From a virus, in the IMG/VR virus record IMGVR_UViG_3300030419_003648, positions 35,883-99,882 of that record: 64,000 bases of DNA. One strand, written 5' to 3'. The notes under the pieces were generated by a model, which saw only the letters and a program-made list of their open reading frames with translations, had not been told where the DNA came from and searched no databases. Shown piece by piece: positions 1 through 64,000 of the stretch (position 1 is the stretch's first letter; each line of letters opens with the position of its first letter). The translations under genes were made by a program, and so were the position numbers.

Positions 1-1
1 C

Positions 2-151
2 AGCGACTTGTTTGGTCACAAAGAGGGCAGAGGTGTCACTGTCATGACTCAGGCCGCATCTGAAGTTGCGGATGATTCTCGAAAAGGCAGAATTAATGTC
101 TCTAAAAAACACCAACAAGCAATACACATCATAAACCCAGATAAAAAGTAA
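2..151 (+). CDS. hypothetical phage protein, 3' end only (5'-truncated)
   Basis: Frame 2 is open from the window edge (SDLFGHKEGRGVTVMTQAASEVADD...NPDKK) to TAA 149-151, which overlaps the next ATG (TAATG). Confidence 0.6.
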   Translation, partial: SDLFGHKEGRGVTVMTQAASEVADDSRKGRINVSKKHQQAIHIINPDKK

Positions 152-633
152 TGACGGTATTTGTATCAAAGGAATATGATTCGTATGTAAATATATACGC
201 TGATAACAATCCGATTTGGATTGCTACGCTTTCTAATGGTGATACAGTCTATCAAGACGATGGAAGACCAGAAGTAGAACCGGAAAGCGCTTGGGCTAGA
301 TTAAAAATTTACTGCGAAGAAAACAGTCTTCATATAACAAACATTAAAGTTAAAAATAGGTCACATTTAGAAGACGTTGGTTCAGACTATGATGGCTATT
401 TTTTCTGCAAGGGTGTAGGCGCTGTGATGTTTGGTGATTTCACCTTACACACTTTTAACATTGGAATTATTGAAAATGGAAAACTCAGGGTTAGAACTTG
501 GAGACTCCCTGAACTTATTCCAGAAAGATTTGAAGATAGAGAGCTAGAAGGTTCTCATGAATTTATTATTGCCAAAGAGGGTGTTTTAGATGGACAAAAA
601 TTACAAGCATCAGACGACGGGTCAAGAATGTAA
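151..633 (+). CDS. hypothetical protein
   Basis: 160 aa ORF, coupled to its neighbours; no recognised motif. Confidence 0.7.
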   Translation: MTVFVSKEYDSYVNIYADNNPIWIATLSNGDTVYQDDGRPEVEPESAWARLKIYCEENSLHITNIKVKNRSHLEDVGSDYDGYFFCKGVGAVMFGDFTLHTFNIGIIENGKLRVRTWRLPELIPERFEDRELEGSHEFIIAKEGVLDGQKLQASDDGSRM

Positions 634-1015
634 TGCGGCTCAATTCATAGCCGAAATGGTTTCTATAAGAAAAGCTGAAGTCGAGAACGTAGGAAGACCA
701 GCTTACGCTTTATGGAATACCAAAAAGTGGAAAAACTATTTTAAAAGCCAAGTCACTATGGCTTATAAACTTCTGAAAAAGTATAGCGACAAAGCTATCA
801 TCAATGCGCTTAATACTTACAAATGTCGAAGGGTCTATTCTTTGCGCGTTGCATTTCTTGAACCTGTTATAAAACAGGAACAGAAGAAGTTAGATAATAT
901 CAATAGCCTAGAAATAAAAGAAAAAGAATACAAAGACTCTACCAAGTCTGCTCCAGCAAAACCTTTTGGTAAGCAAGGAAGGTTTTCAAGATTAAGGAAT
1001 TTAGAAGATGAATAA
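590..1015 (+). CDS. hypothetical basic protein
   Basis: 141 aa Lys-rich ORF with an upstream GAGGG; overlaps recA. Confidence 0.7.
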   Translation: MDKNYKHQTTGQECNAAQFIAEMVSIRKAEVENVGRPAYALWNTKKWKNYFKSQVTMAYKLLKKYSDKAIINALNTYKCRRVYSLRVAFLEPVIKQEQKKLDNINSLEIKEKEYKDSTKSAPAKPFGKQGRFSRLRNLEDE

Positions 1016-2075
1016 TGCAGTATTAAAAAACATAAGCAAGAAGTATGGAAACATTTTGGTTAATGGCGCTGAGGTTTTTGAAGAACTGCGCGACATGCAA
1101 GTCATTCCGGTAAGTCCGTCACTAGACTATGCTCTAGGAGGGGGTTTCCGTGAGGGAACTTGGGTTCAAATGATTGGCGATCCAAAGTCTGGTAAAACTA
1201 CAACAGCGCTTCAATTTGCTGCGAACTGTCAAAAAAAGGAATATGGTGAAAGACCGATATTCTATGTCAATGTTGAAGGCAGATTGAGTACAAAAAACTT
1301 TGAAGGTGTTCATGGTTTAGATGCTAGTAAAATTACGGTTGTTCAATCTGAAGGAGAGCCTCTAAGTGCTGAGCAATATTTAGGAGCTGTAGAAAAATTA
1401 GTCAAAGCTCATCCAAAATGTGTTGTAATTATTGATTCAATATCTAGCTTGATAGCTCAAAAAGATTTAGACGAAGAAGTAAGAGGCGACTATAGGCCGG
1501 GAGTTCCTAAGATACTTTCTAATTTCTGTAAGAAGATGAGCAGTGTAGTTCCTAAGCAAAGGGCTGTAGTGATAATGATCACTCACTTTATTGCTAACAC
1601 TGGAGGAATGGGCAAGAAGAAAGTTGCAGATGGAGGCGTAAAGGTTCGCTATCAAGCAGACACTATTTTAGAGATTGCTTGGATTCAAGCGTGGAAAGAA
1701 AAAACTGACGGCAGGCAGATCGGACAGGCTTTGCATTGGAAAGTTGTCACTTCTGCTTTGGGTGGCTTTGTAGGCGCTGAGGCTATTGGCTGGCTTCGTT
1801 ATGGAATTGGTATTGATTACAAGCAAGAACTTTTTGACCAAGCAAATGACTTTGATTTAATCTCTGCTGCTGGAGCTTGGTATACTTGCGACTTTTTACT
1901 GGACAATACAAAGCCCATCAAAAAACTTTTGGAGGCAGAAGGTATAGACCCAGAAGACGAAGAGAAGCTTGCAAAGTTCGTTAAGTTTCAAGGACAACAA
2001 CGACTAAAAGACTTCTTAGACCAAAACGATCTTTGGCCTGCATTACAAGAGTCTTTGAAGGAGATGTTGTTTTGA
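1008..2075 (+). CDS. recA: RecA/UvsX-like recombinase
   Basis: SLDYALGGG, Walker A GDPKSGKTT, catalytic Glu in VNVEG, Walker B VVIIDSISSL, GAWY C-terminal motif. Confidence 0.92.
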   Translation: MNNAVLKNISKKYGNILVNGAEVFEELRDMQVIPVSPSLDYALGGGFREGTWVQMIGDPKSGKTTTALQFAANCQKKEYGERPIFYVNVEGRLSTKNFEGVHGLDASKITVVQSEGEPLSAEQYLGAVEKLVKAHPKCVVIIDSISSLIAQKDLDEEVRGDYRPGVPKILSNFCKKMSSVVPKQRAVVIMITHFIANTGGMGKKKVADGGVKVRYQADTILEIAWIQAWKEKTDGRQIGQALHWKVVTSALGGFVGAEAIGWLRYGIGIDYKQELFDQANDFDLISAAGAWYTCDFLLDNTKPIKKLLEAEGIDPEDEEKLAKFVKFQGQQRLKDFLDQNDLWPALQESLKEMLF

Positions 2076-2494
2076 AGGCGTTAGGTTTTGATGGCCGTGA
2101 AAGAAATTGGAACCTGACAAAATGTGTTGTTATGGGGGATCAAAAAAGACCTCGAAGTAAATTGCATATTTTGGCAAGAAAGTTACTCCGTGAACAGTTT
2201 CCTTATGATACAATTCTTGAGGAAGTTCCACTTCCCGGCTCTCACAAGCCATCTAGGAAATCTACTTTGTATGTGGATTTTTTTGTACCTTCCTACTCTC
2301 TAGCCGTAGAGGTTCATGGTAGGCAGCATTTTGAGTTCGTCGCTCACTTTCATGGCAACAAGCAAGGATTCAGAAAATCCAAAGCTAGAGATCGTGACAA
2401 ATCAAATTGGCTCAAAAACAATGACATAGACTTAATCGTTCTAAGTTATTCAGGAACTGAAGATGAATGGAGAGAATCAATTATCAATAGATAA
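2072..2494 (+). CDS. DUF559/Vsr-like PD-(D/E)xK endonuclease
   Basis: LYVDFFVP..LAVEVHGRQHF and RDRDKSNWL motifs. Start set to TTG 2072 (TTGA overlap, AAGGAG upstream). Confidence 0.75.
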   Translation: MKALGFDGRERNWNLTKCVVMGDQKRPRSKLHILARKLLREQFPYDTILEEVPLPGSHKPSRKSTLYVDFFVPSYSLAVEVHGRQHFEFVAHFHGNKQGFRKSKARDRDKSNWLKNNDIDLIVLSYSGTEDEWRESIINR

Positions 2495-2942
2495 GCTGGA
2501 AGAGTTTATTCAAAACATTGATAATTACATGTCGGACGTTATTTCCGTAGAACCAAACCCAGAGGTAGAAAAGATATTAAACTTATCTTCCTTTGAATTG
2601 AAGAGTTTGACTTCGGAAGAATGTTGCGAAAAAGCATATGCGATATTCAATTACTGCAACTTCTTACAGAAGAAGCATAACAAAGAATTAGCTAGGCTTA
2701 AATGGTGTAATGAATTTATATCACATGTAGTTGCAAGCAAATCTCATCACTTTGATAAATTCACGAAATGGGAAGTCAAAGTAAACTGTGTAATAAGAGA
2801 AGATGAACTTACACAGAAGGTTTGGAGAGTAAAGCGAATAGTTGAAGGCAATGTTACAGCCTCCACAGACATCATTAGAGATGTCAGAAGACAGGCCGAT
2901 ACATTGCTTGAATTGAGTAGGAAGAAATATAGTAGAGGATAA
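2463..2942 (+). CDS. helical protein, possibly a UvsY-like recombination mediator
   Basis: 159 aa, predicted all-helical, located between recA and dnaB; function inferred from size and context only. Confidence 0.4.
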   Translation: MNGENQLSIDKLEEFIQNIDNYMSDVISVEPNPEVEKILNLSSFELKSLTSEECCEKAYAIFNYCNFLQKKHNKELARLKWCNEFISHVVASKSHHFDKFTKWEVKVNCVIREDELTQKVWRVKRIVEGNVTASTDIIRDVRRQADTLLELSRKKYSRG

Positions 2943-2943
2943 A

Positions 2944-3402
2944 ATGTCACCACTAGAACTTATAAAAAATGGAATTTTAGAAAATGATTTTCAAAAAGTT
3001 ATTCAAGGCTATGAAGCCCTCACAGGAGAAGACCTCTCTTCAATCAGAGGAGAAGATCCAACAACCTCAAGAGAAGAAAGCACCAGCGACCAATCAGAGG
3101 AAGTGCGGAGGCCACAAGTGCCGGTGCGGTCGTCGGAGTTAGACTTCACAGTCCAAAGAGATGAACTCCCGAATGGAAAGTTTGGAAGAAAAGAATCAAT
3201 ACAAGTAGGCGCAAATCAATTTGTGGATGATGGATCTGAGTCGCAGGGAAAAGAGTTTGATACTCCAAAAGTTGAACCAACCCCAAGACGAAGCCCAGTA
3301 AAAATGATAGAAGTTGTTTGCAACGCATGTGGAGCTAAGGAAGAGATAAATCCAAAATATAAAACTGGTAGCTATCATCGTTGCGGGAAGTGTGTAGGTT
3401 AA
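2944..3402 (+). CDS. hypothetical protein with C-terminal Zn ribbon
   Basis: CNACG...CGKC at the C-terminus; AGAGGA Shine-Dalgarno. Confidence 0.7.
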   Translation: MSPLELIKNGILENDFQKVIQGYEALTGEDLSSIRGEDPTTSREESTSDQSEEVRRPQVPVRSSELDFTVQRDELPNGKFGRKESIQVGANQFVDDGSESQGKEFDTPKVEPTPRRSPVKMIEVVCNACGAKEEINPKYKTGSYHRCGKCVG

Positions 3403-4880
3403 TGGAAAATTTAAAAGATTTAGTAGCAGAAAAGTCTGTTTTGGCTGGAGTAATTCAGCACGGCGAAGAAGTATATTACGATATAAAACATGTTGTTAAG
3501 GTGTCATCTTTTACAGAAGAAGATAATATCGTATTGTGGACAACGCTGGAGAGGTTATTTGATTCATCTGAGTCAGTTGACTATCCAACCCTGTGTACAA
3601 ATGCCCCATCTCTTGAGATGTTTAGCAAGTATATACCGAAGGAAAAGTACAACAAACTACGGAATACGGAAATAAGCCTTAAGAACACAAAGCTGGCAGC
3701 GGCTAGAGTTTTTAAGTTTGAAGCCGCTAGAGAAGCATACGCTGCCACTGTTGAAATGCAAAGAAAGCTAAAATCTATTGAGGGAAAAGAATCTGTCAGT
3801 GAAATAGTTGGACTTGTTGAGCGTGAAGCTTTTTCAATTTCCGATAAGCTCGATGACAAACTAGATTCAAAGCCAGAGCTAATTGGTGATGATGTTATGG
3901 AACATATCCAGCATCTAAGAGACAATCCATCTGAAATGATTGGCATTAGTAGTGGCTTCACTAGATTTGATGATGCTATTGGCGGTGGTTTTCGCAGCGG
4001 TAATGTTGATTTAATAGCCGCAAGAACAAAAGTTGGTAAGAGTATGTTTGCTGACGCAGTAGCTCTGCATGTAGCTGGAGTGCTAAAAATACCAGTATTG
4101 TACTTAGATACTGAGATGCAGAAAAAAGACCACCAAAGAAGAATGCTTGCAAGCTTGAGTAACATTAAAACTAAGGATATTGAAACCTCCAAGTTTAATG
4201 AGTCTCAAGGTATGAATGAAAGAATTGATAAAGCAGGTCTCAAGATAAAGGACATGCCTTATCACTTTAAGAATATTGCCGGAAAAAAGTTTGAAGAAAC
4301 AGAGTCTTTGATAAGAAGATGGATCATCAAAGATGTCGGCTTTAACGAACAAGGTGAAACAAATCCTTGTTTAGTTATATACGATTACTTCAAGCTCACC
4401 ACTTCTTCAGACATGGACAACCTAAAAGAGTTTCAAGCTCTTGGCTACCAAATGCAAGACATGGTTAATCTTACGATTGAATACAATTTCCCTTGCTTGA
4501 GTTTTGTTCAAACTAATAGAGATGGCGAGACTAAAGAAACTCTAGAGACTATCAGTCAGTCAGATAGGCTCTCATGGTTTGCGAGTAGTATTACGATCTT
4601 CAAGAAAAAATCATCTGATGAAATGGCTGAAGATGCAGGTGCTAGTGGGAATAGAAAGTTAATACCAGTTGCTTCAAGGTATGGTGGTGGACTGGAAGAC
4701 TTTGATTATATCAATGTAAATCTTTTTGGAGACTACTCTAGAGTTGAAGAGGGGCTGACTAAAAATGAACTAGTCCTAGCCTCTAAAAAACAAAAAGAGG
4801 GATTTGAAAATACAGTTGGCGATGAACAACAAGAGTTCAAGCCAGAAAAAGAAATTGAAGATGAAGGAAAACCATTTTGA
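3402..4880 (+). CDS. dnaB: replicative DNA helicase DnaB
   Basis: GISSGF..FD..IGG, Walker A AARTKVGKS, LDTEM, VIYDY, FVQTNR; TAATG overlap at 3400-3404. Confidence 0.92.
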   Translation: MENLKDLVAEKSVLAGVIQHGEEVYYDIKHVVKVSSFTEEDNIVLWTTLERLFDSSESVDYPTLCTNAPSLEMFSKYIPKEKYNKLRNTEISLKNTKLAAARVFKFEAAREAYAATVEMQRKLKSIEGKESVSEIVGLVEREAFSISDKLDDKLDSKPELIGDDVMEHIQHLRDNPSEMIGISSGFTRFDDAIGGGFRSGNVDLIAARTKVGKSMFADAVALHVAGVLKIPVLYLDTEMQKKDHQRRMLASLSNIKTKDIETSKFNESQGMNERIDKAGLKIKDMPYHFKNIAGKKFEETESLIRRWIIKDVGFNEQGETNPCLVIYDYFKLTTSSDMDNLKEFQALGYQMQDMVNLTIEYNFPCLSFVQTNRDGETKETLETISQSDRLSWFASSITIFKKKSSDEMAEDAGASGNRKLIPVASRYGGGLEDFDYINVNLFGDYSRVEEGLTKNELVLASKKQKEGFENTVGDEQQEFKPEKEIEDEGKPF

Positions 4881-5956
4881 TGGCAAAAAAGAGAACTAAC
4901 GAACAGTTAAAAAGACTGTCTGACGAATTAGCTCTTAAACCGGAAAAGTTGCACCCTATTGGAATATTCATCTCTGAGACTGGGCATTTGCCCTGCCCAA
5001 TTCATGGAGGTGATAATCCTCAAGGTTGTTCAGTGGTTCTAGATCCAGACAGTCCTTACTTTGGCACTTACACCTGCTGGACTGGAAACAAAGAAACTGG
5101 TCGCAAGTGCCACGAAGTTTATAGAAACTCAATGATTGGCTTGGTCAGAGGGAAATTGTCATATGATGCTGGTCATGATGTTGGGTTCAACAAAGCCTTT
5201 GAAGTGTGCTTGAAACTTGTAGACTTGGACGAAGACTACCTAAGAAAAAATGCAACTAAGTTCAAAGCTCTTAGCGAACAAGAAAAGATTGACAGGATAA
5301 AAGAAAAAAAAGAAGAAAGGCTCAAACAAGCAAATCATAGAGAGCTGGTCAGAAAGAGCTTGAAGATGCCTTCAAAATATTTTGTTGACAGAGGGTACTC
5401 AGAAAAGGTCTTAGACTATTTCGACATAGGGACATCTAATCATCCTAAAAGCACCATGAAAGGACGCTCGATTGTGCCTGTGTATGACGACGATGAACCT
5501 TTGATGGTAGGTTTTTTAGGAAGATGGAATGGTGATGATTATGACGAAAGAGGAGTTCCAAAATGGAAAAACAATTATGGATTTGCTAAGAGTCAATATC
5601 TTTATGGGTTTTATCAGAACAAAGAAGATATAGTAAGAACAAAGACGGTAGTTTTAGTCGAGGGGCAAGGCGACGTATGGAGGTTATGGGAAGCTGGTAT
5701 CAGAAATGCAGTTGGGCTGTTTGGAACTAGCTTATCAGCCGCTCAGTTATTCACATTAAGAACTGCATGTATAGTTAACCTAGTCGTTATACTTGATAAT
5801 GATCCGGCAGGAATCATCGCTAGAGAAAAAATCAACACAACCTGTAGTAACATATTCAATATCATCAATATTGAAACAAGTAGTAACGATGTTGGCGATA
5901 TGACAATCCAAGAAATTAATGAACAAATAAAACCCAATCTTGAAGGACTCATTTAA
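4880..5956 (+). CDS. dnaG: DNA primase DnaG
   Basis: CPIH...C...C Zn finger; YFVDRG; TOPRIM motifs VEGQGD and LDNDPAG. Confidence 0.9.
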   Translation: MAKKRTNEQLKRLSDELALKPEKLHPIGIFISETGHLPCPIHGGDNPQGCSVVLDPDSPYFGTYTCWTGNKETGRKCHEVYRNSMIGLVRGKLSYDAGHDVGFNKAFEVCLKLVDLDEDYLRKNATKFKALSEQEKIDRIKEKKEERLKQANHRELVRKSLKMPSKYFVDRGYSEKVLDYFDIGTSNHPKSTMKGRSIVPVYDDDEPLMVGFLGRWNGDDYDERGVPKWKNNYGFAKSQYLYGFYQNKEDIVRTKTVVLVEGQGDVWRLWEAGIRNAVGLFGTSLSAAQLFTLRTACIVNLVVILDNDPAGIIAREKINTTCSNIFNIINIETSSNDVGDMTIQEINEQIKPNLEGLI

Positions 5957-6714
5957 TGACTAATATACTTGGACTATCTGGTCATAAACAAAGCGGCAAA
6001 AGCACATGTGCTAAATTTTTACATGGCTACCAACTACGATTCAACGATGTAGTTGAAAAATTCTTAATGGACGAAGATGGAAATTTAATAGTCAATGCTA
6101 CCCAATTAAATGAACGAGGAGAAGAAGTAGAAGGCTTTGGATTCTTGGATGTTGAGCGTAGAGATGAAGAATTTATTGAGTATGCTAGTCGAACTGTTTG
6201 GCCTTTTGTTCGCTCTTTCAGTTTTGCTGATCCTCTGAAATCAATCTCAATACAATTATTTGGATTGTCAGATGAACAATGCTTTGGTTCTGATGAGGAC
6301 AAAAACACACCCATTAATGTTAAGTGGGAAAACATGCCGGACGCAGGAGATAAGTCTGGGTTTATGACCGCTAGAGAATTTTTACAGTATTTTGGTACTG
6401 ATATTTGCCGAAAAATAAAAGATGACATCTGGACAAGTTCTTGCATCCGTAGGATACTTTCCAGTGGGACTGATCTAGCAATAATACCTGATGTCAGATT
6501 TCCAAACGAAGTGGAAGAAATTCAAAAGGCTGGCGGCAAAGTAATCAGGTTAACACGGAAGCCACACGAAGATTGTCACCCCAGCGAGACAGCTCTGGAT
6601 GACTATGACGGTTTTGACCGTGTTATAAACAACGAAGAATTAGATATTGACCAGACTAACATAGAATTGATGAACGTGCTAAGGGAGTGGCAATGGCTAC
6701 AAACAAAATCGTAA
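5956..6714 (+). CDS. deoxynucleoside monophosphate kinase (T4 gp1-like)
   Basis: GLSGHKQSGKST, SFADPLK, REFLQYFGTD, IPDVRFPNE, HPSE. Confidence 0.88.
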   Translation: MTNILGLSGHKQSGKSTCAKFLHGYQLRFNDVVEKFLMDEDGNLIVNATQLNERGEEVEGFGFLDVERRDEEFIEYASRTVWPFVRSFSFADPLKSISIQLFGLSDEQCFGSDEDKNTPINVKWENMPDAGDKSGFMTAREFLQYFGTDICRKIKDDIWTSSCIRRILSSGTDLAIIPDVRFPNEVEEIQKAGGKVIRLTRKPHEDCHPSETALDDYDGFDRVINNEELDIDQTNIELMNVLREWQWLQTKS

Positions 6715-7298
6715 GAATAGACTGGGATGACAGAATGGTAACTCGCGCCCAGAATAAAGCCAAAAAACTAGGCAAAATAAAGAATTCAATCCTGAGAGGT
6801 GGTGGCAATGCCGCTGGATACTTAGGGGAAGAAGCTGTCGCGTCCTACATCGGGGCAAATATCACTAGCTGTGACAAAGGATCGGATAAATACGATTACG
6901 ATATTGTTGCTAGAGATGGCCGTAGGATAGAAATCAAAACTAAAAGAAGAACTGTTTCTTGTATTGATGGCGATGGAAATGATCGAGGCAACTACGAAGT
7001 GTCAGTTGCCAAGACTAGCGTTCATCAAAGACCAGACCTATACATTTTCGTTAATATTCATTTTGAATTAATCGAATACAACTTCGTTAATGGTCGAAAA
7101 GTGAAGCAGTACAAGAAGATTAAAAACATTGAAATACTAGGTCAGATGGAGCCGGAAGATTATTTCGCTGAGGCTTGGCTAGTACAAAAAGGCGATCATG
7201 ACCCTAGCAATGATTTTACAGCGCACGCAGATATGTACAATCTCTATATAAAAGATTTGGAACCGTTAGATGATAGTTTGTTACCACAGGAGCAGTAG
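6693..7298 (+). CDS. putative PD-(D/E)xK restriction-like nuclease
   Basis: GYLGEEAV...YDYDIV..DGRRIEIKTK motif; AGGGAG Shine-Dalgarno before ATG 6693. Confidence 0.6.
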   Translation: MATNKIVRIDWDDRMVTRAQNKAKKLGKIKNSILRGGGNAAGYLGEEAVASYIGANITSCDKGSDKYDYDIVARDGRRIEIKTKRRTVSCIDGDGNDRGNYEVSVAKTSVHQRPDLYIFVNIHFELIEYNFVNGRKVKQYKKIKNIEILGQMEPEDYFAEAWLVQKGDHDPSNDFTAHADMYNLYIKDLEPLDDSLLPQEQ

Positions 7299-8292
7299 TC
7301 TTGGAACATTAGAGTTCTGTCAGCAAAAATACTTTTTGCAGTATAACCTTTCGTTCAAAGATAAGACCAATCCAAAAGCCTTAATGGGTACGATTACCCA
7401 TAAGGTGATGCAGACTCTTGGAGACAAGAAAGTTGCAATGAACAAAGGTCTTGACATCGTAGAAGACGAAGAAACAGGAAGGAACCTAACGCTAGAAGAA
7501 TGTGACGATCTTGAACTTCTCAACAACATAGCGTTTGACTATTACACTAACGCCTTTCCAGAAGTAAAGATTGGTGACAAAGAAAGAAGGCAATGTCTTC
7601 GCTGGGCTGAAAAAGCGATAGCTTTTAAAGACGGAATGCTAGACCCTAGAAACCAAGATGTATTTGCTACTGAACTCTTTTTTGACATCGAGATAAAGAA
7701 GCCTTGGGCTAAATACAAATATGAGTTTGAAGATCAAACAATCGAAGGCTATTTATCTATTAAGGGAACTGTTGACCTTATATTAGATCAGGGCAATGGC
7801 TTCTTTGAAATACTTGATTATAAAACTGGAAGACGTTTGGATTGGGCTACCGGAGAAGAAAAGACTTACGAAAAGCTACAAAAAGATAAACAGCTTTTGC
7901 TTTATTATTACGCTCTGAAGAATATGTATCCTGACAAAGAATTTTCAGTAAGTATATATTATATCAACGACGGTGGATTATTTTCTATGGTCTTTGACGA
8001 AGAAGACTATGAGGATGCGGAAGAGATACTTCGTAAAAAATTTGAACAAATAAGAAGTATACAACAACCAAGACTACTATCAAATGAACATACTCACTGG
8101 AAGTGTCAAAAGCTATGCCTGTTTAGCAGTGAGTATGAGGATAGCGGAAAAAGTATATGTCAGCATATACGAGACGAAGTTAAAGAAAAGGGTGTAGTCA
8201 AAGTAGTTGAAGAATATGGCAAAATTGACAAGATCGCCACGTATGGAGATGGCGGCGGAAGATTGGCAGACGATAGCGATAGCAAAAAATGA
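7270..8292 (+). CDS. Cas4/RecB-like PD-(D/E)xK exonuclease, probable Fe-S cluster
   Basis: SSS..FC..KY, GTITH, KGTVDL, ILDYKTG, QLLLY, C-terminal CxxxC...C. Confidence 0.85.
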   Translation: MIVCYHRSSSLGTLEFCQQKYFLQYNLSFKDKTNPKALMGTITHKVMQTLGDKKVAMNKGLDIVEDEETGRNLTLEECDDLELLNNIAFDYYTNAFPEVKIGDKERRQCLRWAEKAIAFKDGMLDPRNQDVFATELFFDIEIKKPWAKYKYEFEDQTIEGYLSIKGTVDLILDQGNGFFEILDYKTGRRLDWATGEEKTYEKLQKDKQLLLYYYALKNMYPDKEFSVSIYYINDGGLFSMVFDEEDYEDAEEILRKKFEQIRSIQQPRLLSNEHTHWKCQKLCLFSSEYEDSGKSICQHIRDEVKEKGVVKVVEEYGKIDKIATYGDGGGRLADDSDSKK

Positions 8293-10211
8293 ATTGGACA
8301 CCTTTACACCTGCATAGCCATTACAGCCTCCTAGACGGCCTCTCAAAGCCTTCTCAGATAGCTTCTCGGTGTGCGAACCTTGGTTTTGAATCTTGCGCTC
8401 TAACGGATCACGGGACGATCTCTGGCGCTGTCGCATTTTCTAAAGCAATGAGGCAAAAGAATATCAAGCCAATACTCGGTTGTGAGTTCTACCTAAGCCA
8501 GCAAGATTGCACGGTTAAGTCCGAAGAAAATAGAAAACTGAGTCATCTCTGTGTCATTGCAAAGAATAAGAAAGGTTGGGGTCAGCTTATACAGGCGACT
8601 TCAAGAAGTAACGATGAAGAAAATTTCTATTATAAGCCTCGTCTTGATCTTGATACTCTAGGTCAATACGCAGATGGAAACTTGATAGCTTTTAGCGGAC
8701 ATCTTGGAAGTGATTTAGCAAATGTGATTTTCACTGATATTAAATCTGGTTATCAGGCTACAACTTTAGATGAGTTCAAAAGGTATACTCATGCTGACTG
8801 GCCTGAGAGAGTTTCCAAGTTAGCTCATAGGTATCGAGATATATTTGGTAAAGATAATTTCTTCCTTGAAGTGCAATCAATAGACCAAGAGAATTCCATT
8901 GCAGCTAAGATGGTCGCTGAAGGAATGAGATATGTAGCGAATAAATACGACTTCAGAACTGTAGCTACAGCTGACTCTCACTACCCTGAACAAAAAGATG
9001 CAGGAGATCAACTTCTACTTCTCTGCTCAGCGATGAGAACAACCCTTAGAGGTGTGAAAAAGAAAATCCAAGCCAATGAAGATGTGGCATTTTCTGGCTT
9101 TATGAAGTCAACAAATTTTCATATTCCAACATTAGAAGAAATACAATCAGTCAATTCGTCAAAAGAGATTGATACTTCTATGGAAATAGCGAGTATGTGC
9201 GAAGACTACGACATACTCGGCCAACCTATGCTCCCAGAATTTGAATGTCCTGAAAATAAATCAGAAGAAGCGCATCTAAGACAGTTGTGCCGTGATGGTT
9301 GGCGCGATAAGCTGTCTGGAATTTTGACAAAAGATCAAAAGAACGAATACACCGAAAGAATTAAAAAAGAACTTGATGTCATAAGCAGTGCTAAACTGTC
9401 TGGCTACTTCCTTATTGTCAGAGATATAGTTAACAGTGTCAGGTCTAGAAATCATATACCCGGTCCGGGAAGAGGTTCTGCTGCTGGATGCTTAGTTTCT
9501 TATCTGATTGGGATTACACAATTAGACCCTATCAGATACGGTTTAATCTTTGAACGCTTTTATAACGCAGGAAGAAATACAGGTGGGCATGTATCGCTTC
9601 CAGATATTGATATTGACGTTCCAGCTACTAAACGAGACGAAACTATAGACTATATCAGAAGTAAATATGGTAATGATCGTGTTGGTCAAATGGTCACGTT
9701 TGGAAGGCTTCAAGGTAGAAGCGCGTTAAAAGAAGTTCTTAGAATGAATGACGCTTGTAGTTATGACGAAATGAACGCTATCACTAAAAGCCTTCCTCAC
9801 GAACACGAAGTGTCTGATCAATTAGCTGAAATGGACGAACCGTCTGTAATTCAATGGACGTTAATGAATCAGCCGGATTCACTGAAAGATTATTGCCGAT
9901 TAAATGACGATGGTAATCTTGAAGGCGACTACGCCAAATTATTTGCGCAGGCCATGCGTATAGAAGGCACATTTAAATCACAAGGAAAACACGCCGCTGG
10001 AGTCGTGATCTCTTCCCATAAACTAGATGAAGTTTGTCCAATGGTTAGAGATAAGAAAGGCGCTGAGAAGATAGCAGGGCTTGAAATGAACGACCTAGAA
10101 GCAATGGGACATGTAAAGTTTGACATTTTAGGAATTTCCCTAATGGACAAAATCATGGGGATCAGAGATAAATTGGAGGAGGACGATGACCAAGAAAACT
10201 TGGAAAGATAA
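8289..10211 (+). CDS. dnaE: DNA polymerase III alpha, N-terminal part (PHP + palm/thumb)
   Basis: HLHSHYSLLDG, LTDHG, ADSHY, GPGRGSAAG, FERF, PDIDID, HAAGVVIS, KFDILG; ends just after the third catalytic Asp. Confidence 0.93.
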   Translation: MNWTPLHLHSHYSLLDGLSKPSQIASRCANLGFESCALTDHGTISGAVAFSKAMRQKNIKPILGCEFYLSQQDCTVKSEENRKLSHLCVIAKNKKGWGQLIQATSRSNDEENFYYKPRLDLDTLGQYADGNLIAFSGHLGSDLANVIFTDIKSGYQATTLDEFKRYTHADWPERVSKLAHRYRDIFGKDNFFLEVQSIDQENSIAAKMVAEGMRYVANKYDFRTVATADSHYPEQKDAGDQLLLLCSAMRTTLRGVKKKIQANEDVAFSGFMKSTNFHIPTLEEIQSVNSSKEIDTSMEIASMCEDYDILGQPMLPEFECPENKSEEAHLRQLCRDGWRDKLSGILTKDQKNEYTERIKKELDVISSAKLSGYFLIVRDIVNSVRSRNHIPGPGRGSAAGCLVSYLIGITQLDPIRYGLIFERFYNAGRNTGGHVSLPDIDIDVPATKRDETIDYIRSKYGNDRVGQMVTFGRLQGRSALKEVLRMNDACSYDEMNAITKSLPHEHEVSDQLAEMDEPSVIQWTLMNQPDSLKDYCRLNDDGNLEGDYAKLFAQAMRIEGTFKSQGKHAAGVVISSHKLDEVCPMVRDKKGAEKIAGLEMNDLEAMGHVKFDILGISLMDKIMGIRDKLEEDDDQENLER

Positions 10212-10404
10212 AATTCGGGACAAAATTCAAAACGGAAGATACGAAGAATACAAAGGTCTTTCCATTTGCAAAATAAACGATTTCTACCAACCAATGAACC
10301 GGAAGGTAAGATACCAAGTCCACTCGTATCGTTTCAGCGGACTTTTTGAAGATATTGAAGAAGCATTGGATAAATTTTTTGAGATTAAGAGGAAAATAAG
10401 ATGA
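10186..10404 (+). CDS. small hypothetical protein
   Basis: 72 aa, strong GGAGGAGG Shine-Dalgarno, ATGA overlap with dnaQ. Confidence 0.7.
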   Translation: MTKKTWKDKIRDKIQNGRYEEYKGLSICKINDFYQPMNRKVRYQVHSYRFSGLFEDIEEALDKFFEIKRKIR

Positions 10405-11081
10405 ATTACAAAGACATTATTGTTTTTGACTTTGAAACAGGTTCTAGGAATCCGCACAAAACACAACCAGTCCAGATCGCAGCTGTAGCGATTCACGGAA
10501 GAAAGCTGACCATTCAGCCTGACGGAGAGTTTAACAGTCTTATCAGGCCAGTGCTGGACGATGAAGAGGCCATAAAGCTAGGATTAGACCCTATTGAAGA
10601 CGAAGCCTTAGCTGTGAATGGAAAGACCAGAGAAGAGCTTGCCAAAGCTCCTCAACCAAAAGTGGTTTGGGATAAGTTTGCAAATTTTGTAAACAGGTAC
10701 AATTTCAAAAAAACACCTTATTATGCCCCAATCGCTGCTGGATACAACATAATCGGCTTCGATCTGCCGATAGTACAAAGGATGTGTGAAAAATATGGGC
10801 CAGTTGACAAGAAAACTGGTCAGCAAACACTCTTCAATAAAATTCACAAAGTTGATATGCTTGATATTGTCTGGATGTGGATGGAGAATAATGCCGATGT
10901 TAAATCTCTGAGCATGGATTCAATGCGTGATTTACTAGGTATGTCTAAAGAAAATGCGCATGACGCTTTGCAGGACGTTAAGGATACAGCTTTGATGATG
11001 ATATCCTTCATGAAATTCCACCGAAAAATTGCACCAAAAGTAAAATTTGAGAAAGCCTTTGCAGATGGCCGAGACTTTTAA
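10401..11081 (+). CDS. dnaQ: DEDDh 3'-5' exonuclease (DNA pol III epsilon-like)
   Basis: ExoI FDFETG, ExoII GYNIIGFD, ExoIII HDALQD. Confidence 0.88.
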   Translation: MNYKDIIVFDFETGSRNPHKTQPVQIAAVAIHGRKLTIQPDGEFNSLIRPVLDDEEAIKLGLDPIEDEALAVNGKTREELAKAPQPKVVWDKFANFVNRYNFKKTPYYAPIAAGYNIIGFDLPIVQRMCEKYGPVDKKTGQQTLFNKIHKVDMLDIVWMWMENNADVKSLSMDSMRDLLGMSKENAHDALQDVKDTALMMISFMKFHRKIAPKVKFEKAFADGRDF

Positions 11082-12657
11082 TTTAATTGAAGATGATAGC
11101 TTTGCCGACGAAGCTACTTGGGACTTAATATGCTCAGGAAAGACTAAAGGTGTTTTCCAACTAGAAAGCAACTTGGGTAAGTCTTGGGCAAAAAGAGTCA
11201 AACCAAGAAACATTGAAGAACTAGCAGCCCTGCTGTCAATAATAAGACCCGGAACATTGAAGGCTATACAAGATGGCAAATCAATGACCCAAAGGTTTGT
11301 TGATAGGAAAAATGGGTCTGAAAAGATTACTTACCCACACCCATCTTTAGAGCCTATACTCAAAACAACCCAAGGGGTTCTTGTGTATCAAGAGCAGTCT
11401 ATGCAGATTGCTCAAATGCTTGCTGGTTTTGATCTTCAAGAGGCAGATAACCTTCGTAAAGCAATCGGTAAGAAAAAAGCCGATCTAATGGCGAAAGTCA
11501 AAAAGGCATTTCTAGCTGGAGCTATTAAAGAGGGGATTGTTGATAAGGACACCGCTGAGGAAATCTTCAGTTGGATTGAGAAGTCCAGTCGTTACGCATT
11601 TAATAAGTCTCATGCGGTTTCGTATGCAGTATGTGCTTATTGGAGCGCTTTTTGTAAAGCTCATCACCAACTAGAATTTTACTGCAATTATTTGATCTAC
11701 TCTTCAGGCAAGCCAGACCCTCATCAAGAAGTCAGAGAGCTTGTCAACGATGCAAAGAATAATGAAATCTATATCAGCCCTCCATCAATAAAGAGCTTAA
11801 ATGTTCAGACTGACATAATTGATGGCCGTATACATTTCGGCATGTCTAATGTTAAGTCTATTGGCGTAAAGCATATAGAAAAATTCAAATCAATAATTAA
11901 AGAAGTAGAAGAGCAGATAAACAAACCATTCATTGAATGGTCTTGGTATGATTTTTTGGTCTTGGCTTCGCAAAAGGTCAATAGGCCGGTGGTGATCGCT
12001 TTATGTTCGATTGGATTCTTTTCGCATTTGCCAGAGACCAGAACGGAAATGTTAGATAGGTTCCACACTTGGGGTCAACTTACTAAAAAGGAACAAGAGT
12101 GGGCGGTCGAAAACCATTCCAAATTTACCTGCATTGAAAAGATATTGAGCAAAATGGTTCCTGTCAAGAAAGAGGGCGGAGCTACATTCAATAAAAAGCG
12201 CTCTGACATGCTGCGCGACCTTTTGAACGAAATGCAGAATCCATCAAGTCCAATGTCTGACTCTAGACGGTGGGTTATACAAGAAGAAGAAAGGTACTTA
12301 GGGGTAGCTTTAACATACTCTAGAATTGAAGCCTGCAACACGAACCTAGCAAATACCACGATCAAAGAGTTTTTAGATGGTAAGCGAGGCGACATTAAAA
12401 TGGCTGTTACCATTTCCGATGTCAAAAAATGGGTAACTAAAAACGGTAAGATGAAAGGTTCTGAAATGGCATTTCTTTGTGTAGAAGATACCACTGGAAC
12501 TTTAGACACGGTAACAGTGTTTTCTGACCAGTGGCAAGAGAACAAAGGTATACTGTATACTGGTAACAATGTTATAATTTCTGGCACATCATCGAAAGAC
12601 AAAAGACGACAAATTGACGATGGTTTCATTGTCAACAGCGTTATAGAATTAAGTTGA
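11065..12657 (+). CDS. dnaE: DNA polymerase III alpha, C-terminal part (fingers, HhH, OB fold)
   Basis: GVFQLES, IRPG, VYQEQ.MQIAQ.LAGF, LRKAIGKKK, YAFNKSHAVSY, VKSIG, MAFL.VEDTTG; probable start ATG 11065. Confidence 0.92.
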   Translation: MAETFNLIEDDSFADEATWDLICSGKTKGVFQLESNLGKSWAKRVKPRNIEELAALLSIIRPGTLKAIQDGKSMTQRFVDRKNGSEKITYPHPSLEPILKTTQGVLVYQEQSMQIAQMLAGFDLQEADNLRKAIGKKKADLMAKVKKAFLAGAIKEGIVDKDTAEEIFSWIEKSSRYAFNKSHAVSYAVCAYWSAFCKAHHQLEFYCNYLIYSSGKPDPHQEVRELVNDAKNNEIYISPPSIKSLNVQTDIIDGRIHFGMSNVKSIGVKHIEKFKSIIKEVEEQINKPFIEWSWYDFLVLASQKVNRPVVIALCSIGFFSHLPETRTEMLDRFHTWGQLTKKEQEWAVENHSKFTCIEKILSKMVPVKKEGGATFNKKRSDMLRDLLNEMQNPSSPMSDSRRWVIQEEERYLGVALTYSRIEACNTNLANTTIKEFLDGKRGDIKMAVTISDVKKWVTKNGKMKGSEMAFLCVEDTTGTLDTVTVFSDQWQENKGILYTGNNVIISGTSSKDKRRQIDDGFIVNSVIELS

Positions 12658-12682
12658 CGAAAATCAAAAAGAACAGTATGAT
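12654..12682 (+). promoter_or_regulatory. sigma70-type promoter upstream of ssb
   Basis: TTGACG (12654-12659), 17 nt spacer, TATGAT (12677-12682), in one of the few intergenic gaps. Confidence 0.7.
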
Positions 12683-12714
12683 ATTTGTATCGTATTGCAA
12701 TTTAGAGGGAAAGT

Positions 12715-13071
12715 ATGAATACAATTTCTAATTATTGCCGCTTTATAGGACGGTTAGTTCAAGATCCAAAGACTGTAAAATTTGAAAATACGGAGCTTTG
12801 CACTTTTACGCTAGCTGTCACTGAGTACAGAAGAGAAAAAGATGGCAACAAAAAAAAGAATGTCAATTTTTTTGACTTTGAAGCATGGGACTCTGGCGGT
12901 TCAACTATTCAAAAACACTGTAGTAAAGGCGACATAATTGATTTGGTGGCATCTGCCAGAAACAATTCTTGGACAGATAAGGATGGTAAGAAAAGATTCT
13001 CAACAAAGTTCAGAGTCAAAGAATTCAAACTCTTTGGAAATCAGCAAAAGCAAAAAACTGAAAAAAGCTGA
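12715..13071 (+). CDS. ssb: single-stranded DNA-binding protein
   Basis: N..FIGRLVQDP, FTLAV, FFDFEAW, KGD, WTDKDGKKR; no acidic C-terminal tail. Confidence 0.88.
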   Translation: MNTISNYCRFIGRLVQDPKTVKFENTELCTFTLAVTEYRREKDGNKKKNVNFFDFEAWDSGGSTIQKHCSKGDIIDLVASARNNSWTDKDGKKRFSTKFRVKEFKLFGNQQKQKTEKS

Positions 13072-13561
13072 AAAAGAAAAACTGAAAACACAAAAAGAGC
13101 TTGAAGAAGAACTAGTTCATGAACACTATGGGTTAGTTGTGTCTCAGGCTCTTTCTTTTTTCTATAGCTCATACTTTGATGACTATATTCAAGCCGGTCT
13201 AATAGGACTACTCAAGGCTATAAGAAACTACAATAGCGACAAATCAAAGTTCAGCACCTTTGCAACAGTTTGCATACGCAACGAAATGGTGACTTTTGAT
13301 AGAAAAATAAAGAAGAAAAGCTTCAGCAACATAGTCTTTGACACAGAGAACATTGAAATCTTTGTGAAAGATAAAAACAAAGAACCTTTACCAAAAGACT
13401 GGCTTCCTAATTCACTTACAGAAGAAGACAGGTTTATAATAGAATTAAAACTACAAAATTATACTAACAAAGAAATATGTAGTTTTTTGAGCTGCTCAAA
13501 GTATGTACTTTCTAACAAGATAAAAAATATTTCAGCAAAAGTAAAAGAGCATAACAAATGA
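13034..13561 (+). CDS. RNA polymerase sigma factor (sigma70 family, regions 2 and 4)
   Basis: DDYIQAGLIGLLKAIRNY..KSKFSTFATVCIRNEM (region 2) and an HTH-like C-terminus; start codon uncertain (12938/12983/13034). Confidence 0.8.
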   Translation: MEISKSKKLKKAEKEKLKTQKELEEELVHEHYGLVVSQALSFFYSSYFDDYIQAGLIGLLKAIRNYNSDKSKFSTFATVCIRNEMVTFDRKIKKKSFSNIVFDTENIEIFVKDKNKEPLPKDWLPNSLTEEDRFIIELKLQNYTNKEICSFLSCSKYVLSNKIKNISAKVKEHNK

Positions 13562-15192
13562 GAAAGAAGAGAATACTTTTTTGCGGAGAGGCTACATATC
13601 TAAACACTGGATATGCTACCTATGGTAGAGAAGTTCTCAAGAGGCTTCACTCTACTGGCAAGTATGAGATAGCAGAATTTGCTAGTTACGGCTCAGAAAA
13701 AGATCCTAGATGCTCTACCATTCCGTGGACTTTCTATGGCAACATGCCAGACCCTAACGACAAGGCTCAAATGCAAGAGTATGAGTCTATACCAACAAAT
13801 CAATTTGGTGAGTGGAGATTTGAAGCTGTCTTGTTAGATTTTCTTCCTGATATTGTTTTTGATATCAGGGACTTTTGGATGTTCGACTACCAAAATAGAT
13901 CTCCATTTAGAAATTATTTTAATTGGACTATTATGCCAACTGTTGATGCGGCTCCACAAAATGAGCAATGGTTGGACACTTTTATAAGTGCCGATGCTGT
14001 ATTCAATTATTCAGATTGGGGTTGGGACGTAATAAACAAAGAGTCTAATGGAAAAATAAACTGCTTAGGATCAGCACCTCCTTCTGCCGACTCTGCTTAT
14101 CAACCAGTAGAAGACAAAGCCGAACACAAAGAATCTATGGGGTTCACAAAAGATACCAAGATAATTGGTACTGTGATGAGAAACCAAAGAAGAAAGCTGT
14201 TTCCAGACTTGTTTGAAGCGTTTAGAAAATTTCTAGACAATTCTGGAAGAACAGATGTCTTGCTTTATTGTCATACAAGCTATCCTGATTTGGGATGGGA
14301 TATACCAAAACTGCTTTTGAAATATAAGCTTTCGTCAAAAGTTTTATTCACTTACGTTTGCAACAACTGTGGACATACTTTTCCGTCATTCTTTTCAGAC
14401 GCAAGAAGAAAATGCCCAAAATGTGGACAATTTGCAGCTGGCCTTTCAAGCGTACAAAAGGGAGCGTCTTACGAATATTTATCAAGCATAATGAATTTAT
14501 TTGACTTGTACGTTCAATATGCAAACAGTGAAGGGTTCGGTCTTCCTCAAGTCGAAGCTGCGGCTTGTGGAGTTCCCGTAATGAGCGTTGACTACTCAGC
14601 CATGAGCAGCGTTGTAAGAAAGTTAGATGGCTTTCCAGTAAAACCTAAAGCCCTGTACAACGAAGTTGAAACTGGTTGCAATAGAGCCGTTCCAGATAAT
14701 GACCATGCAGCTGAACAAATGCAAAAGTTCTTCGATATGACGGATGCAGAGCAGCAAACATTGTCAAAAAATACTAGATTGAACTTTGAAAAATATTACC
14801 AGTGGGACAAGACTGCTAAAAAATGGGAAGACTATTTTGATTCAGTAGAAATCAGACCTATTGAACAAACATGGAAATCTCCCCCAAGAATACACCAACC
14901 CTCAAACACAATACCTCAAAACCTTTCACCAGCACAATTTGCTAAGTGGCTTATAACAGATGTCTTAGGCGAGCCAGAAAGATTGAATACATATTTTGAG
15001 TCTAGGCTGTTAAGAGACTTAAATTATGGAATGTACATTCAGGGTACAGGAGAAATGTATTTGAATGAGGATTCTTATAAGTTCATAAAGCCCGTATATG
15101 AAAAGTTTGAAAAGCAAGAAGCTTACAACATGATGGTAGGATTATGCAACCGACGCAATCAATGGGAAGCAGCTAGGAGTAAACTTCAATGA
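13558..15192 (+). CDS. GT4-like glycosyltransferase with Zn-ribbon insertion
   Basis: TGYA.YG, RNQRRK, EGFGLPQVEAAACGVPV; CNNC...CPKC insert. Confidence 0.85.
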   Translation: MRKKRILFCGEATYLNTGYATYGREVLKRLHSTGKYEIAEFASYGSEKDPRCSTIPWTFYGNMPDPNDKAQMQEYESIPTNQFGEWRFEAVLLDFLPDIVFDIRDFWMFDYQNRSPFRNYFNWTIMPTVDAAPQNEQWLDTFISADAVFNYSDWGWDVINKESNGKINCLGSAPPSADSAYQPVEDKAEHKESMGFTKDTKIIGTVMRNQRRKLFPDLFEAFRKFLDNSGRTDVLLYCHTSYPDLGWDIPKLLLKYKLSSKVLFTYVCNNCGHTFPSFFSDARRKCPKCGQFAAGLSSVQKGASYEYLSSIMNLFDLYVQYANSEGFGLPQVEAAACGVPVMSVDYSAMSSVVRKLDGFPVKPKALYNEVETGCNRAVPDNDHAAEQMQKFFDMTDAEQQTLSKNTRLNFEKYYQWDKTAKKWEDYFDSVEIRPIEQTWKSPPRIHQPSNTIPQNLSPAQFAKWLITDVLGEPERLNTYFESRLLRDLNYGMYIQGTGEMYLNEDSYKFIKPVYEKFEKQEAYNMMVGLCNRRNQWEAARSKLQ

Positions 15193-16310
15193 AAGTCTTA
15201 TACATAGGCTGTTACAGAGATGGTACTGGTTGGGGTCAAGCGGCTACTGACTACATATTGTCATTAGATAGTATTGGCGTACAAGTAGTACCTCGTCCAG
15301 TAAAATTGAATTCTAATCTAATTGAACTTCACCCTAGAATAGCTCAGCTCGAAAATAGAGATTCTAGTGGTTGTGATATTTGCATTCAGCATGTTCTTCC
15401 TCATATGATGGATCATAATCCTAGATTCAAAAAGAACATAGCTTTATACGCTACAGAAACAAGCAACTTCAAAAGATCTGGCTGGTCTAGAAGAATCAAT
15501 TTCATGGATGAGGCTTGGGTTATCAACAACCAAATGGTTGAAGCCTCAAGAAACAGCGGAGTAGAAATACCCATAAAGGTTGTCCCGCACGCAACTAACT
15601 TTGGAAAATTTGATACTAATTACAACAAAATAGAATTTCTAGACAACGACACTTTCAAATTTTATTTTATTGGTGAGCTAAACGAAAGAAAAAACCTAAG
15701 AGCATTTTTGAAAGCTTTTCACTCTGAGTTTAGAAAATCTGACAATGTTTCAATAGTCATCAAAACAAGCAAGCACGGAGTATCACCAGAACAGTGCGCG
15801 TCTGAAGTTAGAGACATATGCAACGAAGTTAAGGTTGGTTTAAAACTATACCCTAATCTTAACGATTACAAAGAAGATTTAATAATCACAGACAGACTAA
15901 GCGAAGTAGACATGATGAGGCTTCATGCAAGTTGTGACTGTTTTGTGATGCCAAGTTACGGAGAGGCTTGGTCTATACCTTGTTTTGACGCTATGGGATT
16001 TGGAAAAACCCCAATATGCACAAACATTGGAGGTATGTCTGATTTTATTGGTAACGCAGGATTTCTAATAGAAGGAAGACAAGAGCCTGTTTATGGCATG
16101 TTAAATACGTTTCCATACTTATTTACGGCAGAAGAAGAATGGTGTTCTATAGACATCAGTGAATTAAAGAAAGTCATGCGGCATGTGTACGAGAATAGAG
16201 AATCTCTAGAGGAGATGCGAAACTTGGGAGCTAAAAACGCTTATGACTATTCATACCCTAAGATTGGAGCATTGATGAAGAAGTTAATAGAGGAGAGCAA
16301 TGATGATTAG
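15189..16310 (+). CDS. GT4-like glycosyltransferase
   Basis: ERKN, DCFVMPSYGEAWSIPCFDAMGFGK. Confidence 0.85.
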   Translation: MKVLYIGCYRDGTGWGQAATDYILSLDSIGVQVVPRPVKLNSNLIELHPRIAQLENRDSSGCDICIQHVLPHMMDHNPRFKKNIALYATETSNFKRSGWSRRINFMDEAWVINNQMVEASRNSGVEIPIKVVPHATNFGKFDTNYNKIEFLDNDTFKFYFIGELNERKNLRAFLKAFHSEFRKSDNVSIVIKTSKHGVSPEQCASEVRDICNEVKVGLKLYPNLNDYKEDLIITDRLSEVDMMRLHASCDCFVMPSYGEAWSIPCFDAMGFGKTPICTNIGGMSDFIGNAGFLIEGRQEPVYGMLNTFPYLFTAEEEWCSIDISELKKVMRHVYENRESLEEMRNLGAKNAYDYSYPKIGALMKKLIEESNDD

Positions 16311-17319
16311 TCCTGTTACTTCCATCACAAGAGCTGCTACCAGAAGGATAAAAGAGCCTCTTAACATACTTACATTTCCCACGCACGAGAGATATGAAAG
16401 TATGCTCGCTAAATGCGGACATAACTTCTATGCGTATAGGGCGCAGGGTATAAAAGATTGGAACACTAACTACGCTGATATACCTGATAATTATTTCTTA
16501 TTAGATCCAGATTTAGGCGAAGAGCAGATACCAGAACATGTGGACTTCGACCTTGTTTTGTCTCAAAATAAATTTGGGCAATTTCAAATAGCTAAAAAAT
16601 TAGCTGGAATGTTACATCTACCCCTTGTAAGCCTTGAACACACACTTCCAATCCCGACTTGGGGCGAGGATGTGTTAGAATCCACAAGACAAATGAGAGG
16701 TCATCTAAATCTATTCATATCTAGATACAGCATAGACGCTTGGGGATGGCAAGAAGGCAAAGATACATTGGTGATAACACACGGTGTTGATACCGATTTG
16801 TTTAAACCAAATGATAAAGTAGAAAGAGAAGACCATATCCTGTCTGTGGTGAACGACTGGATTAATAGAGATTGGTGTTGTGGTTTTGGTATTTGGCAAA
16901 ACGTCATAAAGGGGCTTCCCTTTAAGGTGGTAGGCGACACTCCGGGCTTGTCAGAGCCAGCGTCTTCTACGGAAGAGCTTGTCGCCTCCTACCAAAACAG
17001 CAGAATTTTTCTCAACACTTCTACTATTTCTCCGGTTCCAACAGCGCTGCTAGAGGCCATGTCTTGTGGTTGTGCTATTGTGACTACTGCTACATGTATG
17101 ATTCCTGAAATAGTGGAAAACGGAGTAAATGGTTTTATCAGTAATGACATGGATGAACTCAAAGAGTATTTAGTCATGCTTCTAAACGATGAAGATCTTG
17201 CTGAAAAAATGGGAAAAGCAGCGAGAAAGACTATAGTAGACAGGTTTTCTGTAGAACGATTTGCTTCAAAGTGGGACTTTATACTAAACACTGCTTCTAA
17301 AAAGGTTTTTGTGGGATGA
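16300..17319 (+). CDS. GT4-like glycosyltransferase
   Basis: HGVDTDLF, PTALLEAMSCGCAIV, PEIVENGVNG. Confidence 0.87.
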   Translation: MMISPVTSITRAATRRIKEPLNILTFPTHERYESMLAKCGHNFYAYRAQGIKDWNTNYADIPDNYFLLDPDLGEEQIPEHVDFDLVLSQNKFGQFQIAKKLAGMLHLPLVSLEHTLPIPTWGEDVLESTRQMRGHLNLFISRYSIDAWGWQEGKDTLVITHGVDTDLFKPNDKVEREDHILSVVNDWINRDWCCGFGIWQNVIKGLPFKVVGDTPGLSEPASSTEELVASYQNSRIFLNTSTISPVPTALLEAMSCGCAIVTTATCMIPEIVENGVNGFISNDMDELKEYLVMLLNDEDLAEKMGKAARKTIVDRFSVERFASKWDFILNTASKKVFVG

Positions 17320-17780
17320 AAGTAAGAATAACAGTAGGCGAAGAAACCAAACTAAATGGGTATCTGAATATAGACCCTATTACTAAGTTTGACGACGTTG
17401 CTGTAGATATTAGAAATATCGACGAAGTCGTAGAAAATGCTTCTTGTAAAGAGCTTATATCCGATCATATATTAGGTTTTTTAGAAAAAGAGGAAGCGAT
17501 TAGAGTGCTAAAGGGGTATATGAAAAAAATACGCCATAATGGTACTATAATAGTGTCGGAAATAGACTCTTACGAAGTGGCAAGGTCTTTCTACAGGAAA
17601 GAAATAGACTCTGACTTTTTTAACAAGGCTGTGCATGGAAACTTTTCTCATCCTTGGGATGTGAAAATGAGCAGTTACACTTTAGAAGAATTAGCTGATA
17701 TTCTTGCTTCCGGCGGATTTAAAATAATTAAAAAAAGATTAAACGGTATTAGACTAACAATAGAGGCCCAAAGACCATGA
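17316..17780 (+). CDS. SAM-methyltransferase-like protein (degenerate)
   Basis: GYLNID..D.RN...DHIL pattern of small class I methyltransferases; the glycine-rich motif I is eroded. Confidence 0.5.
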   Translation: MKVRITVGEETKLNGYLNIDPITKFDDVAVDIRNIDEVVENASCKELISDHILGFLEKEEAIRVLKGYMKKIRHNGTIIVSEIDSYEVARSFYRKEIDSDFFNKAVHGNFSHPWDVKMSSYTLEELADILASGGFKIIKKRLNGIRLTIEAQRP

Positions 17781-18586
17781 CTCAAGCATCCGATATAGCT
17801 TCATTTGAGCAAGGACAAGTCGAAGAAGAAAAGCAGGTACTACACACGACCTGTAAAAACTGCGTCTTTTCAGTTGTAGAAGGCAAAACTCAAACTGGAT
17901 GCAAATTGAAAAGGATAGAAGCCTACAAAAAGCTAGGCACTACTGTAATCGAAGCAGAAGATTTAGAAGAAAATGAATTTTTTGTTATCGAGTCTTGGTG
18001 TAATGGTTACAGAGAGAAAGAATGGCTCCTCACTATTCCAGAAGATACAGACGATTTAGAGGCTGTGAGAAAAGAGATCCTTCCAAGACTTGGATTTTTT
18101 GTTTTAGTAAATGAAGAAAATTCTGATGTCAAAAAGACGATAGAGTCGGTAATAAAAGCAAAAGCAAGCTACGTAGTCGTCGTTAATAATAGCAAAAAGG
18201 ACTATGTTGACCTGATTGAAGAATGTCAAAGCTACGTAGAAAATTGTGATTTGACGCTTAAAGTCATGAATCTAATTGAAGAAGTCAATGAATACGAAGC
18301 TATAGACGAAGCCTTTGGTAATGCCCAAAGCGGTTATTACTCAGTGATTGTTTCTGGCGAAGAAGCTAGAGAAGATATTTTGGAACGACTAGATGTAGCC
18401 ATCAACGAAAATCTAACTCGTGTTGGATATGTAAAACCATACGATGGCGTGAATGGAATGACTGTTCTTTCGCTAATGCACAAACATTTAAACGGGAACG
18501 TAAATGGCTTCTTAGAAGAAAAAGTCATAGGAGCTGCAAAAATGGACAATTCGTCTAACCTTGTACAAAGCTGGGAAACCATCTAA
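17777..18586 (+). CDS. hypothetical protein (N-terminal Cys cluster, GT-A-like C-terminus)
   Basis: CKNC..GC...WC at the N-terminus; weak GT2-like pattern downstream. Confidence 0.5.
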   Translation: MTQASDIASFEQGQVEEEKQVLHTTCKNCVFSVVEGKTQTGCKLKRIEAYKKLGTTVIEAEDLEENEFFVIESWCNGYREKEWLLTIPEDTDDLEAVRKEILPRLGFFVLVNEENSDVKKTIESVIKAKASYVVVVNNSKKDYVDLIEECQSYVENCDLTLKVMNLIEEVNEYEAIDEAFGNAQSGYYSVIVSGEEAREDILERLDVAINENLTRVGYVKPYDGVNGMTVLSLMHKHLNGNVNGFLEEKVIGAAKMDNSSNLVQSWETI

Positions 18587-19350
18587 TGCTGCCAAAAGTC
18601 ACTATTCTTATAGCGAACTATAACGACGAAGAATATATAGACAATGCAATAGAAAGTGCGGTTAATCAAGATTATCCGGGTTCTATGACTGTATGTATAG
18701 TGGATGATGGATCAAAAGATGATTCTTGGGAAATCATAAGCTCTTATTTTGATGACAAAGATGGTGATGTTCTTACAAAAAATAACTCTGGAAGATTTGG
18801 ACAGACAAATCTTGTAGCTATAAAAAATGTAAATTCTGGCCCAAGCGAAGCAAGAAATGTAGGGATTGAATATACTTTAGAAGACACTGATATATATGCA
18901 ATACTAGATTCTGATGATGAAATGTACGAAAACAAAATCAGCTCTTGTGTTACTGTATTTGAGCAGGGTAATGGTCTAGTAGGTGTCGTGTATGGAGATT
19001 ATGACACGTTACATGTTGAATCAGGAAAGATTATAAGAGAATTTAAAGAGCCTTACAGTAGAAAAAGGTTGGTACAAGAGTGCATTGTTCATAGCGGGTC
19101 TCTCATTTCTAAAGAAGCTTTGTTGTCAGTAAAAGAAGAAACTGGATTTTATGACAAAACAATGAGAACCTGCGAAGACTATGATCTTTGGATGAGAATA
19201 AGCGAAAAATATATAATTGCTCACGTACCTAAATCTTTAACAAAAGTAAGAGTAACTGGTGATAACTCTTCTTTTATTGTTAACCAAGACATTTGGCAAA
19301 AAAACTGGTTAAGAGTAATGGAAAAAATGCAACAAAGAATAAATGAGTAG
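18586..19350 (+). CDS. GT2 glycosyltransferase
   Basis: VTILIANYN, VDDGSKD, GPSEARNVG, LDSDD, EDYDLWMR. Confidence 0.92.
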   Translation: MLPKVTILIANYNDEEYIDNAIESAVNQDYPGSMTVCIVDDGSKDDSWEIISSYFDDKDGDVLTKNNSGRFGQTNLVAIKNVNSGPSEARNVGIEYTLEDTDIYAILDSDDEMYENKISSCVTVFEQGNGLVGVVYGDYDTLHVESGKIIREFKEPYSRKRLVQECIVHSGSLISKEALLSVKEETGFYDKTMRTCEDYDLWMRISEKYIIAHVPKSLTKVRVTGDNSSFIVNQDIWQKNWLRVMEKMQQRINE

Positions 19351-20047
19351 ATTTACCTCCGCCATAAAGAAAAATGGTGCTGGTCAATACAACGGTGAAA
19401 AACTAAGTATTGTAATACCAGCGGCAGGAATGGGTCACAGGATGAAATCCTATGGCCCTAAATGCTTATTGGCGGCAAATAGTAGAGACACTATTCTTCA
19501 GAAGATAATAAAGAACGCAAAAAGAGAATATCCAAACTCAGACATAGTAGTAGTGACTGGGTTTGAATCAGAAAAAGTTATAAAGTCACTTCCACAAGAA
19601 ATAAGAATTGTAGAAAACTCAAACTACGAAACAACTAACACCGTAGAAAGCCTAAGAATAGGAATTAACGCCTGCGCGACAAGAAATGTCCTAATCATAT
19701 ACGGCGATCTTATCTTTAATACATATTCTATACGCGACTTAACAAACGATGGTTCATCCATAGTTTATGATAAAAAGCAACAATTCAAGAGCGATGAAAT
19801 TGGCGTAACAATAGTAGATAATTGTGCAACCAGATTTGCTTACGGTTTAGAAAACAAATGGTCTCAAATAGCTTTTTTTGAAGGCGAAGACTTTGACTTA
19901 TTAAAACAATTTTGTTCTGACAAAAGAAAAAGTAAACTTTATCCATTTGAAATATTTAATTACATGATCAACAAGGGTTGCAGCATAAAAGCCATAGCAC
20001 CAAAAGGGATGATCATAAGAGAAATAGATTCTTTAAAGGATTTATAA
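19343..20047 (+). CDS. LicC/MobA-like nucleotidyltransferase
   Basis: IPAAGMGHRM..GPKCLL, VVVTGF, YGDLIF, EIDS..DL. Confidence 0.82.
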   Translation: MSRFTSAIKKNGAGQYNGEKLSIVIPAAGMGHRMKSYGPKCLLAANSRDTILQKIIKNAKREYPNSDIVVVTGFESEKVIKSLPQEIRIVENSNYETTNTVESLRIGINACATRNVLIIYGDLIFNTYSIRDLTNDGSSIVYDKKQQFKSDEIGVTIVDNCATRFAYGLENKWSQIAFFEGEDFDLLKQFCSDKRKSKLYPFEIFNYMINKGCSIKAIAPKGMIIREIDSLKDL

Positions 20048-20196
20048 TGGGAAACTATTGGGGCTGGATTAAAAATAACTACAAGTGGTATGCTTGGAAG
20101 TATGTAAAAAATAAGGTCAAAGTTAAACTTGGACCATTTTATACTATAGAAGAAGCTCAAGAAGCGGCAGAAAAATATGAAGATTCTAATAAGTAG
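20047..20196 (+). CDS. 49 aa AP2-domain-like protein
   Basis: KWYAW..V..K...LGPFYTIEEAQEA resembles the AP2 motif KW.A....GK..LG.F.T.EEA; TAATG overlap and AAGGA Shine-Dalgarno. Confidence 0.55.
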   Translation: MGNYWGWIKNNYKWYAWKYVKNKVKVKLGPFYTIEEAQEAAEKYEDSNK

Positions 20197-21223
20197 CGAT
20201 GGACCTCATGCTCATTATTATATAAGAATGGCTTGGGCTAGAGTTTTTAGTTCAATGGGTCATGACGTTGAATTATGGAGCAAGGATAGCATCCCAGCAT
20301 ATGATGTTTTTGATGAATATGAACCAGACATATTCATGGGACAGACCTACAACATCACTGAACCTTTAATTAATTGTATTAAAGAAAGACCTCATATGAA
20401 GGTTGTGATGAGAGGTTCTGACTGGGGAGACTTCCAAAAAAATATTAACACGCAAGAGTATCCTATTTTAGTCGCTTCGGAAGAAGAGAAGAAAATGATG
20501 GAACGGCTTAAGGAAGAAACGGGAAAGCCTGACTTCATACATAATCATTACACTCAAAACTGGATTGATGTAACTCATAACAAATGGAAAGATATAGGAA
20601 TACGTCCAGTATCATTAATACATGCTGGCGATATATTTGAGTACAGTCTACAGCCAAAATCTAACTTGTTTAGCTGTGACGTTGGTTTTGTTGGTGGTTA
20701 TTGGCCTTATAAAGCAAAGAGTTTAGACAAGTTTTTAATTCCTCTTTGTCACCCTGTAGGAAAATACAAGGTAAAGATTTTTGGAAATTCCGATTGGCCT
20801 GTAGTCCAATATCTAGGAACAATAAAATCTAAAAATGTTTCTTCGTTTTTTCAGTCTGCAACTGTATGCCCAAACGTCAGTGAACCTCATTCTCAGGACT
20901 TTGGTTATGATATTATCGAGCGTCCTTTCAAAATTCTCATGTCGGGAGGTTTTTGCATATCAGATTATGTAGAGTCTATGGCAAATGATGTTTTTACAAA
21001 CGAGGAAATTATCTTCGCAAAAACACCAGAAGAGTTTGAGACTCTAATTGAATATTATGTTAATAATCCTGACGAGAGAATGAAACATATAGAAGCAGGC
21101 TATAATTCTGTCATGTCTAAACACACCTACTACCATAGGATGGCAAAAATGTTTGAAGAATTAGAAATGCCAGAAGAAGCTGAGAAGTGCATGGAAACTC
21201 TCAAGAATTACGTTGGAGAATAA
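20177..21223 (+). CDS. CgeB/DUF3880-like GT-B glycosyltransferase
   Basis: DVGFVGG, ERPFKI..GGF.ISD, YY..NPDER...G...V...HTY.HR. Confidence 0.8.
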   Translation: MKILISSDGPHAHYYIRMAWARVFSSMGHDVELWSKDSIPAYDVFDEYEPDIFMGQTYNITEPLINCIKERPHMKVVMRGSDWGDFQKNINTQEYPILVASEEEKKMMERLKEETGKPDFIHNHYTQNWIDVTHNKWKDIGIRPVSLIHAGDIFEYSLQPKSNLFSCDVGFVGGYWPYKAKSLDKFLIPLCHPVGKYKVKIFGNSDWPVVQYLGTIKSKNVSSFFQSATVCPNVSEPHSQDFGYDIIERPFKILMSGGFCISDYVESMANDVFTNEEIIFAKTPEEFETLIEYYVNNPDERMKHIEAGYNSVMSKHTYYHRMAKMFEELEMPEEAEKCMETLKNYVGE

Positions 21224-21224
21224 T

Positions 21225-22157
21225 ATGACAGTTTTAGTAACTGGAGCTAGTGGGTTTGTTGGTAGAAATCTAATTCAAAAACTTAGGTCTCAGAAGTCTC
21301 TTTTTGGAGATATTATTTCTGTAACGAGGAGTAACTTTGTTTCACCTTTTGTTACTAAAAGCTACAGTATTGACTTAGGCTACTCTGACGTAACTAAGCC
21401 TACTTTCTACGATTTCAAAAAAATATTAGACAGACATAAGCCTGACGTTATCTTTCACCTAGCAAGCAAAGCTACAGTGAAGATGGAAGGCGACGAAGCT
21501 TTTCAGATACTGCAAGATAATGTATTAAGCACACAGAAGATTTGCGAATGGGCGCCTTTAGGCGCTAAAGTTGTGTTAGCATCCTCAGTGATTGTCTATG
21601 GAGACTGGATGTTTAACACAGAAAACCCTTCTGCATACACCGAATTAGATAGAACAGAACCAACTTCTATATACGGTATGACTAAGAGAGCTTCTGAAAG
21701 TATATTAAGGTACTACACCAGTACGGGACAAATAGATGGCGTTTCGGCTCGTATGTGTGCTACTGTTGGGCGTGGGTTAACACACGGTGTTGTTTATGAT
21801 TTTATTCGTAAAATTCAAAACAACCCTACGTTGCAAGCTATTGGAAGCAAGCCGGGTTCGAGAAAACCTTATTGCTATATAGATGACTTAACAAGTGCTT
21901 TGGTATTGCTAGGTCTTTCAAAGCAAACAGGCGAATTTAATGTTACTCCAGACGACACAGCTAGCATAGAAGATGTAGCCTATGCTGTTATGGAAGGTCT
22001 AGGTGTCGAAAAACCTTTAGAATGGCTAGGGGATGGAGCCAACTGGAAAGGCGACAATAAACTAATAACTGCAAGTAATCAAAAACTAAAAGATCTTGGA
22101 TGGGAGCCTAAATACAGTTCTCGACAAGCAATCGTTGAAGCTGTAAAAAACAGGTAG
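21225..22157 (+). CDS. NAD-dependent epimerase/dehydratase (extended SDR)
   Basis: VTGASGFVG, FHLA, ASS..VYG, YGMTK. Confidence 0.9.
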   Translation: MTVLVTGASGFVGRNLIQKLRSQKSLFGDIISVTRSNFVSPFVTKSYSIDLGYSDVTKPTFYDFKKILDRHKPDVIFHLASKATVKMEGDEAFQILQDNVLSTQKICEWAPLGAKVVLASSVIVYGDWMFNTENPSAYTELDRTEPTSIYGMTKRASESILRYYTSTGQIDGVSARMCATVGRGLTHGVVYDFIRKIQNNPTLQAIGSKPGSRKPYCYIDDLTSALVLLGLSKQTGEFNVTPDDTASIEDVAYAVMEGLGVEKPLEWLGDGANWKGDNKLITASNQKLKDLGWEPKYSSRQAIVEAVKNR

Positions 22158-22159
22158 CT

Positions 22160-23173
22160 ATGAAAATTCTTTACAACCCATTAATGCCATCGGATATTAA
22201 CCAAGCAGACATGGTGTCTGACTACCAAGCAGACATGGTCTTTCACGGTTTGGTTAAAAGGCTTGGAAAAGATGTTCACACGTTCTTTGACATGTGGTGG
22301 CATCAAAAGAAAATAAAAGAAGACAGACCCAACCTATTTAGCAAGATATGGGGTAAAGGGTTCACAATGTATGGTCTTCTAGATGAACAAGACTATACCG
22401 TACTAGACAGAAACGAGCATGTAGGCGAATACGATGCAGTCGTTGTTCCTATTCATCACACAATGACCAGACAAGACGGGCATTTGAAATCAATCATAGA
22501 CTTCTTTGTAGACCGAGGTTATGGAAGAAATAGAATAATCGTGGTTGATGGATGGGATAGAGACTACATATGTGAAGACGCAGCGAATAAGTGTACATAC
22601 TATAAAAGAGAAATGCTCGACTCACAAGAAGAAATAGCAAACCCTATATCTTTTGCATTTCCCGAAGAAAAAATAAGAGAGCTAGATGACTCAAACAGGT
22701 CAGTTCCTTTTGCCCCGTTAGTTCCGGTTAATCAGTCTATTGACCCTTCTTACATGTCTACGTATATATACGAAGAAGAAGAAAGTTATTACGACATGTA
22801 TCAAACAGCTTATTTCTCATACACATCAAAAAAGGGTGGATGGGATACTCTTAGGCATTATGAGATAATCGCAAACGGTTCAATTCCATTCTTTGTAGAT
22901 ATTGAAAATTGCCCAAAGAATACATTGTGGAATTTACCTAAAGAAAAACTAATAGAAGCTAAAAACACGCTAGGTGGAATACCAAACCTAAAAGAAGGCG
23001 AATGGACAAATGAGCCTTTACCACATTGTGGAGTGATAGAAAAAGAAAACCCCGGAAAGCTAGAAAACTTTAACCTTGAAAAATGGATCGAATATAGAAA
23101 ATTTTTCTATGACTGGTTAAAAGAAAAAAATACAACTACGGCGCTAGCAGATTACATATTAGGAAGAATATGA
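22160..23173 (+). CDS. putative glycosyltransferase
   Basis: DGWD, YYKRE, KKGGWDTLRHYEIIANG (GT-B-like donor-binding segment); lies within the glycan cluster. Confidence 0.55.
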   Translation: MKILYNPLMPSDINQADMVSDYQADMVFHGLVKRLGKDVHTFFDMWWHQKKIKEDRPNLFSKIWGKGFTMYGLLDEQDYTVLDRNEHVGEYDAVVVPIHHTMTRQDGHLKSIIDFFVDRGYGRNRIIVVDGWDRDYICEDAANKCTYYKREMLDSQEEIANPISFAFPEEKIRELDDSNRSVPFAPLVPVNQSIDPSYMSTYIYEEEESYYDMYQTAYFSYTSKKGGWDTLRHYEIIANGSIPFFVDIENCPKNTLWNLPKEKLIEAKNTLGGIPNLKEGEWTNEPLPHCGVIEKENPGKLENFNLEKWIEYRKFFYDWLKEKNTTTALADYILGRI

Positions 23174-23886
23174 TGTTTGGAGTTAAGAAAGCTTATTGTT
23201 TATGTTTAGACAAACGAGAAGAACACTGGCTTGATTTGAAGAAACAAGTTGAATCAAAAGGTTTAGAATTCAACAGGTTTTTAGTCGGCTCAGGTGAAAT
23301 CTTTCCAAAAGAAGAATATTCCCATATAGATGAAGACAACCCTGTCGTTGATATGTGGGGTTATGGAGGTCATCAAACAGACGCAGATGAAACCGTAACA
23401 AAGAAAAAGCAAAATCATTACAAGGCATTTTTGTCCCATCAAGCGATGGCTAGAAAAGCTTTGGAAGATGGCGATGAAAAGGTTTTGTTTTTAGAGGATG
23501 ATGCTTATTTTACCGACAGGTTTGACGAGGTTGTATCCAAAGCCGAAGAACACATTGGTGAAATAGAATATGATATGCTCTATTTAGGCTGGTGGATTGG
23601 CGATGAGGGAGACGAATTAAATGAGCAAATAGAAGGTATTTGGCGTGACACTAAACGTATAGGAATATCGAGAGTCAAAAGGGTTGGCGGTCTACACGGA
23701 GTAATACTTAGTAGAGATATTCTTGATGTAATCACTAGACTAGATCCTGTTGATCCTATAGATGCTCAGTTTAACAAGTATTTTCATCACTATGTGAAGT
23801 CTTATTTTATAGCTCCTAAAATTATCCACGATAAGGGCATATACAGTGAGTGTGAACTAAACGTAGTAGAAAGAACCAAGCTGTAA
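23170..23886 (+). CDS. GT25-like glycosyltransferase
   Basis: YCLCLDKREE, FLSH, LFLEDDA, DMLYLG, PID. Confidence 0.78.
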   Translation: MMFGVKKAYCLCLDKREEHWLDLKKQVESKGLEFNRFLVGSGEIFPKEEYSHIDEDNPVVDMWGYGGHQTDADETVTKKKQNHYKAFLSHQAMARKALEDGDEKVLFLEDDAYFTDRFDEVVSKAEEHIGEIEYDMLYLGWWIGDEGDELNEQIEGIWRDTKRIGISRVKRVGGLHGVILSRDILDVITRLDPVDPIDAQFNKYFHHYVKSYFIAPKIIHDKGIYSECELNVVERTKL

Positions 23887-25256
23887 TGATTAAATTAGTT
23901 GTTTTTGATTTAGACGGCGTTTTAGTAGAAGCAAGAGATATTCACTATGAAGCTTTGAACTTAGCTTTGGCTGAGGTAGGCGAACAGTATGTCATTGGAC
24001 GAGCAGAACATTTGTCATCTTACGATGGTCTATCAACAACTAAAAAGCTCAAAAAACTAACTGTAGAAAAAGGTCTTCCTGAGCATTTTCATAATCAAAT
24101 ATGGGAAGGCAAACAAAAACACACGCATAATGTTATATCAAACACCGTAAAACCAAACTGGTCTATAGCATCAGCTTTAAAAAGACTAAAGCATGAGGGT
24201 TATACCATTTATTGCGCTTCTAACTCTATTAGATCTAGCGTAAAGCTTATGCTCTTAAAAGCTCACTATATGGAATATATAGACGAGTATTTTTCCAATC
24301 AAGACGTTGAGAATCCAAAGCCTCATTCTGAAATTTATTTAAAATGTATGGTGAAGGCTGGGGTCAATCCTGATGAGTGTCTAATAGTTGAAGATTCTCA
24401 TATAGGACGAAAAGCTGCGGTTAAATCTGGAGCGCATGTTTTAGGCGTGGCAGGTTTACAAGACGTAAATATCAAAAACATATTATCTGCTGTAGAAAGA
24501 GCAGACGATAAAAGCAAAGACGTAAATCCAAAATGGCAAGGTGGAAAGATGAAAGTTTTAATACCAATGGCTGGTGCTGGATCGAGATTTGAAAAGGCTG
24601 GATACACATTTCCAAAGCCTTTAATTGAGGTCAATGGAAAGCCAATGATACAACTGGTAGTTGAAAATTTAAACATTGATGCTGAGCATATTTTCATCGT
24701 GCAAAAAGAACACTATGAAAGATACAATCTTCAGTATTTATTAAATTTAATATCGCCAAACTGCAAAATAGTTCAGGTTGATGGAGTTACCGAAGGTGCA
24801 GCATGTACAACTCTATTAGCAAAAGAGTATATAAATAATGATGAGCCTTTACTGACAGCAAACTCAGACCAGTTTATTGAGTGGAATAGCAATGAATTTC
24901 TTTATTCAATGCAAGCTGAAGGCGTTGATGGAGGGATATTGACTTTTGAATCAATGCACCCAAAGTGGAGCTTTGCAAAACTAGACGATAAAGGTTTTGT
25001 TTCTGAAGTAGCCGAAAAGAAACCAATCAGCAACAAAGCTACGGTTGGAGTCTACTACTGGGCAAAGGGAAGTGATTATGTCAAATATGCAGAACAGATG
25101 ATCTATCTTAACAAGAGGGTAAACAATGAGTTTTATGTTTGCCCAGTTTTCAACGAAGCTATTGAAGACAAGAAGAAAATAAAGACTTTTGACATAGAAA
25201 AAATGTGGGGTCTTGGCACTCCAGAAGACTTGGAGGTATTTTTAAATGACACTTAA
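23886..25256 (+). CDS. HAD phosphatase / NDP-sugar nucleotidyltransferase fusion
   Basis: N-terminal FDLDGVL, KPHSEIY, VEDS..G; C-terminal IPMAGAGSRF..PKPLI, EKKPIS, GLGTPEDL. Confidence 0.88.
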   Translation: MIKLVVFDLDGVLVEARDIHYEALNLALAEVGEQYVIGRAEHLSSYDGLSTTKKLKKLTVEKGLPEHFHNQIWEGKQKHTHNVISNTVKPNWSIASALKRLKHEGYTIYCASNSIRSSVKLMLLKAHYMEYIDEYFSNQDVENPKPHSEIYLKCMVKAGVNPDECLIVEDSHIGRKAAVKSGAHVLGVAGLQDVNIKNILSAVERADDKSKDVNPKWQGGKMKVLIPMAGAGSRFEKAGYTFPKPLIEVNGKPMIQLVVENLNIDAEHIFIVQKEHYERYNLQYLLNLISPNCKIVQVDGVTEGAACTTLLAKEYINNDEPLLTANSDQFIEWNSNEFLYSMQAEGVDGGILTFESMHPKWSFAKLDDKGFVSEVAEKKPISNKATVGVYYWAKGSDYVKYAEQMIYLNKRVNNEFYVCPVFNEAIEDKKKIKTFDIEKMWGLGTPEDLEVFLNDT

Positions 25257-25908
25257 AATTTTTATTGGTTGGGACAGTAGAGAAACAGACGCTTACCAAG
25301 TTTGTATTGATTCTCTACAAAAACACTCATCTCAAAAACTTGACATTACACCAATAGTCAAAGATACACTCATTGACACTGGTGAGTATTATAGACCACA
25401 GCCAGAAGCTGGATCTGTTGAGTTTACTTATACTAGATTCTTAACTCCATACTTAGCAGAGTTTAATGATTGGGCTTTGTTCATAGATTGTGACTTTTTG
25501 TTTACTAGAGATGTGGCTGAATTATTTGCTATGGCAGATGATAAATACGCATTAATGTGCGCTAAGCATGATTATATTCCTAAAAATGCAGTAAAGATGG
25601 ATGGTCAAAAACAAGTTTCCTACCCAAGAAAAAATTGGTCTAGCTGTATATTGTGGAACTGTGGACATCCTGCAAATGCAATACTAAATCCAGATGTGGT
25701 TAGTAAGGAGTCTGGAGCGTTTTTGCATAGATTTTATTGGCTACCAGATGAATTAATTGGAAGTATTCCTATTGAATGGAATTGGCTAGAAGGAGAATAC
25801 GACAAGCCTGATGTTCCTCCTGCGGCAATTCACTTTACAAATGGAGGCCCTTGGTTTGATGAGTGGCAAGACGTAGACTATGCTGATTTGTGGAGATCGT
25901 ACCTGTGA
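25246..25908 (+). CDS. GT8-like glycosyltransferase
   Basis: IFIGWDSRE, EFTYTRF, DCD motif, YPRKNWSS, WNWL, HFTNGGPW. Confidence 0.82.
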   Translation: MTLKIFIGWDSRETDAYQVCIDSLQKHSSQKLDITPIVKDTLIDTGEYYRPQPEAGSVEFTYTRFLTPYLAEFNDWALFIDCDFLFTRDVAELFAMADDKYALMCAKHDYIPKNAVKMDGQKQVSYPRKNWSSCILWNCGHPANAILNPDVVSKESGAFLHRFYWLPDELIGSIPIEWNWLEGEYDKPDVPPAAIHFTNGGPWFDEWQDVDYADLWRSYL

Positions 25909-26831
25909 GCATTAATGTTTACAACATTAAACGCAACAGAAAAATATACTCAACAATGTGCGATGCCTTTGTAAAAGGTCTTAAAAAACATAACGTCGCG
26001 TACAAATACTACGATAAATTACGCACTCCTAAAAGCTGCGACTTAGCCGTATGTTTTACAAATGCACCTTCAACAAAAAAAATAATAGAGAAGCAATATG
26101 AAGATAGAAATAAATACCTTAGATTAGACAGAGGTCGCTTTCGTCTAAATGGAATAACAAATATTAAAAACAGAAATGACCTAGAGTTTATATATTGCAA
26201 CCTATTTGACAAAGATTACATTTCAAATTACTACATAAAAAACAAGCCTAACGATAGGCTTATCAAGTTTAATAATTTTGGCATACAAATAAGGCCGTTT
26301 AAAACAAAAGGATGCGTTTTAATACCAGAACAAGTACGCCCTGAAGGTGGATACAATAAGCCAGAAAAACTAAGAGGTCACAAATTTGATAGCTGGATAG
26401 AATGGTCAAAAAACATTTGTAATTTAATAAAGTCTAAAACCGATTTACAAGTAAGAATTAGAAGACATCCCAATAGAAATTTTTGGAAAGATTTTAATGA
26501 CCATGTAGAAGAAGTTTTCAACGACATAGAATTTAGCTATGGAGAAAAAGTAGATCTTAAACAAGATCTAAAAGATGTTTCAAGGCTTATAACCATCAGC
26601 TCTAAATGTTCAATCGAAGCATTTTTTAATGGTGTAAACATTTTTGTGGAAGACAAGAGTTCAGTTGTTAAAGACGTTTCAAATAAAATGAATAATTTAG
26701 AATCCCCTATAAAATTTAATAGACAGCAATGGCTTCAAGATATGTCTTACACTCATTGGACTATTGATGAAATTTCTAATGGTGACTATTGGCAATACTA
26801 CAAAACGTTTTTAGAAAGAGATGAGGCATGA
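25905..26831 (+). CDS. capsule-biosynthesis-like (KpsC/KpsS-type) GT-B protein
   Basis: IRRHP, SKCSIEAFFNG, C-terminal R.QW...Y..W...E...G; GTGA overlap. Confidence 0.55.
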   Translation: MSINVYNIKRNRKIYSTMCDAFVKGLKKHNVAYKYYDKLRTPKSCDLAVCFTNAPSTKKIIEKQYEDRNKYLRLDRGRFRLNGITNIKNRNDLEFIYCNLFDKDYISNYYIKNKPNDRLIKFNNFGIQIRPFKTKGCVLIPEQVRPEGGYNKPEKLRGHKFDSWIEWSKNICNLIKSKTDLQVRIRRHPNRNFWKDFNDHVEEVFNDIEFSYGEKVDLKQDLKDVSRLITISSKCSIEAFFNGVNIFVEDKSSVVKDVSNKMNNLESPIKFNRQQWLQDMSYTHWTIDEISNGDYWQYYKTFLERDEA

Positions 26832-27766
26832 AAATTGCAATCTGTATATCAGGATCTTTGAGGCAGTTTGTTACATGCTATGCCAACCTGCAAGAAAATA
26901 TACTCAATAGCTTAGACGAAAACGGAGTTGAATATGATTTCTTTTTAAGCACTTGGAAAGATGAATATGGTTATGAAAAAATTAATTTTGAAGACGAAGA
27001 AACATTTGAATATGCCCTGAATTTGTATAAACCAAAAAAATATAACTATGAAATTTACAGTAATGAAAAGAGGAAAAAACTAGCCGAAGAATCAGGGCTA
27101 GCTAAGCATCAAAAAAAATACAAAGATCAAAAGACAAGCAGTTCCTACAAAGAAGCAGTCACGGGAGGAAAATATGCTAATAATTCGGTAGGACAGCTTT
27201 ACAATATATACAAGGCAAACGAAGTCAAAAAAGAATACGAACAAGAAAATAATTTTACATATGACTACGTAATAAGATACAGATTTGACAATATGATCAT
27301 AAATTTAGAAAAGCACCCCAAGATTGCTTTTTTTGATTTTGTAAAAACAATAGAAAAAAACCATTTATATTTTCCTAAAACTAGATGGTATTATCCGCGT
27401 ATAGATTCACGAACGGGTTACAACGATACTGATCACTATGAGGAAATAGAAAATTTGCAAGTAGTGCCTTCTTGTCCAGATGACAAATTCGCTATAGGGC
27501 ATTCTAAAGAAATGGATATACTTTCCTCTATATATCCTAACCTGCCTAGAATAATCGAAGTAGGTATGGAAAAATATAGAGTTTATCCTAGTATTCATTA
27601 CATGATGAAGTTCATGTGCGACGAAAATAAAATCCAAGCAGTTCCATCCCCTTATATCTTCAATATTTACTACAAGTGTGCAGGTCTCCGAGAAGAAGGG
27701 TCAAATAACTCACTGACGCACTTAAGAAAAGTAGAGAAAAAGAAAAAAAAGAAAGGAAAGAAATGA
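26828..27766 (+). CDS. putative glycosyltransferase
   Basis: MKIAICISG..R, FLSTW, YDYVIRYRFD, DDKFAIG pattern seen in polysaccharide-cluster proteins. Confidence 0.55.
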   Translation: MKIAICISGSLRQFVTCYANLQENILNSLDENGVEYDFFLSTWKDEYGYEKINFEDEETFEYALNLYKPKKYNYEIYSNEKRKKLAEESGLAKHQKKYKDQKTSSSYKEAVTGGKYANNSVGQLYNIYKANEVKKEYEQENNFTYDYVIRYRFDNMIINLEKHPKIAFFDFVKTIEKNHLYFPKTRWYYPRIDSRTGYNDTDHYEEIENLQVVPSCPDDKFAIGHSKEMDILSSIYPNLPRIIEVGMEKYRVYPSIHYMMKFMCDENKIQAVPSPYIFNIYYKCAGLREEGSNNSLTHLRKVEKKKKKKGKK

Positions 27767-28506
27767 TTCTATACGTAACGTCTTTTAATAAAAATCTCTA
27801 CCAAGTTACTGGTAGAAGCATGATAGAGTCTTTCGTAAAATGGAAAACCGAAGGAGATCTACTTATAACATTTGAAGACGGTATAGACTCAGACATACCA
27901 AAGCATAGAAAATTTTTATTTCATGATCTAGACAAAGATGAGTTTCTAAAAAACTGGCTAAAAGAAAACGAAGACATAATCCCTATAGCTTACGGTGGTA
28001 AATTTGTTGGAACTTTTGCAAACAAGTTTAATAGAAGAGCTGCTTGTTGGTTTAGAAAAATAGTCGCTGTCAAAGCTTCGTTAGATTTGGGTTACGATAA
28101 AGTTATATTTGTAGATAGTGACAGTGTATTTAAAAAGAAAATAACCGAAGAATATGTTGATGAAGTTTTAGAAGGAAATTCCATGTTTTACCATCTAGGT
28201 GATCTTAGAATCAAAAGAAATATGGGTATAGAATCTGGTTTTATTGGATGGGATCTAAAAAACGGTGGAAGAGAATATCTTGATACTGTAATTGAATCAT
28301 TCAAAAGTGGGGACTTTAGAAAATATATAAGATGGGATGACGGATACGTATTTAGAATGATAGTCGAAGAGAACCCACAAATCAAAACTAAAGATGTAAC
28401 AGAAGGTTTAAATCTTTTAGAAGTAATTCCAAATGGCCCTTTTAGAAATTTTATTAGACATGATAAAGGAATACACGGAAGAGAGTTTGGTGAAATGATA
28501 TGGTAA
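27763..28506 (+). CDS. GT-A fold glycosyltransferase
   Basis: FVDSD (DxD), ESGFIG, WDDGYVF, HDKG. Confidence 0.65.
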   Translation: MILYVTSFNKNLYQVTGRSMIESFVKWKTEGDLLITFEDGIDSDIPKHRKFLFHDLDKDEFLKNWLKENEDIIPIAYGGKFVGTFANKFNRRAACWFRKIVAVKASLDLGYDKVIFVDSDSVFKKKITEEYVDEVLEGNSMFYHLGDLRIKRNMGIESGFIGWDLKNGGREYLDTVIESFKSGDFRKYIRWDDGYVFRMIVEENPQIKTKDVTEGLNLLEVIPNGPFRNFIRHDKGIHGREFGEMIW

Positions 28507-29408
28507 AAGTGGCGATTTGTTACACAAAAGACAATAAGTCTGGAAATGGTATTTGCGATGCTTTTGTAAGAGGTGTAGCTGCTAACGGAGATACTCCAGT
28601 ACGAATTAAAAACTTAGTAGAGTTAGATTTAATGGAGGGGTGTGATGTATCTTTTCAGGTTTGCGAACATCCAGATTTTGCATCGCTCGAAGCAGATAAC
28701 TTCAGAGCTTTGTGTCAAAAAAAATCGAAAGAATTAGGAATACAAAGAATAGTTGCGGATGCCGGATTTATAAGACACGAAAGGACAAACTATAAAAAGC
28801 AATTTGGTATCGGAACTCATTACTCAGTAGGTCTAAACGGTGTGAAGAACCACGCTGAATTTTTTAATCAAGACTCTCCGAGTAAACGGTGGAAAAAGCT
28901 AAAAATAGAAATGATGCCTTGGCAAACGAATGACGAAGGCCATATATTAGTTTTAGGTCAAAATAACAAAGGTATAGGCACAACAAATATCAGAAAGATT
29001 AACCCAGATCCAGAAAAATGGTTTAGACACGAAGTTGAAAAATTGAAATCATTTGAAAGACGTATTGTTTTTAGACCTCACCCTACAGAAAAACGTTATA
29101 GATTTATAGACGATGAAAGCGGAATGGGTGTTGATATTAGTCAATATAGCAATCTTGAAAACGATCTCAAAGATTGTTTTGCCGTATTTTCTCCAACATC
29201 AAATGCTGCGGTGGATGCAATCATTAGAGGTATACCTGTTATTACCAATGACTCTTTATCTATTGTGAAAGAGGTAGCTAGCCCAAGCATGGAAGATATA
29301 AGAAGACCAGACAGGACTCAATGGGCATACAATTTAGCTTACGCTCAATGGAACATCAATGAAATGAGTATTGGTATTTGTTGGAAACATATAAAACAAA
29401 ACCTATGA
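28500..29408 (+). CDS. capsule-biosynthesis-like GT-B protein (paralog of 25905)
   Basis: FRPHP, SNAAVDAIIRGIPV, RTQWAYNLAYAQW..EM..G. Confidence 0.6.
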   Translation: MVKVAICYTKDNKSGNGICDAFVRGVAANGDTPVRIKNLVELDLMEGCDVSFQVCEHPDFASLEADNFRALCQKKSKELGIQRIVADAGFIRHERTNYKKQFGIGTHYSVGLNGVKNHAEFFNQDSPSKRWKKLKIEMMPWQTNDEGHILVLGQNNKGIGTTNIRKINPDPEKWFRHEVEKLKSFERRIVFRPHPTEKRYRFIDDESGMGVDISQYSNLENDLKDCFAVFSPTSNAAVDAIIRGIPVITNDSLSIVKEVASPSMEDIRRPDRTQWAYNLAYAQWNINEMSIGICWKHIKQNL

Positions 29409-30286
29409 ATATCTTATATGCATACAGAAACAAACTAACTCCTCTGATACACAAGGCGATAATTCAAGGGTTTTCTATACCGCCATCGTCAGCAGTTGAA
29501 ATAAGCCAAATAAAAAACTTGGATCTTTCAGTTTATGACTTTGTAATTATTTTTGGAGTCATATCAAGAAAAGCAAAAGTAGCAGCTGAGAATGCCGGTG
29601 TCAAAATTATTTTTATTGACAAAAGCCATATAAGACTTTCTAAATTTAGACATATAGACGAAGAAAGTTTTTTTAGAATCACAATAGATTCTTGGAACCC
29701 TTTCCGCCACTACAAAACTTTTGAAGATAGACAAGATAGAGGAAAAGCAATAAGGACTTACAATGGAAATTTTCCTGATGAGATAAAGCCTTTCAATCAA
29801 GGCTCTAAAATTCTTTTTGCTGGCAGCTCTGAGAAGTATCACAAATACCATAATCTTTCTCATCCAACTGAATATGCTAAATCAGTTATGAAAGAAGTAA
29901 AAAAATACACTGATATGGAAATTGTGTACAGGCCCAAAAGAACTTGGAGGGGAAAAGAAAAAATATGTGGCTCTGAATGGGAAGGAGACAAAAGACTTTT
30001 TTCTCAAGTTTTAAAGAAGGTACATCCTTATTGCGTAATTACACATGGAAGCAATTGCTGTATAGACTCATTGTATTCTGGATATCCTACTTTAATTTTA
30101 GGTGATGCTGCAACAAAACCAATATCGTCAACAAAAATTGAAGACATAAACAGTTTGTATCTAGCTACTAAAGAAGAAAAATATAAACTGTCAAATAGCA
30201 TCGGGTGTTTTAATTGGAAGTTAAAAGAAATGTCTAGTGGCGAAATGCTTACTACCCTAAACCCAATACTGGAAAAGGAACTATAA
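29405..30286 (+). CDS. capsule-biosynthesis-like GT-B protein (third paralog)
   Basis: YRPK, SNCCIDSLYSGYP, NW...EMSSG; ATGA overlap. Confidence 0.55.
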   Translation: MNILYAYRNKLTPLIHKAIIQGFSIPPSSAVEISQIKNLDLSVYDFVIIFGVISRKAKVAAENAGVKIIFIDKSHIRLSKFRHIDEESFFRITIDSWNPFRHYKTFEDRQDRGKAIRTYNGNFPDEIKPFNQGSKILFAGSSEKYHKYHNLSHPTEYAKSVMKEVKKYTDMEIVYRPKRTWRGKEKICGSEWEGDKRLFSQVLKKVHPYCVITHGSNCCIDSLYSGYPTLILGDAATKPISSTKIEDINSLYLATKEEKYKLSNSIGCFNWKLKEMSSGEMLTTLNPILEKEL

Positions 30287-30287
30287 A

Positions 30288-31409
30288 GTGTCTAAATATC
30301 AATATCAGCCACATTGGGTTAAAGGTGAAATAGTAAAAGAGGGATTAAGAGGCTCTGAGGATAGGTATAAGGAAATAAGAAAGTTTTGCAACGCTTATAA
30401 CCGTCCATTTTCAGTCCTAGACTTAGGTGCAAATTTTGGTTACTTTTCTCTTCGTCTCGCAGCAGAATTCGACTGTCATGTAACAATGATTGAGAAGGCA
30501 AAGGGCATAACGCCACAGCTTCAAAACTTGTGTGTTAAAAATGAAGCCAACAACGTGACACTTTTAAAACATAATGCATCAATAGAAACTTTAAAAGCTT
30601 TAAGTAAAGTTGAAAAATTTGACGTTATTTTAGCTATGAGTGTTATACATTACTTTGAAGATGCCAATGAAGCCATCAAGATTCTAAGGGGTATGTGTGA
30701 CCATTTATTAATTGAGCTTCCAGTATCAGAAGACGCTGCACATCCAAACGTGGTAGAAAAAATAATCGTGCCTGACGACGCAATTTTGCTATCTAAATTT
30801 CGTACTCACATAGGCTCAGTTAGACCTTTTTATTTGATGAATAGCACAAGGATGTCGAGCGTCGTAGAAGGTTGGAGCGATAAATATTTTGGAGAATTTA
30901 TGAAAAAAGAGTCTATCTTCAAGATGTATTCAAATTTTGATGAAAAATATATAATTTACACCAATAGACTAAAATCAAGAGGTCAAAAAATCCTAAAAAC
31001 AAAAGGAAAAAAACACAATAGTGTAGAAGCCAAGTTAGCTAGAGTATTAGAAAAACAAGCAGGCAGGCGTTTAAAATTTTCCTATAGAGATATCATTCCC
31101 GGAATTAACCTTATGACTTATTTCAATATGGGTGGTCAATATCCAACAAAACAATCTATACTAGATGATATATCAGGTTATGACGAACCGCATGGAGATA
31201 TAAGACCTTGGAATATTATACTCACGAATGACGGCGCAAAAATTTTTGATAAAAAGTCTCAAGAGCTTTTGAATATCACAAAGGAATTAGACGAGTATAA
31301 TTTACAAAAAACTATCGAGTGGATTGAAAACACCAAAATACAAGATGATCCAATTAGACCAATTGATATACGCATCGAAAATCACTATACAACAGCGAGA
31401 AAAAAATGA
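30288..31409 (+). CDS. WbdD-like methyltransferase-kinase (glycan chain terminator)
   Basis: N-terminal YQ...R...R...I...RP.SVLDLGANFGYFSL and FDVILAMSVIH; C-terminal kinase loop HGDIRPWNI...IFD. Confidence 0.72.
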   Translation: MSKYQYQPHWVKGEIVKEGLRGSEDRYKEIRKFCNAYNRPFSVLDLGANFGYFSLRLAAEFDCHVTMIEKAKGITPQLQNLCVKNEANNVTLLKHNASIETLKALSKVEKFDVILAMSVIHYFEDANEAIKILRGMCDHLLIELPVSEDAAHPNVVEKIIVPDDAILLSKFRTHIGSVRPFYLMNSTRMSSVVEGWSDKYFGEFMKKESIFKMYSNFDEKYIIYTNRLKSRGQKILKTKGKKHNSVEAKLARVLEKQAGRRLKFSYRDIIPGINLMTYFNMGGQYPTKQSILDDISGYDEPHGDIRPWNIILTNDGAKIFDKKSQELLNITKELDEYNLQKTIEWIENTKIQDDPIRPIDIRIENHYTTARKK

Positions 31410-31771
31410 GCCATAAGACACTTACAGGAGCAATACAGGGAAAATTTTGGGGAACCACGCAATGTTTCTTTGAAAATTCTACAAGCGAAGTCCATTATAT
31501 AGAAGCTAAAAAGGGTGGTTATTGCTCTAGACATCATCACAAAAATAAATGGAATAGATTTATTGTGTTAGAAGGTGCTTTAAAGGTTATAATATATAAG
31601 CAGGATAGTGAGGATGAGACAATACTAACTGATGGCATGTTCTCAGATGTACCTCCCGGAGTTGACCATAGGTTTGAAGCTTTAAAAAATACAAAAGCGC
31701 TAGAAGTCTACTGGATTGATGGACTAGATCCTAATGATATCGTCAGAAAAGATAGTGGCGGAACTAAATAA
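31406..31771 (+). CDS. cupin-fold protein (sugar isomerase-like)
   Basis: CSRHHH.K.N.F.VL.G, VPPGVDHRF. Confidence 0.8.
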   Translation: MSHKTLTGAIQGKFWGTTQCFFENSTSEVHYIEAKKGGYCSRHHHKNKWNRFIVLEGALKVIIYKQDSEDETILTDGMFSDVPPGVDHRFEALKNTKALEVYWIDGLDPNDIVRKDSGGTK

Positions 31772-32438
31772 ACCCGCATTGATCGTAGGATCAGCTCCAT
31801 CTGTTGAAATGGAAATTGATCTAAGCGATTTCTTCGTATGCTCAACTGGCAAGGCTTTGTACGCATTAGACAAAGCCCATGTAGTGGCATCGTTAGATTT
31901 GGTAAGAATAGTTCATAACATATCAAACTTCAAAAGAAGATGGGATAAGTATCTAATACCCAGCTTTATAACTAACAACGAGTGGTGTAGTAACAAAAGC
32001 GAGCTGAATGAAATTTTTTGCAGAGGTTATCATCAATACCTTTACAAGAAAGCTCCTCTCTATTCCAGAATGTTTTTTAATGAATTTGACTTTTTGAGTT
32101 GCACTAAACCTTCTTCCGAAGAAACCGCTAACTACCCCAATGTTTCATACGAAGACGCAGACGATATCATAGACTTTAAGAAGTTTAACTGCGAAAAGTT
32201 TGACAGGTGTGATGTAAGCGACCCTTATGATTTTCTAAAGATAGAAAACAAAACCAAATTAAAGAATATATCTAGCAGTCTACACATCTTAATAAACTGG
32301 CTTAATGACAGAGGTGTCAAAAAAGTATACACTCTTGGAGTAACTGACACTCATAAAAGCTGGAAAGATACTAAAAGAATATTAGAACTCTATCAAATGG
32401 AATATGAAAGGCTAGAAGATGATACTAATATCTCATAG
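31755..32438 (+). CDS. hypothetical protein, possibly Maf/GT29-like transferase
   Basis: KPALIVGSAPS, S.LH.LI....GVKKVYTLG pattern. Confidence 0.45.
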   Translation: MAELNKPALIVGSAPSVEMEIDLSDFFVCSTGKALYALDKAHVVASLDLVRIVHNISNFKRRWDKYLIPSFITNNEWCSNKSELNEIFCRGYHQYLYKKAPLYSRMFFNEFDFLSCTKPSSEETANYPNVSYEDADDIIDFKKFNCEKFDRCDVSDPYDFLKIENKTKLKNISSSLHILINWLNDRGVKKVYTLGVTDTHKSWKDTKRILELYQMEYERLEDDTNIS

Positions 32439-32892
32439 AGGAAACGTCTACGGTCCAAAGCCTGAGTTAGAGAATAACCCAAGATATATTCAATCGGCTC
32501 TTGATGCAGGCTATCAAGTAGAAATAGATGTTTGGAAGTTAAAAGACTCTTGGCTTCTAGGACATGACGAGCCATACTACGAAACATACACAGACTTTTT
32601 AAAGAAAAAAGGTTTGCTCCTACACGCTAAAAACTTAGAAGCGTTAAAAGGCTTGCTTGAATTAGATGTTCATTGCTTCTGGCATCAAGAAGACCATTAT
32701 ACAATCACAAGTAGAGGCTTGATAATTAGTTATCCGGGATATGCTTCTGGCGCTGGTGTGATTTGTATGAAGCCAGAGCTACTATCAATGGATACAATTT
32801 CAGATTGTGACGCGATATGCTCAGATTATGTTGGTGTTTATAGGGACGTTACTCCTCCAGAAGAAAGAATAGACTTCAGTGCCACACGATGA
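32419..32892 (+). CDS. GDPD/PLC-like phosphodiesterase
   Basis: ISHRGN, EN, VEIDVW, LGHD, ICSD. Confidence 0.78.
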   Translation: MILISHRGNVYGPKPELENNPRYIQSALDAGYQVEIDVWKLKDSWLLGHDEPYYETYTDFLKKKGLLLHAKNLEALKGLLELDVHCFWHQEDHYTITSRGLIISYPGYASGAGVICMKPELLSMDTISDCDAICSDYVGVYRDVTPPEERIDFSATR

Positions 32893-33559
32893 TGTCACAT
32901 TAATAATACAAGGCCCAGTTTCACACAACGGAAAATTGGGCAAGGGGATACTTAATATTCCAACATACAAAAAGTTCGTCGGCAAGATAATAATATCGAC
33001 TTGGATATCACCAGAAGTAAAACCATCAAAAAGATTTCTAATAAACAATGATGTGACTTATTTGGAAGATAGCCCTTCAAAGTATGAATCTTTTTTTAAT
33101 TGGCATAACGTAAACTACCAAACAGTCACATCCTTAAACGGTGTAAATAAAACAAAAACTGAGTATGTTATAAAAAGCAGGTCAGATGAGTATTATACTG
33201 ATCTTTCCTCTTTTATTGAAAAAATGAAATTCTACGGCGAATGTTTGATTACTTCAGAACCTTTTTATAGAGAAGCGCGAACCCCAAGAAGCATATCAGA
33301 CCATTTAATGGGAGGAAAAACGTCAAAAATAAAATCAATGTTTACTGCGGTTTATGAAAAGTGTAAAAACAATGAAGTACAATTAACTAGTCCTACCTAC
33401 GCTCCAGAGGATTTGTATAGAGATAATTTTGATGGGGCAAACATGACAATAAAAATGAATCAACTTGGACAATTTTGGTCTAAAGTTGGAAACAACAGAA
33501 TAACTAGGAAGCAATATGACGAAAATTTTAGTGACGGGCGGAGGCGGGTACGTAGGTAA
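32879..33559 (+). CDS. WavE-like polysaccharide synthesis protein
   Basis: DVTLIIQGP, IIISTW, Q..TSLNG, K.RSDE, SDH..GG. Confidence 0.65.
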   Translation: MPHDDVTLIIQGPVSHNGKLGKGILNIPTYKKFVGKIIISTWISPEVKPSKRFLINNDVTYLEDSPSKYESFFNWHNVNYQTVTSLNGVNKTKTEYVIKSRSDEYYTDLSSFIEKMKFYGECLITSEPFYREARTPRSISDHLMGGKTSKIKSMFTAVYEKCKNNEVQLTSPTYAPEDLYRDNFDGANMTIKMNQLGQFWSKVGNNRITRKQYDENFSDGRRRVRR

Positions 33560-34451
33560 TGTCCTATGCCGTCATCTGCTAGACAGCGGATATCGAGTAA
33601 AATGCATCGACAATTTCCATAAAGGACAATGTGATGCAATAATCCCATTAGCAACAAACCCTAATTTTGAGTTTGAATATGGTGATGTAACAGTATTAGA
33701 ACAAATGAAGGAGGCCGTAATTGGGTGTGACGCTATTATTCATCTTGCTGCTATTGTTGGCTTTCCGGCTTGCAAATCCCAACCTGCGTTGGCTACGGAA
33801 GTAAATGTAGAAGGCACTAGAAATATGCTCTTTGCAAGAGAATCTTACAATCCAAAAATGCCTTTCGTTTATGCGTCCACAGGAAGCGTCTACGGCAAAG
33901 TTGAAGGAACTTGCACAGAAGAGTCTCCCTTAAACGCCGTGTCTCTCTACGGCGTTAATAAGCGCGTTGCAGAGGAAATGGTAGCCACTCAAGACAATAC
34001 TGTATCTTTTCGCTTTGCTACTGGGTTTGGTGTCAGCCCATGTATGCGGGTGAACTTGCTTGTGAACGACTTTGTTTACCAAGCAATGACAAATAACATA
34101 CTCACTATTTTCCAAGCAGACTTCAGAAGAACTTTTATCCATGTCAGAGATATGGCTAAGGCATTTACTATGGGTTTTGAACACATGGGTAATTGGAAAC
34201 ATAAAGTTTACAACTGCGGAGCTAACCATCTTAATTGGACAAAAAGAGAATTAGCAGAATACGTAAAAGAACAAACTGGATGTTTTGTTCACTATGAAGA
34301 AATTGGAACTGACGCAGACCAAAGAGATTACGCTGTCAGTTATGATAAATTAGAAGATGAAGGTTTTTCATGTGATGTAGATATGAAAACCGGAATTAAA
34401 GAACTAATAAAAGTAGCTCCAATCTTACAAATAAGGCATCAATATTCATGA
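33516..34451 (+). CDS. NAD-dependent epimerase/dehydratase
   Basis: VTGGGGYVG, IHLAAIVG, ASTGSVYG, YGVNK, R.FIHVRD. Confidence 0.9.
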   Translation: MTKILVTGGGGYVGNVLCRHLLDSGYRVKCIDNFHKGQCDAIIPLATNPNFEFEYGDVTVLEQMKEAVIGCDAIIHLAAIVGFPACKSQPALATEVNVEGTRNMLFARESYNPKMPFVYASTGSVYGKVEGTCTEESPLNAVSLYGVNKRVAEEMVATQDNTVSFRFATGFGVSPCMRVNLLVNDFVYQAMTNNILTIFQADFRRTFIHVRDMAKAFTMGFEHMGNWKHKVYNCGANHLNWTKRELAEYVKEQTGCFVHYEEIGTDADQRDYAVSYDKLEDEGFSCDVDMKTGIKELIKVAPILQIRHQYS

Positions 34452-35401
34452 TAGATCTTACTGATTCAAAAGTTTTAATTACAGGCGGTCAAGGGTTTTT
34501 AGGAACAGCTTTGGTAAAAGCAGTCTCTGACGCAGGTGCTACACCAATTGTATTAAGAAGTGAAGAAGTTAATATACTTAATCTTTACGATTTAATCGGG
34601 TTTCTAGATGCTAATAAGCCTGACTATGTTATTCATGCTGCTGGTTACAACGGTGGCATTGAGTTTAATAGGATGTACCCTGCGGATATCCTTTATTCTA
34701 ATTCCATAATGGCTTTAAACATACATCATGCATGTGAGTATACAGGTGTTAAAAAGTTAATTAACATTATGACATCATGTGCATATCCTGATACCGGAAT
34801 GGAAGTCTTAAAAGAAGACACGTTCTGGAATGGTCTTCCAAATAAGACTATTAGAGCGCACGGTATTGCAAAGAGGATATTGCAAGCAGCGTCTGAAGCT
34901 TATAATGAACAATATGAATTTAATTCAGTTTCAGTATGTGTTACCAACTTATATGGCCCACATGACACTTTTAACTTAGTTAGAACAAAAGTGGTAGGAG
35001 CATTAATAAGAAAATTTGTAGAAGCTGTCATAGATGAAAACGATCAAGTAGAGTGTTGGGGAACTGGCGCTCCTATGAGAGAGTTTATGTATGTTGAAGA
35101 CGCAGCAGAAGCAATTGTCTTGGCTCTACAAAATTATGAGGATAACACAACACCTCTGAACATTGGTACTGGTAAGGATATAAGCATCAAGACTTTGGTG
35201 GAATATATTGTTAGTGCTACTGGCTATGAAGGTGAAGTGTTCTGGAATACTGAAAAACCAGATGGACAAATGAAAAAACTTCTTGACACTACAAAGATGC
35301 AAGAAATTATTGAAATTGATAGCCTAGAAGTACAAGAGGGTATCAGAAGGACTGTTGAATGGTACATTGCAAACAGAGAGGCTGCAAATGCAAAAGACTA
35401 A
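34448..35401 (+). CDS. fcl: GDP-L-fucose synthase-like epimerase/reductase (atypical active site)
   Basis: GGQGFLG, GGIEFN..YPAD, SCAYP, NLYGPHD, WGTG.PMREF.YVED, PDGQ..KLLD. Confidence 0.8.
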   Translation: MIDLTDSKVLITGGQGFLGTALVKAVSDAGATPIVLRSEEVNILNLYDLIGFLDANKPDYVIHAAGYNGGIEFNRMYPADILYSNSIMALNIHHACEYTGVKKLINIMTSCAYPDTGMEVLKEDTFWNGLPNKTIRAHGIAKRILQAASEAYNEQYEFNSVSVCVTNLYGPHDTFNLVRTKVVGALIRKFVEAVIDENDQVECWGTGAPMREFMYVEDAAEAIVLALQNYEDNTTPLNIGTGKDISIKTLVEYIVSATGYEGEVFWNTEKPDGQMKKLLDTTKMQEIIEIDSLEVQEGIRRTVEWYIANREAANAKD

Positions 35402-35885
35402 CCAAATAGGAGTAGTCATTGATGAGTTAACAGCTAGTCAGCTAGCATTTGATATCATAAACAATTTCAACGAAGAACTAGATAAAACCAAAGACGACTA
35501 CGTTGTCTTTTTTGAAAATTCAACTTCTTCAATTGTTAATCCAAGATTCTCCACTATGGCTATGAATGAGCTTTGGAGTTTTCATGGTGTTTTGATAGCA
35601 ACTTCTGTTTCTAGTGCCTTGTCGATGATAAAAGCTTTTAGCCCTGCTAAGAAAATATTCTATGTATGGGATTTAGAATGGACGAGAAGGCATGGAAAAA
35701 GTTTTGAGGACAATGTAGAAGCATTTGTCAACGAAGAAGTTCTACTTGTTGCTAGAAGTAAAAGCCATGCAAAAGCAATAGAAAACTATTGCAATAAAAA
35801 GGTAGACCATGTCGTACAAAATTTTAATATAGAAAATTTCAAAAGGATAATAGAAAATGAGCAGTGCGTTCATAAACAAGCATAA
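35388..35885 (+). CDS. hypothetical protein (GT-B N-lobe-like)
   Basis: KIFYVWDLEW motif; closes the glycan cluster. Confidence 0.55.
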   Translation: MQKTNQIGVVIDELTASQLAFDIINNFNEELDKTKDDYVVFFENSTSSIVNPRFSTMAMNELWSFHGVLIATSVSSALSMIKAFSPAKKIFYVWDLEWTRRHGKSFEDNVEAFVNEEVLLVARSKSHAKAIENYCNKKVDHVVQNFNIENFKRIIENEQCVHKQA

Positions 35886-36645
35886 AGAATACATCATTGA
35901 GCAGTATGTAGATGAAGAAAAGAGTACATACGAAATAGCTCAAGAGCTTAAGACCTACCCAAATAAAATCAGAAGGGCGTTAAACACTTTAGGAGTGCCT
36001 TTAAGGGATAAAAGTGCGGCTCAGACTGTAGCTATTAACAGCGGTAGGCATGAACATCCAACTAGAGGAAAGAAAAGAACTGAAGCAGAAAAAGTGGCTA
36101 TCAGTAATGGAATGGCTAGCTATTGGGATGAAATGGAAGATGACGAACGTAAAAGACGTTCAGAACTTTCAAAGAAGCAATGGGCAGAAATGTCTGATGC
36201 GGATAAGGCAAATCTCAGAAAATTAGCGGCTGAAGCCGTAAGAAAAGCCAGTAAAGAAGGGTCTAAAATTGAAAAATTCGTATATGAGGGTTTGACAGCT
36301 TTAGGTTATCAGGTTATCTTTCATAAGAGAGGATTAATCCCTAATGACAAACTTGAAGTAGATCTGTTTCTTCCAGAAATAAAAACAGCTATTGAGATTG
36401 ATGGGCCAGCTCATTTCTTGCCGATCTGGGGTCAAGAAAATTTAGAACGTCACATCAGAGCAGATGCACAAAAAGCAGGTCTTCTAATTAACAGAGGATT
36501 TGTCGTCTTACGAGTGAAAAACGTAATTCGCAATTTGTCCTCTAAAAACATGAGAGATGCGCTTGAGGCCATTGTCATTGAGCTGAAAAAAATACAGAAA
36601 AAGTTCCCTGTTCCGTCAAAAAGACTTATTGAAATAGAAACCTAA
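35857..36645 (+). CDS. HTH/NUMOD3 + DUF559 (Vsr-like) endonuclease, homing-endonuclease-like
   Basis: STYEIAQEL (HTH), GKKRTEAEK.AIS (NUMOD3), SKIE...VDLFLP..AIEIDG..H...D..K..G..VLR. Confidence 0.75.
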   Translation: MSSAFINKHKEYIIEQYVDEEKSTYEIAQELKTYPNKIRRALNTLGVPLRDKSAAQTVAINSGRHEHPTRGKKRTEAEKVAISNGMASYWDEMEDDERKRRSELSKKQWAEMSDADKANLRKLAAEAVRKASKEGSKIEKFVYEGLTALGYQVIFHKRGLIPNDKLEVDLFLPEIKTAIEIDGPAHFLPIWGQENLERHIRADAQKAGLLINRGFVVLRVKNVIRNLSSKNMRDALEAIVIELKKIQKKFPVPSKRLIEIET

Positions 36646-36647
36646 AT

Positions 36648-37568
36648 ATGTACAATAATAAGACCGTAAAAGAATTGAGGCAAATTTTGGAAGAGCATAA
36701 CTGCGCTATTCCAAACGGAGCCAAGAAGAATGACCTAGTTGAATTAGTGGAGGCTGTTATGGCTAAAGACGAAGATTTTGTAACATCCCAAGTAGTTTCA
36801 GATGTTTTTGATGACGTTGAAATTTTTGACGACGAAGAGACATTAGAAGAACCAGCAGTAATCAAAGAGGGTTCAAACGAAAGCAATCGTCCTTCAATGT
36901 TCAGTGATGAATGGAATGAGTATGTAATGGCTCATTTTCATTCAAACGAATTAATTGATGGCAACCCTATTTGCGCAGGACTGAGGAGAGTCGCTGAATT
37001 ATTACTTGGCGACATCGTTGAATCTGGCCCAGAACAGGTATTTCCAGCAACTGACGGATTAGCTCCTGACAGAGCTACCGTAGTATTTAAAGTTGTCTTT
37101 GATTGGATGAACACAGGTCAAGTTAGAACATTCAAAGAAGTAGCAGATGTGTGGCATGGGAATACTGATGACCTATTCTGCGCTCATCCTGTCGCTACTG
37201 CTAGCACGAGGGCTGAAGGTAGAGCTTTGAGGAAAGCTTTGAAAATCAGATGCTTAGCTGCTGAAGAATTAGCCAAAAAAGACATAGTGAACATAGTGCA
37301 AGAGTCAGTCAAGAAAGCTCCAACTTCAGGAGACTATGAAGCTGACAGACAAATTAGTAGTCAACAAATTCAGTTCATTGACAACAAATGTAGCACTTTG
37401 GATATTGACGCTTTTGGTTTTATTAACATGGGCGAACATACGTATAGTACTATAAGCGAAGTGACAAAGGACTGTGCTAAGAAAATGGTCAAAGCCCTTA
37501 ATGCTTATCAGCAGGGTACTGAAATACCAGAAAAAATTAAAGGTTATAAAGCTAACTGGAGAGAGTAA
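36648..37568 (+). CDS. Rad52/Sak-like DNA annealing protein with N-terminal HeH/SAP-like domain
   Basis: TVKELRQIL....KKNDLV at the N-terminus; ATASTRAEGRALRKAL resembles the Rad52-family helix. Confidence 0.5.
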   Translation: MYNNKTVKELRQILEEHNCAIPNGAKKNDLVELVEAVMAKDEDFVTSQVVSDVFDDVEIFDDEETLEEPAVIKEGSNESNRPSMFSDEWNEYVMAHFHSNELIDGNPICAGLRRVAELLLGDIVESGPEQVFPATDGLAPDRATVVFKVVFDWMNTGQVRTFKEVADVWHGNTDDLFCAHPVATASTRAEGRALRKALKIRCLAAEELAKKDIVNIVQESVKKAPTSGDYEADRQISSQQIQFIDNKCSTLDIDAFGFINMGEHTYSTISEVTKDCAKKMVKALNAYQQGTEIPEKIKGYKANWRE

Positions 37569-37897
37569 TGAAAGTAACTTATACAAGCGGCAAGATTAGC
37601 GTTGAGATTGAAGCAGACACTCAAATTGAACTGTTTCAGCAATTAGCTAACTTCCAAGAGATTTTTGCCGAAACTAAGTGTGGTAAATGCGGCAGCGAGA
37701 ACATTAGATTTCAAGTAAGAAATGTAGATGACAATCTTTATTACGAAGCTAGATGTGTAGACTGCGGAGCAAAGCTAGCATTTGGCGTGATGAAGAAGGG
37801 TGGAAGGTTGTTCCCAAAACGTAAAGACAAAGAAGGTAATTGGCTTCCTGATGGTGGATGGGTTAAATGGAACCCAGATACTCAAAAAGAAGAGTAA
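37568..37897 (+). CDS. Zn-ribbon protein
   Basis: CGKCG...CVDCG; TAATG coupling to the Rad52-like gene. Confidence 0.7.
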   Translation: MKVTYTSGKISVEIEADTQIELFQQLANFQEIFAETKCGKCGSENIRFQVRNVDDNLYYEARCVDCGAKLAFGVMKKGGRLFPKRKDKEGNWLPDGGWVKWNPDTQKEE

Positions 37898-37899
37898 AG

Positions 37900-37931
37900 A
37901 AAAAACCCCGTCATTGCTGGCGGGGTTTTTT
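37900..37931. terminator. bidirectional rho-independent terminator
   Basis: AAAAAA-CCCCGTCA-TTGC-TGGCGGGG-TTTTTT between convergent gene blocks. Confidence 0.9.
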
Positions 37932-37953
37932 AATGCTTACACAATGGTAGCCT

Positions 37954-38637
37954 TTAGAGATATTCTAACTCTACATAAAGACCGTATTGGGTCTTACTAC
38001 CTATACTGTCTGGAGAAGCCGTAATAGCAACGTACCAATCATGCTGAGTGTATTGCCCAGTATTAGATCCTCCATTTCCAGCGTACGCACCGCTTGGGCC
38101 GGGAGACTGAGCCAGAGGAACAATGACACCGCTACCACCCACAGTGTTAGTACCAGTAGGAAGTCTAGTGCTTGGGTTAGGAGTTGAGCTATCTGTTGCA
38201 CTACCATACCATGTAGTATCTCCTGATCCCTCAACTAAATAGGAATTTGAAGTATGAAGTAGTTCCGCAACCCTTGTTACAACCCCACTAGCAGGGTGAT
38301 CTTTATTTACTCGGTCAAAAATCCTCAGCTTAGCGTTCTGTGTTCTAACTGCACTGTCATTAGTGAATCGTATGTTTAAAGTAGCTTTTTCGTTTGGTAT
38401 ATACAATAAACCAGTAGCTGGTACTACACCATTTGCAAAAGACTTAGTGTCCGTTGAATATTTGCAGTTATTAGCAGTACCACCATTCGTAGTACCATTA
38501 CCGTCTGTTATAAAAGTTGTAGACTGCCAAGTATTCAACTGAACTGATTGGCCAAAAGAACCTCCAAAAAACCCCAAGCCAGAGCCTGAAAGGTTATTAA
38601 TGGATGTACCTCCAGCGTAAAAGTTAATTGATGCCAT
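37954..38637 (-). CDS. putative virion structural protein
   Basis: 227 aa, G/S/T/N-rich and beta-strand-like; last gene of the structural strand; AAGGGG Shine-Dalgarno. Confidence 0.6.
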   Translation of the reverse strand: MASINFYAGGTSINNLSGSGLGFFGGSFGQSVQLNTWQSTTFITDGNGTTNGGTANNCKYSTDTKSFANGVVPATGLLYIPNEKATLNIRFTNDSAVRTQNAKLRIFDRVNKDHPASGVVTRVAELLHTSNSYLVEGSGDTTWYGSATDSSTPNPSTRLPTGTNTVGGSGVIVPLAQSPGPSGAYAGNGGSNTGQYTQHDWYVAITASPDSIGSKTQYGLYVELEYL

Positions 38638-38663
38638 ATCAAAATCCCCTTAGAGAGAGTTGT

Positions 38664-38683
38664 TTTCTATAATATTATACACC
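38664..38683 (-). promoter_or_regulatory. candidate late promoter (GTGTATAATATTATAG)
   Basis: Perfect palindrome TATAATATTATA (38668-38679) in the only sizeable intergenic gap of the structural strand; no -35 consensus seen. Confidence 0.4.
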
Positions 38684-38684
38684 A

Positions 38685-39365
38685 TTACTCAAAAAAGCCT
38701 TTTGTTTTCTTTGGCTTGCCATAAGGGAAAAGCTTATTGAGCTTGCTTTGTCGTTCCTTACATCCACAATCTTTATTCATAGCACCGAATACACTGTCTA
38801 CAACCTTTTTTATACCAGTTGCTTTTGTTATCTTTGCTACAGTATCACCTAAACCTCTAGACTCTTTAGGTATTTCTGGGTCACCCATAAAGAATCCTTT
38901 AGTAGCTTCTTCTTCTTCTTTTTTATCTTTTTCTTTACCGTCTTGAGTTGCCATTATTCCGTCCATTTCTTCCTGCCACTTTTGTTCACGTTGTTTAATT
39001 TGTGTATCAGTAACAGGGTAATCATTAACAAAGTTGTACCTCATGATCGGGTCTTGATTAGGTCCTACGCCCTCTTCCCACATATTAAAATAGTCTAACC
39101 TAGTCTGGCATAACGTGTGCAAATGTTTAGTCTTTATTGCTTTGTGTCTTGGGCATTTTATAAATTCTTTTTTAAAGTCACATTGACATGGTGTCACATG
39201 TTTAGGCGGCTCTATTACTTCGTCCCATTTTTTTAATAAAGTGTCAGAATCCCTAATATCTGGCCTTCTACTTGGGATTTGGTTTAATCTATCAACTTCT
39301 CTTTGAAGATTACTCATCTGTTGATGGTACTCTTCTTCTTCTGTTTTAAAGAATCCTTTTGCCAT
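38685..39365 (-). CDS. tail-associated Cys-motif protein
   Basis: C-terminal SRGLGDTV.K...GIK...DCGC..R..KLN motif; internal CQC..C.H...C; AGGAG Shine-Dalgarno. Confidence 0.65.
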   Translation of the reverse strand: MAKGFFKTEEEEYHQQMSNLQREVDRLNQIPSRRPDIRDSDTLLKKWDEVIEPPKHVTPCQCDFKKEFIKCPRHKAIKTKHLHTLCQTRLDYFNMWEEGVGPNQDPIMRYNFVNDYPVTDTQIKQREQKWQEEMDGIMATQDGKEKDKKEEEEATKGFFMGDPEIPKESRGLGDTVAKITKATGIKKVVDSVFGAMNKDCGCKERQSKLNKLFPYGKPKKTKGFFE

Positions 39366-39376
39366 TTTCGCTCCTA

Positions 39377-42300
39377 CTACTCTGTTATGTTGACCTTAAT
39401 CGGGGCATTTCCATCCATGTCTAAACCAAAGTCATATTTGATACTTGTAGCCATTGGTCCTATATAGGTGTCGTAACACTTGTCTCCACATTCATACCCT
39501 GTCATTGGACCTCTTGCATTTACACATTTTTGAGGGAAAAAGAACCAATATTCCATGTTAACAGGAGTGTTGCTATTTCCTTGTGCGCAATCATCTAATG
39601 GGGGTGGATACCCTACTATAACACTAAATTGGCCTCCATGCCTACTCCACGATGGATATAATTCTGCGTATGGATCGGTATAACTTGTTCTACTGAAATT
39701 ATATGCTTCCCATTGATTGACTGGCTTACCTTCATCATTTTTCTTCGCTAAACATTCTTCTTCCGTTTCTTTAGTTGCGTCACTACATGCGCCACAGTTC
39801 TCTTCGGCTTTATCATGTATTTTTCCTTCTCGGTCGTAGCAAAGCTCTATTTTTCCAGCGTCTTCTGCTTTAGGATCTCCAGCTGCTATAACGCCTTTAT
39901 ACATCCTTCTAGCTTCTCCAATCGCTCCAGTTCCACCTAGAGTAATTGATTCAGCAGATCTAAGCGATACAAATCTTTCAGGTGTAGTTTCTATATTTGT
40001 TTTTTCCGAAGAATCTCTTATTCCAAAAGGGTTTCCTATCCAAATTGGAGTCCCACCTAATACACGACACTCTTGTGAATGTGTTGTGGTTATTGTGCCA
40101 CCTTGATCATCTACCATACAAATAAACTGATTTTGAACTGTTCCATTTGATTCTAAACATTCATCAGCACTGTCTGCATCTACTTCTTCTGGTATGAAAG
40201 CTCCAGAACAAGCTCCATGTTTTGTTGTGGTTCTAACTCCACTTGGAGATACGCAAGTTCCAACCTTAGATCTATCCTTCGTGTAACATTTTCCGTAAAC
40301 TTCAACAAATTGACAATTACTTGATTGTTCACATAAAGATTTTTGGAGGTTTGGAGGTACAAGTTTGCCATCACCAAATTTAGGAACTCCATTGTCATGC
40401 ATGTCTTTTATTGATATTGAAGCGCCAGCTGTTACCGTTGCGCTTTTTAGATTTACGCAAGTAAATTCATCACTACTAGGATCTTTGTATAAATAACAAT
40501 CTGGCGAGTTTCCACAAGCAGTTTCGTTGCAACCTGAAAACGGGTAGACATCTGAGTCGTGGTCGTAAACATTTGATGAACGAAAATTACCAGAAGTATA
40601 TTCTTCTGCAATCTTTAAGTATGGAGTCTCATGAACATCATAGTTCAACTCTCCATGTATTGCGAACTCATTCGGCTTCAAAGGAAGTGGATACCATTGC
40701 CATCCATGTGATTCGCAATCGTCTTTTGTATTGAATAAAGCATTTTGACATTGCCTCAATCTAACAATATGCATGTCATCTATATCATGGTATGGACATC
40801 TTGTAACTTCCCTAGCAACTTCTGCACCGCTGGCGTCTTTTTCTATTATCACTACTTCGTGGCATAGCAAACACTTTCCTTGTGGGTAATCTTCAGTTGG
40901 CGGCTGACAAGCATTCTTCGTATAAAAAGCGTTTACTCTACAACCAATAGGACACCCTTCTTCGTATTGACCTGTTGGAAGTATTTTTGGCTCATTGTTA
41001 AATGGGTCTTCAAATTCACCTCGTGAATTTTTGTCTAGGTTTCTTCTTCCTATTACCCATTCGCCTCCAAATACATCTTCGCATAAGTATTCGTCTAACT
41101 CAGAATCTTCAGCTACTGTTCTCCATATGCCGTTTGGTACAAACTGATAATCAGCCGAATTTGATTGCGCGGCTTGGCTACAAGCATCTTCATATATGAT
41201 CGGGTCATTGTTTGCGTCATAAACTTCACTCCCAGACACTGGATCAATACATTTTCCTACCATGCAATCGTTAGGATTTTGTATGTTCTGTGTAACATTT
41301 GGATTGTTATAATCATAGCACTCACCAAGCGTAACGCCTTTACATGTAGCTCTATACATGATTGAGCCGCTGACTAAAACCTTTTCTCCATCATTTAAAT
41401 CATGATCTAGCACCGTCTCTATTACAGTGTGTGAGAAAGGATAAATCCACTTTGAATTGTTATTTTCACATGTTTTTTTAGTTGTATAAGCTCCATTTGT
41501 GCAATACCCTTTTGGATCAAATGGATTGATGTCATAGACATTTCTATAAGATTTTATACCGGCGGGTTCTCTTGGGTCGTGTACTGGAATAGGAGTGCTT
41601 GTAGTACCTTCAGTACCTCCTCCCATTTTTACTTCTTTGACTTCACTATACTTATTTAAGTATTCAGCTGTTGGTAAAGGTCCAACTCTTCCCGGAATCA
41701 TTACATGACCCAATTCATCTAAAGCAAGGCTTTCTACTTTTAATGGGTGTTGTGGTATTGAACTATCTGGGAGACCACTACGCAAACTACCGCGTGTGTC
41801 TTGAACGGTATCTACAGGCCAAGGGTGTAAACCGTATGGGCTAGGAAGGGTTTTAGGTTTCTTACCATCTATTCCTGAAAGCTCCCCTGACGAATTGAGA
41901 CTTCTGGAGTAGTCTCCTAAATGTCTATCGTACTTATGAGCAGCGCTTATTAGTTTTGTGACATCTGCAACCTTTATTTCCATGAATGGCTCGTCGCCAC
42001 GCCCTCTAGTCATATCTGAGTAATTTAGGTCACCGTTTGGAATTGCTTCTGTTAGTTTTGTTCCTCCAAATGGCAAGAATGGATTTCTTGATTGTCTATT
42101 TCTCACTCTGCCTTGCAATGGATGATATACTGCTCCCCCTTCTGCCTCAGTCTTATCTGCCATTCCTATACCAACAGTAGCACCTTTTTCATAACCGCAA
42201 TAACGACCTCCAAAGGTTGGTCCATAAGCGCCTACTACCAGAGTGCCTGAACCATCTTCCTGAACGTCTTTTACATAATAAACATTAAATGTTTCTGCTG

Positions 42301-45300
42301 GTTTATCTGGATACAATTTCATGCCAACTTGCTGACAGTCATTTGCTTGTTTAACGTCGCCGCCAGTAGCACACACTTCCATTCCGTACAAACCAGATGC
42401 ACCACTTCTAGCTACTGCTGTTGGCTGTGTAGGTCCAGTGTAAGTGCAACAACCAGTACATGGCCATTCTGGACCTCCACCCAAAATACAAACATTACCA
42501 GCCTTATAATATTTAAATCTTCCCTCTCCTATACCTAACTCATCTCTTTCATCGTTTACCTTTTTTCCACTCCAGCATCCATCACTATTAGCTCCGGGAT
42601 ATATTGGTGGATTACCTTGTAGGTCCACTGGCACATCAATGACTGCATCTTCTGAATTCCAGTAGGAGCAATTCATTATCTCCATCCACAGTTCCATGCC
42701 ACTACGTCTATAGCTATCAAAGTTGTCAAATCCACCCTGAATCATCGCGTCTCCGTCATGTGCAGAGGCACTTCCAATAGTAGATCCACAGCCTAACATC
42801 AACCTTGTAAAGAAGGCATCATGCTCGTCTGATGGCCCCGTAACATCATGAAAACCATTACTAATGCCGTATATAGCTTGATCACAACCATTGCATTTTG
42901 TGTTAATAGCTGGTCTACTTGTTCGGGCTTCTTCAATTCTTCCGGGGCCTTCGCCATACCAACTATTTGCTTTGCAGGTATCTTGTAAGCAAGCATCCCA
43001 CTCATCTGGATCTATTGATTTTGTTGGATTTGTTTCCCAGTCAGGATTCAGTTTCTTTAGACAGTCTCCTTTTACAGCTAAAGTAGCTCTAGCAACACTA
43101 CCAGCAACATTAACACATGCCCATCCACTTGCACAATGTTTAGGATAATCAATCATATGGCATGACTTCATTCCCACATCATTCATTTTGTGCCAACTAG
43201 AAGCCCATGTTACACCATTAAATTCCAATGGTATTGACATACTTCCAAATCCGGGAACTGCTTCACTTGAGCCAACCACTTTACAACTATTAGCTAAATC
43301 ATAACAATCAAGTTGAAAATCAGTTGTTATTTGTCTTGGTCCACAACCTTGTGGATAATAAAATTTTCCACCAGCATCTTTACAAGCTTCTTCGGTTGTA
43401 GCGTTTGCATTACCACAATCTGTTGGATCAGAAGCACCTGAACAATCACATTTTCCACCAACTCCTAAACAATTATCTTTTGGGCTTGTGCTTATCCCAT
43501 CTCTTAAACAGCTTCCTTCAAAACCTTCAGTACATAACTCTCCGGGATGACAATCATGAGATACTCTTTCGGGAAAACAAATACAAGGCTCGTAAGACCA
43601 ATCGTATCTTCCGTCTTCTTCACCCGCTTTTGCCTTTTTACACTCACCTAAAGTCCACGAATTTCCCGTAGGATCACCAGTATCCATATCAGTTTCGCAG
43701 TTATCATAATCATCACCAGTCTCGCCAGATACTATCACGCCTCCGCTTGCAGAACATGTAGCTTCATCAGTAACAAAATTACCTATTCTAGCTTTTGTAT
43801 CTTCATCTCTGCATATTTCTGCACAGTCAGGCACTCCATTATGTGTTACACAACATTTCCCGTCGTCTTCTGGCGCGTCAAAACCGTGCCATTGACAACA
43901 ATTACTTTGTGTCTCGTCTAAACAATTTGCTTCATCAAAAAACTTACCACAATTAACACTCGCACAGTTATCATCACTATCAGAATAAAATTTGCAAGTT
44001 GCTGTTGTTAGTCCAAAAGAATGCGTTTCCCCTAAGTTGTCAGAACCACAGGTAATTTTCTCGTTAATCATCCAGTCTTCTATTTCACGACATGTCCAAT
44101 AAGGATAATTCCGATCTAACAATCGTGAATCTTGATCGTTTGTCATACATTCGCAATTAGGACAACATGGATCATTTTTCAATGGTGCCTGCTGGCTATC
44201 TCTATAAACGCACCCACAATCCCTACAGTTTGTAGTTCCCATTACATTAGGACGTTTTCTGATAAACATGTCACAGTCTTCTGGGCGTTTAAGAGGTTCA
44301 AATTCACCTATTATTTTGCCATCACTGTCAACAACTTTATCACAGTCAGCTTTTCTGTACCTGACTAACCTTTCTCTGGTTTCCCCGTGAATACACTTTC
44401 CATAAGTTTCCCAGTTTCCTTTCCATGTTTCTCCGGCGGCTTCACATTCAACTTTATTGCTTTTGTCTGGGTTAGTACAGAATCCAGTTTCGCAATGTGG
44501 AATATCACTAACATTACAACCATGAAAGGTGTCTGAACAACAATAGCCTTGATGTCCTATAAATTCTGGTTTGCATATGTCTCGGCCACATCCAACACGA
44601 TTCCAACTACTATCTTGTGCAGTTAAAGTAGCAGTTAAAGTGTGAGGCAAGAAGTGGTCACAACAAACAGGGCATGTCCCTTTTTGTTCAACCTGCATAT
44701 ACCAGTCTTGCGCTCTATGTTCATACTTGTAGCCAATACCATCCCATCCCGGATGGTACAAATCGTCTAATTCATCTTTTGTAAAATGAGAAACATATCC
44801 AGCATTTACTCCTTCGTCGTCTAGCATCACTGCTAAAGCGCCAGTGTAGGGGCAGGTTTTGTAAGAAATAAAACTGTACGCATCTACATCAGTGTCAATG
44901 TCTACTTCTGACTCAGGAGGAGGAGGGCCAAATCTATTCTGCCCCCAACATCCTGAAAACGCGCCATCTCCCTCGCCGTTATTTTGAACGCAGCTATGAT
45001 AGTTGCCTTCGGACCATGCAAGCGCTCTATCTTTTCCATTATGTTTTTGAGTTCCAGTGCAACTATTTTTGTCTATTTGTGGTAATAAAGTTTTTTCTTC
45101 AATCCAAGTTCCATTTTTTTCGTTTCGGCAATTTGACTCGGTTTTGAATTCTTGCTGTATTTCAAAGTCAACTAGCTTTCCGGGAGTCCATACTGGCTCT
45201 CCACTTTCCGCTAAACAGTCTGCTTTATGTTTGTGATCTCCTTCACTACATGTTCCACAATCCCCATAGGGTTCAACCTGAATTTGATTATTAATTATGC

Positions 45301-48300
45301 AGGATTTTTTCGTTGGGTGTACGCATCTAGTATCATCTCGTTCACAAGAAGCAGTACCTTCATCAGGATACAACCTATAATGCTTGGCTAGTTCAACACA
45401 TTCCTCTTTAGTCATAGACATCTCATGAGTGGTTTCCTCACCAGTTTTTTTCATGACTTTGCAAAAGCCATAACGCTCACAAGACTGTCTTCCACCGCCT
45501 TCTTTTTCAGGTGTTTCAGGATCGTCATAAATACCTATGACATTTGTTATCTTGAAAGGTCCTTCAAGATCTTCATCTTCCTCATTTCTTTTTGTTTTGC
45601 AAAATTCTTGTTCTTTTAATTGCTCAGGAGTTAAACGAACTTCGCCTAATTTTTTGTCACGAACTTTCTTCTCTAAGAAGTTTCTCTTTGATACACAAAT
45701 ATCTGGGAAGCTTGTTATTTTTGGAAGTTCCCCATTTACTTTTTTGGGATCTGCTTCGGCAAATGGAACTATAGTACCATCTGTATATTTGAGTGTGAGT
45801 TCAGTCTTTTGTTCTTGTAGTATCGTTTGCTCAAGGTCACCCATTATGCAAACGCCGTCATCGCAACCAAGACGTTCTAGTTCTGGTAAATTAGCAAAAG
45901 CGTTTATTGTTCCATCAATAGGCTTTCCGTCACAGGCAAACAGGTCAAACGTATCTCTTGTGATATTTTTAGCTACGAACCAAGGTGCTGGATCTGGGTC
46001 TCTACCATTTATTACAGAGCCATAACAAGCCAAAAATTCATCGGGACACTCATACGTTCCGTCGTCTTTGTATTTACCCGGACATTTTGCCGCCGGAAAC
46101 ATTATGTCGTCGCATCCATCTCCAACACAAGGATTGTAAATTTTGTCTTGGTATTGCGTCTCTTGCCAATCTCTATTTGACAGTACATTAGCTGCAAAGT
46201 TACCCATGATGCCATAGGTCATAACCTTTGTACCTTCGACCAACCTGTGATTTCTTGAGGTTATGGTTATAGGAGATGTATTACTAGCATCTTGAATTGA
46301 TACTTCTCTTCCAGTTCCAATGCAATGATTGTTAACAAAGCTAATTAAACCTTCGCCTTTTGGGAATAAGCCTGTTTTTCCCCAATAGTCTAAAGAATCA
46401 TTATGAATTGCATGTACTCTATCTCCATCATTTTGGCCTGCTTGATTAGCCGTATGACCACTTATTGTTATACCTCTTTCTCCAATAATCCTTGAATCTG
46501 TCGCTGCGGCTATGACATTTGAAGGAACAGGAAACACTGGCTCGCAATGAGAGTCAGCCGTCAAAACTGCTTGAGAATAATGTCTTTCTTCTATCCATTC
46601 TCCCTGAGCGCATTTTTCACTGAGTGTACATGTACATTCGCCTTCATCGTTAGCAGGTCTGGTTAGTGCAGACGCTGTAAATACTTCTCCTCCAGTGCCT
46701 TGATCTTCTCCTATTGATCGACACAAGTCTTCATCGGTTGGGGGGATGCCATTTCCTTCATCATCAAGTATTTCCTCTCCAAACCAAATACAAGTTTTTC
46801 CTTCTTCAAGACCTTTAGACTTGCAATTTTCGGCTTCATCGTCTTCTGACTCAGGCTGTGATGGTAAGTCATCCTCTTCTACTTTGTATTCAGGAACGTC
46901 ACCTTCGCCTTCAACTTCGACTACACACCGACATGTTCCAGTGTTAACAGTTTCGTCAGGAGCTACGGGAGGAACTCTACATTTAGAACCTTCTTTTACT
47001 AGGTCTAATGTCCATGTAACCGGACGGCTACAACCTCTTTCGTCCTCGCAGCATATTTGTACTTCTCCACCACCTTGTTCACAATCGCTTTTAGTAAATT
47101 CATCGCTTAGAGTCTTGTAAGAAAACGTAGAACTGTCTTCATTTTCTGTTTTGCATCTGCTGGGTATTGGAGATTTTCCGGCCTCTCCGCTACAGTCGCA
47201 CGCGTCTAGATTAGCTTCTGATTTTTGCCAAGCATCCCAACCTAAACTTTGCCCACAAGCATGGCTAGTGAGACTACCTTCCAATCCATCTATTGCGTCT
47301 CTAACTCCCTGACTTACTGATTCACATACAGCTGGAGTAGCTTTGTCATAGAGGAAGTCATGGGTGAACCAATAATCCAACCCCATATTTATAAACCACT
47401 TCCCTCCACCACCTGCTTTTTGCGCAGCACATTTTTGCCAATATCTATGGTCGTTTACTGCTTGTTCTATTCCTTTAGCATAATTTTGTGTTTTTTCAGT
47501 GGCTTTAAATGGTTGAGGTCTATAGTTAAAAGCTTTTAGTTTTAGATGTCCTAGTGGATTATGATTTCGTGGTATTGGGTTTCCACTTTCGTAATAGGTA
47601 TATCTTTCGCAAATAGCGCCTTCGCTCTTTTCAAGAAATTGAGGGTTAGGCCAAGCACACCAATTTTTTCCATCTTCTGGGTCTTCAGGATTTCCGGGGA
47701 AAAAGCCAGCAGGATTACCAAAGTAATGGGACATATTACTGTTCCATCTTTGTTGTACTTCACTCCAGCCACTATTAAGAGTGTTTTTGTCGCTAAGTGT
47801 GAGATTAAAATCAGAACAGTTCAAGAACTGATCTATAGGGAAGTAAAGCATTAATTCTTCCCCGCATCCCATTTTATTTTTGCCATAGACACTAGTGTTT
47901 CTTTCGCCTTGATCGTCAAAACAATCAGCCCAAAAACCACACTCTCGTAATGTTACAGTCCAATAAGACTCAGTATCGGCATGTATCGTTATTCTTTCTT
48001 CTTGGTTTTGTATAGCAACGCAACCAGCCTCAGCATGTATAGGAGCATCAGTAGCAGAAATGCCATCTGGAGTAAGAACTAATTCCCTGTAAGGTGTAAA
48101 GCATACGTTATTTTTTCTAGTATTAGCATAACCACCAGAAACTTGAGGTGTATGACTTGGATGACTTTCAGATGTCATCATGCCACCGCAACAACTTTCA
48201 GGATCTCTTTCCCAGTCTACCCATTGGTGAGCTAGAAAATGATTCTTTGGTTCTTCTTCTCTACACTCTTTTTCGTTATCAATACCCTCTATAATTTCTC

Positions 48301-49585
48301 CGGTGTTTTTAGCTTTGCAAACACCTCTCAGTTGACATCCTGCTTCACTATCAAGCCAAACAGAAGCAACGCCACTTTCGTCAAATTTAGTTTGGCAATG
48401 ATTTATTATGTCATTTAGAGTTACCCATATATTGCCACCTGATTCACATGATTTTTTGTCAGTACCGACACCTGACGCAGTTGGCTCGAATTGCGAACCT
48501 TTTTTTACACAATGCGCAAAAGCGTATGTATATTGCATAGAGCCAGTGCAATAGTTGTAGCCAGAAACTTCGATGTCTTTTCCGGTTTGGACGTTTCTAC
48601 ATTTAGGCTTTTTAATAGCTGGAATTTGCCCGTCATGAAAACACTTACTTACATGTGTTATTTCACGTTTATGTGTTGGATCATCAATGACGGCAGTGCT
48701 ATGACCACAACGCCCACTGCTTGCAGTTATAACATGACCATCTTCGTTATAACAAACATAATGAGCATCTTCTATTAAAGAACTTCCAGTGTATAGGTCG
48801 TTTCTGTGTAGACTATCTTCTTCTTCTGTTACGGTTATAGTTCCATCGTCATTTATCACATGGTCTACATCGGTCTCAGAATTAGAAATAAATTGTTCGC
48901 CCCATTCATCTGGGGTTAGAGAAAGTTCTTCAAATGATCTTGGCCATGTGCCTTCTCCTACAAGAGCTTTATCATAATTTGGTCTACCTGAATACTCACC
49001 TTCCCATTCTGCTAATCCATTCCCGTCTTCGCTAGCTTTAACTTCTCCCAAATACTTGTTCTGACCACGCCAGCATTGGGATTCTTTTCCATTTGGTAAA
49101 GTTGTAACCTTGCAGGGGTCACAGTTTCTTGGAGTTCTTAAACCGAATGGATTAGAAGCAGTAGATATATCAAATTCTTTTTGATTGCCAAACTGATCAA
49201 AATTATCAACATCACCAGTGACTTCAGTATCATCATCAGTGCAGCATTTTCTACCTCTATAAACACCATTAGTGTATTTTAGGTGCCATACATCCCCTCC
49301 CGAAGCTCCAGCCCTTGCTTCTACCCTCCCAGTCTCACCTTTCACCAATGTAATGACTATTTCTGGTGGTAATGAACATGTTGCACCAGTAATACTATTA
49401 CAGCTAAGATCTACACACCCGCACCCTTCTTTACAGAATCTTCCCGCACCTCGATGTTCGTGAGCTTCTGTATAGCTATAGTCATCAGAAACATCAGGAC
49501 CCCAAGCTATCTTGCCAGAAGCTCTGTTTCTTTTTTTGGGATTAGTCGGATCATATGATGTATCCCAAGGATCTCCTACGCCCAT
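39377..49585 (-). CDS. giant Cys-rich putative tail fibre/adhesin (3402 aa)
   Basis: Uninterrupted 10.2 kb ORF; repeated C..(T/N)K..CE..GG.W modules; a tail-type beta-barrel motif (ASNTSPITITSRNH.L..G..V...G..GN.AAN). Confidence 0.7.
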   Translation of the reverse strand: MGVGDPWDTSYDPTNPKKRNRASGKIAWGPDVSDDYSYTEAHEHRGAGRFCKEGCGCVDLSCNSITGATCSLPPEIVITLVKGETGRVEARAGASGGDVWHLKYTNGVYRGRKCCTDDDTEVTGDVDNFDQFGNQKEFDISTASNPFGLRTPRNCDPCKVTTLPNGKESQCWRGQNKYLGEVKASEDGNGLAEWEGEYSGRPNYDKALVGEGTWPRSFEELSLTPDEWGEQFISNSETDVDHVINDDGTITVTEEEDSLHRNDLYTGSSLIEDAHYVCYNEDGHVITASSGRCGHSTAVIDDPTHKREITHVSKCFHDGQIPAIKKPKCRNVQTGKDIEVSGYNYCTGSMQYTYAFAHCVKKGSQFEPTASGVGTDKKSCESGGNIWVTLNDIINHCQTKFDESGVASVWLDSEAGCQLRGVCKAKNTGEIIEGIDNEKECREEEPKNHFLAHQWVDWERDPESCCGGMMTSESHPSHTPQVSGGYANTRKNNVCFTPYRELVLTPDGISATDAPIHAEAGCVAIQNQEERITIHADTESYWTVTLRECGFWADCFDDQGERNTSVYGKNKMGCGEELMLYFPIDQFLNCSDFNLTLSDKNTLNSGWSEVQQRWNSNMSHYFGNPAGFFPGNPEDPEDGKNWCAWPNPQFLEKSEGAICERYTYYESGNPIPRNHNPLGHLKLKAFNYRPQPFKATEKTQNYAKGIEQAVNDHRYWQKCAAQKAGGGGKWFINMGLDYWFTHDFLYDKATPAVCESVSQGVRDAIDGLEGSLTSHACGQSLGWDAWQKSEANLDACDCSGEAGKSPIPSRCKTENEDSSTFSYKTLSDEFTKSDCEQGGGEVQICCEDERGCSRPVTWTLDLVKEGSKCRVPPVAPDETVNTGTCRCVVEVEGEGDVPEYKVEEDDLPSQPESEDDEAENCKSKGLEEGKTCIWFGEEILDDEGNGIPPTDEDLCRSIGEDQGTGGEVFTASALTRPANDEGECTCTLSEKCAQGEWIEERHYSQAVLTADSHCEPVFPVPSNVIAAATDSRIIGERGITISGHTANQAGQNDGDRVHAIHNDSLDYWGKTGLFPKGEGLISFVNNHCIGTGREVSIQDASNTSPITITSRNHRLVEGTKVMTYGIMGNFAANVLSNRDWQETQYQDKIYNPCVGDGCDDIMFPAAKCPGKYKDDGTYECPDEFLACYGSVINGRDPDPAPWFVAKNITRDTFDLFACDGKPIDGTINAFANLPELERLGCDDGVCIMGDLEQTILQEQKTELTLKYTDGTIVPFAEADPKKVNGELPKITSFPDICVSKRNFLEKKVRDKKLGEVRLTPEQLKEQEFCKTKRNEEDEDLEGPFKITNVIGIYDDPETPEKEGGGRQSCERYGFCKVMKKTGEETTHEMSMTKEECVELAKHYRLYPDEGTASCERDDTRCVHPTKKSCIINNQIQVEPYGDCGTCSEGDHKHKADCLAESGEPVWTPGKLVDFEIQQEFKTESNCRNEKNGTWIEEKTLLPQIDKNSCTGTQKHNGKDRALAWSEGNYHSCVQNNGEGDGAFSGCWGQNRFGPPPPESEVDIDTDVDAYSFISYKTCPYTGALAVMLDDEGVNAGYVSHFTKDELDDLYHPGWDGIGYKYEHRAQDWYMQVEQKGTCPVCCDHFLPHTLTATLTAQDSSWNRVGCGRDICKPEFIGHQGYCCSDTFHGCNVSDIPHCETGFCTNPDKSNKVECEAAGETWKGNWETYGKCIHGETRERLVRYRKADCDKVVDSDGKIIGEFEPLKRPEDCDMFIRKRPNVMGTTNCRDCGCVYRDSQQAPLKNDPCCPNCECMTNDQDSRLLDRNYPYWTCREIEDWMINEKITCGSDNLGETHSFGLTTATCKFYSDSDDNCASVNCGKFFDEANCLDETQSNCCQWHGFDAPEDDGKCCVTHNGVPDCAEICRDEDTKARIGNFVTDEATCSASGGVIVSGETGDDYDNCETDMDTGDPTGNSWTLGECKKAKAGEEDGRYDWSYEPCICFPERVSHDCHPGELCTEGFEGSCLRDGISTSPKDNCLGVGGKCDCSGASDPTDCGNANATTEEACKDAGGKFYYPQGCGPRQITTDFQLDCYDLANSCKVVGSSEAVPGFGSMSIPLEFNGVTWASSWHKMNDVGMKSCHMIDYPKHCASGWACVNVAGSVARATLAVKGDCLKKLNPDWETNPTKSIDPDEWDACLQDTCKANSWYGEGPGRIEEARTSRPAINTKCNGCDQAIYGISNGFHDVTGPSDEHDAFFTRLMLGCGSTIGSASAHDGDAMIQGGFDNFDSYRRSGMELWMEIMNCSYWNSEDAVIDVPVDLQGNPPIYPGANSDGCWSGKKVNDERDELGIGEGRFKYYKAGNVCILGGGPEWPCTGCCTYTGPTQPTAVARSGASGLYGMEVCATGGDVKQANDCQQVGMKLYPDKPAETFNVYYVKDVQEDGSGTLVVGAYGPTFGGRYCGYEKGATVGIGMADKTEAEGGAVYHPLQGRVRNRQSRNPFLPFGGTKLTEAIPNGDLNYSDMTRGRGDEPFMEIKVADVTKLISAAHKYDRHLGDYSRSLNSSGELSGIDGKKPKTLPSPYGLHPWPVDTVQDTRGSLRSGLPDSSIPQHPLKVESLALDELGHVMIPGRVGPLPTAEYLNKYSEVKEVKMGGGTEGTTSTPIPVHDPREPAGIKSYRNVYDINPFDPKGYCTNGAYTTKKTCENNNSKWIYPFSHTVIETVLDHDLNDGEKVLVSGSIMYRATCKGVTLGECYDYNNPNVTQNIQNPNDCMVGKCIDPVSGSEVYDANNDPIIYEDACSQAAQSNSADYQFVPNGIWRTVAEDSELDEYLCEDVFGGEWVIGRRNLDKNSRGEFEDPFNNEPKILPTGQYEEGCPIGCRVNAFYTKNACQPPTEDYPQGKCLLCHEVVIIEKDASGAEVAREVTRCPYHDIDDMHIVRLRQCQNALFNTKDDCESHGWQWYPLPLKPNEFAIHGELNYDVHETPYLKIAEEYTSGNFRSSNVYDHDSDVYPFSGCNETACGNSPDCYLYKDPSSDEFTCVNLKSATVTAGASISIKDMHDNGVPKFGDGKLVPPNLQKSLCEQSSNCQFVEVYGKCYTKDRSKVGTCVSPSGVRTTTKHGACSGAFIPEEVDADSADECLESNGTVQNQFICMVDDQGGTITTTHSQECRVLGGTPIWIGNPFGIRDSSEKTNIETTPERFVSLRSAESITLGGTGAIGEARRMYKGVIAAGDPKAEDAGKIELCYDREGKIHDKAEENCGACSDATKETEEECLAKKNDEGKPVNQWEAYNFSRTSYTDPYAELYPSWSRHGGQFSVIVGYPPPLDDCAQGNSNTPVNMEYWFFFPQKCVNARGPMTGYECGDKCYDTYIGPMATSIKYDFGLDMDGNAPIKVNITE

Positions 49586-49594
49586 TTTCCTACC

Positions 49595-51397
49595 TTATAA
49601 TGCTGCTGTTCTTGGATAATCATCATCTGGTCCGCAATCTTCTGCGGTAGCAAAACCCTGAGCAAAGAATTTTCTAGTGCAAGCTGTCATAGACCCTCTT
49701 TCACATCCAGCATTAGATATAATTTCCATACCGTAAAATTCACCTTGCAAAATGATATGAACAGGTATAGTTTCTTTCACAGTAATAGGCTTTCCTACTT
49801 TTTGTCCGCAACTTGCAGCGTCTGTTCTTGTATATTCATAAGTTATCTTCTTACCAGTATCATAACTAAAAAATGAATCTCCGACCATTAAACCTTGTCC
49901 AAGTGGGTTTTCTAGAAAGACTTTTTGGTAGAGCATACTTCTTGCTCTCTCTGTCATTGTTCCATCTGCTATTTTTTCTCCAATACCTTCTGGATTTCCA
50001 AAATAGCTATCTCCCCATCCATGACAAGGGTTTCCAGCTCTTCTATTGCCGGGATATCCTCCAGAACTTTTTCTAAACTTATCTGTGCAATTTGAAGGAG
50101 CATTTTTTGATCCTACTTGATGATGAACAGATCTTAATAAAATTCCATGATAAAACGGTTGACATCCATCTTTAAAGTCAGAGCAAGCTGTTATGTTTCC
50201 ATATGTTCTACATCTACCGCACCAAGCATGATCCTCTGGGTCAAATATTTCTATATCTGGATAATACATACTTTTAGGGAAGTATGATGTGTACTTACAT
50301 TCTTGTGTAGGGCATGGATTTCTATATAGTCTTCCGGGACTACTAAGACCTCCAACACCAAAATGAAAAGAGTTTGCACCATCCATACCCGTTTCAGGAA
50401 GTATACATCGAGTAGCTTTTGTGAGATATATTTGATTGAATTGACCACCAACCCAAACTTTTCTATCTCTATCCCATCTTAAGTCGATTGGGCCAGCTTT
50501 CCATTGGTCTTGCCTAGACATATAATATGGCAAAAAGTGCTTATGATCTTGTGGTGGACTTGCAGATGTTGCTTTGAATTTTTCGCTAGCATGAACACCC
50601 ACGGGCATACCATAAGTATGAGATTCGGGATCAGCATCTTTACGTTCAGCTTCAAACCTTGCATTTGGAACAGGCATACCATCAGTATCATAACCCCAAC
50701 CAGCCATGACCATCGGCCCTCTTAGACCCATAGGTCTAGCAACATTTTCAAATGTTCCCTCGGCACTTCCCTGTTGCTGAGCATCTCCAGCGTAACCACC
50801 CGCAGATATACTAGGGTTTCCAATATTTTTGTTTTTTACAACTGCTGAAATACTATGACCAGAAGCATATGGATTTAAACTAGCTGATGTTACATAAGCA
50901 AAATTACCAGCCAAAGACCCAAAAGCATTACCACCATTGTGCCACCAATTATCAATACTGTTTTTTACTACACCTTTTGGATCCAACGTTGAAAATGGAC
51001 GTTCAAAAGTTGGAAAGTATTCATGAGTTCCAACTTCAACATTCGCATCTTTGTCACTACCTTCTTCACTTATAATTTTAAAAGTAGTTGAAAATGGGAC
51101 AAACAAACCATCTAGACTAACACCAGCGCTTCTTTGCCAAGCTGGGTTACTAGGAAAGCTCTTCATAAGATTAGAAGTTGGAGTGGTAGCAATAGCAGCT
51201 TTACCAGTGCCGACTCTTTTTAATTGTCCCTGTTTACCCGCTACTGGATGATCAGTACCATAGCTAATGGGCATACCTTTAGCGTTTTTCATATTTGTTT
51301 CTTCGGTGTAATAAGCACCGACTAAAAACATATGACTAATATCGCTCTCGGCATTTTTGCCAGCGTCAACATTTCTTGGATTATTGGTATTTGCCAT
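49595..51397 (-). CDS. putative tail/baseplate protein
   Basis: 600 aa in the tail module; Cys-rich C-terminal half; TAATG-coupled to the 2025 aa gene. Confidence 0.55.
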   Translation of the reverse strand: MANTNNPRNVDAGKNAESDISHMFLVGAYYTEETNMKNAKGMPISYGTDHPVAGKQGQLKRVGTGKAAIATTPTSNLMKSFPSNPAWQRSAGVSLDGLFVPFSTTFKIISEEGSDKDANVEVGTHEYFPTFERPFSTLDPKGVVKNSIDNWWHNGGNAFGSLAGNFAYVTSASLNPYASGHSISAVVKNKNIGNPSISAGGYAGDAQQQGSAEGTFENVARPMGLRGPMVMAGWGYDTDGMPVPNARFEAERKDADPESHTYGMPVGVHASEKFKATSASPPQDHKHFLPYYMSRQDQWKAGPIDLRWDRDRKVWVGGQFNQIYLTKATRCILPETGMDGANSFHFGVGGLSSPGRLYRNPCPTQECKYTSYFPKSMYYPDIEIFDPEDHAWCGRCRTYGNITACSDFKDGCQPFYHGILLRSVHHQVGSKNAPSNCTDKFRKSSGGYPGNRRAGNPCHGWGDSYFGNPEGIGEKIADGTMTERARSMLYQKVFLENPLGQGLMVGDSFFSYDTGKKITYEYTRTDAASCGQKVGKPITVKETIPVHIILQGEFYGMEIISNAGCERGSMTACTRKFFAQGFATAEDCGPDDDYPRTAAL

Positions 51398-54300
51398 TAG
51401 CTTTGTCCAGTTTCTGATAATAAGTCTCTGCGAATTCTCACAATAAAGTCCTCAAAAGCCTTCTCGTTTTCAAACATTCTTGCTTCCATGTTTTTAATTC
51501 TTTCTTCATTTCTTTGAGAAAGATCTCCAAACTTTCTAGCAGTAGTAAGATTATACGTAGTGGTAACACCTCCAGATCCTATTTGCACATTAACATCTGT
51601 TACATATGGGCCTTGCACCTCCTTAAAGGCGGGATTACCATTAGCGTCTGTTCCGTCAGCAATCGTAAGCTTTATCTGAGTGCCAGCAAAATAAGTTGGT
51701 AAACCAGCTAAACTCACCGTTCCAGTTTCAAGTGTATTTTGTTGCTGTATTAAAGCTCTTTTAGCCTGAGCAAGTGCAAAACGATTCAATTCCCCTTCAC
51801 TACCAAACGTAGCAGGATGCAGAGAAGTATCTTGCTTATACTCCGTTTTGCCAAATCCAGTTCCTATAGCCCAAGGACCCCAAGTGTATCTTGTGCTTTG
51901 TTGAGGAACTCCAGCATAAAAAGGCTTATAAGCAGCATCTGCAATCTGGCTCTTAGATCCATCAGGAGCTATCATTGGATGGGTTAAAGTGTCATTACCA
52001 AACGCTGCCAAGTTTTGCCACGCGGCTATTTCTGGACTAGTACCACTAGATCTAGCCCAACCTCTTTGTAAACAATTTGAATTTTTATGATGTATTAATG
52101 GTACACAAATTTCACCCTCACCCATGTCATCAGTAGCCATTGCATAATCTACATGACCATATCTAACAGCATTCGGGATAGTAATCAAAGCATAAGGTTT
52201 ATAAAATGCAAACTCAGTTAATTCATCTGCTCGCAACTTCCTTTGGTTTTTAGGAATATACTTATGAAGAGTATCTCTAGTAAGTAACTTCCTACTTTCT
52301 TTAATAAACTCAGGAGCTTGCCTTGGCTGTCTTTGTTTAGGGCTTCTAATAGGATATGTTTTAGCATGTAAAAGTTCCCACATTGGTCTAGTTTTTAACC
52401 AATAAGTTTTAGGATCAACATCAGCTCTGACAAAAACTTTACCTGAATATCCAATTGCAATATTATTTCGATGTTGATTTTGTTCTAGTTCCTCACGGGT
52501 ATATCTCCTTTCGTCTGGGTTAGACATTCTCTCTGGATCAATATCGCCAAAATTTAAACTTACCTTGTCTCCTTGCAGTCTTCTTGTTTCTTTATGAGGA
52601 AAAGCTACAAAAGCTGCTAAGTTACCACCCTCCCAGAAGTTTATGTCTTGTGGGTAACTAGTATTTTTGTATGTACTCGCTTCCCAATCTGGGTCATAAC
52701 CTTCTCCCGGCCATCCAGCACCAACAATATCCCATTTTTGTTCTGATTGTAGTGGGTCTATCCAAATTCCTTTGAGTTTTTCGCATTCTGCTCTATCTGG
52801 AACCCAAGCATGATTCTCGTCACTACCAGCCGCCTTCTTGCAAATACCTACTCCAAATTTTCTAAACCACTCACTCAACAATCCATGAGCGCCCCAATCA
52901 AAACCACCAACTTCTGAGAATACACCATTCCGTTGTCCGCATTCAGTCTCGTCTGTCACAGGTACAAATGGTACTATATAATCACCATCATCATCTTTTT
53001 GATGAATAATGTTTCCCATGTCGTCTAAACAAGTACTTCTTGTTTCTTCACATTCTGCCTGTGTTTCAATCCAAGGATTTGCACACCCAACTACTGTAGG
53101 TGGATTAAAAGGCAGTGGCATTAAATACTTTCTGCCGTAGAAATTATTTGCTAAGTCTTGAACTTTCTTGAATACATCTTGCATTGTCACGCCAGACGCT
53201 TCGTATTCATTCCACTTTATTTTCTTTCTTCCGCAAACTAAACCTGCTTCTGTTTGGCCTTCTCTTTCGTCTGTACCTCTTGAAAGACCATCTTCAATTG
53301 GGTTCATTGGTTTGTCATTACCCATAGCTGCTAGGTTTTGCCACCCTGCTGCTTGCTCAGGAGTAATTCCGTTCATTGCAATGTTGGCTTCTGTAGGGCA
53401 GTAATTGCACCATTTTCCACCTTGAGCTTGGCAATAATAACACGGCAAGAAAGGTTGGAAAACTCTCAAATAGTTGAAGTAGTTGTCAAAACCTATAGAG
53501 GCATGTCTCAATTCTGTGACTGTCGCCATGTAGTAACCACTGGCGTTGTCTATGTTTATACTAGATGGACCTCCTTTAAAACCAACAAACTGAGTATCAC
53601 CTAAATCTACAGGAATAGTCGCAGTGTTTGGTATTTTAGGGAATCCTTTTAGGTCTCTTGAGCCTTTTGTTTTCTTTTGATCCCATTCCTCTCCCATTCC
53701 AACACAGTCTTGTCTATTAGTCCATTGTGGATCTGTACATGTACCTTCTAATGACACAACTGGATTGATGTATCCCGGACCGGGATTATTCTTATTTGGA
53801 TCTACTGCGCCGGGAGTATTTGGCTCTTCTCTTGTGCATAGCGGATCCCAAACCTTTGTTATCCATTCAAAATTACCATATAATCCCGGATTCTCGCTTC
53901 TCTCTCTTTTTACACCTTTAGTAACTGAACTACCATCATCATTTACTGTAGTTTCATCTACTAATACTTGTTCACATTCTGCTCTAGTATTAAAAGTCTG
54001 ATCTTGATCTTCTCTTGTGTACTGATGAGAGCCGGTAAGACCTAAAGCTTGAGCGTTGGTATCTTTATCTTTACACCAACCTCCGTTAGGTTGTCGGAAG
54101 TTTCTCCAAGTACAATCTTCAGCGTATGGGCCATTGTCATTTCCTTGAAAACTATTTCCTTGTGTTCCATTTACTCTAGCTGTTGACTGACTAGGGCTTG
54201 GATGTCCTGTGGTAGAATCTATATACATGACAGCGCCTACCCAAGAAGGAACTCTTTGCCCTGAACTACCACCATCTAAGTAACCAGTGTAATCTTTTTC

Positions 54301-57300
54301 TTCCAAAGCAGAGCATAGGCTTGACTTATTAATTAACTTTCTACCCTCAGCACCTAAATCTGTTGGTTCATTATCCTCATCTACAGCAAGTATAGGAGCT
54401 GTTTCTAATAAATTTCCAACGGTTGCCCCTTTAACATCTATATTTGTTCTTTGTTGCCTATTTGCTGGAGTCAAAGCTTCTAGATTTTCAACTTTAAAAC
54501 AAGCTTGCGTACAAGACCATTCGTCACGACCCCAATCTGAACCGGGCAAATACAAACCAGCTCCTAACGGAGGCGCACCGGGTATGTTTCCAGTGATAGA
54601 ATCTCCAGCTGAAGTGACACAATTAGCCCAAGGAATACAATCAAATTTAAATATTCCAGCACATCCTATTGGGTGACCATTTCTAGCTGTAGTACATTCA
54701 TTTTCTGGGTCTACACCTCCATTGTCTTTAAACTCCTGCTCTGGATCACACTGACAAATTTCAGGCATGTTATCGCAAGCTGGTTGTGGCGACATGCCAC
54801 CATCCCAAGTAGATGCTTTTTCATTAGGTCCATTACAACCCGGATCTTTTACGTTGGCATACCACGTACCACCATTATTTACACAGTCACCTTGATTATT
54901 GTATTGACCTTTATCGCAATAACTTCTTGTATTATCATACCCAGCTTCACACGACTCTTTAGTATGACAAAGCTGACCATTTTCTATACCCTCTTTAGTA
55001 GCATAAGATCCATCACTATAAGTACATTTTGGTTTACTTACACATTTACCTAAACCGGGATTGAAAAATGCTATACCTCCAAAAAGACCATCGTAAGGAT
55101 GAAAGTCTCTATAAGGGTCATCATCATGGAACATGCCCATGATAGGTTCCCCTCTTGTTTGCATGTCAATTTGTTGTCCAAATTCAGCCTTTTGTACAAA
55201 CCTTTTTGAAGTAAATCCCCAAGCTGGAAACAAATCTATATAACCATCCATAGGATGTTGAGGCCATTCAAGTTCATTGCCCTCATTATCTTTTAGACTT
55301 GGGTTTTTGTCTGGTACGCCGTTATAGTCGCCGTTATTTTCTGTGAACCATTTGTCAACATCTTTATTATTAGGTATGTTGAACATAAATGGATCGGCTC
55401 TGTTTTCCTTAAAAAATGTCGTGGTATTAGTAGCTTGAGTCAATCGACCAATAGGAATTGGCCTAGCATCGAAATAATCATTGTCTACTAGATCAGCTAT
55501 TTCATCTTTTAGAATAGGTCTGCCATCAACTGCATCAAAGAAGTTTGGAATAGTTCCTTTTTTCCCGCCCCAATCGGCATTGTAGTCCAAGAAATGTGAA
55601 ATATCATGATCTGCGTTTCTTTTTTCAGGTGATCGCCTTGCTTCCCAAATCCGTTCATCGTACAAACTGGTTTCATAGGCTTGAAGTGCAGCACCATCTA
55701 ATTCTAAAAAAGGACCTGAATCTATAAGAACATCATCGCGCTCTGGATCAACATCACCATCAAAATACTTTTCAGTATCTTTATTGAAAAAGAAGTCTTC
55801 TCTACGTCTACTACCTAGTATCTTGCCCTTCCCTCTCCAATTGTCAGAAGGTTTAGATCTTTGACCTCCGGTCATTGAAACTCCAACAACTCTGGTCAAT
55901 GGAGCGCCTATGGTAAACATTCCAGTTGTAGGATCTGTATGTTCATAACCAACATCAGCACTAATTATTTTATTAGCCCAAGGACCTACCTTTAGAAAGA
56001 GAGACTGATCCAATACTGTTTTTATAATACCCGGTTGTATATCTGCATTTTTTGGTATTGGTATAACTCTTATGATTCCAGCTTTATGTTTGTGCATATC
56101 AAACAATTTTTGTTCTACTGGATTACCAGTTCCATTTCTAGGAACGTACAAGTCTACAAAAAAGTCAGCGCCAGCGGCTGTACAAATTTCTTGTATTAAT
56201 TGCAATAAATTTTTTGTACCTTTTATTCTAAAATCATCACCAACAGTACCCATCCCAATATTGTCACTATATTCAACGTCTTTTACTGTTGGATTGTAAA
56301 TGTTGTTTAAGTTATACAACGGGCTAAGGTCTATGGCGTACTTATGGACTCCTGCATTATTGGGAAATCCAGTTGGAGAATTTTCGTAAGAAGTACTTGA
56401 GCCAAAAGTAGTAGGTCTAGAATTTAAACCATAGTAGAGAGGGCCACCATAAGGCTCTTCATCTTTTATATATTCTTTCATAGTTCCAGAAAGAATCATG
56501 TCTAATGCTGGCAATATACCTTTATTATGTTTGTAACCCCAAGCATTAATATAATCAGCCGTTGCAGAAAACCAAGGTATGCCATGCTCATTTGTGTCAG
56601 ATTGACCAAAGCCTCCAGCTTCCTCATAATATCCAAATACATTGACTACGTTATAATAACCGTTGTAACCCTCTTCAAATTTTCTTTGAAACTTTGCGTC
56701 TTGCCCAAGACGTTCAAGCGTTTCTTTAGGGGTTATCGCTTTTTCGTCTGGATGATAATGTTGATCCATATACCAAGCATCAGCTGGTGCTGTATGGCCC
56801 TGAAAAGAATCTAATATTACAGTAGTGTTCTCTAATATTACTCTTGGGTCTTCTACAACTACGCTGTAAGTTTGACCACTTCCACTCCAGTCTCTTTTAT
56901 AACTTTTTAATATTCCATTAAACTCAAACGTTAAAGGGCTTGTAGATGCATCGCCAGTGTTAGCATTTGCACAAGTTCTATTTGATACACAAGTAGAGGA
57001 AAGTCTAGCGCCATCATAATATCTGAAATAAACTGGCTCTCCGGGTGTTGGCGCCCAGAATAAGTCTCCGGCTGGTAAATTTAGATTGTTTCCTTTTCTA
57101 TAAACATGAGTACCAACGCTTGATCTATCACCAGCAACAAAAGGATCCAAGCCTAATTGCCTACCATTGTCTCTAACAAGACCTATAGGAAAAGCAGTAG
57201 GATCCCAATGATGATAACCTTCTGTAATTGCATCTCTTACAGTATTAGCAGTCATCTTACTGTCTAAATTCCATTCGTCCTCTACGAGACTAACATTGAG

Positions 57301-57474
57301 GGTAGAAGAATTTCCATTAAAACCTAAATTTAATGCAAATTGACTTATAGAAGCCCCAAGAAAAGTCTGTTGAAAAATAACAAAACCATCATCTCCCGTA
57401 TCTCCTGAATAGTAAGGGAGGATGGATTCGTTTATATTTCTTTCTCGTAATGGATAAGTATAGACAGTTGACAT
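51397..57474 (-). CDS. large tail/baseplate hub-like protein with Cys-rich inserts (2025 aa)
   Basis: N-terminal beta pattern FLGASISQF.LNLG....STLNVSLVED; C-terminal VTDVNVQIGSGGVTTTY and a coiled coil; third gene downstream of the tape measure. Confidence 0.6.
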   Translation of the reverse strand: MSTVYTYPLRERNINESILPYYSGDTGDDGFVIFQQTFLGASISQFALNLGFNGNSSTLNVSLVEDEWNLDSKMTANTVRDAITEGYHHWDPTAFPIGLVRDNGRQLGLDPFVAGDRSSVGTHVYRKGNNLNLPAGDLFWAPTPGEPVYFRYYDGARLSSTCVSNRTCANANTGDASTSPLTFEFNGILKSYKRDWSGSGQTYSVVVEDPRVILENTTVILDSFQGHTAPADAWYMDQHYHPDEKAITPKETLERLGQDAKFQRKFEEGYNGYYNVVNVFGYYEEAGGFGQSDTNEHGIPWFSATADYINAWGYKHNKGILPALDMILSGTMKEYIKDEEPYGGPLYYGLNSRPTTFGSSTSYENSPTGFPNNAGVHKYAIDLSPLYNLNNIYNPTVKDVEYSDNIGMGTVGDDFRIKGTKNLLQLIQEICTAAGADFFVDLYVPRNGTGNPVEQKLFDMHKHKAGIIRVIPIPKNADIQPGIIKTVLDQSLFLKVGPWANKIISADVGYEHTDPTTGMFTIGAPLTRVVGVSMTGGQRSKPSDNWRGKGKILGSRRREDFFFNKDTEKYFDGDVDPERDDVLIDSGPFLELDGAALQAYETSLYDERIWEARRSPEKRNADHDISHFLDYNADWGGKKGTIPNFFDAVDGRPILKDEIADLVDNDYFDARPIPIGRLTQATNTTTFFKENRADPFMFNIPNNKDVDKWFTENNGDYNGVPDKNPSLKDNEGNELEWPQHPMDGYIDLFPAWGFTSKRFVQKAEFGQQIDMQTRGEPIMGMFHDDDPYRDFHPYDGLFGGIAFFNPGLGKCVSKPKCTYSDGSYATKEGIENGQLCHTKESCEAGYDNTRSYCDKGQYNNQGDCVNNGGTWYANVKDPGCNGPNEKASTWDGGMSPQPACDNMPEICQCDPEQEFKDNGGVDPENECTTARNGHPIGCAGIFKFDCIPWANCVTSAGDSITGNIPGAPPLGAGLYLPGSDWGRDEWSCTQACFKVENLEALTPANRQQRTNIDVKGATVGNLLETAPILAVDEDNEPTDLGAEGRKLINKSSLCSALEEKDYTGYLDGGSSGQRVPSWVGAVMYIDSTTGHPSPSQSTARVNGTQGNSFQGNDNGPYAEDCTWRNFRQPNGGWCKDKDTNAQALGLTGSHQYTREDQDQTFNTRAECEQVLVDETTVNDDGSSVTKGVKRERSENPGLYGNFEWITKVWDPLCTREEPNTPGAVDPNKNNPGPGYINPVVSLEGTCTDPQWTNRQDCVGMGEEWDQKKTKGSRDLKGFPKIPNTATIPVDLGDTQFVGFKGGPSSINIDNASGYYMATVTELRHASIGFDNYFNYLRVFQPFLPCYYCQAQGGKWCNYCPTEANIAMNGITPEQAAGWQNLAAMGNDKPMNPIEDGLSRGTDEREGQTEAGLVCGRKKIKWNEYEASGVTMQDVFKKVQDLANNFYGRKYLMPLPFNPPTVVGCANPWIETQAECEETRSTCLDDMGNIIHQKDDDGDYIVPFVPVTDETECGQRNGVFSEVGGFDWGAHGLLSEWFRKFGVGICKKAAGSDENHAWVPDRAECEKLKGIWIDPLQSEQKWDIVGAGWPGEGYDPDWEASTYKNTSYPQDINFWEGGNLAAFVAFPHKETRRLQGDKVSLNFGDIDPERMSNPDERRYTREELEQNQHRNNIAIGYSGKVFVRADVDPKTYWLKTRPMWELLHAKTYPIRSPKQRQPRQAPEFIKESRKLLTRDTLHKYIPKNQRKLRADELTEFAFYKPYALITIPNAVRYGHVDYAMATDDMGEGEICVPLIHHKNSNCLQRGWARSSGTSPEIAAWQNLAAFGNDTLTHPMIAPDGSKSQIADAAYKPFYAGVPQQSTRYTWGPWAIGTGFGKTEYKQDTSLHPATFGSEGELNRFALAQAKRALIQQQNTLETGTVSLAGLPTYFAGTQIKLTIADGTDANGNPAFKEVQGPYVTDVNVQIGSGGVTTTYNLTTARKFGDLSQRNEERIKNMEARMFENEKAFEDFIVRIRRDLLSETGQS

Positions 57475-64000: not shown

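What the first reader, a model, noticed from the sequence alone, without database searches (positions are those of the whole stretch)
39377..49585. 3402 aa cysteine-rich tail protein resembling a disulfide-rich extracellular protein
Seen: very high Cys density along the whole length, CC/CxC clusters, no signal peptide, and at least 15 degenerate repeats. Examples are CTNPDKSNKVECEAAGETW (~44423-44479), YCTNGAYTTKKTCENNNSKW (~41448-41506) and CQNALFNTKDDCESHGWQW (~40694-40750). Knowledge: phage virion proteins fold in a reducing cytoplasm and are usually Cys-poor. Inference: a novel fibre/adhesin architecture, stabilised by disulfides formed after lysis or by metal binding, possibly needing a phage thiol oxidase.
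Basis: partly seen in the sequence, partly recalled or inferred. Interest (0 to 1): 0.72.

Follow-up and report, generated by a model that had tools for sequence, protein, structure and literature searches.

The report
Giant cysteine-rich phage tail-tip protein
An uncultured marine phage encodes, just after its tail tape-measure gene, a 375-kDa protein with 179 strongly conserved cysteines; it defines a small, undescribed family of tail-end proteins and raises the question of how a virus built in the reducing cytoplasm cross-links so many cysteines.

Summary
The 3402-aa ORF (window 39377-49585, minus strand) is real. It has 179 Cys (5.26%), against 0-3% in every other ORF of the contig. 160 of the 179 Cys are invariant in homologues of only 40% identity, where 38% of all residues are invariant. 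It is the fifth gene after a 2563-aa tape measure protein in a sheath-less, siphovirus-like phage. I found 23 relatives (2195-4101 aa, 3.9-6.7% Cys), all in the same gene order. Two lineages carry an M23 peptidoglycan-peptidase-like insert. There is no Pfam, PHROG, NCBIfam or PDB match.

A 20-aa two-Cys motif (consensus CTNPNYTDKDDCEAAGGTWI) has about 10 statistically supported copies, not 15. CC/CxC/CxxC clusters are no more frequent than chance.

Neither Erv nor DsbA is encoded. A thioredoxin-fold gene with a DsbA-like WCPHC site is kept across the clade, including relatives that lack ribonucleotide reductase.

Best reading: a distal-tail adhesin or penetration protein made of small cysteine-locked modules, probably disulfide-bonded. 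Both AlphaFold runs failed, so the chemistry is inferred.

An analogue that is not a homologue exists: cyanophage P-SS2 gp084 (10.8% Cys) was detected in virions. This scan has noted other giant Cys-rich tail proteins on other DNA (e1-5884230, e1-5862980); those are different families.

The parts
39377..49585 (-). 3402-aa, 375-kDa, pI 4.7 cysteine-rich protein (P0001)
   Evidence: homologues
49241..49585 (-). Conserved N-terminal block (residues 1-115; MxIGDPWDTSYNP ... GRFCxEGCGC ... KCC), the likely attachment end
   Evidence: invariant columns; conservation profile; N-termini of 23 relatives
45880..45970 (-). Site (about residues 1206-1235, FDLFACDGKPIDG...) where relatives P0009, P0012 and the L022 giant carry a roughly 200-aa M23-peptidase-like insert; the window protein has none
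44486..44785 (-). Most conserved core block (residues 1601-1700), containing EQKGTCPVCCDHFLP
   Evidence: (pattern CP[VI]C[CN]DH)
48419..48472 (-). Two-Cys minidomain copy (residues 372-389)
   Evidence: HMM score 10.6
45101..45250 (-). Two adjacent minidomain copies (residues 1446-1467 and 1477-1495)
   Evidence: HMM scores 9.4 and 11.0
44423..44479 (-). Minidomain copy CTNPDKSNKVECEAAGETW (residues 1703-1721)
   Evidence: HMM score 18.4
43358..43417 (-). Minidomain copy (residues 2057-2076)
   Evidence: HMM score 14.9
41504..42196 (-). Conserved stretch with no Cys (residues 2464-2694)
41444..41503 (-). Minidomain copy CTNGAYTTKKTCENNNSKWI (residues 2695-2714)
   Evidence: HMM score 18.3
41051..41110 (-). 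Minidomain copy lacking the first Cys (residues 2826-2845)
   Evidence: HMM score 11.4
40691..40750 (-). Minidomain copy CQNALFNTKDDCESHGWQWY (residues 2946-2965)
   Evidence: HMM score 23.3
40037..40102 (-). Weak minidomain copy (residues 3162-3183)
   Evidence: HMM score 6.7
39380..39676 (-). C-terminal four-Cys module (residues 3304-3402, WSRHGGxF...CAQGNS..PVN...C.N.RGP...C...C...VNITE), shared with many otherwise unrelated-length proteins
62648..64000 (-). C-terminal end of the tape measure protein (2563 aa in the sister contig, 0 Cys); cut off by the contig end
60044..62641 (-). 865-aa protein with a Laminin_G_3 domain, the first gene after the tape measure
57474..60044 (-). 856-aa tail-module protein with no family match
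51397..57474 (-). 2025-aa tail-module protein (39 Cys) carrying the same minidomain at residues 853-872 (54859-54918) and about 1246-1264 (53683-53739)
49595..51397 (-). 600-aa protein (13 Cys), always directly upstream of the giant gene (596-621 aa in the 12 loci that include the upstream flank; 683 aa in L029)
38685..39365 (-). 226-aa protein (6 Cys), always directly downstream (162-218 aa, 3-5% Cys in relatives)
37954..38637 (-). 227-aa Gly/Ser/Thr-rich protein, the last gene of the block (236 aa in the other relatives)

Best explanation
The ORF encodes a structural protein of the distal tail (adhesion and penetration device) of an uncultured marine, siphovirus-like phage clade with genomes of about 125-160 kb, probably infecting Planctomycetota or Verrucomicrobiota. 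Shown: it is a conserved core gene of the block that follows the tape measure gene; its cysteines are the most conserved residues; and relatives have an M23-like cell-wall peptidase module inserted in it. Inferred: the conserved N-terminus and the core blocks dock it to the tail tip. The chain is poor in aliphatic residues and rich in Gly, Pro, Asp and Cys, so it probably folds as a long series of small modules. These include at least 10 copies of a 20-aa two-Cys knob that is gained and lost between relatives and is shared with the 2025-aa neighbour. Each module would be held by cysteine cross-links rather than a hydrophobic core. I think most cross-links are disulfides that form once the particle meets oxygenated seawater, possibly helped before lysis by the phage's WCPHC thioredoxin-fold protein. 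They would make a very large exposed appendage resistant to unfolding and proteases. The variable segments between conserved blocks would contact the host surface.
For: Position: the sister contig reads TerL, portal, MCP ... 2563-aa tape measure (phrog_28, E 3e-31), 865, 856, 2025, 600, then the giant, 227, 227. The order ~2000 / ~604 / giant / ~200 / 236 aa holds wherever the flanks are present in 15 further IMG/VR loci. No sheath was found in five genomes, one of them 100% complete. Cys: 5.26% against 0.6% for the head-to-tape-measure proteins and 1.6% for non-structural ones. Cys content rises along the tail genes: 0, 0.8, 0.7, 1.9, 2.2, 5.3, 2.6%. 160 of 179 Cys are invariant at 40% identity, and 53% are invariant across six sequences where overall invariance is 12%. 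For disulfide rather than metal: CxxC is not enriched, and His is not enriched (2.4% against 2.2%) and is poorly conserved (29%, then 5%). Aliphatic residues I+L+V+M make up 15.8% against 23.9%. The commonest Cys-Cys spacing is 11, which is the motif spacing. Cell-wall contact: Peptidase_M23 scores 38.9 bits (cut-off 28.7) in P0009, with the same insert in P0012 and L022. Analogue: P-SS2 gp084 has 2612 aa and 10.8% Cys and lies after the tape measure genes; 43 peptides from it were detected in purified virions (PMC2784084 Table 2). Disulfide-bonded tail parts are documented in Pam3 (PMC9942802), 7-7-1 and Milano (PMC12796354), and Jabs (PMC13419713).
Against: There is no direct evidence that the protein is in virions. 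It has no detectable homology to Dit, Tal, gpJ, pb3 or any fibre family. AlphaFold gave pLDDT 28.7 and 47.3, so no Cys pairing can be read. The Cys count is odd (179). Tests for paired gain or loss of Cys were uninformative or weak (60 against 49.6 +/- 5.9, with 47 of 1000 shuffles reaching the observed value). Highly conserved CxxC(C) motifs (CDPC, CPVCCDH, CTGCC, CNGC) could be metal sites. The window protein itself has no M23 insert. The conserved C-terminus is unlike a receptor-binding tip.
Confidence: 0.55

Rival explanations
1. The cysteines mainly coordinate metals (Zn or Fe-S clusters). The protein would then fold fully in the reducing cytoplasm and need no oxidation, as with the 4-Cys iron-sulfur site of lambda gpL.
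For: Invariant CxxC-type motifs are present: FCxEGCGC, CDPC, CPVCCDH, CTGCC, CNGC. Fe-S clusters in siphophage tail-tip proteins are established (PMC10721106). This would remove the cytoplasmic folding problem.
Against: CxxC occurs at chance frequency (9 against 8.65). His is neither enriched nor conserved. The dominant repeat has only two Cys 11 residues apart, which is too few for a metal site on its own. 179 Cys would imply about 45 metal sites.
Confidence: 0.2
2. The phage makes the disulfides itself before lysis. Its small signal-less thioredoxin-fold protein, with the DsbA-type WCPHC active site, would act as a cytoplasmic thiol oxidase or isomerase for the Cys-rich tail-tip proteins.
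For: The WCP[HF]C gene is present in all five clade genomes that cover that region. 43 of 50 family members have WCPHC. It is retained in G002 (100% complete), G003 and G004, which have no RNR of class I, II or III. The canonical WCGPC thioredoxin occurs only in the two genomes that have RNR. From my own knowledge, a CPHC dipeptide makes thioredoxin folds much more oxidising.
Against: No electron sink (Erv, DsbB-like) was found. Its conserved, overlapping neighbour is a sugar-nucleotide epimerase, not a tail gene. Co-occurrence with the giant gene is confounded by shared ancestry. The analogue phage P-SS2 has only RNR-adjacent thioredoxin-like genes with other motifs.
Confidence: 0.15
3. It is an ejected pilot or penetration protein rather than an external fibre. 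It would be carried in or on the tail, released into the host envelope, and folded oxidatively in the oxidising periplasm to form or guard the DNA conduit.
For: M23-like peptidase inserts in relatives place the protein at the peptidoglycan. Both ends and blocks along the whole length are conserved, unlike receptor-binding fibres. The periplasm would supply disulfide catalysts.
Against: A 2563-aa tape measure protein already fills the tube lumen. There are no hydrophobic or TM segments for membrane insertion. Indel-rich variable regions suggest surface exposure and host-range selection.
Confidence: 0.08
4. It is not a virion component, or the ORF is an annotation artefact.
For: No experimental data exist and there are no family matches.
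Against: 23 full-length or partial homologues share conserved order, ends and cysteines down to 26-30% identity. The gene lies inside a single-strand tail gene block.
Confidence: 0.02

Closest known systems
Cyanophage P-SS2 gp084 (ORF084, 2613 aa; Sullivan et al. 2009, PMC2784084)
   Same: It is a giant protein encoded after the tape measure genes of a marine siphovirus. It is extremely Cys-rich (282 Cys, 10.8%) and matches no family. 43 peptides from it were detected in purified virions.
   Different: There is no sequence similarity (best blastp E above 1) and none of the 20-aa minidomain. Its Cys density is twice as high, in tight 4-Cys-type modules. The paper does not mention cysteines.
Siphophage adhesion-device proteins downstream of the tape measure (Dit, Tal, lambda gpJ/gpL, T5 pb3; reviews PMC7291167, PMC10721106)
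   Same: The genomic position is the same. Some relatives carry an M23-type cell-wall hydrolase module, as some Tal proteins do (from my own knowledge of TP901-1/Tuc2009 Tal). Cys-coordinated cofactors occur in tip proteins (gpL Fe-S).
   Different: There is no detectable homology. It is 3-10 times larger and has 179 Cys. The window protein has no enzyme domain.
Disulfide-stabilised phage virions: Pam3 (PMC9942802), Milano and 7-7-1 (PMC12796354), Jabs (PMC13419713)
   Same: These show that tailed-phage particles can carry functional disulfides in baseplate, fibre and tail parts, and that reduction can destabilise them.
   Different: Those use a few Cys per protein (proteome 1.45%, capsid set 2.6%), mostly for inter-subunit links. 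Here a single chain has 5.3% Cys, apparently for intra-chain module locking, while head, tube and tape measure are Cys-depleted.
Earlier notes of this scan: e1-5884230 (P-SS2-like prophage, 2678 aa) and e1-5862980 (jumbo phage, 2902 aa, 247 Cys)
   Same: They describe giant hyper-Cys-rich proteins in tail or baseplate modules of marine phages.
   Different: They are on other genomes and appear to be other families; I did not compare sequences directly, except with P-SS2 gp084.

Membership tests
Siphophage distal-tail / adhesion-device proteins (functional class) | The gene lies in the block immediately downstream of the tape measure gene | tested here: met
   The tape measure is identified by phrog_28 (E 3e-31). 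The giant is the fifth gene after it, on the same strand. The order is conserved in 15 loci.
Siphophage distal-tail / adhesion-device proteins (functional class) | Sequence or fold homology to Dit, Tal, gpJ, pb3 or RBP families | tested here: not met
   Pfam, PHROGs, NCBIfam and PDB sequence searches found nothing. The fold could not be tested because the models had pLDDT 28.7 and 47.3.
Siphophage distal-tail / adhesion-device proteins (functional class) | Physical presence in the virion tail | not testable with these tools
   The phage is uncultured. Only the analogue P-SS2 gp084 has virion mass-spectrometry data.
Classic phage tail fibre | Conserved N-terminal anchor, variable C-terminal receptor-binding tip, repetitive shaft | tested here: not met
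   The N-terminus is conserved, but the C-terminal 100 aa are among the most conserved parts and conserved blocks run along the whole length. There is no long-period repeat.
Tail-associated lysin (Tal) / Peptidase M23 | M23 domain with an HxH motif | tested here: not met
   The window protein has no M23. Relatives P0009 (38.9 bits) and P0012 (25.9 bits, below the cut-off) have a partial M23 match that retains HLH.
Disulfide-rich extracellular-type modular proteins | High Cys density with Cys as the most conserved residue and a weak hydrophobic core | tested here: met
   Cys is 5.26% and 89% invariant; I+L+V+M is 15.8% against 23.9%.
Disulfide-rich extracellular-type modular proteins | Cys actually paired as cystines; secretion signal | tested here: inconclusive
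   Pairing cannot be tested with these tools; co-loss of neighbouring Cys is only weakly above shuffles. There is no signal peptide.
Zinc-ribbon / Fe-S cluster proteins | Enriched CxxC pairs and conserved His/Cys ligand sets | tested here: not met
   CxxC occurs 9 times against 8.65 expected. His is 29% invariant, among the lowest of all residues. A few invariant CxxC(C) motifs leave local sites possible.
P-SS2 gp084 family | Sequence homology | tested here: not met
   The best blastp E is 1.2, and there are no minidomain HMM hits.
Viral oxidative-folding systems (Erv-type oxidase, DsbA) | An Erv/ALR or DsbA gene in the genome | tested here: not met
   PF04777 and PF01323 are absent from G000 and G001, and PF04777 from G002-G006. 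Only thioredoxin-fold genes with WCGPC and WCPHC are present.

The most novel reading that the evidence does not exclude
This phage clade runs its own oxidative-folding step in the bacterial cytoplasm. A dedicated, RNR-independent thioredoxin-fold protein with a DsbA-like WCPHC site would install or shuffle dozens of disulfides in the giant tail-tip protein and its Cys-rich neighbours before lysis. A bolder variant: the cysteine-locked knobs engage the cysteine-rich proteinaceous wall of planctomycete hosts (PMC8567305) by thiol-disulfide exchange.
Probability: 0.13. Interest if true: 0.85.

Novelty: new variant of a known kind. Interest (0 to 1): 0.55.

Why it matters
Tailed phages assemble in a reducing cytoplasm, and recent cryo-EM work has only begun to show that some use disulfides. 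This is a conserved 375-kDa tail protein with about 180 selected cysteines, in a clade whose heads and tape measure avoid cysteine. That makes the question sharp: where and how are the cross-links made, and what do they buy an ocean phage (stability of a huge exposed appendage, or redox-triggered infection)? It also defines an unannotated protein family and a small two-Cys module that could be used to annotate marine viromes. It points to a cultured analogue (P-SS2 gp084) in which the chemistry can be tested directly, and to a candidate phage redox enzyme.

Tried and rejected
AlphaFold2 on residues 1601-2402 (4-sequence alignment) gave pLDDT 28.7. On the C-terminal 253 aa (18 sequences) it gave pLDDT 47.3. 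Both models are unusable, so I ran no fold search.

The ESM Atlas gave no usable hit for residues 1-700 or 2693-3402.

tblastn of residues 404-3402 and of the 600-aa neighbour against 50,697 phage records found nothing.

A PDB sequence search with the family profile, and with the 2025-aa and 856-aa neighbours, found nothing.

I replaced it with fragment blastp and an iterated motif HMM.

The parity test on Cys in insertion segments gave an even fraction of 0.30 against 0.34 for random segments, which is uninformative. The co-loss test on neighbouring Cys columns gave only weak support.

The two small downstream proteins do not share the C-terminal module.

I rejected 'CC/CxC clusters' as a feature because they occur at chance level. 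I rejected an RNR role for the WCPHC gene as the sole explanation because relatives without RNR keep it. I rejected crAss- or N4-like packaged polymerase cargo because a tape measure is present and the TerL relatives are siphovirus-type.
Full report
**Observation.** The ORF listing and translate confirm a single ATG-initiated ORF at 39377-49585 on the minus strand, 3402 aa long. It has 179 Cys (5.26%). All other ORFs of at least 80 aa on the 99,882-bp IMG/VR contig that holds the window have 0-4.3% Cys. The protein is 375 kDa with pI 4.7, has no hydrophobic segment (maximum 19-residue Kyte-Doolittle value 1.06) and has a hydrophilic N-terminus.

Three points need qualifying:
- CC, CxC and CxxC counts (9, 8, 9) equal the shuffle expectations (9.3, 8.8, 8.65).
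- Residues 2464-2694 have no Cys.
- The repeat is a 20-aa motif with consensus CTNPNYTDKDDCEAAGGTWI. It has 9-10 HMM-supported copies, against 0.2 expected in shuffles of the whole proteome. About 15 appear only with a loose pattern. The commonest Cys-Cys spacing, 11, is the motif spacing.

**The gene is real and its cysteines are under selection.** A word-indexed search of 5.8 billion proteins found three full-length relatives: one at 90% identity and two at 40%. In that alignment 160 of 179 Cys are invariant, against 38% of all residues. Trp (73%), Gly and Pro follow; His (29%) is near the bottom.

An exhaustive HMMER search with the C-terminal 1200 aa found 37 proteins, including giants of 3004-3827 aa. 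A scan of IMG/VR found 16 loci. Altogether there are 23 giants or giant fragments, 2195-4101 aa when complete, with 3.9-6.7% Cys. They share the same N-terminus (MxIGD[PNF][WF]D[TS]S...) and usually the same C-terminus (...VNI[HT]E). Across six full-length sequences, 53% of Cys are invariant where overall invariance is 12%.

Conserved blocks are spread along the whole chain: residues 1-100, 451-750, 1051-1250, 1601-1700, 2401-2550, 2701-2900 and 3301-3402. Indel-rich variable regions lie between them. The last roughly 100 aa form a four-Cys module. It also ends many shorter proteins, some of which are probably fragments.

**Context.** The window ends inside a gene. The 90%-identical sister contig (73 kb) supplies the rest. 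Its order is TerL, portal, minor head protein, major head protein, fibre-like proteins, then a 2563-aa ORF whose N-terminal 1006 aa match tape-measure PHROGs (phrog_28, E 3e-31). After that come proteins of 865 aa (Laminin_G_3), 856 aa, 2025 aa and 600 aa, then the giant, then two of 227 aa. The window's 62648-64000 ORF is the C-terminal end of that tape measure.

No sheath domain is detectable in five clade genomes, including one rated 100% complete at 161 kb. The nearest cultured TerL relatives, at 25% identity, are siphoviruses. The order ~2000 / ~604 / giant / ~200 (3-5% Cys) / 236 aa holds wherever the flanks are present in 15 further loci.

Cys content rises along the tail genes: tape measure 0, then 0.8, 0.7, 1.9, 2.2, 5.3 and 2.6%. 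Head proteins have 0-0.5%. So the protein belongs to the distal-tail module. This rests on synteny, not on homology: Pfam, PHROGs, NCBIfam and PDB sequences all give nothing for it or its neighbours.

**Functional hints from relatives.** P0009 has a Peptidase_M23 match above the curated cut-off (38.9 bits). P0012 has a weaker one (25.9 bits), and the L022 giant shares the same roughly 200-aa insert. In all three it sits where the window protein reads FDLFACDGKPIDG. Only the C-terminal half of M23 (with HLH) is matched, and the other half seems to follow it, so activity is uncertain. A cell-wall peptidase module inserted into the protein argues that it reaches the host wall during infection. 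Five other giants have no Pfam domain at all. The two-Cys minidomain also occurs in the 2025-aa neighbour, at residues 853-872 (HMM score 16) and about 1246-1264.

**Disulfide or metal?** I could not test this directly, because both AlphaFold runs were unusable (pLDDT 28.7 and 47.3). Indirect evidence favours disulfides:
- CxxC is not enriched.
- His is neither enriched nor conserved.
- The dominant module has only two Cys.
- Aliphatic content is low (15.8% against 23.9%), as in small cross-linked domains.

Invariant CxxC(C) motifs (CDPC, CPVCCDH, CTGCC) leave room for a few metal sites. Lambda gpL's Fe-S cluster is a precedent (PMC10721106). Tests for paired loss of Cys were weak or uninformative.

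**Thiol enzymes.** No Erv or DsbA family gene is present. The contig has two tandem thioredoxin-fold genes 9-10 kb before the window. One has WCGPC and one has WCPHC, the DsbA dipeptide.

The WCP[HF]C gene is present in all five clade genomes examined, and 43 of 50 family members have WCPHC. RNR large and small subunits, and the WCGPC gene, occur only in G000 and G006. G002 (100% complete), G003 and G004 have no class I, II or III RNR yet keep the WCPHC gene. So that gene is not simply an RNR reductant.

Its conserved overlapping neighbour is a sugar epimerase, not a tail gene. It remains a candidate only.

**Host.** The phage's DUF1501 gene is closest (44-48% identity) to marine Planctomycetota and Verrucomicrobiota. 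This fits note e1-6028165 and is a phylum-level hint only. Planctomycete walls contain cysteine-rich proteins (PMC8567305), which I use only for the speculative reading.

**What is known.** Disulfide-bonded phage tails and capsids are now documented: Pam3 (PMC9942802), 7-7-1 with its citation of Milano (PMC12796354), and Jabs with about 1700 disulfides (PMC13419713). There, 1.5-2.6% Cys is called unusual.

Following note e1-5884230, I checked cyanophage P-SS2. Its gp084 has 2612 aa with 282 Cys (10.8%) and lies after the tape measure genes. The paper's Table 2 lists it as an 'unknown structural protein' with 43 peptides, without comment on cysteine (PMC2784084). It is not homologous to the present family (E above 1, no minidomain). 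P-SS2's thioredoxin-like genes are RNR-adjacent and have other motifs.

So a giant hyper-Cys-rich protein in the tail module of a marine siphovirus exists experimentally but has not been described. This is a second, independent family of that kind.

**Verdict.** I rate it a new variant of a known kind, with moderate-to-high interest.

Noticed in passing
window 62648-64000 (-), continued in G001 36982-44673 (L007/L008): The tape measure protein is 2563 aa and has not a single cysteine. Head proteins also have 0-0.5% Cys, while Cys content climbs gene by gene toward the giant protein.
   Followed up: partly
G000:C1:26095-26674 (L004:6095-6674), about 9.2-9.8 kb before the window start: There are two tandem thioredoxin-fold genes. 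The WCGPC one occurs only in genomes with RNR. The WCPHC one is kept in RNR-less relatives and always overlaps a sugar-nucleotide epimerase gene.
   Followed up: yes
P0009 residues about 1578-1810; P0012 about 1390-1626: The M23-like insert seems circularly permuted: the HLH-containing C-terminal half comes first and a PVY(V)A...G..V..H half follows. The usual HxxxD motif is not obvious.
   Followed up: no
window 38685-39365 (-): This 226-aa protein begins and ends with KGFF and has a C-terminal GLGDTVAKITKATGIKK...DCGCKERQSKLNKLF motif (phrog_32048, unknown function). It is always directly after the giant gene and has 3-5% Cys in relatives.
   Followed up: no
window 37954-38637 (-): This Gly/Ser/Thr-rich protein closes the tail block. 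It is exactly 236 aa in all 14 IMG/VR loci that reach it, despite deep divergence, and 227 aa here and in the sister contig.
   Followed up: no
L003:12685-13941 (G000), before the window: The phage DUF1501 gene is closest (44-48% identity) to marine Planctomycetota and Verrucomicrobiota MAGs. This hints at a host from the PVC group (Planctomycetota-Verrucomicrobiota-Chlamydiota).
   Followed up: partly
L115:14658-22496 (Cyanophage P-SS2 gp084): It has 282 Cys in 2612 aa (10.8%). The protein was detected in virions by mass spectrometry in 2009, but its cysteine content appears never to have been discussed.
   Followed up: partly
window 13558-35885 (+): A long run of glycosyltransferase and nucleotide-sugar genes lies upstream on the other strand. 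The Ser/Thr/Asn-rich tail-tip proteins could be glycosylation targets, but this is pure speculation.
   Followed up: no
window 36648-37568 (+): This 306-aa protein has an N-terminal HeH/LEM domain. It is conserved next to the tail block in all relatives.
   Followed up: no
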